A stretch of 64,000 nucleotides of DNA, from NCBI GenBank assembly GCA_035633215.1, contig DASQFI010000045.1, positions 76,316 through 140,315 on the forward strand. Reading direction: 5' to 3'. The notes beneath the pieces were generated by a model. That model was not told the origin of the DNA. It saw nothing but the letters and a program-made list of their open reading frames with translations, and searched no databases. This DNA is from Vicinamibacterales bacterium (GTDB lineage: Bacteria; Acidobacteriota; Vicinamibacteria; Vicinamibacterales; SCN-69-37). Shown here piece by piece: positions 1-64,000 of the stretch. Made by a program: the position numbers and the translations under genes. Numbering within the stretch: the first letter of the stretch is position 1; each line of letters opens with the position of its first letter.

Positions 1-4357
<4,357 letters not shown>

Positions 4358-4390
4358 GTGCGCCAAGTGCGCTAGGATCGATCATTCCGT

Positions 4391-4842
4391 CACAGCGGGC
4401 CAGACGATCGCCGCGCCGGAACGCCGCAAGGCGCGAAGGCGGGGAGGAAAGTCCGAACTCCGCAGGGCAGTGCGCCGGGTAACACCCGGTCGGGGCAACC
4501 CGAAGGACAGTGGCACAGAAAACATACCGCTCACCGTAGCCCGAAGCCCGCAAGGGCGGAGGGCGAAGGTGAGTAAGGGTGAAAAGGTGCGGTAAGAGCG
4601 CACCGCATCTGTCGTGAGGCAGATGGCACGCAAAACCCCGCACGGAGCAAGGCCAAATAGGGAGGCGCCCCGCGCCGGCGTGCAAACGCTGCGCGCGACG
4701 GGAAAGCGGATGGTCCCGTCCGAAGCCTCCGGGTAGGCTGCTCGAGCCCGTCAGCAATGCCGGGCCTAGAGGAATGATCGTTACGCCGGCTCGGCCGCAA
4801 GGTCGCGACGGCGGACAGAATTCGGCTTACGGCCTCGCTGTG
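4391..4842 (+). ncRNA. rnpB: RNase P RNA, bacterial type A
   Basis: Universal motifs GGAGGAAAGTCCG (from ~4443), GGTAAGAGCGCACC (~4590) and ACAGAAttCGGCTTA near the 3' end. P1 pairing between cacagcgggcc (4391-4401) and ggcctcgctgtg (4831-4842). Confidence 0.93.
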
Positions 4843-4857
4843 GCGGAACCTCTTTTA

Positions 4858-4945
4858 GCCGGGGAGCTTCGCTTCCCGGACCCCTCTACTCGCTCGCTCG
4901 CGGGGGCCCCGATGCCCCGCTCCGCTCGCGAGGCGCGCGCCGTCG
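4858..4945 (+). repeat. GC-rich ~85-nt intergenic repeat, copy A of 3
   Basis: By-eye alignment (~80% identity) to 17891-17975 (same orientation) and to the reverse complement of 32805-32889. Shared core GGGGxGCTTCGC...GGACCCC...CTCGCGGGGCCCC...GCCCCGCTCCG. Confidence 0.6.
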
Positions 4946-5009
4946 GCGCGCGTGCAGGAACTCCTTCATATCCTCGAGGCTCCCGGACTGCGGGTACAAT
5001 CGCAAAACC

Positions 5010-6269
5010 ATGCGGAGCAGACTTGTTCAGGCCGGTGTGATCGCGACTGTCGCCGCGGTCGGCGCCGCCATGCTCGTTGCGCAACAGCAGCAGCAGGGCG
5101 GACAGACCACAGGCGGCCAGCAGCAGACCGGCGGCCGCGGCGGTCGAGGCGGCGGCACGCAGGTCCAGCCCGGCCAGGAATGTCCGCCGGGCATGACGAT
5201 GGTACGGCCGGGGAATTGCCAGGCGCCGCAGTTTCCGCCGCCGAGCATCGTCGACTATCGCCCGCGCAACACGCTGGTGACCGCCGCGCACCCGACGCCG
5301 AAAGCCAAGTTTCCCGCCATCGACTACCACGGCCACGCGGGCGGCCGACTCAACACGCCCGAAGGCCTGAACGGGCTCATGGCGGCGCTCGACCAGCTGA
5401 ATGTGAAGCTCTTCGTGGCGGCCGATGGCATCTCCGGCGCCAATCTCGACCGCGTGATGAAGACGCTCGCTGCGTCGCCGCACAAGGACCGTGTCCGGCC
5501 GATGACGACGATCAACTTCAGCAACGTCGGACCGGGGTGGGCCGAGAAGGCCATCGCGCAACTCGAAGCGGACGTCAAAGCCGGCGCGGTCGGCGTGGGC
5601 GAGATCAGCAAGGGTTTCGGTCTGCGCACGCGCAAGCCGGACGGCTCGCTGCTCAAGATCGACGATCCCGAGCTCGATCCCGTGTGGGAGGCGTGCGCCC
5701 GGCTGAACATCCCGGTGTTCATTCACACCGCCGAGCCCCAGGAATTCTTCGAGCCAATCGATTTCAAGAACGAGCGCTGGCTCGAGCTGGCGCTGTTCAG
5801 CGACCGGCGCTATCCGCCCGATCAGTTTCCGCGCTTCGAAGAGCTGATGGCGCAGCGCGATCGGATGTTCAAGAAGCACCCGAAGACCCGGTTCGTCGCG
5901 GCGCACTTCGGCTGGCACGCCAACGACCTGGGGCGGCTCGGGAAGATGCTCGACGCGATGCCCAACGTCTACACCGAAATGGGCGCCGTGCTCTACGACA
6001 TCGGCCGCCAGCCGCGCGGCGCGCACGATTTTCTGGTCAAGTATCAAGACCGCGTGCTGTTCGGCAAGGACGCGTTCGAGCCGAGTGAGTACCCCACGTA
6101 CTGGCGCGTCCTCGAGACGAGGGACGAGTACTTCGACTACTACCGCGACTACCACGCCTTCTGGAAAATGTACGGCGTCGATCTCCCCGACGTCGTCTTG
6201 AAAAAGATCTACTACCAGAACGCGCTGCGGATCACGCCCGGCCTGCCGCAGACCGGCTGGCCGCGCTAG
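5010..6269 (+). CDS. Secreted amidohydrolase-family (TIM-barrel metal hydrolase) protein with Gln/Gly-rich linker
   Basis: Signal-like N-terminus. Low-complexity QQQQQGGQTTGGQQQTGGRGGRGGG. AIDYHGHAGG metal-binding start and HTAEP/AAHFGW motifs typical of amidohydrolase_2. Confidence 0.8.
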   Translation: MRSRLVQAGVIATVAAVGAAMLVAQQQQQGGQTTGGQQQTGGRGGRGGGTQVQPGQECPPGMTMVRPGNCQAPQFPPPSIVDYRPRNTLVTAAHPTPKAKFPAIDYHGHAGGRLNTPEGLNGLMAALDQLNVKLFVAADGISGANLDRVMKTLAASPHKDRVRPMTTINFSNVGPGWAEKAIAQLEADVKAGAVGVGEISKGFGLRTRKPDGSLLKIDDPELDPVWEACARLNIPVFIHTAEPQEFFEPIDFKNERWLELALFSDRRYPPDQFPRFEELMAQRDRMFKKHPKTRFVAAHFGWHANDLGRLGKMLDAMPNVYTEMGAVLYDIGRQPRGAHDFLVKYQDRVLFGKDAFEPSEYPTYWRVLETRDEYFDYYRDYHAFWKMYGVDLPDVVLKKIYYQNALRITPGLPQTGWPR

Positions 6270-6368
6270 AGCCGTTCTCACTTCCCGTAGAGAGCAAAAC
6301 CGACATGGGTCGCGAGACTTTCGGTCGAATCTACCAACTGGCTCGCTACAGGAGAGTGAGAACGGCTC
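6269..6368. repeat. MITE-like 100-nt palindromic element, copy 1 of 4
   Basis: Terminal inverted repeats GAGCCGTTCTCACTTCC / GGAGAGTGAGAACGGCTC, flanked by TA (6267-6268, part of the TAG stop of the upstream gene) and TA (6369-6370). Homologous along its length to 24783-24882 and 29428-29526. Confidence 0.75.
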
Positions 6369-6397
6369 TAATGGCCGGGACCTGTCCACGCCACTAG

Positions 6398-7351
6398 ATG
6401 CCGACGTATCTCGTCACCGGCGGCGCCGGGTTCATCGGATCGCACCTCGTCGCGGAGCTCTTGCGCCGCGGCCAGTCGGTGCGGATTGCCGACAACTTCT
6501 CGACCGGTCTCCGTGTGAACCTGCCCGCGGGCTCGGCCGTCGATCTGGTCGAAGGGGACCTGGCCGACGCGGACGTCGCCCGCCGGGCCGTCGACGGCTG
6601 CACCTACGTCATTCATCAGGCGGCGATCCCCTCCGTGCCGCGCTCCGTGAAAGATCCTGTCGGCTCCAATCGCGCGAACGTCGACGCCACGGTGCAGGTG
6701 CTCGCGGCCGCGCGTGAGGCCGGCGCCAAACGCCTCGTCTTTGCGGGCTCATCGTCGGTGTACGGCAACGCCGCGGTGCTGCCAAAACGCGAAGACATGC
6801 GTCCCGCGCCGCTCTCGCCCTACGCGCTCCAGAAGCTCGTCGCCGAGCAGTATTGCCAGATGTTCACGAAGCTCTACGGCTTCGAGACGGTGACGACGCG
6901 GTATTTCAATGTGTTCGGGCCGCGCCAGCAGCCCGGATCGCCGTACTCGGGCGTCATTTCGCTTTTCATCGAGGCGCTTTCGGAAGGGAAGGCGCCCACC
7001 ATCCACGGCGACGGCAAACAGACCCGCGACTTCACGTACGTCTCAGACGTCGTGGACGGGGTCCTGCGGGCCTGTGAAGCGCCCACTGCGGCTGGGGAAG
7101 TGATCAACGTCGCCGGCGGTGGACGCATCTCGCTCCTCGAAGTGCTGCGCACGCTCCAGACCATCCTTCGCAAGCAGGTCGACGCGACGTTTGGTCCACC
7201 GCGCGAAGGGGACGTGCGCGACTCACAGGCCGACATCCACAAGGCGCGGCAGATGCTCGGCTACGAGCCGCGCACGCCGCTCGAGGACGGGCTGCGGCGT
7301 ACGGTGGAGTGGTACCTGTCGACTGCAGCGCCCACACGGGCCGGTTCGTAG
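6398..7351 (+). CDS. NAD-dependent nucleotide-sugar epimerase/dehydratase (extended SDR)
   Basis: Rossmann motif VTGGAGFIGSH, catalytic YxxxK (SPYALQKLV), length 317 aa. Confidence 0.9.
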   Translation: MPTYLVTGGAGFIGSHLVAELLRRGQSVRIADNFSTGLRVNLPAGSAVDLVEGDLADADVARRAVDGCTYVIHQAAIPSVPRSVKDPVGSNRANVDATVQVLAAAREAGAKRLVFAGSSSVYGNAAVLPKREDMRPAPLSPYALQKLVAEQYCQMFTKLYGFETVTTRYFNVFGPRQQPGSPYSGVISLFIEALSEGKAPTIHGDGKQTRDFTYVSDVVDGVLRACEAPTAAGEVINVAGGGRISLLEVLRTLQTILRKQVDATFGPPREGDVRDSQADIHKARQMLGYEPRTPLEDGLRRTVEWYLSTAAPTRAGS

Positions 7352-7352
7352 C
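7269..7352 (+). repeat. 84-bp direct repeat, left copy (functional 3' end of epimerase gene)
   Basis: Aligns to 8426-8509 at constant offset 1157 with 4 mismatches in 84 (counted by eye). Confidence 0.9.
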
Positions 7353-7541
7353 GAAAGAAATCAACCGCCAGTTGGGCGCCCTCGTGATAATCCCACGGCA
7401 AATCGCGTGGGACTCGGTTGCTAATCTCGCCAAACAGCTGTCTACTCTTGAGGTGGTCGGCTTCGCAGGTCGCGTCGCGTTGTCTAGTGGACCGTACTCG
7501 CTGAAGTACTACCAATGCTTCGGGCGAGTGGGGTGTAGGGT

Positions 7542-8327
7542 TTAGCGAGGCGCGAGCGGCGTAAACCAGAGGTTGATCTGGTCGAGTCGGAGGTACTTGC
7601 CGACAATCGTGTACCCGCGCGCCGCGAAATAATCCAAGATGTGCTGCCGTGTCTGGGGATGTGCTTCGATGCAGACAAGCCGAGGCATGAAGCGCCGCAG
7701 GTCGAAGCCAGCCAACGCCTGCGGCTCTGACAGTTCAATGTCCATCGAAATGAAGTCAATGTTCGTGATTGCCGCAGGTGCCAGTAGGTCGTTCAGGGTA
7801 ATTGTCGGCACCTGTTTTGCGACGAGTGCGTCAGGAGTGTGCTGAGAGGTAAAATCCCGAGTCGCCGACGAGTACTGCTCATACCGCTTGGACACGAACA
7901 TCGTCGCGGTGTCCTCGGAGCGATCGCTGACAAATAAGGCGAAGAACTTCGTATTGGGCCGCGACTTCTGGTAACTGGGCGCGTACGTATCTAGTGCGTC
8001 GATAGCAATGCCAGACTAGCCGAGTTGATCCTCGAGAAAATACGTGTTGCTGCCGACGCGGGCATCCGCAGAGCCGACGTCAAGGAATGTGCCGCCCCTC
8101 CTGTCTTGGAAGAAGTCGCGAATGATCCATTCTTCTGCGTTCTCAGACCATTTCTGCGACCCGTACTTGTCCCGAAGCCACTGGAGATCTCGCGGTGACA
8201 CGAACGACTCGTGGTAATTGAGGACGAAATGGCGGCCGACACCGAAGCCAAGCACGAGCAGGAGGCCGCCAATGCAGGCGACTTCAATGAGGTCAAGGCC
8301 TCGCGATCGGGTCACTTTTTGCCGCAC
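7542..8327 (-). pseudogene. FkbM-family SAM-dependent methyltransferase interrupted by an in-frame TAG (8016-8018)
   Basis: Two track ORFs (8016..8576 and 7542..7901) are in the same frame. Joined reading is ...FLDVGSADARVGSNTYFLEDQLG*SGIAIDALDTYAP...FISMDIELSEPQALAGF...CIEAH. The stop sits where FkbM proteins usually have Trp (TGG>TAG). Likely start is GTG 8327, preceded by AGGAG. Confidence 0.75.
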
Positions 8328-8425
8328 GTTCGCTCCTGCACGCCAGTTTCCGGACCAAGGGCCCACAGGGCGCGCTTTTGTGTTTCGGCCGATTGAGGTA
8401 ACCACTGCAGGCGACGACCGGCGAG

Positions 8426-8509
8426 CGCGCACGCCGCTCGAGGACGGGCTGCGACGTACGGTGGAGTGGTACCAGTCGACTGCGGCGCCCACACAGGCCG
8501 GTTCGTAGC
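8426..8509 (+). repeat. 84-bp direct repeat, right copy (orphan remnant of epimerase 3' end)
   Basis: Encodes ...RTPLEDGLRRTVEWYQSTAAPTQAGS*, versus ...RTPLEDGLRRTVEWYLSTAAPTRAGS* at the end of the intact gene. Confidence 0.9.
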
Positions 8510-8680
8510 CAGCGCCGTCACCTCGGGTTGCCCCACAGCCCGGCTCATCAGTCATTCCGGAAACCACCGGCGTCATTTCCAGCGGCTCGCTCTGAGGGCG
8601 CAGCGGTCATCCGCTCGTCGCGGGTTCGCAAGTCTCCATTCAGCCATCACTTACGCGAGCGATCGACCTGCGCGACCGGT

Positions 8681-8696
8681 TGGCCGCGGCTTTGCC
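8681..8696 (+). promoter_or_regulatory. Candidate sigma-54 (-24/-12) promoter upstream of comEA
   Basis: TGGCcgcggctTTGCc: the GG and GC elements have the canonical spacing of TGGCACG-N4-TTGC. Lies ~170 nt upstream of comEA. Single site, no experimental support. Confidence 0.25.
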
Positions 8697-8865
8697 AGAG
8701 AGTCCTGTGGGATCAGGCCGGCCGAGCGGTAACAGTGCCGACTTCACCACTGCCAACGCGATCGATCCGGTCCTGCTCCCGCTGACTGAGGCGCGGCAGC
8801 GCGTCTATCCCTGATTTCACGCAAGACCGAGGCAGGCGGAGCCCTGCCGGAACGTGGAGAGCATC

Positions 8866-9201
8866 ATGCGCAGGCTGTGTGTGACGGGTGCGATCGCACT
8901 CGTGCTTCTGTTATCCGGACCGTCCCGCGAGTCGCAGGCCCAAACCGCTTCCCAGTCGTCGCCCTCGGCCCAGCCGGCCGCGGCGGCCCTGGTGAACCTG
9001 AACACCGCGACCGTCGCCGACCTGGCCAAGCTGCCGGGCATTGGACCGGCCGTGGCGGCGCGCATCGTCGAGTACCGACAGAAGAACGGCGGCTTCAAGA
9101 AGGCGGAAGAGCTGATGAACGTCAAGGGCATCGGCGAAAAGACCTTCCTCAAACTGAAGCCGCTCGTGACCATCGCGCCGCCGAAGACCACCGAGCGATG
9201 A
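8866..9201 (+). CDS. comEA: ComEA-family helix-hairpin-helix DNA-binding (competence) protein
   Basis: Signal peptide, then LNTATVADLAKLPGIGPAVAARIVEYRQKNGGFKKAEELMNVKGIGEKTFLKLKP. ATG 8866 follows GGAGAG. The track start 8854 is a GTG alternative. Confidence 0.85.
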   Translation: MRRLCVTGAIALVLLLSGPSRESQAQTASQSSPSAQPAAAALVNLNTATVADLAKLPGIGPAVAARIVEYRQKNGGFKKAEELMNVKGIGEKTFLKLKPLVTIAPPKTTER

Positions 9202-9881
9202 CGCTCCGGCGGCGCCACGGAACGCCACTTGACTTGACGTGGTATTCGGCGGCTCTTCAGGAGCGTCGGCGCAGCCGACCACGTCGAGTCAAGTGGGTTC
9301 CGGGATCAAAAAGCGAAGGTTATTCGCTGGTCGAACTCCTGCTTGTGCTGGTCGCGGCGACGACCTTCGTGTCAGTCGCGCTGCCGCTGACGAAGACCAG
9401 CACCGACGCAGGCCGGGCACGACACGCCGGCAGCTTCGTCGCCGCGCGGTTCCGGCTGGCGCGGCAGCAGGCGGTGGCACGGACGGCAACGGTCGGGTTG
9501 GTGTTCGACCTGGTGAACGGCCGATGGCAGGTGCGGGTTTGCGCGGACGGAAACGCGAACGGCTTGCGGCGCGCGGAGATCGCGGCCGGCGTGGATCGAT
9601 GCTTCGAAGGCCCGCACGATCTGGAATCGCTGTTCCCAGGTATCCGTGTCGCGGTGGACAACACGCTCCGAGGCCCAGGCGGCGAACCTCCGTCACCGGA
9701 TCCCGTGCGATTCGGCGCCTCAAACATCGCCAGCTTCTCCGCGTCTGGAAGTTGCACTGCCGGGTCGCTGTTCCTCAGATCTTCGCAGAACTTGCAGTAC
9801 GCCGTGAGAATCGCGGGGGTGACCGGGCGGACCCGGATCCTCAGATACAACTCGGCGACCGGAACCTGGGACGAGATATAG
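9198..9881 (+). CDS. GspH/FimT-family minor (pseudo)pilin with prepilin-type N-terminus
   Basis: Prepilin motif G|YSLVELLLVLV. GspH-like body. C-terminal GRTR (GRxR). ATG 9198 overlaps the comEA stop (ATGA). Alternative TTG start at 9234. The track ORF 8877..9881 upstream of 9198 is out-of-frame read-through of comEA. Confidence 0.75.
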   Translation: MTLRRRHGTPLDLTWYSAALQERRRSRPRRVKWVPGSKSEGYSLVELLLVLVAATTFVSVALPLTKTSTDAGRARHAGSFVAARFRLARQQAVARTATVGLVFDLVNGRWQVRVCADGNANGLRRAEIAAGVDRCFEGPHDLESLFPGIRVAVDNTLRGPGGEPPSPDPVRFGASNIASFSASGSCTAGSLFLRSSQNLQYAVRIAGVTGRTRILRYNSATGTWDEI

Positions 9882-9910
9882 CAGGTTGCTGAAAAAGCCA
9901 GCAACCTGCT
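9880..9910 (+). terminator. 12-bp GC-rich hairpin starting inside the TAG stop codon
   Basis: agcaggttgctg-aaaaagc-cagcaacctgct. No downstream T-tract. The same stem sequence recurs at 26006-26030. Confidence 0.45.
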
Positions 9911-9978
9911 AGGCCGGGTAGCGATGGGCCGACGAATCGCCGGACGGGCGAGCAGGGGAATGCGCTACCCGCGCCCGG

Positions 9979-11058
9979 TTGGAATGGAATGCCGTCGTCG
10001 GGACCGGCAGCGGATTGACGGTTGGCATCACAGTTGAAGCGCTGTTCGCGCTTGGGGGCAGGGCGATGCTCGTGGGTCAGAGTTTGCTGATGAAGGAGCT
10101 GCGCGCGCGACTGGCGCGCATCGCGGACACGAACTTCACGGTGCTCGTGGAGGGAGAGAGCGGCGCCGGAAAGGAGCTCGTTGCGCGCGAGATTCACAAC
10201 GGCAGCCATCGCCATCGAGGGCCATTCGTGGCAGTCAATTGCGCGGCCCTGGTCGAAACGCTTCTCGAAGCCGAATTGTTCGGCATCGAGGATCGGACGG
10301 CAACGGGCGTCAAAGGCCGGCGCGGCAAATTCGAGCTGGCGCACAAGGGCACGCTGTTTCTCGACGAGGTCGGCGATCTCTCGCCAACCGCCCAGGCGAA
10401 GCTGCTTCGCGTGCTCCAGGACTGGTCGATCGAGCGCGTGGGTGGGCAGGCTCCGCATCACGTGGATGTGCGCGTCATCGCCGCCACGAATCGCAGCCTG
10501 AGGACCCTGGTGGACAGCGGACGGTTCCGCGCGGACCTCTACTACCGGCTCGCGGGTGTCGAAGTCTACGTGCCGCCGCTCCGCGCGCGGCGCGACGACA
10601 TTCCTCTGCTCGTCAGCCACTTTGCCGCGGGATATCGGCGGACCCGGTCACTCTCGCTGACCGCTCCCGCGCTCGAGGCGCTCATGGCCTACGACTGGCC
10701 CGGCAATGTTCGGCAGCTTGCACGGGCGCTCGAACGAGCCGTGGCGCTTGCGCCGGGGCCGGCCGTCACGGTGACCGATCTGCCGGGCGAGATCTCGAGC
10801 GACTACCAGGACCTGCTCCGCGAGGTTCCGGCCCGCGACGACTCGCTTCGGGCCTGGAGCAGTCGATACGTGCGGCTCGTCCTCGAGCGGTGTGAGGGCA
10901 ACAAGCGGCGCGCCTGCCAGATTCTGGACATCACGTACCACACACTGCAGTCGCACCTCGACTATGGGTCGCCGCTCGCGAGCGTCAAGCCGAAGGCGGA
11001 TCTGCCATTGCGCGAGCCGACGGCTGAGATGACGCAGCCGTGCGAGCGAACGTTGTAG
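9979..11058 (+). CDS. Receiver-less sigma-54 activator-like AAA+ protein (PspF/HrpS-like architecture) with degenerate GAFTGA
   Basis: Walker A GESGAGKE, Walker B TLFLDEV, R-finger region, C-terminal HTH (CEGNKRRACQILDITYHTLQSHL). GAFTGA position reads RTATGV (nt 10294-10311). Probable start is ATG 10066 (MLVGQSLLMKELR...). Confidence 0.85.
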   Translation: MEWNAVVGTGSGLTVGITVEALFALGGRAMLVGQSLLMKELRARLARIADTNFTVLVEGESGAGKELVAREIHNGSHRHRGPFVAVNCAALVETLLEAELFGIEDRTATGVKGRRGKFELAHKGTLFLDEVGDLSPTAQAKLLRVLQDWSIERVGGQAPHHVDVRVIAATNRSLRTLVDSGRFRADLYYRLAGVEVYVPPLRARRDDIPLLVSHFAAGYRRTRSLSLTAPALEALMAYDWPGNVRQLARALERAVALAPGPAVTVTDLPGEISSDYQDLLREVPARDDSLRAWSSRYVRLVLERCEGNKRRACQILDITYHTLQSHLDYGSPLASVKPKADLPLREPTAEMTQPCERTL

Positions 11059-11213
11059 TGCGCCCGCGTCGCTAAGGGTGGAGGCGGGTACCCCGTGAAG
11101 TCGCCGACGGCCGGATAGCCGGACGCCAGAGTTTCTGGCAGTTCAGACGGATCAGGTTCCGGGACAAGGCCGGGCCGCGATCCGCTTGGTCCGGGTGTCC
11201 CGGACCGGGAGAA

Positions 11214-11978
11214 ATGCTCATGAAAGAGAAAGTGCACGTGATCGCCGCCGCGGCTCTGGTCGCCGCCGCGGTGGTGTCGATCGTTCCCGCGGCCGGTGCC
11301 CAGCAGGTGCCGCTGCAACGGCAAGTCGATGCGCTCACCGGCGCGGAAGTTCGCCTGTATCACGGCGAGCGGCCGGGCAAGGAAGTACGGGTCGAGATTC
11401 AGGATCCCTCCGTCCTGATCCGCAAGGAGATCGTGAACGGCACGTCCGTGACCACGATCGCGTCCGGCACCGAGCGAATCTCACTGGCGCTGAGCCGCCA
11501 CGGGTTCGTGGTCACGAGTGGGGACCAGCGCGTTGACGCGGATCGTGAGCATCCCGATCGCGTCGAGGCCGCGCGCCAGATCGTTGCGCGTTCGAACGCG
11601 GTGAAGCGGGCGACGACGCTGCTTGGCAAACTGGCGGCTGGACCGGTATCGGCGCTCCGTCACACCGCCAGAATCACGCGCGCGACGCTGCTTTCGGCCG
11701 CCGGAGATTCGACCGGCAAGCGTGAGCTGTCGACCTGGGCGCGCGCCGCCCGCGACGAGATCAAAGTGAAGCCGGTCTCGGACGAACAGGGGGGCCCGGG
11801 TCAATGCTGGTACCTCTATGCGCTCGAGGCCATTGCGGCCTACATCGAATACGAGGACTGCATGAACCAGCTCTACTGGTACGAAATCCTCGACATGATC
11901 GGCTGCGCCCTCATCTACGACCTGCGCGCGATTGGCGCGTTCTCGTGGTGGATCACCTGCGTCGGATTCCGCGCCTAG
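11214..11978 (+). CDS. Hypothetical secreted protein with aromatic/Cys-rich C-terminal region
   Basis: Signal peptide (AAAALVAAAVVSIVPAAGAQQ). No motif recognised. C-terminal CWYLYALEAIAAYIEYEDCMNQLYWYEILDMIGCALIYDLRAIGAFSWWITCVGFRA. Confidence 0.6.
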   Translation: MLMKEKVHVIAAAALVAAAVVSIVPAAGAQQVPLQRQVDALTGAEVRLYHGERPGKEVRVEIQDPSVLIRKEIVNGTSVTTIASGTERISLALSRHGFVVTSGDQRVDADREHPDRVEAARQIVARSNAVKRATTLLGKLAAGPVSALRHTARITRATLLSAAGDSTGKRELSTWARAARDEIKVKPVSDEQGGPGQCWYLYALEAIAAYIEYEDCMNQLYWYEILDMIGCALIYDLRAIGAFSWWITCVGFRA

Positions 11979-12038
11979 CTTCGTGACGCGACTCGGGCCG
12001 TCTCCGCAACTCTTCATCGTTTCTTCGGGAGGTCTGTG

Positions 12039-12230
12039 ATGTCCGTGTGGAGAATCGTCCTGATCGTCCTGATCACGTTCCTGGTCACGGCGACGATGAT
12101 GCCGATGGTGCTCGTCGGCGTGCCGGCCGCGCGCGACGAGACGGTCGGAGTGTCGATCATGGGCGGGATCATGATCGTGGTGTTCGCGGGGATCTGGTTC
12201 GTCTGGGCGAAATTCGGCGCGCGGAGGTAG
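12039..12230 (+). CDS. Small hypothetical membrane protein (two predicted TM helices)
   Basis: GGGAGG 6 nt upstream of ATG 12039. Two hydrophobic helices. Followed directly by a strong hairpin. Confidence 0.5.
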   Translation: MSVWRIVLIVLITFLVTATMMPMVLVGVPAARDETVGVSIMGGIMIVVFAGIWFVWAKFGARR

Positions 12231-12232
12231 GC

Positions 12233-12263
12233 CCCGGCTGGCGGCGCGAAGCCGCCAGCCGGG
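12233..12263 (+). terminator. 13-bp GC hairpin immediately after TAG stop
   Basis: cccggctggcggc-gcgaa-gccgccagccggg. No T-tract. Confidence 0.5.
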
Positions 12264-12398
12264 CGCGGCGGTCGGGACCTCGGCCGCCATCCTCGGCCGA
12301 CATCCTCGGCCGCCATCCTTGACCCTCCGCCGAACGCGATAGTACGTTGTACGGCCCTGCCGCGCTGGCGACGTCGCCACGCGGTCAGCCTTTCGCCC

Positions 12399-13529
12399 AT
12401 GTCGTCCAGCCCGGCCGCGCTGAAGAAAACCCCGCTGAATAACCGCCACCGCGCCAGTGGCGGCCGAATGGTCGAGTTTGCCGGCTGGGAGATGCCGGTC
12501 GAGTACACGGGCATCTCCGATGAGCACCTGGCGGTCCGCACCCGAGCCGGGCTGTTCGACGTGAGCCACATGGGCGAGATCGAGATCGCCGGAACCGACG
12601 CGCTCTCGCTCGTCCAGGTCCTGACGAGCAACGACGCCTCACGGCTCTCCGTGGGGCAGGCGCAGTACTCCGCGCTCATGACGCCCACCGGGACGTTCGT
12701 AGACGATGTGCTGGTATATCGGTTGGCGGACGACCACTACATGCTGGTCGTCAACGCCGGCAACATCGTGAAGGACTACGACTGGATCGCCGCCGAGGGC
12801 CGCAAACGCGGCGGTGATACCGCGGTCGTGAACGCCAGCTCCCGGTACGCGCTGATCGCGCTGCAGGGACCGGAAGCCCAATCCGTCTTGCAGAGTCTGA
12901 CCGCCATCGACCTCTCGGCGATCAAATACTACTGGTTCAGCCACGGGGAAGTCGCCGGAGTTCGCGTCACGGTCTCGCGGACGGGGTACACCGGCGAGGA
13001 TGGGTTCGAAATCTTCGTCCCTCCCGCGCTCGCCGAACGCGTCTGGGCCGCGCTGCTCGATGCCGGCCGCACGGTGGACCTGCGGGCCTGCGGCCTGGGC
13101 GCGCGCGACACTCTGCGGCTCGAAGCCGCGATGCGCCTCTACGGCAACGACATGGACGACCAGACGACCGTCCTCGAGGCGGGGCTCGGGTGGATTGTCG
13201 GCTGGCAAAAGAGCGATTTCCTGGGCGCCGAACGGCTGCGCGAGCAGAAGGCGAACGGGCTGGAGCGCAAGCTCGTCGCTTTCGAAATGCAGGGGCGCGC
13301 GATCGCGCGGCACGGCTATCCGGTCCTGGACGGCGACACGCCGGTCGGCGTCGTCACCAGCGGCACCCACACGCCGTTTCTCAAGAAAGCGATCGGCTTT
13401 GCGATGGTGCCGGCGACGATGTCGGCCGTGGGCACGCCGCTCGACGTCGAGATTCGCGGCCGGAAAGGGCGCGGCCAGGTCGTGCCCGAGCCGTTCTACA
13501 AGCGGCCGAAGAAACCGGCGGTCAGGTAG
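12399..13529 (+). CDS. gcvT: Glycine cleavage system aminomethyltransferase T
   Basis: KKTPLNNRHRASGGRMVEFAGWEMPVEY...DVSHMGEIEI. Length 376 aa. Followed by gcvH and gcvP. Confidence 0.95.
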   Translation: MSSSPAALKKTPLNNRHRASGGRMVEFAGWEMPVEYTGISDEHLAVRTRAGLFDVSHMGEIEIAGTDALSLVQVLTSNDASRLSVGQAQYSALMTPTGTFVDDVLVYRLADDHYMLVVNAGNIVKDYDWIAAEGRKRGGDTAVVNASSRYALIALQGPEAQSVLQSLTAIDLSAIKYYWFSHGEVAGVRVTVSRTGYTGEDGFEIFVPPALAERVWAALLDAGRTVDLRACGLGARDTLRLEAAMRLYGNDMDDQTTVLEAGLGWIVGWQKSDFLGAERLREQKANGLERKLVAFEMQGRAIARHGYPVLDGDTPVGVVTSGTHTPFLKKAIGFAMVPATMSAVGTPLDVEIRGRKGRGQVVPEPFYKRPKKPAVR

Positions 13530-13624
13530 GGCGGACTGGTCTCTAAGTCCGCCACGTACGGCGGGTAGCACTAGAATAAGTGGATCGTTCCGGGAACCCA
13601 CGGCCCGCAGGGCAGGACATCCGC

Positions 13625-13996
13625 ATGTATCCAACCGATTTGAAATACACGAAAGACCACGAATGGGTCCGGCTGCAGGATGGCGAAGCCGCGGTCGGCA
13701 TCACGGACTTCGCGCAGCGCCAGCTGGGCGACGTGGTGTTCGTCGAGCTGCCCGACGTCGGGCGCACGCTGAAGCAGGGCGAGGCCTTCGGGACGATTGA
13801 GTCGGTCAAGGCGGTCTCCGAGCTCTTCTCGCCGGTCTCGGGCGAGGTCGTCGCGGTCAATCCCGATCTGGCGAACCACCCCGAGACGGTAAACGCCAAG
13901 CCGCACGAGACCTGGATGATTCGCCTCAAGCCGAACGCGGTCGCCGAAGCCGACGCGCTGCTCGATGCCGCGGCCTATAACAACCTGACCAAGTAG
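13625..13996 (+). CDS. gcvH: Glycine cleavage system H protein (lipoyl carrier)
   Basis: [17 protein letters not shown]...; lipoyl-lysine context [20 protein letters not shown] 13625 lies within track ORF 13580..13996. Confidence 0.95.
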
Positions 13997-13998
13997 AC

Positions 13999-16899
<2,901 letters not shown>

Positions 16900-16973
16900 G
16901 GTGTGACGCACGTCCTGGCACTCACCCCGCCAGACACGCGCTTTTCTTCACTTCCTGCACCCCTTCACTCCCT

Positions 16974-17864
16974 TCATGTCCTCTTTCTGAATGCCGCTAA
17001 CAGCCGCTTCGTCATCTCCCCTGGCTTCCCGTCCCCGATCGTCTGGTCGCTGACGGCGATCACGGGCGTCACCTCGCGCGTCGTGCCCGTGATGAACGCC
17101 TCCTGCACGCGCTCGAGATCGGCCGGTGTCAGCCGGGACTCGCCCCCGGAAATCCCCAGCTCGGCCGCGAGCTCGAGCACCAACTCCCGTGTGATGCCAG
17201 GCAGGAGGCCCGCCGAGAGCGGCGGCGTGAGCACGCGGCCGTCGCGGACGACGAAAAAGTTCGACTGCGAGCACTCGACCAGCTCGCCGGCCTGATTCTG
17301 CATGAGCGCCTCTTCGGCACCCTGGCGCAGCGCCTCCTGCATCGCCAGCGCGTTGTTGATGAGGTTGTTCGACTTGATCATGGGGTTCAGCGCCTGCGGG
17401 TGATTGCGGCGCACGCTCACCAGCGCGAGCTTGATGCCCTGCGAGAACGTCCGTTCGGGCGGGACGGGAAAGGGCTTCACGATGATCACGAGCGACGGCT
17501 TCGGCGTGGCCGCCGGGTTGTAGGTCAGCTCGCCGACGCCGCGCGTGAGCAGGACGCGGATGTACGCCTCCGCGTCCTGGCCACCGGAGCCTTGGCCGAG
17601 GTGGCTGGCGAGCTCCGGATGCGCCGCGACCGTCTCGTCGATCCGCGCGTGCAGCTCGGCGTCCGAGAACGGCACGTCGAGCGCCATCAGCGACGCCGAC
17701 TGGCGCAACCGACGCATGTGGCGGTCGAACAGGAACGGCCGCCGTTGGTAGGTCCGGAGCGTCTCGTACACGCCCTCGCCGTAGAGAAACCCGTGGTCGA
17801 ACACCGGCACCGACGCGTGCTCGGCGTCGGCGATCTTTCCGTTCACGTAGACGACTGCGCTCAT
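16974..17864 (-). CDS. Class IV (branched-chain / D-amino-acid) aminotransferase family protein
   Basis: VPVFDHGFLYGEGVYETLRTY, catalytic-Lys region IKSNNLINNALA, 296 aa. Confidence 0.85.
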   Translation of the reverse strand: MSAVVYVNGKIADAEHASVPVFDHGFLYGEGVYETLRTYQRRPFLFDRHMRRLRQSASLMALDVPFSDAELHARIDETVAAHPELASHLGQGSGGQDAEAYIRVLLTRGVGELTYNPAATPKPSLVIIVKPFPVPPERTFSQGIKLALVSVRRNHPQALNPMIKSNNLINNALAMQEALRQGAEEALMQNQAGELVECSQSNFFVVRDGRVLTPPLSAGLLPGITRELVLELAAELGISGGESRLTPADLERVQEAFITGTTREVTPVIAVSDQTIGDGKPGEMTKRLLAAFRKRT

Positions 17865-17890
17865 AGTGGCGCCGCTATTCTAAAGAGAAA

Positions 17891-17975
17891 CCGGGGGGCT
17901 TCGCCCCGCCGGACCCCCCATCGCCGTCGCTCGCGGGGCCCCATACGCCCGCTCCGCTCCGGCGGGCGCGCCCTT
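17891..17975 (+). repeat. GC-rich ~85-nt intergenic repeat, copy C of 3
   Basis: ccggggggcttcgccccgccggaccccccatcgccgtcgctcgcggggccccatacgcccgctccgctcc... aligns to 4858-4945 and to the reverse complement of 32805-32889. Confidence 0.6.
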
Positions 17976-18018
17976 GGCGCGCGTGGCGACCGCGCATGGT
18001 ACTCTCCTTTCCCTCATC

Positions 18019-19596
18019 ATGCGCGTGCTGAACAGCCGGCAGATGCGCGACGCCGACCGCCGGACCATCGAAGACCTCGGCATTCCCTCCCTCCAGCTCA
18101 TGGAAACCGCGGGCCGGCAGGTCGTCGCGGCGATGGAGGCGGGCTTCGAGCGGCTGCCGTCGATGCGCGTCGCGGTGCTGTGCGGCAAGGGCAACAACGG
18201 AGGCGACGGGTTCGTCGTCGCCCGCACCCTGTTCGACAGAAAGGTCTATGCTCGCGCGTTCCTGATCGGCCAGATCGCGGACGTCAAAGGGGACGCGCGA
18301 ACGAACCTCGATCGTCTGCGGACCCTCGGCGCCGATGTCGTGGAAATCGCCGACGCTCGAGCGTGGGCCGAGCAGCGGACCGGCATCCTCGACTCCGACC
18401 TGATCGTCGACGCGCTCGTCGGGACGGGCCTGAACGCGCCACTCACAGGCCTCCTGAGCACGGTCGTCGCCGACGTGAACGGGAGTGGCCGGCCCGTCGT
18501 CGCAATCGATGTCCCGAGCGGGCTGTCAGCGGATTCCCACGAGCCGATCGGTCCGGCGATCCAGGCGAGCCTGACCGTGACGCTGGCGACGCCCAAACTT
18601 CCCCTGGTGCTGCCGCCCGCCGAGGCGCTCGCGGGGAGGCTCGCGGTGGCCGACATCGGCATCCCGCCTGAGGCCATCGCCGGCGTCGACGGCCCGTGGA
18701 TCGAGATGCTCACGACGGACGCGATGCGCGGGCTGGTGACGCCGCGCGCGTCCGCTGGGCACAAGGGCGACTACGGGCGCGTGCTCGTCGTGGCCGGCTC
18801 TCGCGGAAAGACGGGGGCGGCGGCGCTCTCGGCGATCGCGGCGCTTCGATCCGGCGCGGGACTCGTCACGGTCGCGACGCCGGCGAGCTGTCTGCCGATC
18901 ATCGCGTCGCTTGGCGCCGAATACATGACCGAACCGCTGGACGAGAGCGACGATGGCACCGTGGCGTCGAGCGCCGTCGATCGGATTCTCGAAATCAACG
19001 CGGACGTTCTGGCGATCGGTCCGGGTCTCGGTCAGTCGCCATCCGCGCGCGCGGTCGCGCAGGCGGTCGTCGAGCGCGCCCGCGTCCCGATCGTCGTCGA
19101 TGCGGACGGACTGAATGCCTTCGTCGACGAGGCCGATCGGCTCAAAGGCCGGCCGGACGCGCCGATCGTGATCACTCCGCATCCAGGAGAAATGGCGCGA
19201 CTGACGGGCCTCTCGATCGAGGCCGTCCAGGCGCGGCGTCTCGAGGTGGCACAAGAGTTCGCCGCCGCGCATCGTGTGTGCGTGGTCCTCAAAGGCCACC
19301 GCACCGTGATCGCGTCGCCGGACGGGAAGACGTACATCAACATGACGGGCAATCCCGGCATGGCCACGGGCGGGACGGGAGATGTACTCACTGGCGCGAT
19401 CGCGGCCTGGATCGGCCAGCTCGGGGACGTCGAGAAGGCGACGACGCTCGCGGTTCACCTGCACGGGCTGGCCGGCGATCTCGCAGCGGCCGACCAGGGT
19501 GAAGTCGGGATGATCGCCGGCGACGTCGCGGCGCGGCTCGGCGCGGCCGTGCTCGTGCTCACCGGACGCCGCCAGGGGGCATCATCGAAGCCGTGA
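18019..19596 (+). CDS. nnr: Bifunctional NAD(P)H-hydrate repair enzyme (epimerase + ADP-dependent dehydratase), YjeF family
   Basis: N-terminal YjeF_N (VLCGKGNNGGDGFVVAR), C-terminal carbohydrate-kinase domain (GNPGMATGGTGDVLTG). ATG 18019 lies within track ORF 17974..19596. Confidence 0.9.
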   Translation: MRVLNSRQMRDADRRTIEDLGIPSLQLMETAGRQVVAAMEAGFERLPSMRVAVLCGKGNNGGDGFVVARTLFDRKVYARAFLIGQIADVKGDARTNLDRLRTLGADVVEIADARAWAEQRTGILDSDLIVDALVGTGLNAPLTGLLSTVVADVNGSGRPVVAIDVPSGLSADSHEPIGPAIQASLTVTLATPKLPLVLPPAEALAGRLAVADIGIPPEAIAGVDGPWIEMLTTDAMRGLVTPRASAGHKGDYGRVLVVAGSRGKTGAAALSAIAALRSGAGLVTVATPASCLPIIASLGAEYMTEPLDESDDGTVASSAVDRILEINADVLAIGPGLGQSPSARAVAQAVVERARVPIVVDADGLNAFVDEADRLKGRPDAPIVITPHPGEMARLTGLSIEAVQARRLEVAQEFAAAHRVCVVLKGHRTVIASPDGKTYINMTGNPGMATGGTGDVLTGAIAAWIGQLGDVEKATTLAVHLHGLAGDLAAADQGEVGMIAGDVAARLGAAVLVLTGRRQGASSKP

Positions 19597-20012
19597 GCGT
19601 TCGCATCACGGCGTCCGAAGCCGAAACGATCGCCGCGGGCCGCGAGCTCGGGTTGGGTCTGTCGCCCAGCGCGGTCGTCCTGCTCGAGGGCCCGCTCGGT
19701 GCGGGCAAGACCGCCTTCGTCCGCGGGCTCGCGATCGGTCTCGGCTGCGATGGCGACGACGTCTCGAGCCCGACGTTTACGATCGTTCAGGAGTACCGCG
19801 GCCGCGTGACGCTGCAGCACGTCGACCTGTATCGGCTGGGTCCCGCCGAAGTCGCCGACCTGGCGCTCGAGGACCTGATGGACGGCACCGTCGTCGCCGT
19901 CGAGTGGCCCGATCGCTGGCGCGAGGCGCCGGCCGACGCGATTGTCGTGAAGATCCAGCCTCTCGACGGCGACCGCCGTCAGATTGAGATCTCCGAAGCT
20001 CAAGAAGTCTGA
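19593..20012 (+). CDS. tsaE: tRNA t6A37 biosynthesis ATPase TsaE (YjeE)
   Basis: P-loop GPLGAGKTAFVRG, SPTFTIVQEY, HVDLYRL. GTGA overlap with nnr stop. Confidence 0.9.
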   Translation: MSVRITASEAETIAAGRELGLGLSPSAVVLLEGPLGAGKTAFVRGLAIGLGCDGDDVSSPTFTIVQEYRGRVTLQHVDLYRLGPAEVADLALEDLMDGTVVAVEWPDRWREAPADAIVVKIQPLDGDRRQIEISEAQEV

Positions 20013-20033
20013 ACTCCGAGGTTCGAAGTTCAG
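20009..20033. terminator. Short hairpin between convergent tsaE and guaB
   Basis: ctgaact-ccgaggttcga-agttcag (7-bp stem). Shares the TTCGAAGTTCAG motif with 25975-26008. Confidence 0.35.
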
Positions 20034-20039
20034 GCTGCG

Positions 20040-21587
20040 TCATTCGACGCGGTAGTTCGGGGCTTCCTTGGTGATGATGACGTCGTGGACGTGTCCTTCG
20101 CGGAACCCCGCGGCCGTGACGCGCCGGAGCTGGACATCGCGTTGGAGGGCCGCCACGTTGGCGCACCCGCAGTAGCCCATGCCGGCGCGAAGACCGCCGA
20201 TCAGCTGGTGGATCATCGCGGCCACGCTGCCTTTGTGGGCCACGCGTCCCTCGATGCCTTCGGGCACGAGCTTGTTCGAGGACTCGGGATGGCTGCTGTC
20301 GAGGTCGAACTCGTCCTGGAAGTACCGGTCTCGGCTGCCGCGGCGCATCGCGCCGATGGATCCCATGCCGCGGTACTCCTTGAAGCTCCGGCCCTGATAC
20401 AGGATGATCTCGCCCGGGCTCTCGTCCGTGCCCGCGAACAGGCTTCCAATCATCGCGGCGCTCGCGCCGACCGCCATCGCCTTCGTGATGTCCCCCGAGT
20501 AGCGAATCCCGCCGTCGGCGATGATCGGGATGTCGCGCTCGGCGGCCGCCTGCGCGCATTCGGCGATCGCCGTGATCATCGGCACGCCGATGCCGGCCAC
20601 CACCCGCGTCGTGCAGATCGATCCGGCGCCGATGCCGACTTTCACCGCGTCCACGCCGCGATCGATCAGCGCCCGCGTGGCCGCGGCGGTCGCGACGTTC
20701 CCCGCGATCAGATCCATGTCCGGATAGCGCTCGCGCAGGCGCGCCACCATGTCGAGCACGCCCTGCGAGTGACCGTGCGCCGTGTCGATCACGAGCACGT
20801 CCACGTGTGCGTGCACCAGCGCGTCGGCGCGGTCGAACGTGTCGGCGCTGACACCCACGGCCGCGCCCACGCGCAGCCGTCCGAGCGCGTCCTTGCACGC
20901 GTTCGGATACTTGATCAGCTTCTGGATGTCCTTGACGGTGATCAGGCCCTTCAGCCGGAAGTCCGCGTCGACGACGAGCAGTTTCTCCACTTTGTGGAGA
21001 TGAAACATCTCGCGCGCCTGGTCGAGCGTCGTGCCGACCGGCACGGTCACCAGCTGCTCGCGCGTCATGATCTCCGAAATCGGCCGATCGACCTGGCTCT
21101 CGAACCGAAGGTCGCGATTGGTCAGGATGCCGACGAGCCGGCCTTCCTTGCTTCCATCTTCCGTGATCGGCACGCCGCTGATGCGGTAGCGCTTCATCAG
21201 ATCGAGCGCTTCGAAGATCCGGTGCCGGGGTGAGAGCGTGATCGGGTTGACGATCATCCCGCTCTCCGATCGCTTCACGCGATCGATTTCCGACGCCTGC
21301 TCCTCGACGCTCAAGTTCTTGTGGACGACGCCGAGGCCGCCTTGCTGGGCCATGGCAATCGCCAGCCGGTTTTCGGTGACGGTGTCCATCGCCGCGCTGA
21401 GCAGCGGCACGTTCAATCGGATGCGGCGGGTGAGGCGGGAGCTCACGTCCACCTGGCTCGGCAGCACGCGTGAGTGCTGCGGCACGAGCAGGACGTCGTC
21501 GAACGTCAGGGCTTCGGTGAGACCGTTTGCGATTTGTTTCGCCGCCGCCAGCCGCTCGGCTTCAATCAGCGCAGTGTCTTTGGGCAC
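20040..21587 (-). CDS. guaB: IMP dehydrogenase
   Basis: [14 protein letters not shown] pair, catalytic loop [21 protein letters not shown]. Start uncertain: GTG 21587 follows GAGG, while the track start GTG 21614 lies inside an inverted repeat. Confidence 0.92.
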
Positions 21588-21610
21588 GGCAACCTCTAAT
21601 ATCCCGGAAA

Positions 21611-21681
21611 GCACTTGACGTGACGTGGTCGGCTGCGCCGGAGCTCCTGAAAAGCCGCGGATACCACGTCACGTCACGTGC
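21611..21681. promoter_or_regulatory. 19-bp inverted repeat rich in ACGT/CACGTG between secA stop and guaB start
   Basis: gcacttgacgtgacgtggt (21611-21629) pairs with accacgtcacgtcacgtgc (21663-21681), 18/19 complementary, 33-nt spacer. Confidence 0.5.
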
Positions 21682-21688
21682 TTTCCTT

Positions 21689-24637
<2,949 letters not shown>

Positions 24638-24782
24638 GCGGGCGGCCAGCGACGCGTGTGCCCGACGCGGAGGGCGAAGCGAACCCCTACAGTCGGCTCA
24701 ACAGCGCCGTGGGTAATCCAGCGATTGTATCAAAGACCTCGGGTTTGGTTTTTTCCGTCTTGGCTCGAAAAACGAAACCCGA

Positions 24783-24882
24783 GAGCCGTTCTCACGTCCA
24801 CATCGTGCAGAGCCGGCGAGGATCGCGAGACATTCGGCCGAAATCCGACCAGGTGCCCGCCAGAGGAACGTGAGAACGGCTC
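24783..24882. repeat. MITE-like 100-nt palindromic element, copy 2 of 4
   Basis: GAGCCGTTCTCACGTCC ... GGAACGTGAGAACGGCTC, flanked by GA/GA. Begins 6 nt past the stop of the M23 peptidase gene (minus strand) and sits in the secA 5' region. Confidence 0.75.
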
Positions 24883-24888
24883 GAGGTC

Positions 24889-25803
24889 TTATGGTCTGGC
24901 GAGTAGCCGAAGCGGGTTGATCGGCTGGCCGTTCAGGAGGATTTCGTAGTGCAGGTGTGTGTTCGTCGCGCGGCCGGTGGAGCCGACGAAACCGACGACA
25001 TCACCGCGCTTGACCGTCTGTCCGGACCGGACCGCGAAGCGCGACAGGTGTCCGAACCGCGTGGCGATCCCGAAGCCGTGGCTGATCAAGACGGCATTGC
25101 CGTAGTTGCCGGCGTAGTCGGCCGACTCGATCTTGCCGTCGGCGGTGGCTTTCACGGGCGTGCCGTGGTCGGTCGAGATGTCGAGCCCGGAATGGAAATC
25201 CGGACGGCCGGTGAACGGATCCGGCCGCATGCCGAAGCCCGACGTGAGCCAGCGCGGAATCAGCGGCCAGATCGACGGCGTCGCGCGCGCGAGCGCCTGC
25301 TGGCCTTCGATCTTCGTCCTGACGGTCGCGAGGCGATCCTCGAGGACGCCGAGCAAATCGCTCAGGATGCCGAACGTGCTCTCGGGTGATCCGTTGACGG
25401 CGCGCGCGAGCGTAGGATCGACGCGCGTGGCGCCGCCGCCCATCGCCCGGCCGCGCAGCAGCTGCGGCAGCTTGTCGAGGGCGGCCTTGGTCGTCGGGTC
25501 GAGCTGCGATTGCTCGCTGAGCTGTGTGAGGACGGTCTGGAGCGACGCGACCTGGCCGGTCAGCTCGCCCGTGGCTTCACGGTAGCTCTCGTTTTCGAGG
25601 CGGAGGATTTCGTTGGTGAGACGCAGTCCGGCAAGCTCGGCCTCGCCGGCGGTCTTGGCGCCGAGCCCAAGGAGCAGGGGCGTCGTGATGAGGCCCACGG
25701 CCGAAATCAGGGCCAGCACGCCGACCCGGCGGCTGATGGAAAACCGCCGTACGGCCCCTGTCTTTCGGTTCGCGATCAGGATCGAATAGCGTGTCGAGCG
25801 CAT
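24889..25803 (-). CDS. M23-family (LytM-type) metallopeptidase with N-terminal TM and coiled coil
   Basis: HSGLDIS...; HLHYEILLNGQPINP. Coiled-coil segment ELAGLRLTNEILRLENESYREATGEL. Confidence 0.9.
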   Translation of the reverse strand: MRSTRYSILIANRKTGAVRRFSISRRVGVLALISAVGLITTPLLLGLGAKTAGEAELAGLRLTNEILRLENESYREATGELTGQVASLQTVLTQLSEQSQLDPTTKAALDKLPQLLRGRAMGGGATRVDPTLARAVNGSPESTFGILSDLLGVLEDRLATVRTKIEGQQALARATPSIWPLIPRWLTSGFGMRPDPFTGRPDFHSGLDISTDHGTPVKATADGKIESADYAGNYGNAVLISHGFGIATRFGHLSRFAVRSGQTVKRGDVVGFVGSTGRATNTHLHYEILLNGQPINPLRLLARP

Positions 25804-25900
25804 TCAGTAAATGTTGCCCATACCCCCTGACGAGGCTCGTCTCAGCCGGGCAAACTCAAGGACCTTACCACAGGGGGCCAAGACCAGCCAACCCCATTTA

Positions 25901-26008
25901 TGAACTTCGAACTTAGAACTTCAAACTTCGAACTTACAGCTTTCGGACTCCAGCCAAAACACAGGGATTCTGCGTTTCGAAGTTCCAAGTTCGACGTTCT
26001 CAGTTCAG
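25901..26008. repeat. Opposed arrays of heptamer repeats (NGAACTT x5 ... AAGTTCN x4)
   Basis: tgaactt cgaactt agaactt caaactt cgaactt (25901-25935), then ~30 nt spacer, then agttcca agttcga cgttctc agttcag (25981-26008). Together they form an imperfect long palindrome upstream of the M23 peptidase gene. Confidence 0.7.
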
Positions 26009-26030
26009 GTTGCTGATCGTCAGCAACCTG
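26006..26030 (-). terminator. 10-bp hairpin abutting the comM stop codon
   Basis: caggttgctg-atcgt-cagcaacctg. Same stem as 9880-9910. Confidence 0.45.
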
Positions 26031-27539
26031 TCACGGCACCGGTTCGGGGAGCCGGAATTGCAACGCCTCAGCCAGGTGCGGCGCTTCGACGACCGCGCGT
26101 CCGGCAAGATCGGCGATCGTGCGCGCGATTCGTAATACGCGCGTGACGCCGCGTACGCTGAGGCCCAGCCGTGTGACACCCCGGCCGAGCAGCGCCTCAG
26201 CCGTCTTGTCGGTCGGTGCGCAGATCCGCTGCACCTGTCGACCGTCGAGGTATGCGTTGAGCCGGCCCTGCCGCGCGTGTTGCGTCGATCGCGCGGCGAT
26301 CACGCGCTGCCGAACATCGCTCGTGCATTCGGCCTGAAGCGTGCCGCGCACCTCGCGCCAGGGAACCGCCTGCACTTCGACGGTGAGATCGAATCGGTCT
26401 CGCAGCGGCCCGGACAATCGCCGCCGGTACCGCTCGATCGTCGACGGGGAACAGCGGCACGTGCGCGTGCGATCCGTCGCGAAGCCGCACGGGCACGGAT
26501 TCATCGCCGCGACCAGCATGATCTCGGCCGGAAACGCGGACGAGCGCGCCGCGCGCGCGATGTGGACGACGCCCTGCTCGAGGGGCTGACGCAGCGTCTC
26601 GAGCACGCGCCGGCTGAACTCGGGCAGTTCGTCGAGAAACAGCACGCCGCCGTGCGCGAGACTGAGCTCGCCCGGCCGCGGAATGCTGCCGCCGCCGACC
26701 AGCGCGACATCCGAACACGTGTGGTGCGGCGCGCGAAACGGCCGCGATCGCAGCAGTCCGACGCCCGGCGGCAGCAATCCCGCGACCGAATGGATCGTCG
26801 TCACCGTCAGCGCCTCGTCGAAGGAGAGCGGCGGCAAGAGGCCCGGCAGCCGCCGCGCCAGCATCGTTTTCCCGGCGCCAGGCGGGCCGCTGAAGAGCAG
26901 GTGATGCGCGCCGGCCGCGGCGATCTCGAGCGCGCGGCGCCCGACGAGCTGTCCACGAACGTCGGCGAGATCCTCGGCCGACGCGGCGTCGGCGGGCTCC
27001 GGATTCACAGGGGCCGCCGCCGGGACCGGATTCGGCGCGGTCACGACCCGCGCGGCCTCGAGCAGCGACGAGACCGGGAACAGCGGCAAGCCCTCGACGA
27101 TGCCCGCTTCCGGGAGGTTGGCGGCGGGGAAGACGAGCGCGCTGGACTCGCGCCGGGCGGTCACCGCAATCGGCAGGAGACCGCGCATCGGCGGGATCCG
27201 GCCGTCGAGCGAGAGCCCGCCCACGATCGTGAAGCGTCGATCCTCGCGGTGGGGAAGCGCGCCCGACGCTGCCAGCATGCCGAGCGCAATCGGCAGGTCG
27301 AATGCCGCGCCCACCTTCCGCAAGTCGGACGGCGCGAGACTGACCGTCACGCGCCCCGATGGAACCGGGAAACCAGAGTTGCGGATCGCGGTCCTGACGC
27401 GATCGCGGCTTTCGCGCACCGTCGTGTCCGGCAATCCGACCATCGTGACGATCGGCAATCCCGGCGTGACGTCCACCTCCACCGAGACGGGAATCGCCTC
27501 GATGCCGAACACCGCGGCCGCCGACACGCGCGCGAGCAT
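26031..27539 (-). CDS. comM: YifB/ComM-family Mg-chelatase-like AAA+ ATPase
   Basis: N-terminal Lon-protease-like domain, Walker A GPPGAGKTMLARR, Walker B VLFLDELPEF, C-terminal ChlI-like region. ATG 27539 (MLARVSAAAV...) preferred over the track TTG 27560. Confidence 0.9.
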   Translation of the reverse strand: MLARVSAAAVFGIEAIPVSVEVDVTPGLPIVTMVGLPDTTVRESRDRVRTAIRNSGFPVPSGRVTVSLAPSDLRKVGAAFDLPIALGMLAASGALPHREDRRFTIVGGLSLDGRIPPMRGLLPIAVTARRESSALVFPAANLPEAGIVEGLPLFPVSSLLEAARVVTAPNPVPAAAPVNPEPADAASAEDLADVRGQLVGRRALEIAAAGAHHLLFSGPPGAGKTMLARRLPGLLPPLSFDEALTVTTIHSVAGLLPPGVGLLRSRPFRAPHHTCSDVALVGGGSIPRPGELSLAHGGVLFLDELPEFSRRVLETLRQPLEQGVVHIARAARSSAFPAEIMLVAAMNPCPCGFATDRTRTCRCSPSTIERYRRRLSGPLRDRFDLTVEVQAVPWREVRGTLQAECTSDVRQRVIAARSTQHARQGRLNAYLDGRQVQRICAPTDKTAEALLGRGVTRLGLSVRGVTRVLRIARTIADLAGRAVVEAPHLAEALQFRLPEPVP

Positions 27540-27665
27540 GCAATGACTCGGGTCGAGCAAATTCCCGGCCAGCGCGCACCAGGCGGATTCGTTCGGACGC
27601 AGCCGCCCGTGTTGGAAATTGTGCGAAGGTGGCGCGAGGGGACGTACGAAGAGAACGAGTACCGG

Positions 27666-29315
27666 CTATCGCCGAACCGTCAGTCTGAGCCCGATGGAAA
27701 TCCGATCGCCCGACAGGCGATTGAGCCGCCTGAGCGAATCCACCGTCGTGTCGAACTGCCGCGCGATGCTCGACAGGGTGTCGCCCTGCCGGACGCGGTA
27801 CGAGACCGGCGTCTGGGCGTCGGCGGTGACCGCGGGACGCGTCGCCCGGCTCGACGGCAGCGCGGTCGCCGTGCGCTGCGGAATGCTCAGCACCTGGCCC
27901 CGCCGGATCCTGGCCTTGCTGCTGAGCTCGTTGGCGGTCCGGAGCTCGGCCACGGTCACGCCGTACTTGCGGGATACCGACGTGAGCGTCTCGCGAGACT
28001 TCACTTCGTGGAACTTGAACGTGCGATAGAGCCGTTCGGCTGACGCGAGCTGCTCGCGGATCGGGGACGCCGTGCCCATCGGGACCTTGAGGCTGTGCCC
28101 GCCCATCGGCGTGGTCGTGCGGCGCAGTTCGGGATTCAGTTCCTGAATCTGCTCGATCGGCACGTCCGCCCACTCGGCGATGAACTTGAGATCGAGCGCC
28201 TCCGGCACGGTGACCGTCTCGAACGCGTGCGGTGGAGGCGCGGTGACGTCGAATCCGTAGAGCGTCGGATTCTTCCCGATGATGATCGCCGCGAGAATCA
28301 TCGGGACGTACTCCCGCGTCTCACGCGGCAGATAGCGCGACGTCGCGGTGATCTCCCAGTAGTCGCTCTTTTTCGACTGACGCGCCGCCCGCATCAGGCG
28401 GCCCTGCCCGGCGTTGTAGCTGGCCAGCGCGAAATGCCAGTCGCCGTCGAACATCTCGTGCAGCGCTTTGAGGTACTGCGCCGCCGCGATCGTCGCCTTT
28501 TCGGGATCCGACCGCTCGTCGATGAACCAGTTCGTCTTCAGGCCGTACTCGTTGCCGGTCGCCTGCATGAACTGCCACATGCCCTTGGCGCTCACGCGCG
28601 ACAGGGCGTTCAGCTTGAACGCGCTCTCGACGAGCGGCACGTACGAGAGATCCACCGGAACGCCCTGGCTCTTGAACATGCTCTGGATCATCGGCAGATA
28701 GCGCTGCCCCCGATCCAGACCCGCCTGAAAGAAGTCGTGCAGGCGGCCTTGAAAGAGCTCGACGTAGGAAAGCACTTTCTGATTGAGCGGAATCGGCACG
28801 TCACGCGGCAGCCGTTCGAGATCCCGCGCGACCGTTTCTTCCGTCGTGGCCAGCGGCGCGGGCGGCTCGAACGTGGCCGCGTTCAACAACTCGTCGATGG
28901 CCGCCGGTTCGGATTTCGACTCGGTGAAGCCGTCGCCCTCGCGAAGCGACATCACGTCGAGCGCGCTGATGCGGTCGAGCAGGTGCTCGAGCTCGGCATT
29001 CAGTCTGGGCTCGGTGCGCGCGCCGCCCTTGACCGACAGCAGCAGGTCCACCGCGCGATCGAAGTGCTCGCGCGCGGCCACCAGACGGTCGCGGTCCCAC
29101 TCCTCACGTCCCGCCGCGAATTCCTTCTCGACGCGGGCGATGAGCTCCGCGATCGGGTCCGCGACGAGCTTGACCTCGGGCGCCACGTGTCCGGTGAACG
29201 GCGCGACGGCGACGGTTGGAGGAGCCGGGGGAGGGGGGACGACTCGAGAGCGGGCACCGCACCCGACAAGCAAGCCTGCAGACGTAACGACGAGCAGTCG
29301 GGTGGCCAGAGACAT
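27666..29315 (-). CDS. MltD-like lytic transglycosylase lipoprotein with two C-terminal LysM domains
   Basis: Lipobox LLVGC after ATG 29315. SLT catalytic region VESAFKLNALSRVSAKGMWQFM. Two LysM repeats (HEVKSRETLTSVSRKYGVTVAELRTAN; YRVRQGDTLSSIARQFDTTVDSLRRLN). Confidence 0.88.
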   Translation of the reverse strand: MSLATRLLVVTSAGLLVGCGARSRVVPPPPAPPTVAVAPFTGHVAPEVKLVADPIAELIARVEKEFAAGREEWDRDRLVAAREHFDRAVDLLLSVKGGARTEPRLNAELEHLLDRISALDVMSLREGDGFTESKSEPAAIDELLNAATFEPPAPLATTEETVARDLERLPRDVPIPLNQKVLSYVELFQGRLHDFFQAGLDRGQRYLPMIQSMFKSQGVPVDLSYVPLVESAFKLNALSRVSAKGMWQFMQATGNEYGLKTNWFIDERSDPEKATIAAAQYLKALHEMFDGDWHFALASYNAGQGRLMRAARQSKKSDYWEITATSRYLPRETREYVPMILAAIIIGKNPTLYGFDVTAPPPHAFETVTVPEALDLKFIAEWADVPIEQIQELNPELRRTTTPMGGHSLKVPMGTASPIREQLASAERLYRTFKFHEVKSRETLTSVSRKYGVTVAELRTANELSSKARIRRGQVLSIPQRTATALPSSRATRPAVTADAQTPVSYRVRQGDTLSSIARQFDTTVDSLRRLNRLSGDRISIGLRLTVRR

Positions 29316-29427
29316 GCGGATCTTTAAGGAAGCGTGCTCATGGGTGCAATTCGAGTGCCGTAGGCTAACACTCGAGGTCGATCGGGTCAATCGACAAATC
29401 GGCGGATTTGTTCGGACACGAGCGCGA

Positions 29428-29526
29428 GAGCCGTTCTCACTTCCATGCAGTGCTAAACCGCTCGAATCGCGGACAGATGGGCCGAATTCTGCCCGGCGGG
29501 CCGCTACAGGAAAGTGAGAACGGCTC
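29428..29526. repeat. MITE-like 99-nt palindromic element, copy 3 of 4
   Basis: GAGCCGTTCTCACTTCC ... GGAAAGTGAGAACGGCTC. The last base overlaps the TAG stop (29526-29528, minus strand) of the aldehyde dehydrogenase gene. Flanks GA/TA. Confidence 0.75.
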
Positions 29527-31247
29527 TAGGCGTGGGGCCACGCCGCGCTCACGAATACCCGATGCGGCTGTGCGAGATCGCGCGCCGATGGAGTGACAAT
29601 CGTGCGCTCCCCGATCACAATCTTGCGCCCGAGCTTGATCGCCTGCTTCACGTCTTCTTCGCACACGAATTCGACGGCCCCGGCCGCATCCGGGTTGGCG
29701 GCCGGCGCCGGTGGCGACGCGCCGCCACCCAGGAGCGCGTCGACCTGCCGTCGCATCGCGGGCGCATCGATCCCGGCCGATGCGGGCGCCGCCGCAATTT
29801 TGGGCAACCAGCTGTCGTCTGCAGTCGCGCGCTTCGGAGGCGCGACCGGCTGACCGTCAACGCGCACCACGGCGGGACGTACCTCGTACGCGAGTCGCTT
29901 GATGTTCAAAAGATGCCGCGGCGAGATGTTGTCCGACGTGATGTTGCCGCCGAACCCGCCGCACCCCAGCGTCATCGCGGGATCGAGTCCCGTCGTGAGT
30001 CCGATCGCTCCGTGCGTCGTGGGTGTGTTGACGACGATGCGGTACGCGGGTTTCTTCAAGCCGAACTCGAGAATCACGTCCTCGTTCCGCGAGTGGATGG
30101 ACATCGTGTGGCCCATCCCGCCGTACCGCAGGATCTGTTTGCAGCGCTCGCAGCCTTCGCGCCAGTCAGCGACGACGTAGTACGAGAGGACCGGGCAGAG
30201 CTTCTCGATCGACAGCGGGAACTCGCGTCCGACACCCTTCAATTCGGCGATCAGCGCGCGCGTCTTGGGCGGAATGCTGAATCCCGCCTGTTGGGCGAGG
30301 AAGGAGGCCGGCTTGCCCACGAGCTTCGGATTCGGAAGACGCTGCGGAGAGACAAGCACAGCCGCGAGCTTGTCGGCTTCTGCCGGCGACATGAAATACG
30401 CGCCCTGGCTCGTAAACTGCCGCTTCACTTCGTCGGCGACAGCGGCATCGACCACGACGGAGTTCGGCGACGAGCAGAGCACGCCGTTGTCGAAGCACTT
30501 GCCGACGAGGATGTCGCTCGCGGCCTTGGCCAGGTCCGCGGACTTCTCGATGTAGCACGGCGCGTTGCCGGGCCCGACGCCGTACGCCGGCTTGCCGGCG
30601 CTGTAGGCGGCGCGCACGAGTCCCATCCCGCCCGTCGCCAGAATCACGGCGACGTCCCGGTGCTTCATCAGCTCCTGCGTGCCTTCGATCGTCACCGTCT
30701 GCATCCAGTTGACGGCCCCCGCGGGCGCGCCGGCGCTCGCGGCCGCTTCGGCCATGACCTCGGCGACGCGGGTGATGCACCGCGCGGCGGACGGATGCGG
30801 GCTGATGACGATCGGGCAACGCGCTTTGAGCGAGATCAGAATCTTGTAGATCGCCGTGGACGTCGGATTGGTCGAGGGAACGATCGCGGCCACGACGCCG
30901 AACGGCTCCGCGATCTCGACGAGTTTGCGCGCCTCGTCGCGGGCAACGACACCCACGGTCTTCATCGGGCGGATGAATCGATACACCTGCTCGGAGGAGA
31001 AAAGGTTCTTCTCGATCTTGTCAGCGACGACGCCGTAGGTCGTCTCCTCGACGGCCAGCCGTGCGAACTCTTCGGCGCGCGAAGTCGCGGCCGCGGCGGC
31101 CGCATCGATGATCTTGTCGATCTGGGCCTGGCTGAACTCGGCGAGAACCGGCGCGGCCTGCTTGGCGCGCTGCGCCAGGCGTCGAGCTTCCTGGATTGAA
31201 GTGAGATCGCGGTCGGTCGGAGCGGCGGTTGTTGCGGTCGCAGCCAT
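29526..31247 (-). CDS. CoA-acylating aldehyde dehydrogenase (EutE/PduP/SucD-like) with ~117-aa C-terminal extension
   Basis: Catalytic context KCFDNGVLCSSPNS (Cys258). Core ends near residue 456. Extension is Pro/Ala-rich linkers plus two ordered-looking segments. 13 nt downstream of a BMC-H gene. Confidence 0.9.
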   Translation of the reverse strand: MAATATTAAPTDRDLTSIQEARRLAQRAKQAAPVLAEFSQAQIDKIIDAAAAAATSRAEEFARLAVEETTYGVVADKIEKNLFSSEQVYRFIRPMKTVGVVARDEARKLVEIAEPFGVVAAIVPSTNPTSTAIYKILISLKARCPIVISPHPSAARCITRVAEVMAEAAASAGAPAGAVNWMQTVTIEGTQELMKHRDVAVILATGGMGLVRAAYSAGKPAYGVGPGNAPCYIEKSADLAKAASDILVGKCFDNGVLCSSPNSVVVDAAVADEVKRQFTSQGAYFMSPAEADKLAAVLVSPQRLPNPKLVGKPASFLAQQAGFSIPPKTRALIAELKGVGREFPLSIEKLCPVLSYYVVADWREGCERCKQILRYGGMGHTMSIHSRNEDVILEFGLKKPAYRIVVNTPTTHGAIGLTTGLDPAMTLGCGGFGGNITSDNISPRHLLNIKRLAYEVRPAVVRVDGQPVAPPKRATADDSWLPKIAAAPASAGIDAPAMRRQVDALLGGGASPPAPAANPDAAGAVEFVCEEDVKQAIKLGRKIVIGERTIVTPSARDLAQPHRVFVSAAWPHA

Positions 31248-31260
31248 GGGGCCTGGGGCC

Positions 31261-31548
31261 TTAGGCCTTCACGGGACTCTTCGGAAGGACCCGTTCAACC
31301 TCAGCATGCGGACGCGGAATGACGTGCACCGAGACGAGTTCGCCGACGCGTCTGGCCGCGGCGGCGCCCGCATCGGTCGCGGCTTTGATTGCGCCGACGT
31401 CACCGCGCGCGAAGACGGTCACTAAGCCTGCGCCGATGTATTCCTTGCCGACGAGGACGACGTTGGCGGCCTTCACCATTGCATCGGCGGCCTCGATGGC
31501 GCCGATGAGACCGCGGGTTTCGATCATGCCGAGCGCGTCTGCAGTCAT
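31261..31548 (-). CDS. Bacterial microcompartment hexamer shell protein (BMC-H, PduA/EutM/CcmK family)
   Basis: [77 protein letters not shown] is near-colinear with PduA as I recall it. Confidence 0.95.
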
Positions 31549-31624
31549 GAAAACGTGGAGGGCGAAATCGCCGCAAGGCTAACATATTGAACAGCATGCG
31601 GCAATACGGTACCATGCACAGCTC

Positions 31625-32521
31625 GTGACGGGTTTTCGAGTTCGTCGACTCCTCTCGGTCGCCGCCGCCGCGCCGCTCGCGTTTTTCATCGCTTGTTCCC
31701 AGGGAGACACGGCGCCGCCGGTCGCGACGGTGACGTTCTCGGCCAACAAAGCGCGCGTGCCGCTCGGCAGTCCGGTCGAGCTGACCTATCGCTTCAACGT
31801 CGCGCCCGACGCGAAGTTCGACAACGACTATCGCGTGTTCGTGCACTTCGTCGACGCCGATGGCGGCGTCCTGTGGGCCGACGACCACGATCCGTCGCCA
31901 CCGACGTCGCAGTGGCGGGCGGGCCAGACCATCCAGTACACCCGGACCCGGTTTCTGCCGGTCGTGCCGTTCCTGGGGGAAGTGAAGGTCACGATCGGGC
32001 TGCATCGCGACTCGGTGCGGCTGCCGCTGCAGGGGCTGGACCCGGCCGATCGCGAGTCGACGACCCGGGAGTACAAGGTCGGCACGCTCCATCTGCTCCC
32101 GACGTCCGAGAACATTTTCATTTTCAAGAAGAACGGCTGGCACCCGACGGAATTCGCGCCGGAGAACCCGTCGCTCGAATGGGAATGGAGCCAGAAGGTT
32201 GCGACGCTGACGCTCAAGAACCCGCGGAAGGACGTCTTCTTCTATCTGGAGTTCGACGCCCGCACCGATGTGTTCACCGATCGCCCCCAGCAGGTGACCA
32301 TCTACTCCGGGGACCAGGTGATTGACACGTTCCCGGCCAGCAACAGCGGGCCGGCGCTGAAGAAAATCCCCATCACCGCGGCCCAGCTCGGGACCAATGA
32401 AATGGCCGAGCTGCGCATTGAAGTGGACCGGACCTTCGTACCGGCCAAGCTCCCCGCCGGCGGACGCGATGTTCGCGAGCTCGGTATTCGTGTCTATAAC
32501 GTTTTCGTTGAGACTCGATAA
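31625..32521 (+). CDS. Hypothetical lipoprotein
   Basis: GTG start. Lipobox-like LAFFIAC. No recognised motif. Codon usage looks coding-like. Confidence 0.6.
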   Translation: MTGFRVRRLLSVAAAAPLAFFIACSQGDTAPPVATVTFSANKARVPLGSPVELTYRFNVAPDAKFDNDYRVFVHFVDADGGVLWADDHDPSPPTSQWRAGQTIQYTRTRFLPVVPFLGEVKVTIGLHRDSVRLPLQGLDPADRESTTREYKVGTLHLLPTSENIFIFKKNGWHPTEFAPENPSLEWEWSQKVATLTLKNPRKDVFFYLEFDARTDVFTDRPQQVTIYSGDQVIDTFPASNSGPALKKIPITAAQLGTNEMAELRIEVDRTFVPAKLPAGGRDVRELGIRVYNVFVETR

Positions 32522-32804
32522 AATTAACGAGCGTTTTACAAAAACTCCCCAGGGTGGCGTGCCCAGGATCAGCCGTTTCTACCCAGATGTGGTCTAAATG
32601 GCGGTAACTGACACGTCCGTCGCAGGTCGTGGGTTATTACAACAGAGTCGGGACGATTCGACTGCCCCCACGAAGGTCGGCCCGCCTTCGCAAAGCGCTC
32701 GCTCCGCGAGCTGCTTCGGCGAGGCAAGCTGGGCCGAGGTCCTCGGGAGCAAAGGATTGAGCACGTACGGGGCGAAGCCCGGGGTTGCAAAGCGAACGAG
32801 CGAG

Positions 32805-32889
32805 CGAGTGAGCGCGCGCGAACGGAGCGGGGCTATGGGGCCCCCGCGAGTGAGCGCGTAGGGGGGTCCGCGGGGGCGAAGCCCCCCGG
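32805..32889 (-). repeat. GC-rich ~85-nt intergenic repeat, copy B of 3 (inverted orientation)
   Basis: Reverse complement reads ccggggggcttcgcccccgcggacccccctacgcgctcactcgcgggggccccatagccccgctccgttcgcg... Ends 8 nt before the gspF-like start. Confidence 0.6.
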
Positions 32890-32896
32890 ATTAAAG

Positions 32897-34114
32897 ATGG
32901 AATACCGTTGCCGGGTAGCCACCGCAAGCGGCCAGATCATGGAGGCGACCTACGTCTCCGAAAACGAGGCCCGGCTGCGCCTCGAGCTCGAGGAAAAGGG
33001 CCTGTATCTTCTGTCCGTCCAGGGCGGAGCCGGGCTCAAGGTCGGCGGGCTCCAACTTCGGCTTCCCAGACGCCGGAAGATCCCCTCGGCTGAGTTCATT
33101 ATCTTCAATCAGGAGCTGGCGACCCTCCTGAAGGCCGGCCTCCCGCTGGTTCAGTCGCTCGACATTCTCCGGAAACGCGTGCCCAACCCGACCTTCAAGG
33201 CCGCACTCGACGACGTCTACGAGCGCGTCCGGTCCGGCAGCGCCCTCTCCGAGGCCTTCGAGGCCCAGCGGCTGTTTACCGGCGTGTACACGGCCTCCCT
33301 CATGGCGGGGGAGAAGAGCGGCAGCCTCGAACAGGTGATTCGGCGGTACGTCCAACACGTCAAGGTTCTAGCGGCCATCCGCGGGAAGGTGATCTCGGCG
33401 CTCATCTACCCTGCCGTCCTGGTCCTCCTCTCCATCGCCGTCGTCAGCCTGATCGTCTTCAAGGTCGTGCCCGAATTTGCGGCGTTCTACTCGCAGGAGG
33501 GCACAGGCGCCCAGTTGCCACTTTCGACCCGGATTGTCGTGGCGATTTCGACGACGCTGGTCGGGAACGGGGGTCTGATTGTCGCGGCCATCGTGGGCTT
33601 GGTCACCGTGGGGGTGCTCTGGTTCCGGCAGCCCAAGGCGCGAGCCCTACTTCACGCCTGGGTCCTGAAACTGCCGTACTTCGGCCCGCTGGCCAGAAAG
33701 TTCGCGACCGCCCAGGTATCCCGGACCCTCGCGACCCTGCTCTCGGGTGGTATCCCCCTAGTGAACTCCCTCGACATTGCCGCGAAATCGGTCGGAAACC
33801 GGCATATCGCCGACCATCTGGCGGTGGTGGCGAAGCAGGTCCGGGAAGGGGGGAGCCTGGCGGGGTCCCTGGCCGAGCGGAAGATCTTCCCCCACGTGGC
33901 CGTCGAGATGGTGGAAGTGGGCGAGTCCACGGGCGCATTGGCCGATATGTTGAACAGCGTGGCCGACTTCTACGACGAGGAGAACGAGACCAGCCTGACC
34001 CGGTTCTCCAACCTCATCCAGCCTCTGCTGCTCATCGTCATGGGCGTCATCATCGCGGGGCTCCTGCTGTCGCTCTACATGCCCCTGTTCCAGTTGTCGT
34101 CGACTCGAGGCTGA
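32897..34114 (+). CDS. Type II secretion / type IV pilus platform protein (GspF/PilC family)
   Basis: 405 aa. Two T2SF repeats, three TM segments, GESTGALADML motif. Confidence 0.9.
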   Translation: MEYRCRVATASGQIMEATYVSENEARLRLELEEKGLYLLSVQGGAGLKVGGLQLRLPRRRKIPSAEFIIFNQELATLLKAGLPLVQSLDILRKRVPNPTFKAALDDVYERVRSGSALSEAFEAQRLFTGVYTASLMAGEKSGSLEQVIRRYVQHVKVLAAIRGKVISALIYPAVLVLLSIAVVSLIVFKVVPEFAAFYSQEGTGAQLPLSTRIVVAISTTLVGNGGLIVAAIVGLVTVGVLWFRQPKARALLHAWVLKLPYFGPLARKFATAQVSRTLATLLSGGIPLVNSLDIAAKSVGNRHIADHLAVVAKQVREGGSLAGSLAERKIFPHVAVEMVEVGESTGALADMLNSVADFYDEENETSLTRFSNLIQPLLLIVMGVIIAGLLLSLYMPLFQLSSTRG

Positions 34115-34115
34115 C

Positions 34116-35762
34116 ATGGCTGACTCTCTCACCTCTTCTGCGGACACCCTGTACGTGGAGCCGCAGGCAGTCCCGGTCGATCAAGCGGCCGAGGAGAGCC
34201 ACGCGCGCAAGATTGCGGATCGCTACGAGCTCGAGTTCGTGGACCTCGTGCACTTCCACGTCGATCACGCCCTGTTTCGGAGCATTCCGGCCGATCTGAT
34301 GCTTCGGTACGGCTTCGTCCCGTACCGCCGGGAGGGGCCGACCCTCCTGATCGTGGTATCCGACCCGAGCGACCTCCAGACCATCGACGAGGTGGCGGTC
34401 CAGCTGAACACGCCGATTCGGGTCTGCGTCGGGACGCCGTCGGCCATCCAGTCGATCCTGAAGAAGAGCGAAAGCTCCCAGCGGGTGCTCGAGGAGGCGA
34501 CCGAGGGCTTTCAGATCCAGATCCTTCGCGAGGACGAGACCGGCGAAGAAAACCTGACCGTCGACAAGCTGACCTCGGATGCGAGCCCCGTCATCCGGCT
34601 GGTCGACTCGATGATCTTCACGGCGCTGCAGCGCCGCGCCTCGGACATCCACGTCGAGACGCAGGACGACTCGGTGCACGTGAAGTACCGCATCGACGGC
34701 GTGCTGCAGCAGGCGATGCGGCCGATCGACAAGCGGTTCCACAGCACGATCATCTCGCGCGTCAAGGTCATGGCCGAGCTCGACATCGCCGAGAAGCGCA
34801 TCCCGCAGGACGGCCGCTTCAAGCTGCGCGTCCGCGGCAAGACGATCGACTTCCGCGTGTCGATCATGCCGAGCGTGCACGGCGAGGACGCCGTCATCCG
34901 CATTCTCGACAAGGAATCGATCAGCGAGCAGTTCACGGAGCTGCGGCTCGACATCCTCGGATTTCCCGACGAGGAGCTGCGGCGCTTCCGTAAGTACATC
35001 CGCGAGCCGTACGGCATGGTGCTCGTCACGGGGCCGACCGGCTCCGGCAAGACGACCACGCTCTACGCGGCGCTGTCCGAGATCAAGACGATCGAGGACA
35101 AGATCATCACGATCGAAGACCCGGTCGAGTACCAGCTCCGGGGCATCACCCAGATTCCCATCAACGAGAAGAAGGGGCTGACGTTCGCGCGCGGGCTGCG
35201 GTCGATTCTGCGTCACGACCCGGACAAGATCATGGTCGGCGAGATCCGCGACCCCGAGACCGCACAGATTGCGATTCAGTCGGCGCTCACGGGGCACCTC
35301 GTGTTCACGACGGTGCACGCCAACAACGTCATCGACGTGCTCGGCCGGTTCCTGAACATGGGCGTCGAGGCGTATCAGTTCGTTGCGGCGCTCAACTGCG
35401 TGCTGGCGCAGCGGCTCGTGCGGCGGATCTGCGAGCACTGCAAGCAGCCGGTGCAGGTCTCGCGGGAGCAGCTCATCGAGTCGGCGATGGATCCGTCGCT
35501 CGGATCGACGCACGCGTTCTGGGAAGGCGCCGGTTGCATCGAGTGCGGCGGCACCGGCTTCAAGGGACGGACGGCGATCTGCGAGCTCATGGATCTCACG
35601 GACAAAATCCGTGACATGATTCTCGATCGTCGGCCGACATCGGAAATCAAGCGGGCAGCGAAGGACGAAGGTATGACGTTCCTTCGCCAGTGCGCGGTCG
35701 GTCGTGTGCTCAACGGCGTGACGACGCTGCGCGAGATCAACAAAGTGACGTTCGTCGAATGA
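34116..35762 (+). CDS. GspE/PilB-family secretion ATPase
   Basis: T2SSE_N-like N-terminus, Walker A GPTGSGKTTT, Asp box, Walker B IMVGEIRD, His box, tetracysteine CEHC...CIECGGTG. Confidence 0.93.
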   Translation: MADSLTSSADTLYVEPQAVPVDQAAEESHARKIADRYELEFVDLVHFHVDHALFRSIPADLMLRYGFVPYRREGPTLLIVVSDPSDLQTIDEVAVQLNTPIRVCVGTPSAIQSILKKSESSQRVLEEATEGFQIQILREDETGEENLTVDKLTSDASPVIRLVDSMIFTALQRRASDIHVETQDDSVHVKYRIDGVLQQAMRPIDKRFHSTIISRVKVMAELDIAEKRIPQDGRFKLRVRGKTIDFRVSIMPSVHGEDAVIRILDKESISEQFTELRLDILGFPDEELRRFRKYIREPYGMVLVTGPTGSGKTTTLYAALSEIKTIEDKIITIEDPVEYQLRGITQIPINEKKGLTFARGLRSILRHDPDKIMVGEIRDPETAQIAIQSALTGHLVFTTVHANNVIDVLGRFLNMGVEAYQFVAALNCVLAQRLVRRICEHCKQPVQVSREQLIESAMDPSLGSTHAFWEGAGCIECGGTGFKGRTAICELMDLTDKIRDMILDRRPTSEIKRAAKDEGMTFLRQCAVGRVLNGVTTLREINKVTFVE

Positions 35763-36721
35763 GGACGCAGTTGGCATCCTCCTGGCTGTCGTCGTCCCCG
35801 CCCACCACCGCGATCGAGATCGCCAGCCGCCGTGTCACCGTCGTCGAGATGGGGCAGTCGGGCGGCATGGCCTCCGTGGTCGCGTTTGCGTCCGAGCCGC
35901 TGCCTGACGACGCGGTCGTGCCCGGGCTCACCGGCACGAACATCGCCCGCCCCGACGTCGTCATCAGCGCGCTGAGAGCCTCGCTGACCCGTGCGGGTCT
36001 GCTGTCGCGGCGCCGGGCGGCGCTGCTCGTTCCCGACAGCGTGGCGCGCGTCACGCTTCTCGGCCTGGAGCAGATTCCGGCCAAGGCCGCCGACCTGGAG
36101 CAACTGGTCCGCTGGCAGGTGAAGAAGGGGACGCCGTTCCCGATTGACGAGGCGCAGGTAGCTTTTTTCGTCGCGAATACCGACGGCGCGACCACGAACC
36201 TCGCGGCGGTCGTCGCCCGGCGGGATGTGATCGCGCAATACGAAGCCGTCACGGACGCGGTCGCGGTGCATGCCGGCCTGGTCGATCTCTCGAGCTTCAA
36301 CGTGATCAACGCGGTGGTCGCCTCCGGCGCGGCGCCGCCCGGAGACTGGCTGCTCGTCTCGCTTGCGCCCGAAGCGACGACGCTCGCGATCATGCGCGGG
36401 CACCAGCTGATGTTCTACCGGCATCGGCTCACGGGGGACGAAGAGGGGCTGAGCTCGCTCGTGCACCAGACGGCGATGTATCACGAGGATCGACTGGGCG
36501 GCTCGGAATTCGCGCGGGTGTGGCTCTGCGGCGGCACGTTCGTCGGCGCGAGCGCCGAGCAGGCACGCGACGAGATCAGCGACCGGCTCGGCGTGCCGGC
36601 CGAAGTGGTCGACGTCCGGCCGGGCGCGCAGCTCCGCGATCGCATGCACGCGTCCGTCGACGTGCTGGACCTGCTCGCGGGGCCGGTCGGTCTGCTGCTG
36701 CGGGATCGGAAAGCGGCGTAG
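35759..36721 (+). CDS. PilM-like actin-fold pilus/secretion assembly protein
   Basis: ATGA overlap with the ATPase stop. Size, position and pattern (IEIASRRVTVVEM..., LVDLSSFNVINAV) fit PilM. Confidence 0.8.
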   Translation: MRTQLASSWLSSSPPTTAIEIASRRVTVVEMGQSGGMASVVAFASEPLPDDAVVPGLTGTNIARPDVVISALRASLTRAGLLSRRRAALLVPDSVARVTLLGLEQIPAKAADLEQLVRWQVKKGTPFPIDEAQVAFFVANTDGATTNLAAVVARRDVIAQYEAVTDAVAVHAGLVDLSSFNVINAVVASGAAPPGDWLLVSLAPEATTLAIMRGHQLMFYRHRLTGDEEGLSSLVHQTAMYHEDRLGGSEFARVWLCGGTFVGASAEQARDEISDRLGVPAEVVDVRPGAQLRDRMHASVDVLDLLAGPVGLLLRDRKAA

Positions 36722-36727
36722 ATTCAG

Positions 36728-37342
36728 ATGCTCAAAGGCAACCTCTCCACACGGCCCTTCTACAACGAAAAAGTGGTGTCGCTCGCGCTCGGCGGCATCC
36801 TGCTGGTAGCGGTCGGGCTGACCGTGTTCAACGTCATCCAGCTCGTCTCGCTGTCACGAGAGCGGCGCGTGCTGAACTCGCACATCGAACGCGACCGCGC
36901 CGAAGCCGCGCGCATCAGCGCGCAGGCCGACGCGATCCAGCGCACCGTCGATCGGTCGCGCTTGCAGCTCCTCGCCGGCGGCACGCGCGAAGCCAACGCC
37001 CTCATCGACCAGCGCACGTTCTCGTGGACGGAGTTCTTCGGGTTGATCGAAAAGACGCTGCCGCGGGATGTCCGATTGATCGGCGTGACGCCGCGGGTCG
37101 AACAGGGCGAGTTCAAGATCGCGATGCGGCTCATGGCCCGAACGCCCGACGACGTGGCGAAGTTTTCCGACAGCCTGACCGGCACGGGCTACTTTTACGA
37201 CGTCATTCCGATGGAAACGCAGCGAAATGACGACGACACGGACACGCTGACGCTTGTGGCCGGCTACCTGCCGCCCGTGAACCCGAACCCCGGCCGCAAG
37301 GGCGGGCCCACGCCGCCGGGGAAGCGAGGCGAGCGGCCATGA
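36728..37342 (+). CDS. PilN-like bitopic membrane protein
   Basis: Short cytoplasmic N-terminus, one TM, coiled coil, then WTEFFGLIEKTLPRDVRLIGV pattern typical of PilN. Confidence 0.7.
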   Translation: MLKGNLSTRPFYNEKVVSLALGGILLVAVGLTVFNVIQLVSLSRERRVLNSHIERDRAEAARISAQADAIQRTVDRSRLQLLAGGTREANALIDQRTFSWTEFFGLIEKTLPRDVRLIGVTPRVEQGEFKIAMRLMARTPDDVAKFSDSLTGTGYFYDVIPMETQRNDDDTDTLTLVAGYLPPVNPNPGRKGGPTPPGKRGERP

Positions 37343-37932
37343 GTCTCTGGCGACGCGTCGTCACCGAGCGCCGCGCGGCGGTCCTGCCGCTGATGGTCTT
37401 TCTGCTCGCCAACGTCGCGGTCCTCGCGCTCGGCGTCTTCCCGCTCGAACGGAGTGTCGCCGGCCTGAAGCAGAGCGAGCTGGACGCGCTCACGGCGCGG
37501 GGCCAGGCGCAGAAGCTCGAAGCGGCCGCGAAGGCCGCGCAGGTCGGCAAGGATCGCGCCGAGGAGGAGCTGAAGAAGTTCTATTCGCAGATTCTCCCGG
37601 TCGACGCGCAGGCGGCGAGCCAGTTGACGTACGCATGGCTCGATCGGCTCGCGAAGGAATCTGGCGTCGAGTTCGATCGCAGCACGTTCAAGGAGGACGA
37701 CGTTCGCGAGAGCCGCCTCAAGAGGTGGACGGGGAAACCCAAGCTCGTCGGCGACTACGCGAGCATCCGAAAGTTTCTCTACGCCGTCGAAACGGCCGAG
37801 GAGTTCGTCATCATCGAAGAGGTCGGATTGTCGCAGCTCGAAGCCGCGCGCGGCGGAGATCTCCTGGTGCTCGAGCTGAGCCTGGCGACGTACTTTCTTC
37901 CACGCTCCCAGGCTGGAGTGTTCGCGAAGTGA
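37339..37932 (+). CDS. PilO-like bitopic membrane protein
   Basis: ATGA overlap with pilN-like. One TM plus coiled coil plus ferredoxin-like C-terminal region. Assigned mainly by position. Confidence 0.6.
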   Translation: MSLWRRVVTERRAAVLPLMVFLLANVAVLALGVFPLERSVAGLKQSELDALTARGQAQKLEAAAKAAQVGKDRAEEELKKFYSQILPVDAQAASQLTYAWLDRLAKESGVEFDRSTFKEDDVRESRLKRWTGKPKLVGDYASIRKFLYAVETAEEFVIIEEVGLSQLEAARGGDLLVLELSLATYFLPRSQAGVFAK

Positions 37933-38501
37933 AACTCCTTCCTCCACCGGGCGCTCACCGTAATCGGCAATTGGTCCTGCTCGGCCTGACGTTGGTCGCG
38001 CTCGTGTTCGTCGTCCGGAACTTCGTCGTGCCGGAAATCTCCAACGGCGAACCGGCTACGGCGCCGCTCCGAACGTCCAATCCCCAGGTTCGCCAAACGG
38101 CAGGCACGCCGAACGCGGCCTCGCAGCTGCCTGAGCCGTTGAAGCTCACGTCGCTCGAACCGGTGCCGGACGCGCCGGAGGTCGGGCGCAATCCGTTTGC
38201 CTTCGGCGCACTCCCCAAGCCGCCGATCGCGGCGCCGCCGCCGCAGGTGTATCAGCCGCCGGCGCCGCCGCCGCCTCCGCCATGGCCGCCGCCGATTGGT
38301 TTGAAGCTCGTGACGATCGTGGACGGGCCGGACGGACGACGACAGGCGAGTTTGAAAGATCCGGTGAGCGGGACGACGTTTCTCGCACCTGAAGGGGCGA
38401 TCGTGGATGGCCGCTACAAGGTGCTCAAGGTTGCGCAGACATCGGTGGTCGTGTCGTACGTCGATGGCAGCGGCCAGCGAGTGCTGACGTTTGGTGGGTA
38501 A
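37929..38501 (+). CDS. Pro-rich membrane protein in the PilP/GspC position
   Basis: GTGA overlap with pilO-like. One TM, PPPQVYQPPAPPPPPPWPPP linker, C-terminal beta-rich domain (LKLVTIVDG...YKVLKV...VVVSY) resembling the PilP/GspC HR domain. Confidence 0.5.
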   Translation: MKLLPPPGAHRNRQLVLLGLTLVALVFVVRNFVVPEISNGEPATAPLRTSNPQVRQTAGTPNAASQLPEPLKLTSLEPVPDAPEVGRNPFAFGALPKPPIAAPPPQVYQPPAPPPPPPWPPPIGLKLVTIVDGPDGRRQASLKDPVSGTTFLAPEGAIVDGRYKVLKVAQTSVVVSYVDGSGQRVLTFGG

Positions 38502-38513
38502 AAGGAGCGACTG

Positions 38514-40889
38514 GTGAACTCAAGAATCCGGGCGGTCGTCGCGGGGCTGGCGCTCGTCGTGGCCGCCGGATGCGCGACCGGAAGCAGGATTCGAAGCGCG
38601 GACGCAGCCGGGCTTCGCGGCGATTGGGACACGGCCGTGGCGTACTACCGGGAGGCACTGGCGCGCGATCCCAACCGCGTCGACGTCAAGGTCAAGCTCC
38701 AGCGGGCGACGCGCAATGCGTCGGGCGAGCATCTCAAGCGCGCGAAAGACCTCGAAGCGCAGGATCAGCTGCCGGGTGCCATCGCCGAGTACCGTTTGGC
38801 GGGGGCGCTGGATCCCGGCAACACGCTGGCTGCCACCAAGGCCTCCGAGCTCGAGCGGAAGATCCGCGAGCAGCTCGAGGCGGCGCGTCCGCGGTCCCGC
38901 GTCGACGAACTGCGTCAGCAGGCGGCGCAGCAGTCGGGCGTTCCGAAGCTCGATCCGCGCACGCCGATTCCGTTCCTCCGTAACGCAGGGTCGGTTCGCG
39001 ACTTGTTGCGTGCGATCTCCGAGCTGACCGGCATCGGCGTCACGTACGAGCAAGGTTCCATGGGAGTCGTCGACCGGCCATTTCCGTTCGAGATCCGCAA
39101 CCAGTCCGTTGAGGAAGCCCTTGCGCAGATCATGTCTGCCAACCGGCTGACGTACAAAGTTATCGGCCAGAACACGATCTTCGTCTACGCGGACACGCCG
39201 CAGCTGCGGCAGCAGTACGAAGACCAGTACGTGCAGCCGTTCTTCCTGTCGCACGCCGACGCGGCCGAAGTCGCGGGCACGCTGAACCAGCTCCTGTCAC
39301 AGGGCGCGACCGGAAGCCGGCCGCAGATTCAGGTCAACAAGAACGGCAACATGCTCATCATCAAGGGCTCGCTGCCGGTGCTCACGACGATTGACAACAT
39401 CATCCGCACGCTGGACAAGCCCCGCGCTGAAGTGATGATCGAAGCGGAGATCCTCGAGGTCGATCGCCTCTTCCTGAAGCAGGTCGGGCTGGACCTGAGT
39501 CAATGGGCGCTCGGGTTCACCTATTCCCCGGAGCTCGCGCCGACCGCGGGCGGGCTTCCGCCGACGCCGCCGCCGCCGATCAACATGAACACGCTTCGTC
39601 AGGGCACGAGCGTCAACGACTTCTACGTCACGGTGCCAAGCGCGCTCGTGCAGCTGCTCGAATCGGATGCGCGGACGAAGGTGCTCGCCAAGCCCCAGAT
39701 TCGCGGGCGGGAGGGCATGACCGTCAACCTGGGGCTGGGTGATGAAGTGCCGCAGCCCCAGACCGTCTTCCAGGCGTCGGCCGCCGGCGGCATCGCCAAC
39801 GTGCCCGCGACGCAGGTGCAGTACCGCAGAATCGGCGTCAACTTGATCTTCACGCCGCGCGTTACCTATCAGGGCGAGATCATTCTCGAGAACATGACGC
39901 TCGAAAAGAGTGGACTCGGCGCGAACCTCGAGGTTGGCGGCCAGACGTTTCCGACGTTCGTCACGCGGACCGCCCAGACGACCATTCGCCTTCGCGACGG
40001 AGAGTCCAACCTGCTGGCCGGGTTGATTCGCGACGAGAGCCGCAGGACTGCGACGTCGTTTCCGGGGCTCACGGGCCTGCCGATTCTTCGAAACATTTTC
40101 GGGAACACCCAGACGCAGGTCGATCAGACGGACGTCGTGATGATCATCACGCCGCGCATCGTTCGGGGCCACGAGCTGACGGTCAGCGACTTCAAGCCCC
40201 AGTTCGTCGGCGTCGGCCAGAACTTCGGATCGGGCGCGGTGCCGCCACTGATTTCGCCCGACGCTCCGCCGCCGGCTCCGGTCGTGCCGGCCGGTGCGGC
40301 CGGTCAGCCGGGAACGCCGCCGCCAGGGGTGCCGCCCGGAACCGTGTCGATGGGCGTGCCACCCGGTCAGACCGCCACGCCGGCCACGACCACGGCGACG
40401 CCGCCGCGCGCACCGGGAGTGGTGCCGATTCAACCGGTGACGCCCGCGGCCGAACCCGCCGCCACGCCGCCATCGCAGGGAAAGGTCGTGGTGACGGCTC
40501 CGACGGCGGCGCTTCAGGTCGGCGCGCCGTATACGGTCCCCATTTCGGTCGAGGGCATCAGCCAGCAGCTGGGCGTCCTCTCGCTGACCGTGACGTACGA
40601 TCCGACCGTGCTGCGCGCCGTCAACGTCGTGCAGGGCACGCACATGCAGCAGGGCGGCGTGACGACGACGTTCGCGCCGAAGATCGACGCCGCAACGGGC
40701 CGAGTGGACATCGCGATCGCGCGTCCGTTCGACCGGCCCGGAGTCACGGGGCCCGGCGTGCTTGGCGCGGTGGCGTTCGAAGCGGTCCGCCCGGGGACGT
40801 CGCCGATCAGCATCCAGGGCGTCCTGACGACGACGTCGGGACAGCCAATCCCCGTCCAGATGGTTTCGGGGACCGTCACAGTGAAATGA
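38514..40889 (+). CDS. Secretin (GspD/PilQ family) lipoprotein with N-terminal TPR module and C-terminal cohesin-like domain
   Basis: AAGGAG 6 nt before GTG 38514. Lipobox LVVAAGC. TPR-like residues ~30-110. Secretin core (LAKPQIRGREGMTV...GLPILRNIFGN...VVMIITPRIV). C-terminal ~140 aa (TVPISVEG...LSLTVTYDPTVLRAVNVVQG...) is cohesin-like. Confidence 0.9.
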   Translation: MNSRIRAVVAGLALVVAAGCATGSRIRSADAAGLRGDWDTAVAYYREALARDPNRVDVKVKLQRATRNASGEHLKRAKDLEAQDQLPGAIAEYRLAGALDPGNTLAATKASELERKIREQLEAARPRSRVDELRQQAAQQSGVPKLDPRTPIPFLRNAGSVRDLLRAISELTGIGVTYEQGSMGVVDRPFPFEIRNQSVEEALAQIMSANRLTYKVIGQNTIFVYADTPQLRQQYEDQYVQPFFLSHADAAEVAGTLNQLLSQGATGSRPQIQVNKNGNMLIIKGSLPVLTTIDNIIRTLDKPRAEVMIEAEILEVDRLFLKQVGLDLSQWALGFTYSPELAPTAGGLPPTPPPPINMNTLRQGTSVNDFYVTVPSALVQLLESDARTKVLAKPQIRGREGMTVNLGLGDEVPQPQTVFQASAAGGIANVPATQVQYRRIGVNLIFTPRVTYQGEIILENMTLEKSGLGANLEVGGQTFPTFVTRTAQTTIRLRDGESNLLAGLIRDESRRTATSFPGLTGLPILRNIFGNTQTQVDQTDVVMIITPRIVRGHELTVSDFKPQFVGVGQNFGSGAVPPLISPDAPPPAPVVPAGAAGQPGTPPPGVPPGTVSMGVPPGQTATPATTTATPPRAPGVVPIQPVTPAAEPAATPPSQGKVVVTAPTAALQVGAPYTVPISVEGISQQLGVLSLTVTYDPTVLRAVNVVQGTHMQQGGVTTTFAPKIDAATGRVDIAIARPFDRPGVTGPGVLGAVAFEAVRPGTSPISIQGVLTTTSGQPIPVQMVSGTVTVK

Positions 40890-40916
40890 CGCTGACGGTT
40901 GTGCGGGTGACTTGTC

Positions 40917-41396
40917 ATGAAATGGCTTCGTAAATCGGTCGCGGGGTTCACGTTCGTCGAGCTCATCATCGCGACGGCAGTGATGATGATCCTCGCCTCG
41001 GCGGCGCTGCCGATTGCGCGCGTGTCGATCAAGCGTCAGCGCGAAAAGGAGCTGCGATACACGCTGCGCGAGATGCGGGTCGCGATCGACAAGTTCAAGG
41101 ACTACGCCGACACGGGGCGAATCGCGACGTTCGAGGTGCAGTTCGGCAGCGAAGGCTATCCATCGTCGCTCGACGTCCTGGTCGAGGGCGTGGCGATGGC
41201 CAACGACACCACGGGGCGCAAGCTCAAGTTCCTCCGCCGCATTCCGATCGATCCGATGTCCGGGCGCGCCGAATGGGGCATGCGCGCGTATCAGGATTCG
41301 CCGGATTCCAAGGTCTGGGGCGGCCAGAACGTCTACGACGTGTATTCCAAGACCGAGGGGATCGCGCTCAACGGCACGAAGTACCGCGATTGGTGA
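40917..41396 (+). CDS. GspG-like major pseudopilin, copy 1
   Basis: Prepilin motif G|FTFVELIIATAV. GspG-like body (RVAIDKFKDY...YPSSLDVLV...RRIPIDPMSG...YDVYSK...YRDW). Confidence 0.85.
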   Translation: MKWLRKSVAGFTFVELIIATAVMMILASAALPIARVSIKRQREKELRYTLREMRVAIDKFKDYADTGRIATFEVQFGSEGYPSSLDVLVEGVAMANDTTGRKLKFLRRIPIDPMSGRAEWGMRAYQDSPDSKVWGGQNVYDVYSKTEGIALNGTKYRDW

Positions 41397-41401
41397 GCAT
41401 C

Positions 41402-41848
41402 ATGCAGATCACCACAGCATTCCGGAATGGACCTCGGGGGTCTAAAGACCCCCGAGGTCTTTCGTCCGACCGCGGCTGGACGATGATCGAGCTGCTCATC
41501 GTCATCTCGATCATCATGATTCTGGCGGCGATGGCGTTGACGCAGTATCGGAACTCGATTCTGTACGCGAAAGAAGCGGCGCTCAAGTCCGACCTGTTTC
41601 AGATGCGCGACGCCATCGACCAGTACTACGCCGACAAGGGCAAATATCCCGAGTCGCTGCAGTCGCTGGTGTCCGAGAGCTATCTGCGCGGCATTCCGCG
41701 AGATCCGTTCACGAATTCGTCGGATACCTGGGCGACGACGGCCGCCGATCCGCAGCCGGGACAGCTCTCGAGTCAGACCGGGGTGTACGACGTGAAGAGC
41801 GGCTCGGATCTGAACGCGAGCGACGGCAGCCGCTACGCAGACTGGTGA
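41402..41848 (+). CDS. GspG-like pseudopilin, copy 2, with long leader
   Basis: G|WTMIELLIVISI. RDAIDQYYADKGKYPESLQSLV...YLRGIPRDPF...YDVKSGSD...YADW. ATG 41402 is the only in-frame start upstream of the cleavage motif. Confidence 0.8.
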   Translation: MQITTAFRNGPRGSKDPRGLSSDRGWTMIELLIVISIIMILAAMALTQYRNSILYAKEAALKSDLFQMRDAIDQYYADKGKYPESLQSLVSESYLRGIPRDPFTNSSDTWATTAADPQPGQLSSQTGVYDVKSGSDLNASDGSRYADW

Positions 41849-41856
41849 GGCACCGC

Positions 41857-42324
41857 ATGAACACGCGCCGAAGCCCGGCAATCCGCCGACTTGCTCACAT
41901 TCTCCTTGCCGCGGGTGTCATCGCGTCGCTGACGCCCGCCGGCGGCTGTGACAAAGTGGCGCTCGTTGCGCCCACCGGCTCCGAACTGACGCTCGTCGCT
42001 ACCGCCGCGTCGGTGCCGGCGGATGGATCGATCGAGATTACGGCCGTCATCTTCGAAGGCGGCTACGGTCCGGGCAGCGGTCAGAACTCGGGCACGGCCA
42101 TCACACCCGGTATCGGTGAGCCGGTACGCGACGGCACCAACGTCGCCTTCGTCACGACACTCGGGCGGTTCGAGTCAGCTGTGGCGACCACGACCGACGG
42201 CAAGGCGACCGTCAAGTTCTTTGGCGATGGCCGCGCTGGCACGGCAAAAGTCACGGGCGTCTCGGGACCCGCCTCGGCTACGATCGACATTCTGATAACC
42301 GCGACTGGCGCGACGAGCCGGTAG
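41857..42324 (+). CDS. Lipoprotein with bacterial Ig-like (Big_1/invasin-type) domain
   Basis: Lipobox LTPAGGC. Pattern LTLVATAASVPADGSIEITAVI...NVAFVTTLGRF...TTDGKATVKF...GTAKVTGVSG typical of Big domains. GTG 41845 is an alternative start. Confidence 0.55.
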   Translation: MNTRRSPAIRRLAHILLAAGVIASLTPAGGCDKVALVAPTGSELTLVATAASVPADGSIEITAVIFEGGYGPGSGQNSGTAITPGIGEPVRDGTNVAFVTTLGRFESAVATTTDGKATVKFFGDGRAGTAKVTGVSGPASATIDILITATGATSR

Positions 42325-42341
42325 GGGCCTTTAACAGTAGT

Positions 42342-43157
42342 GTGTCGATCATGACGAGTGCGCGCCACGACATCGCGGCTTCGAGCGGGCTCCGGCGGCG
42401 CGACGACGGGTACATCCTGGTCGTCCTGCTGATCGGGATGGCCGTGGCGGCGATCTGGATGAGCGCCGCGCTGCCTGCATGGCGCCAGCAATCGATGCGC
42501 GAGAAAGAGCTCGACCTGATCTTCCGCGGCGAGCAATACGCGCGCGCCATCGCGCTCTACCAGATCAAGAACAACTCGTATCCACTCGACATCGACGTCC
42601 TCATCTCACAGCGTTACCTGCGCAAGAAGTGGAAGGACCCGGTAACCGGAGAGGACTTTCAACCGGTCGGCATTACCACGCCGGGCACGGGCACGACGCC
42701 GGGCCGATCGGGGACGACGCCGGGGACCACGCCTGCGAGAGGCGTCACGCCCGGGATGCCCGCGCGCGGCGCCACACCGCAACAAACGGCCACGCCAGGC
42801 CGCTCACCTCAAGGACTCTCGTTCGGCAACCAGCCGCTCGTCGGCGGCATCACGGGCGTGCGCAGCCTGAGCCAGGCGACGTCGATCCGCGTGTACAACG
42901 GCCAGCAGCAGCACAATCTCTGGCAGTTCGACGCGGCGATGCTGATGGCGCGCATGGGACGCAATCAGGCGCCGCCCGGCGGCGGGCCGGCACGTGGACG
43001 AGGCGACGGCCGCGCCGGTCCTGGAGTGCGGCAAGGCGTACCGGGGGGAGTGCCGGGCGGAGTGCCGGGCCGCGGTGTTGGTCCTGGCGGTCGTGGTGGC
43101 ATGCCGCCGCCTCCACCTCCGCCCGGCGGACCGGGACGCGGAGCCGGAAGTGAATGA
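42342..43157 (+). CDS. Divergent pseudopilin-like protein with Gly/Pro/Thr-rich low-complexity tail
   Basis: G|YILVVLLIGMAV hydrophobic N-terminus without Glu at +5. REKELDLIFRGEQYARAIALYQ resembles T2SS minor pseudopilins. C-terminal half is TPG and GGVPG repeats and a PPPPPPP run. Confidence 0.5.
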   Translation: MSIMTSARHDIAASSGLRRRDDGYILVVLLIGMAVAAIWMSAALPAWRQQSMREKELDLIFRGEQYARAIALYQIKNNSYPLDIDVLISQRYLRKKWKDPVTGEDFQPVGITTPGTGTTPGRSGTTPGTTPARGVTPGMPARGATPQQTATPGRSPQGLSFGNQPLVGGITGVRSLSQATSIRVYNGQQQHNLWQFDAAMLMARMGRNQAPPGGGPARGRGDGRAGPGVRQGVPGGVPGGVPGRGVGPGGRGGMPPPPPPPGGPGRGAGSE

Positions 43158-43279
43158 AGGCAGTGAAGGGGTGAAGAACATGAAGGAAAGCGCTGGTCTT
43201 TGATATCGCTGCTGCGGTCAGGATCGATTTCAAAGACGAGTGCTTGTCTTCATGTTCTTCACCCCTTCACTGCCTTCAT
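43154..43279. repeat. 32-bp perfect inverted repeat (62-nt spacer) between convergent genes
   Basis: atgaaggcagtgaaggggtgaagaacatgaag (43154-43185) pairs with cttcatgttcttcaccccttcactgccttcat (43248-43279). The arms overlap both stop codons. A related half-copy lies at 16945-16979. Confidence 0.85.
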
Positions 43280-44305
43280 GACTGCGTCGTGGATCTTCGG
43301 ACGCAGCGCGACGTGCTGTTCGTTCGCGCGTGTCGGATGTACGCGATTCGTCAGCAACACCACGTACAGATCGTTCTCCCAGTCGATCCACAGTGACGTA
43401 CCGGTGAATCCCGTGTGACCGATCGCGGTGGGGGAGAGCCGCGTGCCGCATGACGAGGTGGGGAGCATCGTGTCCCAGCCGAGCGCGCGGGAGCTCTCGG
43501 GCACGTCCGATCGCGTAGCGAAGAGCCGCATGAGCTCGGGCGGGCCGAGCGGCCCGGGCGCGTGAAACGTCCTGAGCACCAGCCGCGCGAACGCGCCAAC
43601 GGCTGGCGCCGTGCCGAACAGCCCCGCATGCGCCGCGACGCCGCCGAGCGCCGCCGCGTTCTCGTCGTGCACCTCGCCGCGGAGCAGTCGCGCGCGCCAC
43701 GGGTCGTGTTCCGTCGGCGCGATGCGATCGATCAGCTCGGCGCGCGGGTTGAACCAGATTTCGCCGAGCTCCGCGGACAGACGTTGAAACTGCGCGTCGA
43801 GCGTGGCGGTCGCGGCGGTCTCGAGCGCGAAGCCGAGGAGCATGAAACCCGGATCGGAGTACACCGATTTCGTGCCGGGCGCGCGCTCGAGCGGCAGGTC
43901 CGCGATCGCGCGCTCGAACCCCGCGCGGCCGCTCACGGTCTCCCACAGCGTGGCGTGGGCGGGCAATCCGGACGAGTGCGTCAGCAAGTGCCGGATCGAG
44001 ATGGCTCCGCGGTCTCCGGTCGCGAAGGCAGGCACGAACGTGCCGACCGCCGAGTCGAGCGCGAGCCGCGCGCCGTCAACCAGCCGCATCGCGATCGACG
44101 TCGTCGAGATGACCTTCGTGAGCGAGGCGAGATCGAAGATCGTCTCGACCTCGCAGACCGTCGCGTCCGCGTCGTACGTCAGTCGACCGAACGCCGCCTG
44201 CCAGATCGGTCCGGCCCGTCGACCGACTTCGATCGTCGCCGCCGGAAACGCGCGTGCGTCAATTCCGGATTGGATGATCTGTCTCGCACCTGCAAAGCCA
44301 TGCAT
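43259..44305 (-). CDS. Serine hydrolase, beta-lactamase/transpeptidase-like family
   Basis: SxxK motif FDLASLTKVIST. 348 aa. C-terminal HTGFTGTSLWIDW. Confidence 0.85.
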   Translation of the reverse strand: MHGFAGARQIIQSGIDARAFPAATIEVGRRAGPIWQAAFGRLTYDADATVCEVETIFDLASLTKVISTTSIAMRLVDGARLALDSAVGTFVPAFATGDRGAISIRHLLTHSSGLPAHATLWETVSGRAGFERAIADLPLERAPGTKSVYSDPGFMLLGFALETAATATLDAQFQRLSAELGEIWFNPRAELIDRIAPTEHDPWRARLLRGEVHDENAAALGGVAAHAGLFGTAPAVGAFARLVLRTFHAPGPLGPPELMRLFATRSDVPESSRALGWDTMLPTSSCGTRLSPTAIGHTGFTGTSLWIDWENDLYVVLLTNRVHPTRANEQHVALRPKIHDAVMKAVKG

Positions 44306-44369
44306 CAGCCTGAATCGTATCGTCTCTGAGCCTCCTTGGCCGCCGTAGCGCCCTCGGCGCGTAGGTGGC

Positions 44370-44409
44370 TGAGCCTTTCAGGCTTTGAGGCTTTGATCCT
44401 TTGAGCCCT
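44370..44409 (+). repeat. Tandem octamer array (5 x TGAGGCTT-like)
   Basis: tgagcctt tcaggctt tgaggctt tgatcctt tgagccct in the divergent intergenic region. A similar array lies at 54199-54242. Confidence 0.7.
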
Positions 44410-44434
44410 CGCGCCTGCGATAGGCTTTCTCCAC

Positions 44435-45373
44435 ATGGTGGTCCTGGGCATCGACGCCGGCGGCACGAAGACCGTCTGTCAACTCGTGGACGAACAGACG
44501 CACGTGCTCGCGGAGGCGCGCGGGGCCGGCGCGAACCTGCAGGCGTCGGGTGAGCTCGAAGTCGAGAAGGTCCTGCACGGCGTCATCGACCAGGCGCTCG
44601 CGGGCTCTGGCGCGGTGCCGTCCGCGATTTGTCTGGGGATGGCCGGCGTCGATCGGCCGCGCGACGCGGACATCGTGCGCGGCATTCTGCTGCGCATCGG
44701 CCATCGGGCGCAGCCGTACGTCGTGAATGATGCGCTGATTGCGCTCGAAGCCGGCGTCCCCGGCGACGAAGGCGTCGTCGTCGTAGCGGGGACAGGATCG
44801 ATCGCGTACGGCCGGGACGCGCGCGGCCGGGCGGCGCGGGCCGGCGGCTGGGGCTACGTGCTGGGCGACGAAGGCAGCGGGTACTGGCTGGGCCGGCAGG
44901 CGCTCCGCGCCGTCGTGCGATCGGCCGACGGGCGAGGGCGGGCGACCTCCCTCACGCCGCGCGTGCTCGCGCACTACGGCGTCAACCGGCCGCAGGATCT
45001 CGTCTGGGAGGTCTATCACGGCGGTCTCAAGACGACAGCGATTGCCGCGCTCGCCTCGGTGGTGGGCGAAGCGGCGACGGACGGCGATCCGCTCGCGACA
45101 CACATCATCGACGCTGGCGCCGTGGAGCTGGCGGGTGCGGCCACCTCCGTTGCGCGCCGCCTGTCGCTCGACCGGTGTCCGATCGTGCTCGCCGGCGGCA
45201 TTCTGCGCGGCCTGGTGCCGCTGCGCACGCGGGTGCTCGTCGATCTCGCCCGCGCGCTTCCACGCGCCGAGCCGCTCGTGCTCGACGTGGAACCGGCGCT
45301 CGGCGCGGCCCGGCTCGCCCTCGCGCTCATGGCCGGCAAGCCGGCGATTCCGACGTACCTGGACGCGGTCTGA
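44435..45373 (+). CDS. BadF/BadG/BcrA/BcrD-type ATPase, probable N-acetylglucosamine kinase
   Basis: VLGIDAGGTKT, AGTGSIAYG, GWGYVLGDEGSGYWLG. Confidence 0.8.
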   Translation: MVVLGIDAGGTKTVCQLVDEQTHVLAEARGAGANLQASGELEVEKVLHGVIDQALAGSGAVPSAICLGMAGVDRPRDADIVRGILLRIGHRAQPYVVNDALIALEAGVPGDEGVVVVAGTGSIAYGRDARGRAARAGGWGYVLGDEGSGYWLGRQALRAVVRSADGRGRATSLTPRVLAHYGVNRPQDLVWEVYHGGLKTTAIAALASVVGEAATDGDPLATHIIDAGAVELAGAATSVARRLSLDRCPIVLAGGILRGLVPLRTRVLVDLARALPRAEPLVLDVEPALGAARLALALMAGKPAIPTYLDAV

Positions 45374-46134
45374 TGCCGCGCGTCGTCATCCTTGAAACCG
45401 AGCGTGACGCATCAGCGGCGGTCGCGTCGTTTCTCGCAAGAAGCCTCGACGCGACGCCCGATCTCGTGCTCGCGCTTCCGGCCGGCCGGACCCCGATACA
45501 GTTGTACGACGCGCTGGTGGCGTGCCATCGCTCGGGGGCCGCGGATTTCAGCCGCGCCACGACCTTTGGCCTCGACGAGTTCGCCGGATTGCGACCCTCC
45601 GATCCGCGGAGCTTCCACGCGTTCCATCGCCGGCATCTGCTCGATCGCGTCAACGTCGAAGCCGTCCGCATTCACACCCTGAACGGCGCCGCGTCGAACT
45701 GGAGAAGGGAAGCGGCGGTCTACGAACGGCAGATCTCCGACGCGGGCGGCCTCGACTTCGCGATCGTCGGCATCGGCCGCAACGGCCACGTGGGATTCAA
45801 CGAGCCGGCAGGTCGCCTGCCCGCGCGCACGCATCGCGTCCGGTTGCGTCCCGAAACGCGACGCGCCAACGCGGAGGCCTTCGGCGGGCGCTGGCGCGAC
45901 GTGCCGACACATGCGTTGTCGATGGGCATGGGCACGATCCTCAACGCGCGCGGCGTGATTCTGGTCGCGTTCGGGCGCCGGAAGAGAGCGATCGTGCGTC
46001 GCGCGCTGAGCGGTCCCGTGACGACGCGAGTGCCGGCCTCACTCCTGCAACTGCATCCGAATGGCCTGGTGGTGTTGGATCGTGCGGCATGGGGACGGGA
46101 GTCGATTGTGGAAAACTCCCGGGACGCTACCTAG
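45373..46134 (+). CDS. nagB: Glucosamine-6-phosphate deaminase family protein
   Basis: LALPAGRTPIQLY, FGLDEF, IVGIGRNGHVGFNEP. TGATG overlap with the kinase stop. Confidence 0.85.
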   Translation: MPRVVILETERDASAAVASFLARSLDATPDLVLALPAGRTPIQLYDALVACHRSGAADFSRATTFGLDEFAGLRPSDPRSFHAFHRRHLLDRVNVEAVRIHTLNGAASNWRREAAVYERQISDAGGLDFAIVGIGRNGHVGFNEPAGRLPARTHRVRLRPETRRANAEAFGGRWRDVPTHALSMGMGTILNARGVILVAFGRRKRAIVRRALSGPVTTRVPASLLQLHPNGLVVLDRAAWGRESIVENSRDAT

Positions 46135-46186
46135 CGAGTTTCACTGGCGATGTCCCTGGAGTTTTCCACAATCGACTCCCGTCCCC

Positions 46187-47128
46187 TTATGTCTTAAGCA
46201 GTTTCTTGAGGCGCGGTTCGAGATCCTCGCCGATGGCTTCGCGCACCGAATCGTGCGATTTGCGCAGCCGCCGGAGCGCCTGCGAGTACGAAACGTCGGC
46301 ATTTTTCATGACGATTGCCGCCTTGACGTTCCACTTCGCGACGCGCAGCAGCTCGCCGGCGTCTTCGGCATCGGTGCCCGTGACCATCATCACGATGCGG
46401 CGTGCGCGGTCCTTGAGCTTCTCCGACCCGATCTGCACGTCCACCATCAAGTTGCCGTACGTCTTGCCGACGCGCACCATCGCGATTGTCGTCAGCATGT
46501 TGAGGACCATCTTGGTGGCCGTGCCGGCCTTGAGGCGGGTGGATCCGGCGACGACCTCGGGCCCGACCGCGGGCGCGATGATCAGGTCGACGTAGTTCTG
46601 GAGCTCGGTGCCCGGCCAGCACGTGACGAAGATGATGCGCGCGGCCTTCTTGCGCGCGCCGGTGAGCGCGCCGCGGACGAACTGCGTGATGCCGCTGGCC
46701 GAGACGCCGATGACGACGTCGCGCTTGGAGACGCGGAGGCGCGCGATGCTGCGCGCGCCTTCCTCGAAGTTGTCCTCGACCCCTTCGCGGGCGCGGAACA
46801 CGGCCTCCTGGCCGCCCGCCATGATCGCCTGCACGAGTTTGGGAGTGGTGCCGAACGTCGGCGGCATTTCGGCCGCTTCGACCACGCCGAGCCGGCCGCT
46901 GGTGCCGGCGCCGACGAGGAACAGCCGGCCGCCTTTCTTCAGCGCGCTGGCGATGATCTCGACGCCGTGCGCGATCCGCTCGCGCTCTTTCTGCACCGCC
47001 GCGACGACGCGGCGATCTTCGGTGCTGATGAGATCGATGATCTCGAGCACCGGCATCCGGTCGATCGCCAGTGTGGCGGGATTGATCGCTTCAGTGGGCA
47101 GGTCTTGCCACTTCGAGTGATACGGCAT
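46187..47128 (-). CDS. murQ: N-acetylmuramic acid 6-phosphate etherase
   Basis: SIS domain RLFLVGAGTSGRLG, TRLKAGTATKMVLNM. ATG 47128 (MPYHSKWQDLPTE...) lies within the longer track ORF. Confidence 0.9.
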   Translation of the reverse strand: MPYHSKWQDLPTEAINPATLAIDRMPVLEIIDLISTEDRRVVAAVQKERERIAHGVEIIASALKKGGRLFLVGAGTSGRLGVVEAAEMPPTFGTTPKLVQAIMAGGQEAVFRAREGVEDNFEEGARSIARLRVSKRDVVIGVSASGITQFVRGALTGARKKAARIIFVTCWPGTELQNYVDLIIAPAVGPEVVAGSTRLKAGTATKMVLNMLTTIAMVRVGKTYGNLMVDVQIGSEKLKDRARRIVMMVTGTDAEDAGELLRVAKWNVKAAIVMKNADVSYSQALRRLRKSHDSVREAIGEDLEPRLKKLLKT

Positions 47129-47259
47129 GGCGCATGCGGCCGCACGCGCGAAGCGTGAAAGACGACCGCGATGACCGAACGGCTCTAGCGTACTATAGCT
47201 CCAGCTCCGTCGCGAACGTCGACGCGCGAGGGGTGACCAGCCCCGGAGTATCCACCGGC

Positions 47260-48150
47260 ATGTCCGCGCCCACGCCTGAGAGCTACCTGCGCCACCTCGA
47301 AGTCGAGCGGCGCATGGCGCCGAACACACTCGACGCCTATCGCCGCGATCTCGCGCGGCTGTCGGAATTCGCCGCCGCGCAGCGACAGCCGTTGACGCAC
47401 TTGACGCGTCGCGATCTCGAGGCCTTCGTGCGCGAGCTGATGTCGTCCGGCTTGTCGGCCGCATCGACCGCGCGTCTCGTCGCGTCCACGCGCGGGTTCT
47501 TCCGCTTTCTGCGGCTCATCGGCGCGGTGGCCGCCAATCCCGCCGAGGACCTGCAAGCGCCGCGCGCGTTCGCCGCGTTGCCGCGGTTCCTGTCGCTCGA
47601 GGACGTGGACGCGCTGCTGGCGGCGCCCGACACGTCGACGCCGCGCGGGCTGCGCGATCGCACGCTGATTGAGGTGCTGTACGCCACCGGCCTCCGCGTC
47701 TCCGAGCTCGTCGGCCTGCGCGTGACCGACGTGCGCGTTGACGAGGGCTACGTGCAGTGTCTCGGCAAGGGGCGGAAGCAACGCATCGTCCCGATCGGCG
47801 ACACCGCGGCCGACTGGGTCCGGAGGTACGTCGCCGAAGGACGGCCGGTCCTGACGAACCAGCGGCAGACGCCGTGGCTGTTCGTGAACGCGCGCGGCGG
47901 CGCCCGCCTCTCGCGCAGCGGGTTTTGGAAACTGTTGAAGACGTACGGCGGCGAGGCCGGGCTGCGCGCGCATCTGAGTCCGCACGTGCTGCGTCACTCA
48001 TTCGCAACACATCTCCTCGAGCGCGGCGCGGATCTCCGCGCGATCCAGGCGATGCTCGGACATGCAGACCTGTCGACGACGCAGATCTATACGCACGTGC
48101 TCGAGGCCCGGCTGCGGCAGGTCTACGACCAGTTCCATCCGCGGCATTAG
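47260..48150 (+). CDS. Tyrosine site-specific recombinase, XerC/XerD family
   Basis: N-terminal SAM-like domain. Catalytic R..HxxR..Y: LYATGLRVSELVGL, HVLRHSFATHLL, LGHADLSTTQIYTHV. Confidence 0.9.
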   Translation: MSAPTPESYLRHLEVERRMAPNTLDAYRRDLARLSEFAAAQRQPLTHLTRRDLEAFVRELMSSGLSAASTARLVASTRGFFRFLRLIGAVAANPAEDLQAPRAFAALPRFLSLEDVDALLAAPDTSTPRGLRDRTLIEVLYATGLRVSELVGLRVTDVRVDEGYVQCLGKGRKQRIVPIGDTAADWVRRYVAEGRPVLTNQRQTPWLFVNARGGARLSRSGFWKLLKTYGGEAGLRAHLSPHVLRHSFATHLLERGADLRAIQAMLGHADLSTTQIYTHVLEARLRQVYDQFHPRH

Positions 48151-48169
48151 CCGGCCCTGAAGGGCCGGC
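48150..48169 (+). terminator. GC hairpin beginning in the TAG stop of the recombinase gene
   Basis: gccggcc-ctgaag-ggccggc. Confidence 0.45.
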
Positions 48170-48286
48170 CTACATGTCGTTGGGTGCGCGACTTTTGTCC
48201 GAGAGTCGTCAGAATCCTGCCGTCCCATTGCCTCATTTGGAGCGCTCTGATACGGTTAGCTGTTCGAAAGTAGAGGAGTTTCCCCC

Positions 48287-49480
48287 ATGGGCCGCACGGG
48301 CCGTCATTTGTTCACATCTGAATCCGTTACCGAAGGCCATCCCGACAAAATTGCCGATCAGATCTCCGACGGCGTCCTCGACGCGATCATCGCGCAGGAT
48401 CCCGTCGCGCGCGTGGCGTGCGAGACGCTCGTCACGACCGGCCTCGCGCTCATCGCCGGCGAGATCACGACGAACTGCACGATCGACTATCAGAAAGTCG
48501 TGCGCGACGTCATTCGCGACGTCGGCTACACGCGCGCGAAATACGGCTTCGACCACGAGACGTGCGCGGTCCTCTCGGCCATCCACGAGCAGTCGCGCGA
48601 CATCGGACAGGGCGTGGACACCGGCGGCGCCGGCGACCAGGGCCTCATGTTCGGCTACGCGTGCCGCGAAACGGCCGAGCTCATGCCGCTTCCGATCATG
48701 CTCGCGCACAAACTCGTGCGCGGACTGTCGGAGAGTCGCCGCAGCGGCGAGCTCGACTACCTCCGGCCGGACGGCAAGTCGCAGGTCACGGTCGAGTACC
48801 ACGGCGATCGTCCCGTCCGGATCGACGCCGTCGTGCTGTCGACGCAGCACAGCGACCGCGTGACGCACGACACCATCACGCGCGACCTCACCGAGAAGGT
48901 CGTCAAAAAGCTCGTGCCCGCCGAGATGATGGACAAGAACACGAAGATTTACGTCAACCCGACGGGAAGATTCGTCACCGGCGGTCCGCACGGCGATGCC
49001 GGTGTCACCGGACGCAAGATCATCGTGGACACCTACGGCGGCGCGGCCCCGCACGGCGGCGGCGCGTTCTCGGGCAAGGATCCCACGAAGGTCGATCGAT
49101 CCGCGTGCTACATGGCCCGCTACATCGCCAAGAACGTCGTCGCCGCAGGACTGGCCGATCGCGCGATGGTCCAGGTCGCCTACGCGATTGGCGTCGCCGA
49201 TCCCGTGTCGATTCTCGTCGACACGTCCGGCACCGGCCGCGTGGCCGACGACGTGATCGTCGATCTGGTCCGCACGCACTTCGCGCTCACGCCGCGCGGC
49301 ATCATCGACTCGCTGCAGCTCCGGCGGCCGATCTACCGGAAGACCGCCGCGTTCGGGCATTTCGGCCGGACCGAGCCGGAATTCACGTGGGAGCGCACGG
49401 ACAAGGCCGCGGCAATCGCCTCCGACGCGGGCCTCGGCGCTCGCGCCGAGGAACAGGCCGAAGGCGTCACGCGGCGCTAA
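48287..49480 (+). CDS. metK: S-adenosylmethionine synthetase
   Basis: [48 protein letters not shown]. Confidence 0.97.
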
Positions 49481-49506
49481 CGCCGCACGTCCATCGACCG
49501 CGGGCG

Positions 49507-51195
49507 GTGCGGCGCCTTCTCCGAGCCCTCTACCTGACGACGGCGGCCTTTGCGGCCGCCGTCGCGTTTTACGTCGCCGCCACGCTCCCACCGGCCTCGC
49601 AAGCGCTGACGCCGGATCCTCCGCCGACGGTCGTCCTCGGCGGGTATCACATTCACAGCACGCGATCGGATGGATCGGGGACGGTCGACGAAATCGCGGC
49701 TGCGGCCGCGCGAGCCGGACTGCGCTACATCGTGCTCACGGATCACGGCGACGCCACACGCGCGCCCGATCCGCCGGCCTACCGGCACGGCGTGTTATGT
49801 CTCGATGCCGTCGAGATCAGCACGTTCGGCGGACACGTGGTGGCGATGAATCTGGGCACCGCGTCGCCGTATCCACTGGCGGGCGAGACCGCCGACGTGA
49901 TCGAGGACATCCATCGACTTGGCGGCTGGGCGGTCGCGGCGCACCCGGATTCCCCCAAGCCGAAACTCCGCTGGACCGCCGGCAACGCCCCCTACGACGC
50001 CATCGAATGGCTCAACGTGGACTCGGAGTGGCGGGACAACCGCGTCGGCGATCTGGCCGGCACGCTCGCGCGATCCTTCGTGCGGCCGGCCGAGGCGATC
50101 GTATCGCTCTTCGATCGGCCGGCGCGCACGCTCCAGCGCTGGGACGCCGCGATGGTGTCGCGGCCCGTGGTCTCGCTGGCCGCGGTGGACGCGCACGCAC
50201 ACGGGTTGATCGGCTGGAGCGACGTCGAGGAAACGCAGGGCCGGACGCTCTTCACGCGCCCCACGTACGAGCACCTCTTCCGCGCGCTCGCGCAGGCCGT
50301 GGTGCTCGACCAGCCGCTCTCGGGCGACGCGGCCTCGGACGCGAAACGCATCCTCGCCGCGCTCGCCGCCGGCCGCTCGTTCTCCCTCGTCCGCGGGCTC
50401 GCCACACCGGCGTCGCTCGAGTTCAGCGCACTGCAGAACGGCGTCGAGATCCCGATGGGGGCGCGCACGCTCGTCGTCGGCGCACCAGGAACCATCCGCG
50501 CCTCCGTGCCGCAAGCCGCGACCGCCCGCGTGGAGCTCATCCACAACAACCGGCTGCTCGCCAGAGGGCAGGGGAGCGTGACGCACTCAGGAGTCATCGC
50601 CGAGGGCGGCTACCGTGTCGAAGTGTTTTACGGCCAGGCGCCGGTGCCGTGGATCGTCTCGAATCCGATCTACGCCGGCCAGGTCACCGCGCCGGTCGCG
50701 GCAGAACCCGCGCTGACCACGCACACGGTCAACGTGCCGCAACCGGGCAAGGGGTGGGACATCGAACACGATCCGGCATCGACGGGGAACTGGTCCATCG
50801 ATCAGCACGCGATCAAGTTCGTCTACCGGCTGGGGAGCGGATCGCCGTCGGGTCAATTCGCGGCGCTCGCCACGTCAATCGGCGGCGGCATCGGAGTGGA
50901 CCGGATCGAGTTCGTCGCGCATGCGAGCCCGCCCGCCCGCATTTCCGTGCAGGTGCGTTTGCCTGGTGGACCGGCCGGGAACCGCTGGCGTCGGTCGGTC
51001 TATCTCGACGAGACGCCGCGGACGTTCATCCTGCGGCTGCGAGACTTCGAGCTGGTCGACCGGCCGACCACGCTTCGGCCCAACGTCGCCCGCGTGCAAA
51101 CGGTGCTCTTCGTCGTCGACACGCTCAACACCCCGCCGGGACGCGCGGGAAGCATCTGGGTCTTCGATGCGAAGGTGGGCGTCGGGGGGGAATGA
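49507..51195 (+). CDS. Membrane-anchored PHP-domain (metal-dependent phosphoesterase) protein with large uncharacterised C-terminal region
   Basis: One TM, then GGYHIHSTRSDGSGT...YIVLTDHGD...VAAHPDSP (PHP motifs). GTG 49507 assumed. The upstream part of track ORF 48418..51195 is out-of-frame overlap with metK. Confidence 0.65.
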   Translation: MRRLLRALYLTTAAFAAAVAFYVAATLPPASQALTPDPPPTVVLGGYHIHSTRSDGSGTVDEIAAAAARAGLRYIVLTDHGDATRAPDPPAYRHGVLCLDAVEISTFGGHVVAMNLGTASPYPLAGETADVIEDIHRLGGWAVAAHPDSPKPKLRWTAGNAPYDAIEWLNVDSEWRDNRVGDLAGTLARSFVRPAEAIVSLFDRPARTLQRWDAAMVSRPVVSLAAVDAHAHGLIGWSDVEETQGRTLFTRPTYEHLFRALAQAVVLDQPLSGDAASDAKRILAALAAGRSFSLVRGLATPASLEFSALQNGVEIPMGARTLVVGAPGTIRASVPQAATARVELIHNNRLLARGQGSVTHSGVIAEGGYRVEVFYGQAPVPWIVSNPIYAGQVTAPVAAEPALTTHTVNVPQPGKGWDIEHDPASTGNWSIDQHAIKFVYRLGSGSPSGQFAALATSIGGGIGVDRIEFVAHASPPARISVQVRLPGGPAGNRWRRSVYLDETPRTFILRLRDFELVDRPTTLRPNVARVQTVLFVVDTLNTPPGRAGSIWVFDAKVGVGGE

Positions 51196-51225
51196 AGGCT
51201 CAGAGGCTCACCGGGCCGTGCCGAC

Positions 51226-53607
51226 CTATGTTCGGACAGTCAGCATCAGATACAGCGCCCCTGCCATGAACAGAATGTTCGGAGCCCACGCGGCGAGCGC
51301 CGCGGGCAGCACCGCCGTCGTGCCCACGGCCAGGAAGAACGCAGTCAAAAAGAAATAGCTGAACGCCAGCGCGATCGCGAGGCCGATGCCGTAGAGCGCG
51401 CCTTTCCGGCCTGTCGAGACGCCGAAGGGCACCGCGAGGAATGTCATCACGAGCGTGACGAGGGGAAACGCGATCTTTCGGTGCAGGTTGACGCGCTGCT
51501 CGGCGAGGTTGACGCCGCTCGAGCTCATCCGCGAGATGTAGTCCCACAAATCGCCGACCGTCGTCAGCCGCGACTCAGCCTGTTGAATGTCCTGAAAGTG
51601 CGAGAGCTCCGGCAGACTGAGCGGCCGGGACGTGAAGCTCTCGCGCGACGACTCGGCGGTGGCTGGGAAGCGCTGGACCCAGCCGTCCTGGCCCTCCCAG
51701 ACGCCGTTCTTGTTGATGGCACGGCGTGCGGAGGTGTGCCCGACGAGCCTGTAGGGACTTGTCGCGGTCTTGAACACCGAGAGTCCGGTGATCGTCTGCT
51801 TCTGCGGCTCGAAGAACTCGTAGTAGTAGATGACTCCGTGCTCGTCGGCGGTCCAGTTGCGGTTGCGGACGTCGAACGTTCGGGGCGGCCGGCCGCGAAT
51901 CACGTCCTCGAGCGCGTCGGCCTTTCGATTCGCGTGCGCGAGCACACGTTCCTCGAGGGCGAACAGCAGTCCGCTGCCGACGAGCGCCAGCACGATGAGC
52001 GGCAGCGCGGTCCGATAGAGACTGACGCCGCACGCGCGCATCACGGTCAGCTCGCTCGTGCGCGTGAGCGCGCCAATCGTCCCGAGCACCGCGACGAGCG
52101 TCGCAATCGGCGTGATATCACCGATGATCCTCGGCGTCGAATACCAGAGATAGAGCGCGAGCATGCGGCCGTTTGCCTGGCCCTTGAACAGCTTCTCGGC
52201 CAGCTCGATGCACGTGCCGATGTAATACAGGCCCAGGAGCGCAGTGAACGCGAGCGCGACCATCCGCAGGTAACGTCCCCCCACATACAGGTCCAACAGC
52301 CGCGGGCGGGGCAGTCCGAGATGCGGGAAGCGAATGACGACGACGACCCGTTCGGGTGGACGGCCGGTGACGGGGTCAGCCGGCCGCCGCCTGACGAGCG
52401 TCGACAGCCAGGCGGGGAGTCTGAGACCAAAGCCGGCGCTGCGGCTCCGCCATCTCACCAGCAGGACGCCAACAGGGATGAGCGCGAGGTTCGGCAGCCA
52501 TCGTGCCCATTCGGCGGGCAGCATGCGGCCCTTGGCGCCGGCCTCGCCGAGCATGTGGAGGCCGTAATAGACGAAGACCACGGCCAGGCCGAGCGTCAGG
52601 CCGGCCAGCTTGCCCTCGCGCCGCGTGTGCAGTCCCAGGGAGAGCCCGAGCAATCCGAACGTCAGGCACGCCACCGGAAACGCGAACATCTGGTGGAGGA
52701 ACATGATCTCGTTGTGCGGCGACTCGCCCCGCTTGCGCTTGTCGGCGATGTCGGCCCGCAGCTGCGGGATGTGCTTTTCGGCCAACCCGCGTGACAGCAC
52801 GGACTCGCCGCTCCCGAATACGGACTCGGCGGGGATCGAAATCCGCAGTTCGTTCCGGCTCGCCGTGTCATAGACGCGCTGGTTGCTGCCCGGGACGTAT
52901 TGCTGGGCGCTCGGAAAATAGAGATCCACCTCGCGGCGCTGCTGGTTCAGGACCAGCCGGGCGCGGTCGGCGGTGACGACCACGGGTTTGCCGTTGCGGT
53001 TGGTCGTGTCGGCCATGAAGACGCCTGACCAGCCGCCGCCTGGCAGGGTGTCCCACACGAACATCACCTTGCCAGGAAACCCTTCGTAGAAGACCCGGGG
53101 CTTGATATCGGCCTCGGACTTTTCGCCCATCAACTTGAACGTGATCTCGCGAAACGCCTGGTTCGCGTCGGCGATGAGCGACGTCATGATGAACAAGTCA
53201 ACGGCCGCGACGGCCGCGCACAGCACCAGGACCGGCCGGAGCAGCCGATGGGGGCTGACGCCACAGGCCAGGAGCGCGACCGACTCCCGGTCGGCCGACA
53301 TCCGGCCGAGCCCGATTAATACTCCGGCCAGGATGGCGATCGGGATGGCCACCCCCAGGCCCTGCGGGACCAGGGTCAGCAGCAGGAACCCGACGGTCGG
53401 GATCGGGACGCCCTTGGCCAACAGAAGTTCGGCCTGCTCGAGCATCGGGCCCATCAGCAGAACGAACGTGCACACCGCCAGCGCCAGGAAGAACGGCGGC
53501 AGGATCTGGCGGATCAGATAGCGGTCAATCGTGCGCACGAATTGATGTGACGATAGCACGCGATCGGCGGCCGGCGGGGCGCGATCCGGCGTCCGCAAAG
53601 CGTCCAC
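51226..53607 (-). CDS. Fused LptF-LptG-type (YjgP/YjgQ) LPS export permease, two complete permease modules in one ORF
   Basis: Module 1 begins IDRYLIRQILPPFFLALAV. Module 2 begins LLDLYVGGRYLRMVALAFTAL. Each has the 3TM, periplasmic beta-jellyroll, 3TM layout. No stop or frameshift between them. Confidence 0.85.
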   Translation of the reverse strand: MDALRTPDRAPPAADRVLSSHQFVRTIDRYLIRQILPPFFLALAVCTFVLLMGPMLEQAELLLAKGVPIPTVGFLLLTLVPQGLGVAIPIAILAGVLIGLGRMSADRESVALLACGVSPHRLLRPVLVLCAAVAAVDLFIMTSLIADANQAFREITFKLMGEKSEADIKPRVFYEGFPGKVMFVWDTLPGGGWSGVFMADTTNRNGKPVVVTADRARLVLNQQRREVDLYFPSAQQYVPGSNQRVYDTASRNELRISIPAESVFGSGESVLSRGLAEKHIPQLRADIADKRKRGESPHNEIMFLHQMFAFPVACLTFGLLGLSLGLHTRREGKLAGLTLGLAVVFVYYGLHMLGEAGAKGRMLPAEWARWLPNLALIPVGVLLVRWRSRSAGFGLRLPAWLSTLVRRRPADPVTGRPPERVVVVIRFPHLGLPRPRLLDLYVGGRYLRMVALAFTALLGLYYIGTCIELAEKLFKGQANGRMLALYLWYSTPRIIGDITPIATLVAVLGTIGALTRTSELTVMRACGVSLYRTALPLIVLALVGSGLLFALEERVLAHANRKADALEDVIRGRPPRTFDVRNRNWTADEHGVIYYYEFFEPQKQTITGLSVFKTATSPYRLVGHTSARRAINKNGVWEGQDGWVQRFPATAESSRESFTSRPLSLPELSHFQDIQQAESRLTTVGDLWDYISRMSSSGVNLAEQRVNLHRKIAFPLVTLVMTFLAVPFGVSTGRKGALYGIGLAIALAFSYFFLTAFFLAVGTTAVLPAALAAWAPNILFMAGALYLMLTVRT

Positions 53608-54198
53608 AGGCGCATTTTCCTAGCCTGATCTGGAACGTCTGATAAGAGATGTTATGTCGACTTGTCGGTCCGGCTGGGCTGGGGAAGCTCCGGTGTGGGT
53701 CCGCGCCCAGTTACACGTCTCCCTGGTCTGGCAACCGGGTCTATGCGCCCCGCGCGGCTCCTCGATCGTGTGGCGCACCTACCGTGGGTCCAAAGGCCCA
53801 AGCCAAGGCCAACGCCCAACACCCCAAGCCAAGGCCCAACACCCCACGCCTTAAAACTCGAACGCCATTTCGGACCGGGCCTCCGACGTATCCTGATGAA
53901 GCAGTCTGCATGGAGGATGAATAGATATACAGCCGGTCGTCCACGAAATCTCCCCAGACATCCCTGCGTCCCGTATACCCCTGAGCATTGGCGCTCAGAT
54001 TAGGGTTCGCGCCCTCCTGTCCGACGTGGACAGCATTGTTGCGCGAATCGCATACCCCTGACTGATGCCGAAGGTCGAGGCCTCGCTGTTGACGCAATGG
54101 CGGTCGCGTCGCGCTCGGCTGAGGCTTGGGCCGTGTGGGTCTTGGAGGTTTGGCGGGTCCAGCACCGTCCCGTGCCGTTACTCGCTGACCACTGGGCG

Positions 54199-54242
54199 TG
54201 AGCCTCTGAGCCTCTGAGGCTTTGAGCCTTGGGCTGAGTCTC
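54199..54242 (+). repeat. Tandem octamer array (TGAGCCTC-like)
   Basis: tgagcctc tgagcctc tgaggctt tgagcctt (gggc) tgagtctc, just past the parB stop. A short related tract lies at 51196-51212. Confidence 0.7.
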
Positions 54243-54266
54243 TGCCCCCGCCGGGGACGATCGCTG

Positions 54267-55106
54267 TCAGTAGGCCTTGCGGAGATCTGCGATGATGCCT
54301 TCGAGCGCCGCGATCACTTCGGTCCGGTCGACGTCGCTCTTCTTGAACTGGAGCCTGAGGCTGAAGGTCTTGGTGGGCGCGCGGTACTGGAACACGTAGG
54401 CTTTCGGCCGCCCGAACTTCGGCCTCGCGACGGCGACCGTCTTGCGGGCCTGTTCGCGGGTGATCCCGCCGCCTTCCTGCGCCTGGCGAGTCAGTTGCTC
54501 GACGAGCGCGACCATTTTCTGAGGGTTCTGCTGCCTAACTACCTGTAAAAGCAATGACTTAGAAGAAATGTCGGCCAGCCGACAAATATTCCTGACCTCG
54601 CCTGGCATTTCCGCCAGCGAGAGGGACTCGGTGATCGACGTGCGCGACTTCCCCAGCCGCTTCGCCAGGTCCTCGTGCGTGTACCCGCACCGATCCGCGA
54701 GGCTCGCCATAGCTTCGGCCTCTTCGAAGGGACCCAGGTCCTTGCGCTGGATGTTTTCGACGAGGGCGATCTCGATGATCTCGGTGTCGTCCACCTCGCG
54801 GATGACGACCGGCAGGTCTCGTAGCCCCAATTGGACGGCGGCCTGGTACCGGCGTTCGCCCGCGATGATCTGGTAGCGTTTCCCCCGCTGCCTGACGACC
54901 AGCGGCTCGATGACCCCCTTTTCGGCAATCGAGGCCATCAGCTCGGAAAGATCGCCCATGACCTGTCGCGGCTGCTCCGGATTCGGATCCACGCGGTCGA
55001 TCGGGACGAGCCGGCCAATCGGGCTACCCGCCGAGTTCGCCAGTTCCTCGACGTAGTGCGAGTCGTGCCGCATCTTGAGTGTGAGTGGAAGCCCCCGCTT
55101 AGGCAC
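54267..55106 (-). CDS. parB: Chromosome partitioning protein ParB
   Basis: ParB box GVIEPLVVRQRGKRYQIIAGERRYQAA. HTH YTHEDLAKRLGKSRTSITESL. GTG 55106 follows GAGGAGG and overlaps the parA stop by 8 nt. Confidence 0.9.
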   Translation of the reverse strand: MPKRGLPLTLKMRHDSHYVEELANSAGSPIGRLVPIDRVDPNPEQPRQVMGDLSELMASIAEKGVIEPLVVRQRGKRYQIIAGERRYQAAVQLGLRDLPVVIREVDDTEIIEIALVENIQRKDLGPFEEAEAMASLADRCGYTHEDLAKRLGKSRTSITESLSLAEMPGEVRNICRLADISSKSLLLQVVRQQNPQKMVALVEQLTRQAQEGGGITREQARKTVAVARPKFGRPKAYVFQYRAPTKTFSLRLQFKKSDVDRTEVIAALEGIIADLRKAY

Positions 55107-55866
55107 GATCCATAACCTCCTCGCACAGCCGGTAATACTCGGTCGCGCCAGATGAATCAGGCGCAAACCGGAAAATCGATTCCTTGTAGGCCGGGCTCTC
55201 CTCGAGCCGCACGCTCTTCGTGATGACCGTCCGGAATACCTTCTTGCCAAAGACTTTGTCGATTTGCGTCCGGATGTCCCGCGCCAGCGCCGTCCGCTTG
55301 TCGTGCATCGTGATGACGACGCCCAGAATGCGAAGCGTGGGGTTGGCGCGCGCCCGAACCTTTTCGATCGTCTCGAGCAAATCGTCCGTGCCTTCGAGTG
55401 CGAAATAAGAAGACTGAATCGGAATCAACAGATGGGTCGCCGCGACCAGGGCGTTCACCGTGAGCAGTCCGAGCGCCGGCGGGCAGTCGATCACCACGGC
55501 TTCGTACTGCTCGAGCACCGCACTCAACCGATCCTTGAGCCGGAAATGCGAGTCGAGTTCCCCGATCATCCGGCCCTCGAGTTTCGCCAGGGCGATCCGG
55601 GACGGAGCGACCCAGAGGTTCTGCTGCGTCGACTGCTTGATGACGTCCCCAAGCCCGAGCGAGCCGTCGACGAACACGTCATACACCGAACGTTCAACAC
55701 CGGAGATGTCCAGAAAAGACATCGTGCTGTTGGCTTGAGGGTCGAGATCGATCAGGAGGGTCTTCTTGTTCCGGATGGCGAGGGCAGCGGCGAGGTTAAT
55801 CGCCGTCGTGGTCTTGCCAACGCCGCCTTTCTGGTTGGCGATTGCGATGATCATGAGCCGGATCAC
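55099..55866 (-). CDS. parA: Chromosome partitioning ATPase ParA/Soj
   Basis: Deviant Walker A NQKGGVGKTTT, DLDPQAN, VIDCPP. Alternative start is ATG 55854. Confidence 0.93.
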   Translation of the reverse strand: MIRLMIIAIANQKGGVGKTTTAINLAAALAIRNKKTLLIDLDPQANSTMSFLDISGVERSVYDVFVDGSLGLGDVIKQSTQQNLWVAPSRIALAKLEGRMIGELDSHFRLKDRLSAVLEQYEAVVIDCPPALGLLTVNALVAATHLLIPIQSSYFALEGTDDLLETIEKVRARANPTLRILGVVITMHDKRTALARDIRTQIDKVFGKKVFRTVITKSVRLEESPAYKESIFRFAPDSSGATEYYRLCEEVMDRA

Positions 55867-55906
55867 ATTCTAGGGACCCGGCTTGGGGCCTGTCAAAGAA
55901 AAAGCG

Positions 55907-56389
55907 CTACATCTTGTAGCCTAAATCGTCCGGATCCAAGCTTTCGAGCCAGCGCTGCAGACGTTCTTGATCGGCCTGCTCGCTCGAGACGTCCACCGAG
56001 CGCGCCTGGTCGAGCACCTTCGTGTCCACGAACACCGGCGCTTTGGCCCGGATGGCGAGCGCGATCGCGTCGCTGGGCCGCGCGTCCAGGAACTGGACTT
56101 CCCCGCCGCGATGAAGCTCGAGGTACGCGTAGAACGTGTTCTCGCGAAGGTCCGCGATGACGACGCGCACGAGCGTCGCGCCGAGCTCGGCGACGAGGTT
56201 GCGCAGGAGGTCGTGCGTCATCGGCCGCGGCGGCGCGATGTTCTCGATCTGGAGCGCAATCGCATTGGCCTCGACGGGCCCGACCCAGATCGGCAGCACG
56301 CGCTGGTTCTCGGCGTCGCGCAGGATGACGATCGGCATGTTCGTCACCGGATCCACCATGAGGCCCTTGACCGACATCTCGACCAGCAT
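55907..56389 (-). CDS. Bifunctional nuclease family protein (DUF151-like)
   Basis: PIVILRDAENQRVLPIWVGPVEANAI...RPMTHDLL matches my recollection of the family signature. 160 aa. Confidence 0.75.
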   Translation of the reverse strand: MLVEMSVKGLMVDPVTNMPIVILRDAENQRVLPIWVGPVEANAIALQIENIAPPRPMTHDLLRNLVAELGATLVRVVIADLRENTFYAYLELHRGGEVQFLDARPSDAIALAIRAKAPVFVDTKVLDQARSVDVSSEQADQERLQRWLESLDPDDLGYKM

Positions 56390-56392
56390 GGC

Positions 56393-57817
56393 TCACCCCG
56401 CCAGGACGCCGGCGGCGGCGCCCACGACTTCTCCGCGAAGGCTGTTTGGCGCCGCGGCCGTGATCAAGACCGGCTGCAACGTGTTCAGCCATTCGGGCAG
56501 CCCAGGAAAGTTCACGACCGTGTTGCCCGACGTGCGCCCGGCCAGTTCGTGGCCGCGCCGACGCGACGAGGCGTCCACCAGAACTTCGAAGACCCGGCCA
56601 ACAGCCTGTTCGTGCCACTCGAACTGGATCTCCGCCTGCAGCCGCTGCAGCGCGACGATCCGCTTCGTCTTCTCCACCTCAGGTACATCGTCCGGCATGC
56701 GCTTCAACGCCAGCGTGTTCGGCCGCGGCGAGTACTTGAACGAAAACATCGAGTGATACCGGACCCGGCGGACCAGATCGAGCGTGAGCTCGAAGTCCTC
56801 CGCAGTCTCGCCCGGGAATCCCACGATCATGTCGGTCGAAATCGCGATGCCCGGCACGGCCGCGCGCAGGCGATCGACGAGCGCAAAGTAGTCCTCGCGC
56901 GTGTGCCGGCGCCGCATCGATTGCAGGACGCGATTGGATCCTGACTGGACCGGCAGGTGAAGGTGCTTGCAGACCGTTGGCAAGCCCCGAATCGCCTGAA
57001 TGAGCCGATCGGTGACATGGCGCGGATGCGGGCTCGCGAATCGAATGCGATCGATGCCGTCGATGGCATTCACGCGCTCGAGGAGCGCCGCGAAATCGCA
57101 CGCCGGATCGTCCGGGGCCTGGTAGTGGTTCACGATCTGGCCGAGCAGCTGCACCTCGCGATGTCCCGTCCGGGCGGCTTCGCGCACTTCGTCGAGGATG
57201 TCCGCGACGGGCCGCATGCGCTCGTGCCCGCGCGTGTACGGCACCACGCAGAAGGCGCAGAACTCGTTGCAGCCCTCGATGATGGTCACGCGCGCGCGGA
57301 CGGGATCGGCATGACGCGTCACGCCGAGCGGGAATGAGACATCCTCGTGCGGGTTGATGTCGACGACGCGCCGCCGCGTTCGAATGGCGGCATCGACCAG
57401 CCTGGGCAGTTCCTTGAGGCGCTGGGTGCCGACGACGACATCAATCGAGGAATCGCGGCGCAGCATCCGATCGCCTTCCTGCTGCGCGACGCATCCCATC
57501 ACGGCGACCACCCTTCGACTGTGCTCAGGGCCTGCTGGCTGTTCGTCTCGGGTCAATTCGCGGATCTCGCCAAGTCGTGAATAGACCTTCTCGGCTGCGC
57601 GTTCTCGCACGCTGCACGTGTTGATGACGACGAGATCCGCGGCGCGTTCGTCGTCGGTGGGCTCGTAGCCGTCCTGCTCGAGCAGCCCGGAGACACGTTC
57701 GGCGTCGTGGAAGTTCATCTGACAGCCGAACGTCTCGATGAAGTACTTACGCGCCACTGCGCCGACCTTTCGCTTTCGCCATCCGCGGGGTTTCGCCTTT
57801 TGCCTTTGCTTCGCCAT
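56393..57817 (-). CDS. miaB: tRNA-2-methylthio-N6-dimethylallyladenosine synthase MiaB (radical SAM methylthiotransferase)
   Basis: UPF0004 domain FIETFGCQMNFHD, radical-SAM CNEFCAFCVVPYTRG, C-terminal TRAM. A GTG at 57754 would remove the 70-nt overlap with recN. Confidence 0.92.
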   Translation of the reverse strand: MAKQRQKAKPRGWRKRKVGAVARKYFIETFGCQMNFHDAERVSGLLEQDGYEPTDDERAADLVVINTCSVRERAAEKVYSRLGEIRELTRDEQPAGPEHSRRVVAVMGCVAQQEGDRMLRRDSSIDVVVGTQRLKELPRLVDAAIRTRRRVVDINPHEDVSFPLGVTRHADPVRARVTIIEGCNEFCAFCVVPYTRGHERMRPVADILDEVREAARTGHREVQLLGQIVNHYQAPDDPACDFAALLERVNAIDGIDRIRFASPHPRHVTDRLIQAIRGLPTVCKHLHLPVQSGSNRVLQSMRRRHTREDYFALVDRLRAAVPGIAISTDMIVGFPGETAEDFELTLDLVRRVRYHSMFSFKYSPRPNTLALKRMPDDVPEVEKTKRIVALQRLQAEIQFEWHEQAVGRVFEVLVDASSRRRGHELAGRTSGNTVVNFPGLPEWLNTLQPVLITAAAPNSLRGEVVGAAAGVLAG

Positions 57818-59438
57818 CCCGGCGAATCGCCAGGAGATCTCGAGCGGACGCGAGCACGCTCGGTGTCACTTCAACGCCTGCAATCATGCGCGCGAGCTCC
57901 CCTTCCCTGCCCGAGTCGTCCAGGCGCGTGAGCGACGTCAGCGTCCGGCCGCCACGAACGTGTTTGGCTGTGTGGAAGTGTACGCCGGCCCGGGCCGCGA
58001 TCTGCGCGAGATGCGTAATACAAATGACCTGATGGCGCCGGCCAAGCGCCTGGAGGCGCGCGCCAACGGCATCCGCCGCGGCGCCACCGATTCCCACGTC
58101 CACTTCGTCGAACACCAGGGTGCGACCGGGCTCGTCGTGCTTCGCGAGGGTCCGGAGCGCCAGCATCACGCGCGACAGCTCGCCGCCGGAGGCAATCGCG
58201 GCCAGCGGCCGAAGCTCCTCGCCGGGGTTCGGCGAGAAAAACAGCTCGACGTCGTCAGTGCCGCGGTTGGTCCAGGTGTCCGGTGACGGCATCTCGGCGA
58301 CCCGGACATCGAGCCGCGCGTTGGGCATCGCCAGTTCCGCGAGATCGGATTCGAGGGCGTGACCCAGTCGTCGGGCTGCGGTCCGACGAGCTGCGGAGAG
58401 CTCTCGCGCGGCGTGCAGGAACGACGCGCGTGTGTCGCGGGCGCGCGATTCGAGCTCCGCGGTCCGCTCTTCTCCCGCTCCAAGTTCGGCCAGCTCGTCG
58501 CGGAGCGCGCGTTGACGGTCGAGCACGGCTTCGAGCGTCGGACCGTATTTCTTCTTGAGCCGCTCGAGCGCGGCCAGGCGATCTTCGACCGTCTGCAATC
58601 GCTCAGGCGCGTCGAGCCCGGCGGAATACGAACGGAGGAAAAACGCGAGGTCCTCGAGCTTCGATTTGATATCGTCGCGTTGATCGACGTACGGCGCGAA
58701 GCGCGGATCCAGAGCGGAGAGATCCGAGAGACGCTTCCAGACGACGGCGAGCGCAGAGAGCGCAGCCTCTTCGCCCTCGTACAAGCTCGAGTACGCGTCG
58801 GACGACAGGCGCGACAGCCGATCGGCGTTGGCCAGTACAACGCGTTCGGCCGCGAGCGTCTCGTCTTCTCCGGCCTGCGGCGCAATCTGATCGATTTCCT
58901 GCAGCTGAAACGACGCCATTTCGATCCGCGCCCGTTTTTCGCGGTCGTCGAGCTGCGTGCGCGCGAGGGCGGATTCGGCGGCTCGCCAGTGATCGAAGTG
59001 TCCAGTCACTTCGGCGACGCGATCGCCATGCCCGGCAAACTCGTCGAGAACGGCGGCGTGCTCGGCCGGATCGAGCAGTGTTTGATGTTCGTGTTGACCG
59101 TGCAGATCGATCAGCGTCGCGCCGAGCTCGCGGAGCGCGGCCGTCGTCGCGAGCGCGTCGTCGATGAACGCGCGGCTGCGGCCCTGCGCGGAGACCTCGC
59201 GGCGCACGATCACTTCGTGGCCGCCGTGACGCTCGAAGATCGCCTGAATACTCGCGGCGGATTCGCCGGTGCGCACCAGGTCCGCGCTCGCGCGGCCGCC
59301 CACGAGCAGGTCGATGGCGTCGACGATGACGGACTTTCCGGCGCCGGTTTCGCCGGTGAGGACGTTCAACCCAGGTTCGAACTCCACTTCGAGACGTTCG
59401 ATCACTGCCAGATGCCGCACGCCGAGGAAGCGAAGCAT
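57747..59438 (-). CDS. recN: DNA repair protein RecN
   Basis: Walker A GETGAGKS, long coiled coils, signature ASGGELSR, Walker B TLVFDEVD. Confidence 0.93.
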   Translation of the reverse strand: MLRFLGVRHLAVIERLEVEFEPGLNVLTGETGAGKSVIVDAIDLLVGGRASADLVRTGESAASIQAIFERHGGHEVIVRREVSAQGRSRAFIDDALATTAALRELGATLIDLHGQHEHQTLLDPAEHAAVLDEFAGHGDRVAEVTGHFDHWRAAESALARTQLDDREKRARIEMASFQLQEIDQIAPQAGEDETLAAERVVLANADRLSRLSSDAYSSLYEGEEAALSALAVVWKRLSDLSALDPRFAPYVDQRDDIKSKLEDLAFFLRSYSAGLDAPERLQTVEDRLAALERLKKKYGPTLEAVLDRQRALRDELAELGAGEERTAELESRARDTRASFLHAARELSAARRTAARRLGHALESDLAELAMPNARLDVRVAEMPSPDTWTNRGTDDVELFFSPNPGEELRPLAAIASGGELSRVMLALRTLAKHDEPGRTLVFDEVDVGIGGAAADAVGARLQALGRRHQVICITHLAQIAARAGVHFHTAKHVRGGRTLTSLTRLDDSGREGELARMIAGVEVTPSVLASARDLLAIRRDGEAKAKGETPRMAKAKGRRSGA

Positions 59439-59556
59439 GTCGAAACCGGAACTCCCATGGTATCAAACCTTTGACAGCGATCAGGTCGCATGTTACGCTA
59501 CGGGCGTTCGCGCTGTTTCCCAGCGGCGCTTCACCACTTGTTGAGTGGAGGTCTAG

Positions 59557-60315
59557 TTGCGCGCGCTCGGAACGCTGGTCCTGGCGATCCAGGATCAGGG
59601 CATAGCCGCAGGCTCAGCGGAAGCGGCCTCACGCCGGACTGACATCGTCTCCCTGATTCTCAGCGCCGACCCGGTCGTCAAGGCCGTGCTCGCCACGCTG
59701 GTGCTCTTCTCCGTCGTCTCCTGGGGGATCATTCTCTACAAGCAGCGTCAGCTGCGTCGCGCGTCGAAGCAGACGGCGACGTTCCTCGACGTGTTTCGCA
59801 AGAGCAGCCGATTCTCCGAAGTGCAGTCGGTGTGCGCAAGCCTGCCGTCGAGTCCGCTCGTCGGACTGTTTCAGTCCGGCTACGCGGAGCTCAACGCTCA
59901 GCTGCGTTCGGCGGCCGACAAGCCGGGGACGCCGGCGCCACGTCCAACCCTCAGGAGTCTGGAGGCCGTGGACCGCGCCCTGCTGAGAGCGTCGACGACC
60001 GAGGTGGCCAAGCTGGAGCACCGCGTGCCGTTTCTCGCGACGACGGCATCGATCACGCCGTACATCGGCCTGTTCGGCACGGTGTGGGGGATCATGTCGT
60101 CCTTCCAGGAGATTGCCGACAAGGGCTCGACGAGTCTTGGCGTCGTCGCGCCGGGTATCGCCGAGGCGCTGGTCGCCACGGCCGCCGGGTTGTTCGCGGC
60201 GATCCCGGCCGTGTACTTCTACAACGATCTGACGAGCCACGTGAAAGCGTTCTCGAACGAGATGGAGGACTTCTCGATGGAGTTCCTCACGATCGCGGAA
60301 CGGAACTTTACTTAG
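59557..60315 (+). CDS. tolQ: TolQ (MotA/TolQ/ExbB proton-channel family)
   Basis: TTG start 5 nt after GGAGG. Three TMs. PYIGLFGTVWGIM and GIAEALVATAAGL motifs. Heads a tol-pal cluster. Confidence 0.88.
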   Translation: MRALGTLVLAIQDQGIAAGSAEAASRRTDIVSLILSADPVVKAVLATLVLFSVVSWGIILYKQRQLRRASKQTATFLDVFRKSSRFSEVQSVCASLPSSPLVGLFQSGYAELNAQLRSAADKPGTPAPRPTLRSLEAVDRALLRASTTEVAKLEHRVPFLATTASITPYIGLFGTVWGIMSSFQEIADKGSTSLGVVAPGIAEALVATAAGLFAAIPAVYFYNDLTSHVKAFSNEMEDFSMEFLTIAERNFT

Positions 60316-60416
60316 TGCCGTTCCAACTTAATGCACCGATGAACGCGCTCCCTCACTCCAGCCACCCGGGCCACCTCGAGAGCGTTGCCTCTTGGCGGCG
60401 CAAGTTGGAACGGCAC
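60315..60416. repeat. MITE-like 102-nt palindromic element, divergent copy 4 of 4, between tolQ and tolR
   Basis: GTGCCGTTCCAACTT ... AAGTTGGAACGGCAC, flanked by TA (within the tolQ TAG stop) and TA. The TIR is related to GAGCCGTTCTCACTT of copies 1-3; the interior is unrelated. Confidence 0.65.
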
Positions 60417-60423
60417 TAGATCG

Positions 60424-60900
60424 ATGCCGAAGCTCGAGCCGATTCCGAACGCGCCGGGCCGGGCAAGCGGACGCCGCGCGCGGGCGATGCGGGTCTCAAG
60501 CTCGCTGGCCGAGATCAACGTCGTGCCGCTCGTGGACGTGATGCTCGTGCTGCTCGTCATCTTCATGGTGGCCGCGCCGATGATGACGCAAGGGTTGCCG
60601 ATCCAGCTGCCCGAGGCGCGTAAAGCGCAAGCGCTCGATGCGCAGCCGATCGAGATCACGATCCCGGCGCAGTTTCGCAAGGACAAGCAGGTGTACATCG
60701 GAAAGGATCCGGTGCCGCTGCAGTTTCTGCACGAGCGCGTGCGACAGGCGCTGACGAGTCAGTTGAATCCGGACGTGACGCTGGCCGGAGACGGCAGCAT
60801 CACGTATCAGGAGCTGATCACGGTCATCGATCGTTTGAAGGAAGGCGGCGTGCGGCACGTCGGCTTGAAGTCGCAGCCGCCGATCGGAAAGATGCCATGA
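60424..60900 (+). CDS. tolR: TolR (ExbD/TolR family)
   Basis: EINVVPLVDVMLVLLVIFMV. ATG 60424 lies within track ORF 60385..60900. Confidence 0.88.
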   Translation: MPKLEPIPNAPGRASGRRARAMRVSSSLAEINVVPLVDVMLVLLVIFMVAAPMMTQGLPIQLPEARKAQALDAQPIEITIPAQFRKDKQVYIGKDPVPLQFLHERVRQALTSQLNPDVTLAGDGSITYQELITVIDRLKEGGVRHVGLKSQPPIGKMP

Positions 60901-61664
60901 GAGCCGCGGTCGATGACGTCATCGCGATGCGCGGATTGGATGTGCGTGGGCTCAACCGGATGATGAGCGTCTCGCTGGCCGTGCACGTCGCCGCGCTGCT
61001 GGTGCTGTTCGTGGTGCCGCGGGACTGGATCGGGAAGCAGAAGGTGAATCCGATCCTGATGTCGATCAGCCTGGACGCGCCGGAGGGGGACAAGACGGGG
61101 GGGATGAACCCCGCGCCTCCGCGGCCGATAGAAAAGGAAGCACCGACGCCCAAGCGTCCGGAGCCGATCCGGCCGGCGGCGCCGAAGTCAGACGTCATGG
61201 CGGTGCCGACGAAGACGCCGCCAAAACCCACGACATCGGCCAAGCCTCCGGCACCCATCGCGCGTCCACCGACGACGGGCCTTCAGGTTCGTCCCGGAAC
61301 GTCGCTGGCCGAGACCGGGTCGAAGACGCAGGGCACGGGGCTGGCGATGGGCGGCGGGACGGGCGCGGCGGCGTTTATGGAGGCAGTCGACTTCTGCTGC
61401 ATGGAGTGGGCGCAGGAAATGCTCCGCGAGATCCGTGCAAGATGGCGCAACAACCAGAGCGATCGCGGCGAGACGATCTTGAAGTTCACCGTGCTGCGTA
61501 ATGGCACGATCACCGAGGTCGAGGTTGAAAAGCCCAGCGGCAGCGGCATCCTGGATCGCGTGTCGCAGGATGCGTTGCCGCCGAAGCTGGCGCAGCCGCT
61601 ACCGAAGCAGTATCCAGAGGAGCGCCTTGTGATCCACCTCAAGTTTCCCTACCAGGCCCGATGA
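60897..61664 (+). CDS. TolA-position protein with TonB-type C-terminal domain
   Basis: One TM, Pro/Lys-rich spacer, C-terminal TonB_C-like fold (ILKFTVLRNGTITEVEVEKPSGSGILD). ATGA overlaps on both sides. Confidence 0.75.
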   Translation: MRAAVDDVIAMRGLDVRGLNRMMSVSLAVHVAALLVLFVVPRDWIGKQKVNPILMSISLDAPEGDKTGGMNPAPPRPIEKEAPTPKRPEPIRPAAPKSDVMAVPTKTPPKPTTSAKPPAPIARPPTTGLQVRPGTSLAETGSKTQGTGLAMGGGTGAAAFMEAVDFCCMEWAQEMLREIRARWRNNQSDRGETILKFTVLRNGTITEVEVEKPSGSGILDRVSQDALPPKLAQPLPKQYPEERLVIHLKFPYQAR

Positions 61665-63133
61665 TGCTGAAACACCTACTCGTCGTTGTTGGAGTCGGGA
61701 TCGCCACTGTCACGGGGCTGACGACGCCCGCGCCAAGACCTGCCGAGATCGTTGCGCGGGCGACTCAGGATCCCGCGCGGCCCCCGCAGAAGCAGCAGTC
61801 CGAGCTGGTCCTGGCGCTCGACAATCCCAGCTATCAGCCGCGCATCGGGATTCCCGATTTCATCGCGACGGGCGGCGACGCGGAGCTCCAGACGGCCGCG
61901 AAGATGCTGGCCGACGTTCTGGCGGCCGACCTGGACTTCGAACGCGAGTTCCTCGTGGTCGATCGGAAGGCGTCGGCGGCCATTCCGCCCGCCGCGACGC
62001 CTGAAGCGATCAACTTCGATCGATGGCGTCAGCTCGGGGCCGATTTCGTCGTCTATGCGACCATGCGGCGCGCCGGGGCGGAGTTCACGGTCGATCTCAA
62101 GCTCCTGCTCGCGCGGGGCACGCCGCCCGGCCAGCAGCGGTTCGGGTCAGAGTACTCAAAGTGCGCGATGAGCAACCCGCGGTACTGCGCGCACTTCATC
62201 GCCGACGACATGCACATGAAGATCCGGCAGGTGCTCGGCGTCGCGCGGACGAAGATCGCGTTCGCGTCCGATCGCGATGCCACGCGCCAGAGCGGCCGGT
62301 TCGATCCGGGATCGATCGGCAAGGAGATCTACATCTCGGACTACGACGGGGCGAACCAGCGTGCCGCGACGGCCAACCGGTCGCTCAACATCAACCCGAC
62401 GTGGCTGCCCGACGCGCGCGGCCTCGCGTACGCCTCGTATGTCTCCAAGTTTCCCGACATCTACGTGAGCCTGTTCGACGGCCGCCCGCCGACGCGGCCG
62501 GCGGGCGGCACCGACGCGATTCAGAACACGCTGCCTGCGGTCTCGCCCGACGGCACGCGGATCGCCTTCGCGTCCGGCCGCGGGGGACGCTACGACGTGT
62601 ACCTCGTCAATCGCGACGGCAGCAACCCGCGCAACCTGACGCCGAACACGCCGAACTCCGACGAAGGTGCGCCGACGTGGTCCCCCACGGGCAGCCAGAT
62701 CGCGTTCACGTCCGATCGCACCGGCACGAACCAGATCTGGGTCGTCAGCGCCGATGGACTCGGATTGCCCAAACGCCTCACGTCCGATCAGCACTCCGAC
62801 GCGCCGACGTGGTCGTCTCTGAACTACATCGCGTTCACGCTTGGCAGCGGTCCCGGCCACGACATCGCGGTGATCGATTTGTCGAAGATGGAAGTGCGCG
62901 TGCTGACCGACGGCATCGGCTCGAACAAGCAGCCGACGGTCGCGCCGAACGCCCGTCACATCGCATTCGTGACGACGCGTTGGGGCCGCGAGCAGATCGG
63001 GATTCTCGACTACCCGACCGGCAAGAGCTACCGTCGCGTCACCGAATCTGGCAACAACACGTTTCCCGACTGGTCGCCCGTGCCAGGCGGCACATCAACC
63101 GCCACCAACAAAACTGCGAGGGTTCCACAATGA
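61661..63133 (+). CDS. tolB: TolB (beta-propeller periplasmic protein)
   Basis: TolB_N-like region, then repeated P.WSPDG / FTSDR propeller blades (AVSPDGTRIAFASGR, PTWSPTGSQIAFTSDR). Confidence 0.9.
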   Translation: MMLKHLLVVVGVGIATVTGLTTPAPRPAEIVARATQDPARPPQKQQSELVLALDNPSYQPRIGIPDFIATGGDAELQTAAKMLADVLAADLDFEREFLVVDRKASAAIPPAATPEAINFDRWRQLGADFVVYATMRRAGAEFTVDLKLLLARGTPPGQQRFGSEYSKCAMSNPRYCAHFIADDMHMKIRQVLGVARTKIAFASDRDATRQSGRFDPGSIGKEIYISDYDGANQRAATANRSLNINPTWLPDARGLAYASYVSKFPDIYVSLFDGRPPTRPAGGTDAIQNTLPAVSPDGTRIAFASGRGGRYDVYLVNRDGSNPRNLTPNTPNSDEGAPTWSPTGSQIAFTSDRTGTNQIWVVSADGLGLPKRLTSDQHSDAPTWSSLNYIAFTLGSGPGHDIAVIDLSKMEVRVLTDGIGSNKQPTVAPNARHIAFVTTRWGREQIGILDYPTGKSYRRVTESGNNTFPDWSPVPGGTSTATNKTARVPQ

Positions 63134-63711
63134 GAAATGCTTTCTCGCGTCTGACGATCGCTGCCGCCGTTCTGGCGATGTGCGCCGCATGCGGCGGCAA
63201 GAAACCGCCGACGACGACCGCCAGCAGCGCTCCGAATCCGTTCCCAGCTTCCTCGGCGACCGACACGACGCCCGTGAGCACGCCGCGCCCGCCGGACGCG
63301 CTGCCGGTGCCGCCCGACGTCAACCCGAACACGCGGCCCTACGACAACCTGAGCCCGGACGACATCAACAAGCAGGCGATCCTGAAGCCCGTGTTCTTCG
63401 CGTACGACAGCGACGAGATCGACGAGGCCGGGCGCAAGACCCTCGACAGCAACGCGCAGATCCTGAAGGAGTACAAAGGCTGGGTGCTCACCGTCGAAGG
63501 CCATTGTGACGAGCGAGGCACACCCGAATACAATCTGTCTTTGGGCGATCGGCGCGCGCAAGCCGCGAAGACCTATCTGCTGTCGCTCGGCATCAACGCC
63601 GACCGGCTCAAGACGGTCAGTTACGGCAAGGAGTTCCCGTACAACCCCGGTCATGACGAGTCGTCCTGGACGCAGAATCGACGGGCGCAGTTCATGGTGA
63701 CGGCTAAGTAA
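63130..63711 (+). CDS. pal: Peptidoglycan-associated lipoprotein Pal (OmpA family)
   Basis: Lipobox LAMCAAC. OmpA-like domain VFFAYDSDEI...EGHCDERGTPEYNLSLGDRRA...NRRAQF. ATGA overlap with tolB. Confidence 0.92.
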   Translation: MRNAFSRLTIAAAVLAMCAACGGKKPPTTTASSAPNPFPASSATDTTPVSTPRPPDALPVPPDVNPNTRPYDNLSPDDINKQAILKPVFFAYDSDEIDEAGRKTLDSNAQILKEYKGWVLTVEGHCDERGTPEYNLSLGDRRAQAAKTYLLSLGINADRLKTVSYGKEFPYNPGHDESSWTQNRRAQFMVTAK

Positions 63712-63744
63712 GGAGCTCGGGCCGCCCAGGCTCGACGGAAACCG

Positions 63745-64000
63745 ATGAGGCTCACTCGATCGTTGCTCATGCTTCTGCTGCTCGCCGGCGCCGCGGTGCC
63801 GGCGCGAGCGCAGAACCGTCAGGACCTGCAGATGCTCGCCGACATGCGGCTCCTGCAGGAAAACGTGGCGAAGCTGCAGCTCACCGTGAACATCCTGCTC
63901 GAACAGCTGAAGGCCACCAACGCGCAGGTGGACGCGAACAAGAATCTGGGCCAGAAGCTCCACGCCGAGCAGATGGTGCAGATCAAGGACATCGCGCAGA
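63745..64000 (+). CDS. CpoB/YbgF-like Tol-Pal-associated protein, 3'-truncated by window edge
   Basis: ATG 63745. Signal peptide LLMLLLLAGAAVPARA, then a coiled coil (DLQMLADMRLLQENVAKLQLTVNILLEQL). Position after pal. Frame open to the window end. Confidence 0.6.
   Translation, partial: MRLTRSLLMLLLLAGAAVPARAQNRQDLQMLADMRLLQENVAKLQLTVNILLEQLKATNAQVDANKNLGQKLHAEQMVQIKDIAQ

Follow-up and report, generated by a model that had tools for sequence, protein, structure and literature searches.

A family of ~100-nt palindromic elements, very probably non-autonomous DNA transposons (MITEs), often found at stop codons in Vicinamibacterales

Correia elements of Neisseria are bacterial MITEs of ~100-150 bp, which are non-coding, carry terminal inverted repeats and are flanked by short TA-centred duplications. 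Bacterial MITEs of this sort occur in many intergenic copies beside genes, are transcribed as hairpins together with their neighbours and occupy sites that are filled in some strains and empty in others. Among the insertion sequences with comparable target sites, those of the IS630/Tc1-mariner group duplicate TA, IS630 itself preferring CTAG, and those of the IS5 group produce a 4-bp duplication of CTAG or CTAA at the target YTAR.

Here we describe a family of ~100-nt elements from Vicinamibacterales (Acidobacteriota) which we regard, with high confidence, as non-autonomous DNA transposons (MITEs). They resemble the Correia type in size, terminal repeats, short TA-centred duplications, gene-adjacent copies and filled/empty polymorphism, but they differ from it in their host, in the unrelated sequence of the repeat and in a target relaxed to C-NN-G; moreover, no evidence of element-borne promoters or processing sites was found here. 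In the literature searched the family itself was not found, the repeat string being encountered only as chicken PCR primers, and no paper on MITEs of Acidobacteria was found.

The DNA analyzed (the window) is a stretch of 64 kb from a Vicinamibacterales bacterium [GCA_035633215.1 DASQFI010000045.1:76316-140315] with a G+C content of 66.5%, whose closest protein relatives are encoded in MAGs labelled Vicinamibacterales or Acidobacteriota. Fifty-nine ORF translations, comprising the called genes and the longest ORFs of most of the larger intergenic gaps, were compared with Pfam; the set does not include the partial ORF 63712-63999 or two genes assigned from synteny alone, which are comM-like and tolB-like. 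All ORFs with a Pfam match are housekeeping (~20 of the 59 gave no match) and include ligA, sigma-54 activators, the glycine cleavage system, IMPDH, pilus and secretion genes, metK, lptFG, parAB, recN and tonB. No transposase domain was detected among the 59 translations, in agreement with an earlier note on this DNA, according to which no autonomous transposase is present in the window. The elements and the neighbouring genes, identified by Pfam, are as follows.

6269..6368, plus strand: copy 1 of the main family, 100 nt (nhmmer E 1e-20)
24783..24882, plus strand: copy 2 of the main family, 100 nt
29428..29526, plus strand: copy 3 of the main family, 99 nt
60315..60416, unstranded: copy 4, sister family, 102 nt, with the repeat GTGCCGTTCCAACTT
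6269..6281, plus strand: left terminal inverted repeat of copy 1, GAGCCGTTCTCAC, with its partner at 6356-6368
24783-24795 and 24870-24882: terminal inverted repeats of copy 2, same pair as in copy 1
29428-29440 and 29514-29526: terminal inverted repeats of copy 3, same pair as in copy 1
5010-6269, plus strand: amidohydrolase gene, upstream of copy 1
6398 (start), plus strand: NAD-dependent epimerase gene, 29 nt downstream of copy 1
24889-25803, minus strand: M23 peptidase gene adjoining copy 2, its TAA stop 6 nt away
21689-24637, minus strand: secA, the other neighbour of copy 2
29526-31247, minus strand: aldehyde dehydrogenase gene adjoining copy 3
downstream of copy 3, minus strand: SLT/LysM lytic transglycosylase gene
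60313-60315: TAG stop of exbB, its last base being the first base of copy 4
60424: ATG of exbD, 8 nt after copy 4

The four elements lie where the earlier note had placed them, and its size range of 99-102 nt holds (100, 100, 99 and 102 nt). The flanking dinucleotides it had read are likewise present at all four: TA/TA at copy 1 (6267-6268 and 6369-6370; as 4-mers CTAG on the left and CTAA on the right), GA/GA at copy 2 (4-mers CGAG/CGAG), GA on the left and TA on the right of copy 3, and TA/TA at copy 4 (4-mers TTAG/CTAG). So is the reported relation to stop codons of the Pfam-identified genes, as copies 1, 3 and 4 contact a TAG and copy 2 lies 6 nt past a TAA. In each of the three contacts the TAG consists of the flanking TA and the outermost base of the element: the first G of copy 1 completes the stop of the amidohydrolase gene, the last C of copy 3 completes the minus-strand stop of the aldehyde dehydrogenase gene, and the first G of copy 4 is shared with the stop of exbB.

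The ends of the main family form the pair GAGCCGTTCTCAC...GTGAGAACGGCTC. In the window the 13-mer GAGCCGTTCTCAC has six exact matches, which form three inverted pairs (6269/6356, 24783/24870 and 29428/29514) separated by 73-74 nt; no match with one or two mismatches was found in the 64 kb, and matches with three mismatches are at the level of chance (28 found vs 33 expected). Beyond the 13-mer the two ends remain imperfectly complementary as far as about position 27, a stretch that contains a GTAG/CTAC motif. Copies 1-3 are 75-78% identical overall and 66-70% identical in the interior, whereas all 26 repeat positions are perfect in each of them, which indicates a constraint on the ends that is absent from the interior. 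Judged from the alignment, perfect ends beside diverged interiors would fit selection for recognition by a transposase. The 17-nt arms of copy 4 are 100% complementary, and their sequence differs from, but is related to, the main-family repeat. Since the main-family profile misses copy 4 and only the repeat core G.GCCGTTC..AC.TT is common to both, copy 4 is better described as a sister family than as the divergent copy for which it had first been taken.

Copies beyond the window were sought by a scan for two repeats 60-90 nt apart in one genome per species, which gave 27 loci in ~9 Vicinamibacterales/Acidobacteriota MAGs, by a single-repeat scan of metagenomes, which gave at least 120 matches, and with a family profile (nhmmer) built from the oriented copies. 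With this profile, 78 distinct full-length copies with usable flanks were recovered from the window, the MAGs and the metagenomes. Long-read MAGs in which the family is present include CAVRWQ MFD06229.bin.2.89 and CAWAEG MFD00962.bin.1.162. They are 95-109 nt long, 73 of the 78 measuring 98-100 nt, and therefore too short to encode a transposase. The median pairwise identity across the family is 73%. Perfect repeats served as bait for these loci, so that degenerate copies are under-sampled. In one MAG, three contigs carry 99-nt copies (L007, L017 and L027) that are 100% identical and lie between unrelated flanks; identical copies at different loci of one genome are a mark of recent mobility. 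One locus departs from the common form: in L060 the first 28 nt match the family, after which the sequence diverges into three CCGTTCAC repeats and an open frame that starts with ATG and extends to the edge of the contig. It may be a candidate for a longer element cut off by the contig end, and is the sole hint of one.

The sites of the four window copies could be compared with those of relatives, whose contigs were reached from homologues of the flanking proteins. All four are empty in close relatives, in which the flanking proteins are 89-95% identical. The copy 1 site is empty in L161 (epimerase 95% identical), in L151 and L152 (91%) and in L157 (89%), where the uninterrupted sequence reads CGCGCTAGATGG with CTAG intact at the stop codon. 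The syntenic block aldehyde dehydrogenase - SLT/LysM - comM-like - M23 peptidase - secA contains no copy in L148, L149 and L150, the SecA proteins of which are 89-92% identical to that of the window. In these three contigs the copy 2 site is empty, L149 reading GACCTCGAGTTTCG where the window has GACCTC, the element and TCGGGTTTCG; at the copy 3 site 101 nt are missing and TGA, TAA and TGA, respectively, occupy the very codon that in the window is made of TA and the G of the element. L160 and two P0244 contigs (92% identical) lack the element at the copy 4 site and have an exbB-exbD gap of 3-4 nt; the empty junction of L160 reads CACCTAATCGCATG. The same site is filled in L159 (ExbB 95% identical) by an element 84% identical to copy 4 and flanked by CTAA/CTAA, so that two lineages have retained the element between exbB and exbD. 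The earlier note had staked its mobile-element reading on further copies and on insertion polymorphism with empty sites in relatives. Both were found: copies at 78 distinct sites, and empty sites in relatives for all four copies of the window.

The same comparison bears on an origin as integron attC-like or other site-specific recombination sites marking the 3' ends of gene cassettes, a proposal invited by imperfect palindromes of ~100 nt whose start coincides with, or lies close to, the stop of the preceding gene. We give it hardly any credence. The neighbours are syntenic housekeeping genes (secA, exbBD, the epimerase gene and the neighbours of the glycine cleavage genes) and not cassettes, the relatives lack the element only and not the element together with a gene, and no integrase was found in the window ORFs scanned against Pfam. 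The core sites of attC follow the consensus RYYYAAC/GTTRRRY, which the element ends do not match.

The transposon reading is supported further by the flanks of the 78 copies. The dinucleotides are identical on both sides of 67 copies, being TA in 42, TC in 6, GA in 6, CA in 5, AT in 3, GT in 3, TT in 1 and TG in 1, and perfect duplications other than TA thus surround 25 of the 78. GA/GA, TC/TC, CA/CA and GT/GT are direct and not inverted, and therefore cannot have arisen as a continuation of the hairpin. The duplicated pair is preceded by C in 74 copies and followed by G in 70, with a weaker preference for G at -4 and C at +4. The target is the palindrome C-NN-G, preferably (G)CTAG(C). With G as the first and C as the last base of the element, the junctions can be described by a duplication of either 2 bp or 4 bp: under the former the ends are GAGCC...GGCTC, and under the latter, with CNNG duplicated, they are AGCC...GGCT. 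Perfect 4-mer repeats flank 61 of the 78 copies, 34 of these pairs being CTAG, and mismatches are similarly frequent at the four positions (4, 8, 7 and 7 of 78). In three copies the first base of the element is A, and two of them have a matching A in the right flank, giving CTAA/CTAA (Fisher p = 0.01); the sister-family element of L159 adds another such case. A duplication of 4 bp (CNNG) seems more likely than one of 2 bp, and the indication is suggestive and not decisive, as the choice leans on these three co-varying CTAA/CTAA cases and the outer C and G could equally be element ends. Target duplications had been proposed earlier and are present; the accompanying suggestion of a strictly TA-targeting transposase gives way to a C-NN-G target with a preference for TA, and the proposed length of 2 bp perhaps to one of 4 bp.

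The target allows the elements to be compared with the known groups of insertion sequences. They share with IS630/Tc1-mariner the preferred CTAG with its central TA and, under one reading of the junctions, a 2-bp duplication. They differ from that group in that TA/TA is found in only 42 of the 78 copies, in that the three co-varying CTAA/CTAA cases favour a 4-bp duplication, and in that no IS630-type transposase is linked to them. A strict TA rule of the IS630 type was considered for the MITE and is contradicted by the 25 perfect non-TA duplications. Under the 4-bp reading the likeness is to the IS5 group, with a palindromic target represented by CTAG (34 perfect pairs), CTAA and related CNNG sequences, but the inner two positions vary beyond YTAR (CTCG, CGAG, CCAG, CATG and CGTG are all found) and the MITE repeat does not resemble an IS5 repeat. 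As a description of the flanking sequences, an IS5-type 4-bp CTAG/CTAA rule would fit better than an IS630-type TA rule. The transposase may be IS5-like or IS630-like, both being candidates, or, less probably, it may come from an undescribed group that cuts C-NN-G with relaxed specificity for the inner positions.

The duplications also bear on a kinship with REPIN/REP-type palindromes, which are moved by RAYT, a tyrosine transposase of the HUH class. This kinship is suggested by the subterminal motif, in which GTAG at positions 20-23 has its counterpart in a CTAC at the opposite end in most copies, and by the overall form of a long hairpin of ~100 nt. GTAG-tagged REPs are described as a class in at least one report (PMC3733652). 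Abundance, extragenic position and location at gene ends are further points of resemblance to REP/REPIN sequences. The elements differ from them in possessing target duplications, in having long terminal repeats round an asymmetric interior, and in that no RAYT was found: no Y1 transposase domain was detected in the window ORFs scanned against Pfam. The conserved part is the 13-nt terminal repeat, which is itself no REP-like palindrome. Variable flanks are duplicated copy by copy (GA/GA, TC/TC, CA/CA, AT/AT and GT/GT), and single-strand HUH transposition is not known to yield such target duplications. The probability of a REPIN origin is in our estimate very slight.

The position of a MITE with a CTAG target at stop codons can be traced to the distribution of the target itself. 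In the window CTAG occurs at 19 sites, about ten-fold fewer than the 198 expected from base composition (a Markov estimate gives 40). In the 73 MITE-bearing loci (408 kb), 104 free CTAG sites were counted, of which 24 (23%) coincide with the stop of a long high-GC3 ORF and 20 lie within ORFs. As the rare CTAG is so often a stop codon, target choice alone takes the element to stop codons. In at least 25 of the 78 copies the stop of a long high-GC3 ORF is made from the duplication and the element end, and a further 22 copies lie no more than 60 nt after a stop. The stop is found 12 times at the left end of the model and 16 times at the right end, both ends being so used in three copies, which lie between convergent genes (L091, L127 and L140). 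Overlap with a stop is more frequent at copies flanked by TA on one or both sides (23 of 49) than at free CTAG sites (24 of 104; odds ratio 2.9, p = 0.005). The remaining two-fold enrichment is plausibly due to the loss of insertions that damage genes or promoters.

The element seems to start at a stop codon because the target duplication recreates TAG (or TGA, ATG, GTG) at the junctions; as the 4-mer is restored on both sides, the upstream TAG is retained. The same holds for insertions with AT or GT duplications (L016, L023 and L026), which are located in ATGA or GTGA stop-start overlaps, where both TGA (a T followed by the GA of the element) and ATG or GTG are preserved. In L026 the downstream gene, whose product has the N-terminus MTLCLITDRR, is read as a putative thiE. 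The association with stop codons is thus real, and its cause is target choice together with selection and not a function of the element. MITEs of this kind are already well known, and the explanation is neat but unsurprising.

A functional reading of the same position was nevertheless weighed, namely that the elements are structured ncRNAs or 3'-UTR elements, acting as terminators or mRNA stabilisers, which are kept for their hairpin and spread by duplication or recombination. Many copies directly follow a stop codon and the length is tightly conserved (98-100 nt), as this reading would expect. Computed folding gives one long hairpin for each window copy, as the earlier note had anticipated, with -45 to -58 kcal/mol and z-scores of -3.4 to -7.8, and the hairpin is stable in every one of the 75 copies folded (median -48 kcal/mol). 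The pattern of conservation argues against an RNA function. The consensus fold (RNAalifold) retains the repeat stem only, with a covariation term of -0.35 kcal/mol, and does not indicate an ncRNA with compensatory changes. Among 75 distinct sequences in an ungapped register, positions 1-15 pair in 67-100%, and positions 17-18 and 20-23 (GTAG/CTAC) in 60-81%; past about position 28 pairing is near chance (36%), and almost all paired columns are dominated by a single pair type. At gathering thresholds no Rfam family matched the elements, the sole match in the window being RNase P elsewhere, and a permissive Rfam scan of copy 1 gave only a chance-level match to a microRNA (E 0.32).

The role of terminator, which had been thought probable, fares no better. 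No U-tract or terminator-like site was found in a scan of 6100-6500, and the bases after copies 1-4 are TAATGG, GAGGTC, TAGGCG and TAGATC. The 12 left and 16 right stop contacts show no strand preference, so that orientation is random relative to the genes. Copies are found inside operons, between exbB and exbD and in the stop/start overlap upstream of the putative thiE, and a strong terminator between exbB and exbD or in stop-start overlaps would be harmful. Target duplications and clean empty sites are, besides, not expected of an RNA gene. We put the chance of a structured RNA as very low. The predicted hairpin may have a stabilising or modulating effect on the mRNA in which it is transcribed. 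On the strength of the duplications, the empty sites, the absence of the corresponding protein domains from the window ORFs scanned and the lack of conserved RNA pairs beyond the terminal repeats, the ncRNA, terminator, REPIN/RAYT and attC readings were rejected.

For the MITE, the following course of transposition is proposed. A DDE-type transposase, supplied in trans by an insertion sequence with the same ends elsewhere, would bind the ~13-27-bp terminal inverted repeats and insert the 100-bp element by a staggered cut at a palindromic C-NN-G, preferably CTAG. Once the cut is repaired, 2 bp (NN) or, with greater likelihood, 4 bp (CNNG) would be duplicated. An insertion into TAG, TGA or an ATGA/GTGA overlap would leave both reading frames intact and would thus survive selection.

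The earlier note had suggested looking for an insertion sequence with the same terminal repeats. The window, ~900 kb of related loci, viral contigs and plasmids yielded no autonomous element bounded by such ends, and mobilisation in trans is accordingly an inference. Within the related loci, solo or distant repeat pairs were followed across all loci, inverted repeats of at least 13 nt spaced 0.5-3.5 kb apart were searched for in the 900 kb, and ORFs beside the solo repeats of L036 and L039 were inspected; none revealed an autonomous partner. Nor did 63 solo repeat matches from metagenomes, which are mostly chance 17-mers in unrelated DNA or degenerate copies. Against plasmids, tblastn with the 26-aa open frame of L060 gave no autonomous partner and blastn with copy 1 gave one chance match only, and two scans of viral contigs gave no matches.

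That the family is more than a passive passenger, with a putative role in preserving or tuning translational coupling in operons, as between exbB and exbD or upstream of thiE, seems to us unlikely. The idea starts from the geometry of the sites: as insertion takes place exactly at a stop or stop-start and the ends are paired, stop and start remain next to each other at the base of the hairpin in the mRNA. If it were true, a ribosome on reaching the stop would unwind the 5' arm and thereby expose the 3' arm beside the start codon, and a transposon could live inside operons without polarity.

Vicinamibacterales, an abundant and poorly studied soil lineage for which no published description of a mobile element was found, harbour an active or recently active MITE family. 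The exact position at stop codons receives a simple mechanism, in which CTAG, rare and palindromic, falls on stop codons and is restored by the duplication. At the ends of genes, annotation is misled by the long ORFs and hairpins to which the copies give rise. They also break metagenome assemblies, and they provide presence/absence markers at the level of strains.

Directly adjoining copy 2 of the ~100-nt MITE family, and upstream of secA, lies a hairpin (24737-24781), to which an equivalent inverted repeat is found in L149, a relative with a syntenic secA block that is empty at the copy 2 site. The hairpin is therefore older than the insertion of the copy 2 MITE. It is listed here with the other structured or repeated features of the window and the partial element of L060, a locus from the same set of related MAGs and metagenomes.

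4392-4845: class A bacterial RNase P RNA, scoring 253 bits
9225-9296: second palindromic family, 72-nt copy
21606-21686: second palindromic family, 81-nt copy
24737-24781: hairpin, stem rich in A/T: TCGGGTTTGGTTTTT...AAAAACGAAACCCGA
25901-26007: inverted arrays of 7-nt units, intergenic between the M23 peptidase gene and a comM-like gene
43154-43279: near-perfect 126-nt palindrome with 61-nt arms, 89% complementary
46091-46186: hairpin of 96 nt, its 35-nt arms 97% complementary
L060 1-104: partial element, a terminal repeat of the main-family type and 28 nt, followed by unrelated sequence

A second family of small palindromic repeats, with arms resembling GCACTTGACGTGACGTGGT, is represented in the window by two copies that are 88% identical across 66 nt; the longer ends 2 nt off the secA stop codon, and no copy of this family was found in the other loci examined. 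The 96-nt hairpin directly adjoins the TAA stop of the SIS-domain gene (46187-47515, minus strand) and occurs once only among the sequences examined. It may be a further element of the MITE-like kind or else a true 3′ structure. The 126-nt palindrome, with an A+T content visibly above that of its surroundings, separates a small ORF that has no Pfam match from a beta-lactamase-fold gene. The heptamer arrays consist of GAACTTC, GAACTTA, AAACTTC and similar units, and comparable intergenic arrays are present in related genomes (L004 1339-1365 and 3691-3731, L151 2569-2602, L153 167-200, and also L071 and L097).

CTAG is scarce across the whole window: its 19 sites are about one-tenth of the 198 expected from base composition. 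Of the 45 stop codons called, 17 are TAG. The RNase P RNA is located a short distance upstream of the amidohydrolase gene, which is followed by MITE copy 1. In L157 (ERZ25039555 contig_19426, a 1.3-Mb contig), one of the relatives empty at the copy 1 site, gene calls near the epimerase gene are broken into many short ORFs, which suggests frameshift errors in the assembly.

In the unrelated part of the L060 element, CCGTTCAC is repeated three times, and an open frame that begins with ATG runs past the contig start. This element is possibly a longer, autonomous relative of the main MITE family, for which it is the sole candidate.

Follow-up and report, generated by a model that had tools for sequence, protein, structure and literature searches.

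The stretch of DNA analysed here (64 kb, hereafter the window) carries an NAD-dependent sugar-nucleotide 4-epimerase gene, a broken methyltransferase gene (MT) and a comEA-like helix-hairpin-helix competence gene, arranged as listed in Table 1. The best NCBIfam match of the epimerase is of the TviC type, far under the cut-off of that model, and an exact look-up of the protein found none on record. Orthologues sharing 74-95% identity are found in conserved synteny throughout Vicinamibacterales, and the epimerase is a conserved core gene. The product of the comEA-like gene scored 64.7 bits against NCBIfam TIGR00426 (cut-off 53.1). Flanking genes encode DNA ligase, HtrA, sigma-54 regulators, an amidohydrolase, ComEA, a GspH-like protein and glycine-cleavage functions, and no integrase or transposase was found among them.

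Table 1. Features of the epimerase-comEA interval (positions are those of the window).
Feature	Position	Strand	Remarks
NAD-dependent sugar-nucleotide 4-epimerase gene	6398..7351	+	317 aa; Pfam PF01370, 219 bits; left border of hot spot
Repeat copy 1	7264..7352	+	Functional epimerase 3' end; BLAST and pairwise identity
Low-GC spacer (57%)	7353..7541	.	189 bp, epimerase stop to MT stop
FkbM-family SAM-dependent methyltransferase (MT) pseudogene	7542..8327	-	261 codons; Pfam PF05050
MT upstream region (inserted DNA)	8328..8421	.	Ends at putative illegitimate junction with copy 2
Repeat copy 2	8422..8509	+	Displaced non-functional duplicate of the epimerase 3' end (pseudo-tail)
Ancestral downstream flank	8510..8865	+	Up to ComEA start; MAFFT of window, L002, L003, L005, L010 and L091
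comEA-like helix-hairpin-helix competence gene	8866..9201	+	Pfam HHH_3; right border of hot spot

The insert (7353-8425, 1,073 bp) holds one gene, the FkbM methyltransferase. As the first-pass annotation had stated, its frame is open from the GTG at 8327 throughout to 7542 on the minus strand, apart from a TAG at 8016-8018. When this codon was replaced by W, the HMM search gave a match to PF05050 (Methyltransf_21/FkbM) of 54.4 bits (cut-off 22.7) that covered profile positions 1-172 of 173, while the score against TIGR01444 was 35.0 bits, just under the 37.7-bit cut-off. The protein has a membrane helix at its N terminus, and nearly all of its 1,469 homologues are annotated as PF05050. Judged by the HMM match across the full domain, MT belongs to the FkbM family. 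The TAG stands at the conserved Trp104 and splits the DVGSADA motif-I region from the remainder of the domain; that the family normally has Trp at this position, as previously noted, held for 16 of 16 aligned homologues. With a TAG in frame, the gene lacks the unbroken reading frame of a functional family member. The adjoining epimerase and the alternative cargo of the site, a GT22 glycosyltransferase gene, only hint at a glycan substrate for MT.

No other 1,073-bp window of the 64 kb is as poor in GC as the insert, at 57.8% (mean 66.5%, sd 2.3), and the GC3 of MT is 0.71 versus 0.81-0.88 in the neighbouring genes. The low-GC insert of the first-pass annotation is therefore distinct from its surroundings, although the flanks have 66-68% GC and not the 70-75% that had been counted by hand. 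The spacer between the epimerase and MT is absent from four relatives that form a sister clade (L002, L003, L177 and L178), in which the two stops abut or lie 1-3 nt apart. No homologue of this spacer was detected by blastn in 1.5 Mb of related loci, and six-frame translation gave no coding signal. There were no Rfam hits in 6000-9400 at E up to 1, and a promoter and terminator scan of 7200-8900 gave nothing exceeding shuffled expectation. The MT upstream region and its junction with copy 2 are homologous to the four relatives at 87.5%.

Direct repeats derived from the end of the target gene flank the insert, as is expected of an integrative element. The reported 84-bp repeat with four mismatches was recovered (7269-7352 versus 8426-8509, 80/84 identical), and BLAST extended it to 7264-7352 versus 8422-8509, that is 89 versus 88 nt with one 1-nt gap (E=5e-33). 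It contains the last 26 codons of the epimerase, the stop and 1 nt, and not 28 codons as had been given. A duplication reaching beyond the stop was hinted at by MAFFT, which aligned 7353-7385 with the ancestral flank, but it was rejected since shuffle tests (p=0.78 and 0.12) supported no extension of the repeat past stop+1. This outer edge coincides with the border of the variable slot, where homology ends. At the left edge, four nucleotides (GAGC/CGAG) are common to both copies in the window and in the sister clade; they may be due to chance, and conversion may have altered the junction.

Chromosomal hot spots of horizontal gene transfer (HGT) between core genes are known from E. coli and from multi-species pangenome studies, reportedly among others by Touchon et al. 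in 2009 and, later, by Oliveira, Touchon and Rocha. The interval between the epimerase and comEA has the same character. A comEA gene lies 3' of the epimerase in 59 surveyed loci, in which the slot ranges from 238 to 5,787 bp, being empty in 21 of the 59 and occupied in about 38. The 72 slot ORFs fall into 52 clusters of unrelated Pfam families. Among their products across the order are lipases, kinases, efflux pumps and peptidases; a glycan-related pair of alternative cargos, FkbM MT and GT22, is confined to the immediate clade. The epimerase-comEA interval is thus a hypervariable gene-gain hot spot across Vicinamibacterales. Like other HGT hot spots, it is a single interval between syntenic core genes that gathers unrelated accessory genes across an order, and many of its occupants come without any mobile-element gene. 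Unlike in hot-spot surveys, the host lineage is the uncultured Vicinamibacterales and one junction scar, of a kind rarely resolved in such surveys, has been preserved.

In L010 and L091, the epimerase stop is directly joined to the flank found 3' of copy 2 in the window, and about 19 other loci are likewise empty. A synteny comparison in search of empty sites had been proposed earlier, and their discovery shows that the site was ancestrally empty and that the cassette was truly inserted there. The epimerase tree has the form ((WIN,L002),L005),L010,L091, where WIN is the window. The four sister-clade loci, about 10% diverged, show the same gene order, the same junctions and an intact MT (89.7% nt identity), and they are homologous to the window across the 8421/8422 junction. 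Because the same insertion and junctions are common to four lineages diverged by about 10%, the insertion event is old and not recent. A recent integration, in which the four mismatches between the repeats would be element-versus-host divergence, is thus not supported. In the sister clade, copy 2 has decayed: it is 71-75% identical to copy 1 of the same locus, and 3-nt and 10-nt deletions were seen among its orthologues.

A remnant of copy 2 was also found in L005, where at least 45 nt persist after a GT22 glycosyltransferase gene. This remnant is 75.6% identical to copy 2 of L003 versus 62.5% to its own copy 1; it has the CGG state of copy 2 in the sister clade and shares CAC with L177 and L178. 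The ancestor in which the insertion took place was probably also that of the GT22-bearing L004-L009 lineage. That the MT and GT22 lineages owe the duplication to one event is parsimonious, not proven. A donor configuration, i.e. epimerase then MT without copy 2, was not observed, as every MT-epimerase locus already has copy 2. The possibility that MT is a self-contained mobile cassette with its own repeats was rejected, since homologues with 73-78% identity (L171-L176) lie in unrelated contexts and have no flanking repeats. No close MT homologues were found on known plasmids or phages; the matches there were distant only, with at most 33% identity.

In contrast to the decayed repeats of the sister clade, the two copies in the window are 95% identical, yet the lineages are separated by a dS of 0.26-0.43 and their non-coding identity is about 87%. 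Of the positions at which copy 1 and copy 2 show fixed differences in the sister clade, 11 could be scored, and at all 11 the window copies agree with each other, 8 having the copy-1 state and 3 the copy-2 state. Copy 1 of the window carries copy-2 states at alignment columns 35, 36 and 65, where copy 1 of L002, L003, L177, L178 and L005 differs; this implies conversion from copy 2. At column 41, a T is present in the two window copies but in no other aligned sequence, and copy 2 of the window has a copy-1-like 5' half and a copy-2-like 3' half. From the site patterns, the best explanation of the 95% identity is that gene conversion took place in this lineage, probably in both directions. A tree of the repeat copies (85 columns) was ambiguous, as the window copies are mosaic: the bootstrap gave 49% for the window copies as sisters and 50% for a group of all copy-2 sequences, and the site-pattern analysis was relied on instead. 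The polarity of conversion depends on the short L005 remnant and a few sites.

Alternatively, MT and GT22 could have entered the empty site separately, each with its own duplication, in which case uneven decay and not conversion would account for the repeats. If copy 2 decayed faster on the stem of the sister clade, 8 of the 11 diagnostic sites need no conversion, and the L005 remnant is short and just 70-76% identical to other copy-2 sequences. These independent insertions are nevertheless unlikely. They leave aside the copy-2 states in copy 1 of the window and the T at column 41 confined to its two copies, as well as the closer similarity of the L005 remnant to L003 copy 2 than to its own copy 1 and its shared CGG and CAC states. 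Moreover, at a dS of at least 0.26, a copy 2 evolving neutrally should have diverged from copy 1 well beyond 5%.

MT carries a single lesion, a TGG to TAG change. Intact orthologues with about 90% identity are represented by P0001, P0242, P0243 and P0244, and all other members of the MT 90% cluster (4/4) are intact. Its dN/dS (omega) is 0.14-0.16 between the window and the sister clade and 0.08-0.10 inside the sister clade. These results showed that MT was under purifying selection until a recent TGG to TAG change in this genome only. An erroneous base call or assembly, a minor strain variant or read-through might still leave MT functional, as the window derives from a metagenome-assembled genome, the lesion is one transition in one codon, and the remainder of MT is well conserved (omega about 0.15). 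However, the TAG and both repeat copies recur in an independent Logan assembly of run SRR6683738 (L001), which matches window positions 6413-12578 with 100% identity, although it possibly stems from the same reads as the genome. NCBI annotates just a 103-aa N-terminal fragment of MT (HYN08581.1), and omega is somewhat higher when the window is included. A recoding of TAG as a sense codon was rejected since the epimerase and the adjoining amidohydrolase genes both end in TAG as a genuine stop, and this too speaks against read-through. It is thus very unlikely that the TAG is not a real lesion.

Repeat pairs were surveyed in 1.5 Mb of DNA selected as flanking this epimerase. Only two other such pairs were found (L090 and L141), each around a single gene at or in the slot. 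In L090, from Planctomycetia, the repeat is 102 nt long and ends exactly where orthologue homology ends (...LAWY), and the functional gene has gained a new, non-conserved tail. In L141, a 76-nt repeat of the 5' end of a gene surrounds a Methyltransf_11 gene. Between the window, L090 and L141, the boundaries of the repeats have no core in common. The concentration of three repeat-bracketed cases at the slot is partly a matter of ascertainment, the DNA having been chosen for the epimerase. As repeat-bracketed inserts of single genes, L090 and L141 support recombination without an integrase.

Taken together, these features suggest, with a probability of roughly 0.6, an integrase-free insertion-duplication at a hot spot, followed by conversion between the copies and by the recent loss of MT. 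A foreign, lower-GC fragment of about 1.1 kb with one FkbM MT was inserted 89 nt upstream of the epimerase stop, in an ancestor of the window genome and of L002, L003, L177 and L178. A homologous epimerase tail was carried by the incoming DNA or joined to it, so that the epimerase stayed intact with copy 1 while the other tail was pushed downstream as a pseudo-3' end, copy 2. From the architecture only, we infer that the insertion event was independent of an integrase. It could have involved a single (Campbell-type) crossover of a circularised fragment that was homologous over about 90 nt; alternatively, a linear fragment may have been anchored homologously in the epimerase and joined illegitimately at the 4-nt GAGC microhomology (homology-facilitated illegitimate recombination, HFIR). 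Under either option, the right edge of the repeat would be the end of donor-recipient homology, i.e. the stop at the border of the variable slot. Copy 2 then decayed in the sister clade, and in the window lineage conversion probably homogenised the copies. Recombination between the repeats is predicted to be able to excise the cassette precisely and restore the empty site. The first-pass annotation had considered a cassette moved by recombination among sugar-modification loci; recombination without an integrase does fit the data better, but the slot cargo is mixed across the order.

A decayed integrative islet had been offered there as well. Here, an element with a tyrosine or serine recombinase, whose attP mimicked the epimerase 3' end, would have been reduced to one cargo gene, and the repeats would be attL and attR. 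The architecture is formally identical to that of icd-e14-icdC (PMC13626634), the insert is low in GC, sister lineages have two different cargos (MT and GT22) enclosed by copy 1 and a copy-2 remnant, and L090 is a second repeat-bracketed insert at the 3' region of the same gene family. But the 49 of the 72 slot ORFs that were scanned, drawn from about 38 occupied slots, contained no integrase, transposase or resolvase domain, nor was one found in the neighbours in the window, which bears out the original observation that no integrase or transposase is present. Beyond the MT clade and the L005 remnant, an att-like repeat of the epimerase tail was seen in no other occupied slot of the approximately 38, and MT homologues elsewhere lack flanking repeats. 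The coreless boundaries of the three cases, the non-conserved tail in L090 and the duplicated 5' end in L141 are also a poor fit to an evolved attP. The reading as an element that integrates at gene 3' ends is thus not supported, and such an islet appears distinctly improbable.

The duplication could also have had a local origin in two steps, in which slippage or template switching duplicated the tail in tandem and unrelated DNA later entered between the copies. Short local duplications do occur, as L071 has a perfect 28-nt repeat of the epimerase tail 39 nt past the stop with nothing between. That repeat is much shorter, however, and such an origin requires that two separate events hit one and the same point, and did so at three loci (window, L090 and L141). 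It also leaves unexplained why the right edge of the repeat falls where homology between genomes stops (stop+1 here, ...LAWY in L090). We consider it quite improbable, slightly more so than the islet.

The integrase-free insertion-duplication resembles several known systems. In E. coli, single-crossover integration of partly degraded, re-circularised DNA yields flanking duplications of 109-950 bp (Amarir-Bouhram et al. 2011, PMC3240628). As in this Campbell-type case, foreign DNA lies here between direct duplicates of a short homology (89, 102 and 76 nt in the window, L090 and L141), a site-specific recombinase is unnecessary and the repeat length equals the homology on the incoming molecule. 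Unlike that experiment, the present event is natural, ancient and deduced from sequence, and its homology is at the short end of the experimental range. HFIR was proposed for the 3'-end displacement arrays in T6SS and rhs loci (PMC5361080), and displacement arrays were described in rhs, CDI and T6SS effector loci (Kirchberger et al. 2017, PMC5361080; Jackson et al. 2009). HFIR itself is the subject of de Vries & Wackernagel 2002, Prudhomme et al. 2002 and Meier & Wackernagel 2003, as cited in PMC3240628 and PMC5361080. As in HFIR and these arrays, a conserved upstream gene would be the homologous anchor, with a putative illegitimate joint of few-nt microhomology at the other end; as in the arrays, the old 3' end is shifted downstream as an orphan and cargos swap at one site. 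However, classical HFIR usually gives insertion with deletion and not duplication (PMC3240628), whereas a duplication is seen here. Unlike in rhs, CDI and T6SS arrays, the repeat is the 89-nt tail of a housekeeping gene and not a toxin tip with an immunity gene, and no selection for module diversity is evident here.

Site-specific elements offer the other comparison. Integrase-less CIMEs derived from ICEs sit at the 3' end of fda. The locus is similar to e14 and phage 21 at icd in having an intact gene with a substituted 3' end, a cargo, a displaced pseudo-3' end and scattered mismatches, and in icd-e14-icdC an intact, chimeric gene is regained when the repeats recombine (PMC13626634). In contrast, the repeats of e14, phage 21 and CIMEs are att sites of a dedicated integrase in their own or a cognate element; unlike e14 and CIMEs, the present insert has one gene, no integrase was found in this or related slots and its parallels are coreless.

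The case is an ordinary one of probable integrase-free gene gain and later decay in a soil Acidobacterium, and the biological stakes of MT itself are small, since it is a single, now-broken methyltransferase. Most accessory genes in hot spots come without mobile-element genes, and the founding molecular events are rarely visible; here the junction scar, an 89-nt duplicate of a gene tail, is traceable through empty, occupied, cargo-swapped and decaying states in uncultured Acidobacteria. It provides a natural example of a probable integrase-free insertion-duplication with subsequent conversion between short repeats 1.1 kb apart, and a caution that an insertion is not datable from high identity of its flanking repeats. 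As a long shot, the three repeat-bracketed insertions might mark one uncharacterised, common route of integrase-free gain at hot spots of soil bacteria, which may be transformation-driven single-crossover capture of circles beside comEA or the work of a trans-acting gene-end recombinase. Each of the three inserts duplicates 76-102 nt of the end of the adjoining gene and leaves that gene intact.

The direct repeat around the insert was recovered by a repeat search, with 80 of 84 nucleotides identical between 7269-7352 and 8426-8509, as the first-pass annotation had stated (84 nt, four mismatches). BLAST lengthened it, with one gap, to the limits of copies 1 and 2 in the table. The repeat comprises the last 26 codons of the epimerase gene, its TAG stop and one more base, and shuffle tests (p=0.78 and 0.12) found no continuation past this point. 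GC content falls to 57.8% over the 1,073 bp separating the copies, which is the minimum among all segments of this length in the 64-kb window (mean 66.5%, sd 2.3). The lower GC content noticed at first reading was thus real, whereas the flanks, then put at 70-75%, are at 66-68%.

Coordinates of the features discussed (positions in the window unless a locus is named)
Feature	Position	Strand	Description
Sugar-nucleotide epimerase gene	6398-7351		NAD-dependent; 317 aa; Pfam PF01370
Repeat copy 1	7264-7352		89 nt; functional epimerase 3' end
Repeat copy 2	8422-8509		88 nt; displaced duplicate
FkbM-type methyltransferase gene (MT)	8327 to 7542	minus	frame unbroken except TAG at 8016-8018
comEA-like and GspH-like pseudopilin genes	8866-9881
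Hairpin element, MITE- or REP-like	6267-6370; 24781-24884; 29426-29528; 60313-60418		~104 nt; 16-nt terminal inverted repeats
L090 repeat, epimerase 3' region (MAG JANXSH010000405)	1350-1451 and 3062-3163		102 nt; 94% identical
L141 repeat, 5' end of 511-aa gene (Ga0114129_10011964)	4783-4858 and 5771-5846		76 nt; 87% identical

Epimerase loci were gathered from both close and distant relatives. The gene order amidohydrolase, epimerase, variable slot, comEA-like gene, GspH-like gene and sigma-54 activator is conserved across Vicinamibacterales, and the slot ranges from 238 bp to 5.8 kb. It is empty in 21 of 59 loci, including L010 and L091, whose epimerase genes are 83.7% and 81.7% identical to that of the window at the nucleotide level. 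In both, the conserved flank cgtcacctcgggttgc..cacagccc directly follows the epimerase stop; in the window, the same flank follows copy 2. As the empty loci run from the epimerase stop straight into this flank, 7353-8421 plus one repeat copy is a true insertion, in agreement with the duplicated gene tail proposed at first reading. Many genes near the L010 epimerase (ERZ25039555 contig_19426, 1.3 Mb) are in short fragments, including a two-piece amidohydrolase, split glycosyltransferase genes and a sigma-54 activator cut short. This fragmentation looks like indel errors of a long-read assembly and not like a biological feature.

A sister clade of four loci (L002, L003, L177 and L178) from three different metagenome samples, at ~10% nucleotide divergence, has the same insertion, with common gene order, an orthologous and intact MT, and homology across the 8421/8422 junction. 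These loci lack the 189-bp spacer 7353-7541, which leaves the two stop codons adjacent or separated by 1-3 nt. Their copy 2 has decayed, bearing deletions of 3 nt and 10 nt and retaining 71-75% identity to copy 1 of the same locus. In the next lineage out (L004-L009), the slot holds a 552-aa GT22/PMT-type glycosyltransferase gene on the epimerase's strand; right after its stop come an epimerase-tail remnant of at least 45 nt, its own stop mutated to TCG, and then the conserved flank. The epimerase tree is ((WIN,L002),L005),L010,L091, where WIN is the window. Most simply, one insertion that generated the duplication took place in the common ancestor of the three occupied lineages, and one of these later exchanged its cargo; two independent insertions are conceivable instead.

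Coding and non-coding segments of the window and L002 are 87-92% identical, but their orthologous second copies are only about 79-82% identical, and synonymous divergence is 0.26-0.43. At this divergence, a copy 2 evolving neutrally cannot have kept 95% identity to copy 1 from before the split of the two lineages. The window can be scored at 11 of the 13 alignment columns with fixed differences between the copies in the sister clade, and its own two copies agree at every one of these, showing the copy-1 state at eight and the copy-2 state at three (columns 35, 36 and 65); at column 41 both carry a T found in no other aligned sequence. The L005 remnant has the copy-2-specific CGG of the sister clade, as well as the CAC of L177 and L178, whereas window copy 2 has the copy-1 state. 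Such a mosaic is the mark of two-way gene conversion in the window's lineage, although it is read from few sites, with an ambiguous 85-column bootstrap. The four mismatches are therefore uninformative on insertion age or donor-host divergence.

MT is the sole gene within the insert. With Trp at the TAG position, its joined translation matched PF05050 at 54 bits in a profile search, and Trp occupies this column in 16 of 16 aligned homologues, as the first-pass annotation had expected when it described the interrupted frame. The TAG and both repeat copies recur in L001, a Logan assembly of run SRR6683738 that is identical to the window over 6.2 kb and may come from the same reads. TAG is a genuine stop in this genome, since the epimerase and amidohydrolase genes both terminate with it. 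Each half of MT is an incomplete domain, with motif I upstream of the stop and the remainder downstream, and the gene is a pseudogene; its N-terminal fragment is recorded at NCBI (HYN08581.1, Vicinamibacterales MAG). For MT, comparisons of the window with the sister clade give a dN/dS of 0.14-0.16 and those within that clade 0.08-0.10, against 0.06 for the epimerase. Given these low values, the TAG as sole lesion and an intact gene in the other four members of the 90% cluster, MT was preserved through most of its history and inactivated recently in the window's lineage. Two loci (L171:3985-5746 and L173) carry a 76%-identical MT homologue tail-to-tail with a second FkbM-family gene (314 aa), their coding regions joined by a 55-nt inverted repeat (75% complementary) reflecting the catalytic motif common to both genes.

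Occupied slots contain 72 ORFs in 52 unrelated clusters. A Pfam scan of 49 of the ORFs matched DUF3738, MA-type peptidase with TPR repeats, ABC ATPase, Ser/Thr kinase, phosphoesterases, GDSL lipase, nucleotidyl transferase, MacB/FtsX, HlyD with AcrB, AI-2E transporter, gluconolactonase-like protein, matrixin, Methyltransf_11, glyoxalase, CHRD domain and ECF sigma factor, and no integrase, transposase or resolvase domain. In the window, the slot is flanked by housekeeping genes, and the absence of an integrase or transposase noted at first reading holds. MT homologues of 73-78% identity have unrelated gene neighbourhoods and no repeats alongside, and no close relatives were found on known plasmids or phages. 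On these grounds the slot is a generic gene-gain hot spot, neither an integrative-element target nor a dedicated sugar-modification locus. Both alternative cargos of the immediate clade (MT and the glycosyltransferase) are, however, glycan-related. Directly downstream, the comEA-like gene (TIGR00426 above cut-off) and the GspH-like gene suggest DNA-uptake machinery in these uncultured Vicinamibacterales.

Self-comparison of 1.5 Mb of fetched DNA for direct repeats of 45-400 nt, at least 85% identical and 0.3-9 kb apart, gave only three independent pairs: those of the window clade, L090 and L141. It is conceivable but improbable that such repeat-bracketed single-gene insertions represent a specific, common gene-gain pathway. 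In L090, a Planctomycetia contig with an epimerase only 52% identical, the repeat brackets a 532-aa ORF without a Pfam match. Copy 1 of this repeat stops precisely at ...LAWY, where the functional epimerase continues into a new 5-aa tail (KSLEV*); the displaced copy 2 has a different tail and stop (AESAKK*), probably the original. The L141 repeat brackets a single Methyltransf_11 gene within the same hot-spot slot, and its distal copy, a pseudo-5' end that extends to about 60 codons, carries a frameshift. In all three cases the adjoining gene is intact and the outer repeat edge is the end of between-genome conservation; the boundaries have no common core. L071 has a perfect 28-nt repeat of the epimerase tail ~39 nt past the stop codon of that gene, with no cargo between, possibly a short local duplication.

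The intact genes, the edges at the conservation limit, the lack of a common core and the duplicated 5' end in L141 fit homology-guided capture rather than an evolved attP. A circularised fragment with about 90 nt of homology could have entered by a single Campbell-type crossover, an outcome recovered experimentally in E. coli with flanking duplications of 109-950 bp (PMC3240628). Alternatively, one-sided homologous recombination could have been completed by an illegitimate joint at short microhomology (GAGC in the window), a model put forward for the arrays of displaced 3' ends at T6SS and rhs loci (PMC5361080). The neighbouring comEA-like gene makes uptake of foreign DNA plausible, if circumstantially. 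Integrase-driven integration at the epimerase 3' end would give the same architecture, as in its classic example icd-e14-icdC (PMC13626634), but it fails here because the scanned slot ORFs and the flanks contain no recombinase and the att core is not reused. The footprint of a recent integrative element, implied at first reading, is also at odds with repeat identity owed to gene conversion and with an insertion shared with the ~10%-diverged sister clade; the other proposal, a cassette moved by recombination, is the better reading. The locus adds a further case of processes already known: gene gain at a hot spot through insertion-duplication, concerted evolution of the resulting scar and, recently, pseudogenisation.

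The hairpin element had no match in Rfam. The copy at 6267 sits in the interval between the amidohydrolase stop, which forms the element's first 3 nt, and the start of the epimerase gene; L002, L004, L010 and L091 have no copy at this position. The terminal inverted repeats (TAGAGCCGTTCTCACT ... AGTGAGAACGGCTCTA) gave eight matches against a chance expectation of 0.23, and the element folds with an MFE of -54 kcal/mol.

What the first reader, a model, noticed from the sequence alone, without database searches (positions are those of the whole stretch)
38514..40889. Three-module secretin: TPR lipoprotein head, secretin core, C-terminal cohesin-like domain
The ORF begins with a lipobox (LVVAAGC) and TPR-like repeats reminiscent of separate pilotin or PilF/PilW proteins. 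It continues through N-domains and a canonical secretin core, then a Pro/Ala/Gly-rich linker (residues ~570-650). It ends in ~140 aa whose pattern (TVPISVEG...GVLSLTVTYDPTVLRAVNVVQG...GVLGAVAFEAV) looks like a cohesin fold. A cohesin on the outer face of a secretin would be a docking platform for dockerin-bearing partners, meaning secreted substrates or surface complexes. I see no dockerin-like (DxDxDG repeat) protein in this window.
Basis: partly seen in the sequence, partly recalled or inferred. Interest (0 to 1): 0.55.

Follow-up and report, generated by a model that had tools for sequence, protein, structure and literature searches.

The report
Lipoprotein secretin with tethered cohesin domain
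This soil acidobacterium's outer-membrane secretion pore really does carry a TPR lipoprotein head and a C-terminal cohesin (a protein-docking module known from cellulosomes), a design kept in every relative found, but the cohesin most likely hangs in the periplasm, not on the cell surface, and its partner is unknown.

Summary
ORF 38514-40889 (791 aa) encodes a lipobox, a short TPR head, N0 and N3 domains, a secretin core, a disordered Pro/Ala-rich linker and a genuine cohesin domain. The cohesin passes Pfam's threshold over its full length, and its model (pLDDT 96) matches only cohesins among the top 50 PDB hits.

It is not a one-off or a chimera. In total, 236 of 237 full-length homologues in two clades of Vicinamibacterales/Acidobacteriota keep both the head and the cohesin. 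The gene sits in a syntenic, chromosomal type II secretion / type IV pilus-like operon.

The linker and cohesin start exactly where the S-domain of solved secretins starts. That position is in the periplasm, under the outer membrane, where pilotin lipoproteins dock.

No dockerin was found in the window or in 30 related loci (560 kb in all), so the partner is unidentified. A genome-wide dockerin search was not possible with these tools.

My best reading is a self-piloted liposecretin with 12-15 flexibly tethered periplasmic docking modules. I found no paper describing this fusion. I rate it a new variant of a known kind, of moderate interest.

The parts
38514..40889 (+). Whole gene: TPR-lipo-secretin-cohesin, 791 aa plus stop
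   Evidence: Identical to P0001, named by NCBI 'cohesin domain-containing protein [Vicinamibacterales bacterium]'.
38514..38573 (+). Signal peptide and lipobox (LVVAAG|C20)
   Evidence: Read from the sequence. Cys20 is kept in at least 90% of homologues. 113 of 118 homologues have a lipobox.
38574..38888 (+). TPR head, residues 21-125. One canonical TPR motif at about 30-63 plus a second helical hairpin.
   Evidence: Pfam TPR_14 above threshold. PDB profile hits to consensus TPRs. pLDDT about 94. It is the most conserved module, with mean pairwise identity 0.62.
38889..38963 (+). Conserved fixed-length connector, residues 126-150, with an invariant LDPR motif
   Evidence: length 23-25 aa, identity 0.59; D147 and R149 are invariant.
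38964..39221 (+). N0-type domain, residues 151-236
   Evidence: Weak STN hit. Beta-alpha-beta-beta-alpha-beta-beta fold in the AF2 model.
39228..39428 (+). Single N3-type (Secretin_N) domain, residues 239-305
   Evidence: Pfam PF03958, 43 bits.
39429..40169 (+). Secretin core, residues 306-552. Includes the amphipathic helical loop FPGLTGLPILRNIFG (516-530; nt 40059-40103) and the last barrel strand (531-551; nt 40104-40166).
   Evidence: Pfam PF00263, 109 bits. Alignment to ExeD, EpsD and other solved secretins. Foldseek hits to secretins.
40170..40268 (+). Conserved post-secretin segment, residues 553-585, in the position of an S-domain
   Evidence: Identity 0.59 and fixed length of 32-34 aa. 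Conserved T556, D559, P562, G566, L579, I580 and S581.
40269..40475 (+). Pro/Ala/Thr/Gly-rich disordered linker, residues 586-654. Contains the conserved motif RAPGVVPIQPV (632-642; nt 40407-40439).
   Evidence: pLDDT below 50. Composition, variable length of 48-88 aa and identity 0.35. Up to about 240 aa in the second clade. Motif seen.
40476..40886 (+). Cohesin domain, residues 655-791
   Evidence: Identity 0.51, similar to N0 and N3.
31625..32521 (+). First gene of the operon: conserved 298-aa lipoprotein of unknown fold
   Evidence: Lipobox FFIAC. No Pfam, NCBIfam or PDB match. Found in nearly every related locus that extends far enough upstream.
32897..34114 (+). GspF/PilC-type platform protein
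   Evidence: Pfam T2SSF. NCBIfam GspF 332 bits, below the cut-off of 424.
34116..35762 (+). GspE/PilB-type assembly ATPase with MshEN domain
   Evidence: GspE 543 bits and PilB 541 bits, both below their cut-offs.
35690..36721 (+). PilM-like protein (start codon uncertain)
   Evidence: Pfam PilM_2; TIGR01175.
36728..37342 (+). PilN-position gene, 204 aa. Assigned by position only.
   Evidence: Synteny. No family hit.
37339..37932 (+). PilO/GspM-like protein
   Evidence: Weak PilO and GspM hits.
37929..38501 (+). PilP-position gene: one transmembrane helix, a Pro-rich stretch and a small C-terminal beta domain. Assigned by position and sequence features.
   Evidence: Conserved synteny.
40917..41396 (+). 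GspG-like pseudopilin 1 (G|FTFVE processing motif)
   Evidence: N_methyl motif.
41402..41848 (+). GspG-like pseudopilin 2 (G|WTMIE processing motif; C-terminus ...YADW)
42342..43157 (+). Pilin-like 271-aa protein that lacks Glu+5 and has a long Gly/Pro/Arg-rich tail
   Evidence: Conserved in related loci.

Best explanation
This is the outer-membrane secretin of a conserved chromosomal type IV-filament machine in Vicinamibacterales (Acidobacteriota). The machine resembles a type II secretion system (T2SS): it has GspG-like pseudopilins, one GspE/PilB ATPase and a PilMNOP-type platform.

Shown: the domain order is lipobox, TPR, N0, N3, secretin, conserved 33-aa segment, disordered Pro-rich linker, cohesin. 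This order is universal in the family.

Inferred: the N-terminal lipid anchor and TPR head make the protein a self-piloted 'liposecretin', with the pilotin or assembly-factor function built in cis. After the last barrel strand the chain leaves the barrel on the periplasmic side, where other secretins carry their pilotin-binding S-domain. Each of the 12-15 subunits therefore dangles a cohesin in the periplasm on a 70-240-residue flexible tether. Every characterised cohesin is a protein-docking module. The most likely job is to hold a periplasmic or outer-membrane inner-leaflet partner at the secretin. That partner could be cargo to be secreted, or an envelope or assembly component. The partner is not identified.
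For: Domain calls.

Conservation: 118 of 118 full-length homologues in the first clade and 118 of 119 in the second have the cohesin. The single exception is visibly frameshifted. All 237 have the TPR head. The cohesin is as conserved as N0 and N3 (0.51 against 0.50 and 0.48), which indicates purifying selection.

Synteny: the operon is syntenic in the related loci examined, with the secretin reading frame intact in 19 of the 28 genome loci and cut by contig ends or frameshifts in the rest, and in two distant homologues.

Topology: the amphipathic loop and last strand align with ExeD and EpsD directly before their S-domains. The S-domain binds outer-membrane lipoprotein pilotins, and only the beta-lip and amphipathic loop are in the membrane (PMC6532946). 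A TPR lipoprotein pilotin binds the secretin's C-terminal tail in RcpA-TadD (PMC10499894).

Precedent for a lipidated self-piloting secretin: HxcQ, as cited in PMC12475490.

System type: GspG-like pseudopilins and a PilM/PilO platform.
Against: No dockerin or other candidate partner was found in the window or in 30 related loci, 560 kb in total. These were motif and single-sequence searches with limited sensitivity, and no genome-wide search was possible.

Periplasmic location is inferred by homology to proteobacterial secretins and was not tested. The monomer model has pTM 0.45 and gives no reliable inter-domain geometry.

Lipidation and outer-membrane sorting rules are not established for Acidobacteriota. 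The TPR head has no specific similarity to known pilotins. A periplasmic cohesin has no precedent that I know of.
Confidence: 0.6

Rival explanations
1. The cohesin is displayed on the cell surface, on top of the secretin. It docks dockerin-bearing secreted enzymes or surface complexes, giving a cellulosome-like anchor in a bacterium with two membranes.
For: The domain is a true cohesin. Cohesins characterised so far act extracellularly (established knowledge of cellulosomes). The nearest non-secretin relatives are small PEP-CTERM plus cohesin proteins, which are expected to be cell-surface proteins.
Against: The C-terminal extension begins right after the last barrel strand, at the position of the periplasmic S-domain. 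No known route takes a secretin C-terminus across the outer membrane. Twelve to fifteen linkers threaded through the pore would block it. No dockerin was found locally.
Confidence: 0.07
2. The cohesin has no dockerin-type partner. It is a periplasmic structural module. It might bind peptidoglycan or another glycan, self-associate into an extra ring, or act as a spacer that positions or stabilises the secretin in the envelope.
For: No dockerin in 560 kb around 31 operons. The fold is a beta-jelly-roll, which is also common in carbohydrate-binding modules (established knowledge). A lytic transglycosylase with LysM domains is a conserved neighbour, and an extra SLT gene lies inside the operon in L031. 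Other secretins carry peptidoglycan-binding add-ons, such as the AMIN domains of PilQ (own knowledge).
Against: The sequence and fold match cohesins specifically, not carbohydrate-binding modules: the top 50 hits are all cohesins. A long flexible tether suits capture or docking better than rigid scaffolding. No glycan-binding evidence exists.
Confidence: 0.22
3. The cohesin and/or the conserved linker motif serve assembly in cis or within the operon. The TPR head of the same or a neighbouring subunit binds the C-terminal region, as in TadD-RcpA. Alternatively, the cohesin binds the conserved operon lipoprotein (31625-32521) as an oversized S-domain/pilotin pair.
For: TPR grooves bind extended peptides, and TadD binds the last four residues of RcpA. 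A conserved motif, RAPGVVPIQPV, sits in an otherwise variable linker. The 298-aa lipoprotein is found with the secretin in nearly every related locus that extends far enough upstream.
Against: A secretin that is itself lipidated should not need a pilotin. Co-occurrence within one operon is not specific evidence.
Confidence: 0.1
4. The fusion is an assembly or gene-calling artefact, or a recent chance fusion without function.
For: The window comes from a metagenome-assembled genome.
Against: The same architecture occurs in 236 of 237 full-length homologues from many samples and assemblers. It also occurs in 28 genome loci. The domain is under conservation comparable to N0 and N3.
Confidence: 0.01

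Closest known systems
HxcQ 'liposecretin' of Pseudomonas aeruginosa (self-piloted T2SS secretin; Viarre et al. 2009, cited in PMC12475490)
   Same: A secretin with its own N-terminal lipobox, so no separate pilotin is expected.
   Different: As far as I know, HxcQ has no TPR module and no C-terminal cohesin. It also belongs to a classical Gsp-type system with GspC/L/M.
GspD/PulD/EpsD S-domain with pilotins (PulS, AspS, EpsS; PMC6532946)
   Same: A C-terminal extension directly after the last barrel strand acts as a protein-docking site under the outer membrane.
   Different: The S-domain is about 60 aa of helices. Here there is a conserved 33-aa segment, then a 70-240-aa Pro-rich tether, then a 137-aa beta-sandwich cohesin. 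There are only two N-domains (N0 and N3) instead of four.
TPR lipoprotein pilotins PilF/PilW/Tgl (type IVa pilus) and TadD (Tad; PMC10499894)
   Same: A lipidated TPR module associated with a secretin.
   Different: Those are separate proteins with about six TPRs. Here about two TPR-like hairpins are fused in cis, and the profile search found only generic TPR matches.
Type IVa pilus PilQ with PilMNOP
   Same: N0-N3-secretin layout and a PilM/N/O/P-type alignment complex in the operon.
   Different: No AMIN domains. The filament genes are GspG-like pseudopilins. No PilT was seen among the window genes I scanned. The PilQ model scores far below its cut-off (98.8 against 284).
Non-cellulosomal cohesins, e.g. 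Archaeoglobus fulgidus cohesin (PDB 2xdh)
   Same: Best structural match (E = 3.3e-11, TM 0.79). A single cohesin outside any cellulosome.
   Different: 19% sequence identity. That cohesin is not part of a membrane channel, and its dockerin partners are known (own knowledge).
PEP-CTERM plus cohesin proteins of about 195 aa (P0224-P0226)
   Same: The nearest cohesins outside the secretin family in the homologue search.
   Different: Only 28-29% identical. They are small and carry a PEP-CTERM sorting signal, with no secretin.

Membership tests
Secretin superfamily (PF00263) | C-terminal secretin domain with amphipathic helical loop and terminal barrel strand | tested here: met
   Pfam 109 bits against a threshold of 27.5. 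Residue-level alignment to ExeD, EpsD and other solved secretins. Foldseek E of about 1e-15 to 1e-17 to solved secretins.
Secretin superfamily (PF00263) | Periplasmic N0 plus N3-type ring domains | tested here: met
   Secretin_N 43 bits, a weak STN hit, and an N0 fold in the AF2 model.
Secretin superfamily (PF00263) | 12-15-mer gated ring in the outer membrane | not testable with these tools
   Needs a multimer model or cryo-EM.
T2SS GspD (TIGR02517 equivalog) | Score above the equivalog cut-off | tested here: not met
   140.6 bits against a cut-off of 351.35.
T2SS GspD (TIGR02517 equivalog) | N0-N1-N2-N3 domain set and GspC/GspL/GspM partners | tested here: not met
   Only one Secretin_N domain. 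The operon has PilM, a PilN-position gene, PilO/GspM-like and a PilP-position gene.
T2SS GspD (TIGR02517 equivalog) | GspG-type pseudopilins, and a single assembly ATPase without a retraction ATPase in the operon | tested here: met
   GspG hits are weak (37 bits against a cut-off of 88.85), but the processing motif and the C-terminal YxDW are present.
Type IVa pilus PilQ (TIGR02515) | Score above the subfamily cut-off; AMIN domains | tested here: not met
   98.8 bits against a cut-off of 284.35. No AMIN hit.
Cohesin (PF00963) | Sequence match above the Pfam gathering score over the whole domain | tested here: met
   45.3 bits against 24.1, model positions 2-139 of 139.
Cohesin (PF00963) | Nine-stranded beta-sandwich cohesin fold | tested here: met
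   pLDDT 95.9. The top 50 PDB matches are all cohesins, with TM up to 0.86.
Cohesin (PF00963) | Binds a cognate dockerin encoded in the same genome | tested here: inconclusive
   No dockerin motif or phmmer hit in the window or in 30 related loci. The rest of the genome could not be searched.
Liposecretin (HxcQ-like, self-piloted) | Lipobox with an invariant Cys after the signal peptide | tested here: met
   LVVAAG|C20. Conserved.
Liposecretin (HxcQ-like, self-piloted) | Actual lipidation and pilotin-independent outer-membrane targeting | not testable with these tools
   Needs palmitate labelling, globomycin treatment or a Cys20 mutant.
TPR lipoprotein pilotins (PilF/PilW/Tgl/TadD) | Specific homology or fold match to the roughly six-TPR pilotin family | tested here: not met
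   The profile of residues 20-150 hits designed or consensus TPRs and unrelated TPR proteins. No PilF, PilW or TadD appears among the 60 hits listed. Only about two hairpins are present.

The most novel reading that the evidence does not exclude
The tethered cohesins are a cargo-capture device. Folded periplasmic proteins carrying a dockerin-like or other cognate tag would be fished out by 12-15 flexible cohesin arms and concentrated at the secretin entrance. That would be a modular, tag-based substrate-recruitment mechanism for a type II-like secretion system, whose secretion signal has never been defined. Less likely, the arms reach the cell surface and anchor a cellulosome-like complex on a bacterium with two membranes.
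Probability: 0.15. Interest if true: 0.8.

Novelty: new variant of a known kind. Interest (0 to 1): 0.5.

Why it matters
Secretins are well studied, but their known additions are N-terminal rings, AMIN domains and a short pilotin-binding S-domain. This family has a cis-fused TPR lipoprotein head and a true cohesin on a long tether. The design is kept without exception across an abundant order of soil Acidobacteria.

It suggests a way of coupling a secretin to partners that has not been described. How type II systems recognise cargo is a long-standing open question. A cohesin is a domain with an easily testable binding logic, through pull-downs and a search for dockerin-like tags, so the family offers a tractable handle.

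It would also be the first case I know of a cohesin working inside the periplasm. The limits are that no partner is known and the location is inferred, not shown.

Tried and rejected
1. Dockerin search. The target was all six-frame ORFs of the window plus 30 loci. Nothing scored better than E = 1.8. The one loose regex hit, at 9546-9578, lies in a FimT/GspH-like pseudopilin and is not a dockerin.

2. 'Stand-alone' cohesin proteins of 116-250 aa in the protein database looked like a separate family. They are fragments of the same secretin, from short contigs or from frameshift-ridden long-read assemblies in syntenic operons.

3. The ORF at 29514-31199 (+) was first taken as an upstream operon gene. 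Codon-position GC shows that the real gene is the aldehyde dehydrogenase on the minus strand.

4. The operon could not be classed as T2SS or type IVa pilus. GspE, GspF and the secretin all score between the two and below every equivalog cut-off. Foldseek gives similar scores to type IV pilus, T2SS and T3SS secretins.

6. Five full-text literature searches found no paper describing a secretin-cohesin or TPR-secretin fusion. Peer et al. 2009 on non-cellulosomal cohesins is not held.

7. The 298-aa operon lipoprotein has no Pfam, NCBIfam or PDB match.

8. I looked for inverted repeats flanking the inverted 159-aa lipoprotein gene. Only weak ones were found.

9. The whole-library profile search with the cohesin domain found 9030 cohesin proteins. 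The best scores go to multi-cohesin scaffoldin-like proteins because their domain scores add up. Single-domain C-terminal hits in proteins of 770-870 aa are the secretins.
Full report
**1. The observation**

ORF 38514-40889 (+) is real. It is 791 codons long and starts at a GTG, with AAGGAG about 8 nt upstream. Its codon-position GC pattern (0.68/0.49/0.85) is that of the genuine frame in this 66% GC genome.

Pfam finds six elements:
- TPR_14 at residues 29-62: 25.6 bits, threshold 23.5.
- A weak STN/N0 signal.
- Secretin_N at 245-305: 43 bits.
- Secretin at 382-551: 109 bits.
- Cohesin PF00963 at 657-790: 45.3 bits against a threshold of 24.1, E = 1.3e-11, covering model positions 2-139 of 139.

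The lipobox is LVVAAG|C20. An AlphaFold2 model built on 54 homologues gives confident helical hairpins for residues 21-125 (pLDDT about 94). It also shows an N0 fold, an N3 fold and the secretin beta-sheets. The stretch 573-652 is disordered; 25 of its 80 residues are Pro. The C-terminal beta-sandwich is confident.

**2. The cohesin is a true cohesin**

Modelled alone, the C-terminal domain reaches pLDDT 95.9. All of its top 50 Foldseek matches in the PDB are cohesins. The best is the non-cellulosomal cohesin of Archaeoglobus fulgidus (2xdh, E = 3.3e-11, TM 0.79). Type I, II and III cellulosomal cohesins reach TM 0.8-0.86. A sequence profile of the domain also retrieves almost only cohesins from the PDB, though weakly.

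**3. It is a family trait, not an accident**

The protein is identical to an NCBI entry named 'cohesin domain-containing protein [Vicinamibacterales bacterium]'.
- Among the 120 best homologues (49-88% identity), all 118 full-length ones carry both the cohesin and the TPR head, and 113 carry a recognisable lipobox.
- A second, more distant clade of 800-870 aa was seeded with P0304. In it, 118 of 119 have the cohesin and 119 of 119 have the head. The exception is visibly frameshifted.
- All named members are Acidobacteriota, mostly Vicinamibacterales.

Mean pairwise identity by module is as follows:

| Module | Mean pairwise identity |
|---|---|
| TPR head | 0.62 |
| Secretin core | 0.59-0.65 |
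| Post-secretin segment | 0.59 |
| Cohesin | 0.51 |
| N0 | 0.50 |
| N3 | 0.48 |
| Linker | 0.35 |

The linker also varies in length: 48-88 aa in the first clade and up to about 240 aa in the second. The cohesin is thus under constraint comparable to the N-domains, while the linker behaves as a spacer. The exception within the linker is one conserved motif, RAPGVVPIQPV at 632-642.

Short 'stand-alone cohesin' proteins in the databases are fragments of the same gene. The closest cohesins outside the secretins are PEP-CTERM proteins at 28-29% identity.

**4. Genomic context**

The gene lies in a 12-gene plus-strand operon:
- a 298-aa lipoprotein of unknown fold
- GspF/PilC
- GspE/PilB with an MshEN domain
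- PilM
- a PilN-position gene
- a PilO/GspM-like gene
- a Pro-rich PilP-position gene
- the secretin
- two GspG-like pseudopilins
- a 159-aa Ig-like lipoprotein
- a pilin-like protein lacking Glu+5

GspE, GspF and the secretin score between the T2SS and type IVa pilus equivalogs and below all cut-offs. Structure search does not separate the subtypes either. It is best described as a T2SS-like member of the type IV filament superfamily with a PilMNOP-type platform.

The flanks are housekeeping genes: SecA, IMPDH, the glycine cleavage system, MetK, LptFG, Tol, LigA and DegP. The order is conserved in 28 genome loci and in the distant clade, including a neighbouring lytic transglycosylase with LysM domains. 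This is an old, core locus and not a mobile element.

**5. Where the cohesin sits**

The protein aligns residue by residue with solved secretins through FPGLTGLPILRNIFG (516-530) and the strand that ends in ...VVMIITPRIVR (531-551). The first stretch is the amphipathic helical loop and the second is the last barrel strand. The corresponding stretch in ExeD is [37 protein letters not shown].

In those structures only the beta-lip and the amphipathic loop enter the outer membrane. The chain after the last strand is the S-domain, which is bound by pilotin lipoproteins anchored in the inner leaflet (PMC6532946). In RcpA the C-terminal tail is held by the TPR lipoprotein TadD (PMC10499894).

By homology, residues 552 onward of this protein lie on the periplasmic side of the outer membrane, outside the barrel. 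This is an inference and not a measurement, but no known mechanism would carry 12-15 C-terminal tails across the membrane.

**6. How it most likely works**

Shown: the architecture, its conservation and its operon.

Inferred:
- The lipid anchor and TPR head act as a built-in pilot or assembly module, as the lipid anchor does for HxcQ (cited in PMC12475490). The head is only a generic two-hairpin TPR with no specific match to PilF, PilW or TadD. NCBIfam notes a resemblance to the N-terminus of the Myxococcus lipoprotein TraC.
- The conserved 553-585 segment may play the inter-subunit role of an S-domain.
- The Pro-rich tether lets each cohesin sweep a large part of the periplasm. At about 0.3 nm per residue, a general figure for extended chains, its contour length is about 25 nm or more.
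- The cohesin docks a partner.

Which partner is unknown. No dockerin-like sequence occurs in the window or in 560 kb of related operon neighbourhoods, and I could not search whole genomes. Alternatives are a non-dockerin structural or cell-wall role, or an assembly interaction in cis with the TPR head, the linker motif or the operon lipoprotein. These are listed as rival explanations with their tests.

**7. Comparison with what is known, and novelty**

The pieces are all known kinds: secretin, lipobox, TPR and cohesin. The combination is visible in automatic annotation as 'cohesin domain-containing protein' or 'general secretion pathway protein D'. Five full-text searches found no paper that describes or discusses a secretin-cohesin fusion or a cis-fused TPR-secretin.

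It fails the membership tests for GspD and PilQ equivalogs. It passes those for the secretin superfamily and for cohesin. I rate it a new variant of a known kind.

Interest is moderate at 0.5. A secretion specialist would find a family-wide tethered cohesin on a secretin unexpected, and it is easy to test. At present there is no partner, no localisation data and no phenotype.

Noticed in passing
window 41845-42324 (+): The 159-aa Ig-like lipoprotein gene between pseudopilin 2 and the 271-aa pilin-like gene is on the + strand here. Its homologue is on the opposite strand at the same position in the related loci where I checked the orientation, including the closest relative L003 (blastn 69% identity, reversed). 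This is a local inversion of about 0.4-0.5 kb. No convincing flanking inverted repeats were found.
   Followed up: partly
window 40407-40439 (residues 632-642 of the secretin): A conserved short motif, RAPGVVPIQPV, sits inside the otherwise variable Pro-rich linker, about 15 residues before the cohesin. The distant clade has G[TS]SPVPGTVVVP at a similar place. It could be a binding site for the TPR head or another partner.
   Followed up: partly
window 8854-9881 (+): A ComEA-like helix-hairpin-helix protein (8854-9201) is followed by a FimT/GspH-like pseudopilin with a GYSLVELLLVLV N-terminus and no Pfam hit. A sigma-54 activator follows at 9979-11058. This may be a DNA-uptake-related pilin pair, separate from the main operon.
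   Followed up: partly
window 29526-31548 (-): A lone BMC-domain shell protein (31261-31548) sits next to a 573-aa aldehyde dehydrogenase-family gene, divergent from the secretion operon. The pair recurs in related loci L001 and L031. There is no full microcompartment locus nearby.
   Followed up: partly
window 29514-31199 (+): This 561-aa ORF is a shadow of the minus-strand aldehyde dehydrogenase gene. It has the wrong codon-position GC pattern and no family hits, and it is not part of the operon.
   Followed up: yes
window 51226-53607 (-): A single 793-aa protein has two LptF_LptG matches, so LptF and LptG appear to be fused in one gene.
   Followed up: no
window 42342-43157 (+): The pilin-like protein has G|YILVV (no Glu at +5) and a long Gly/Pro/Arg-rich C-terminal tail. 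The N-terminal part is conserved in relatives.
   Followed up: no
loci L001, L002, L004, L005, L025, L028: Long-read metagenome-assembled genomes carry many frameshift-split genes, for example T2SSF at 68 aa and a split T2SSE. This creates spurious stand-alone 'cohesin' proteins of 116-250 aa in public protein collections.
   Followed up: yes
secretin residues 5-134 (window 38526-38915): The N-terminal head matches the N-terminus (16-146 of 602) of NCBIfam NF040658, the Myxococcus outer-membrane-exchange lipoprotein TraC, at 45 bits and E = 4.9e-12. This suggests a shared lipoprotein TPR module.
   Followed up: no
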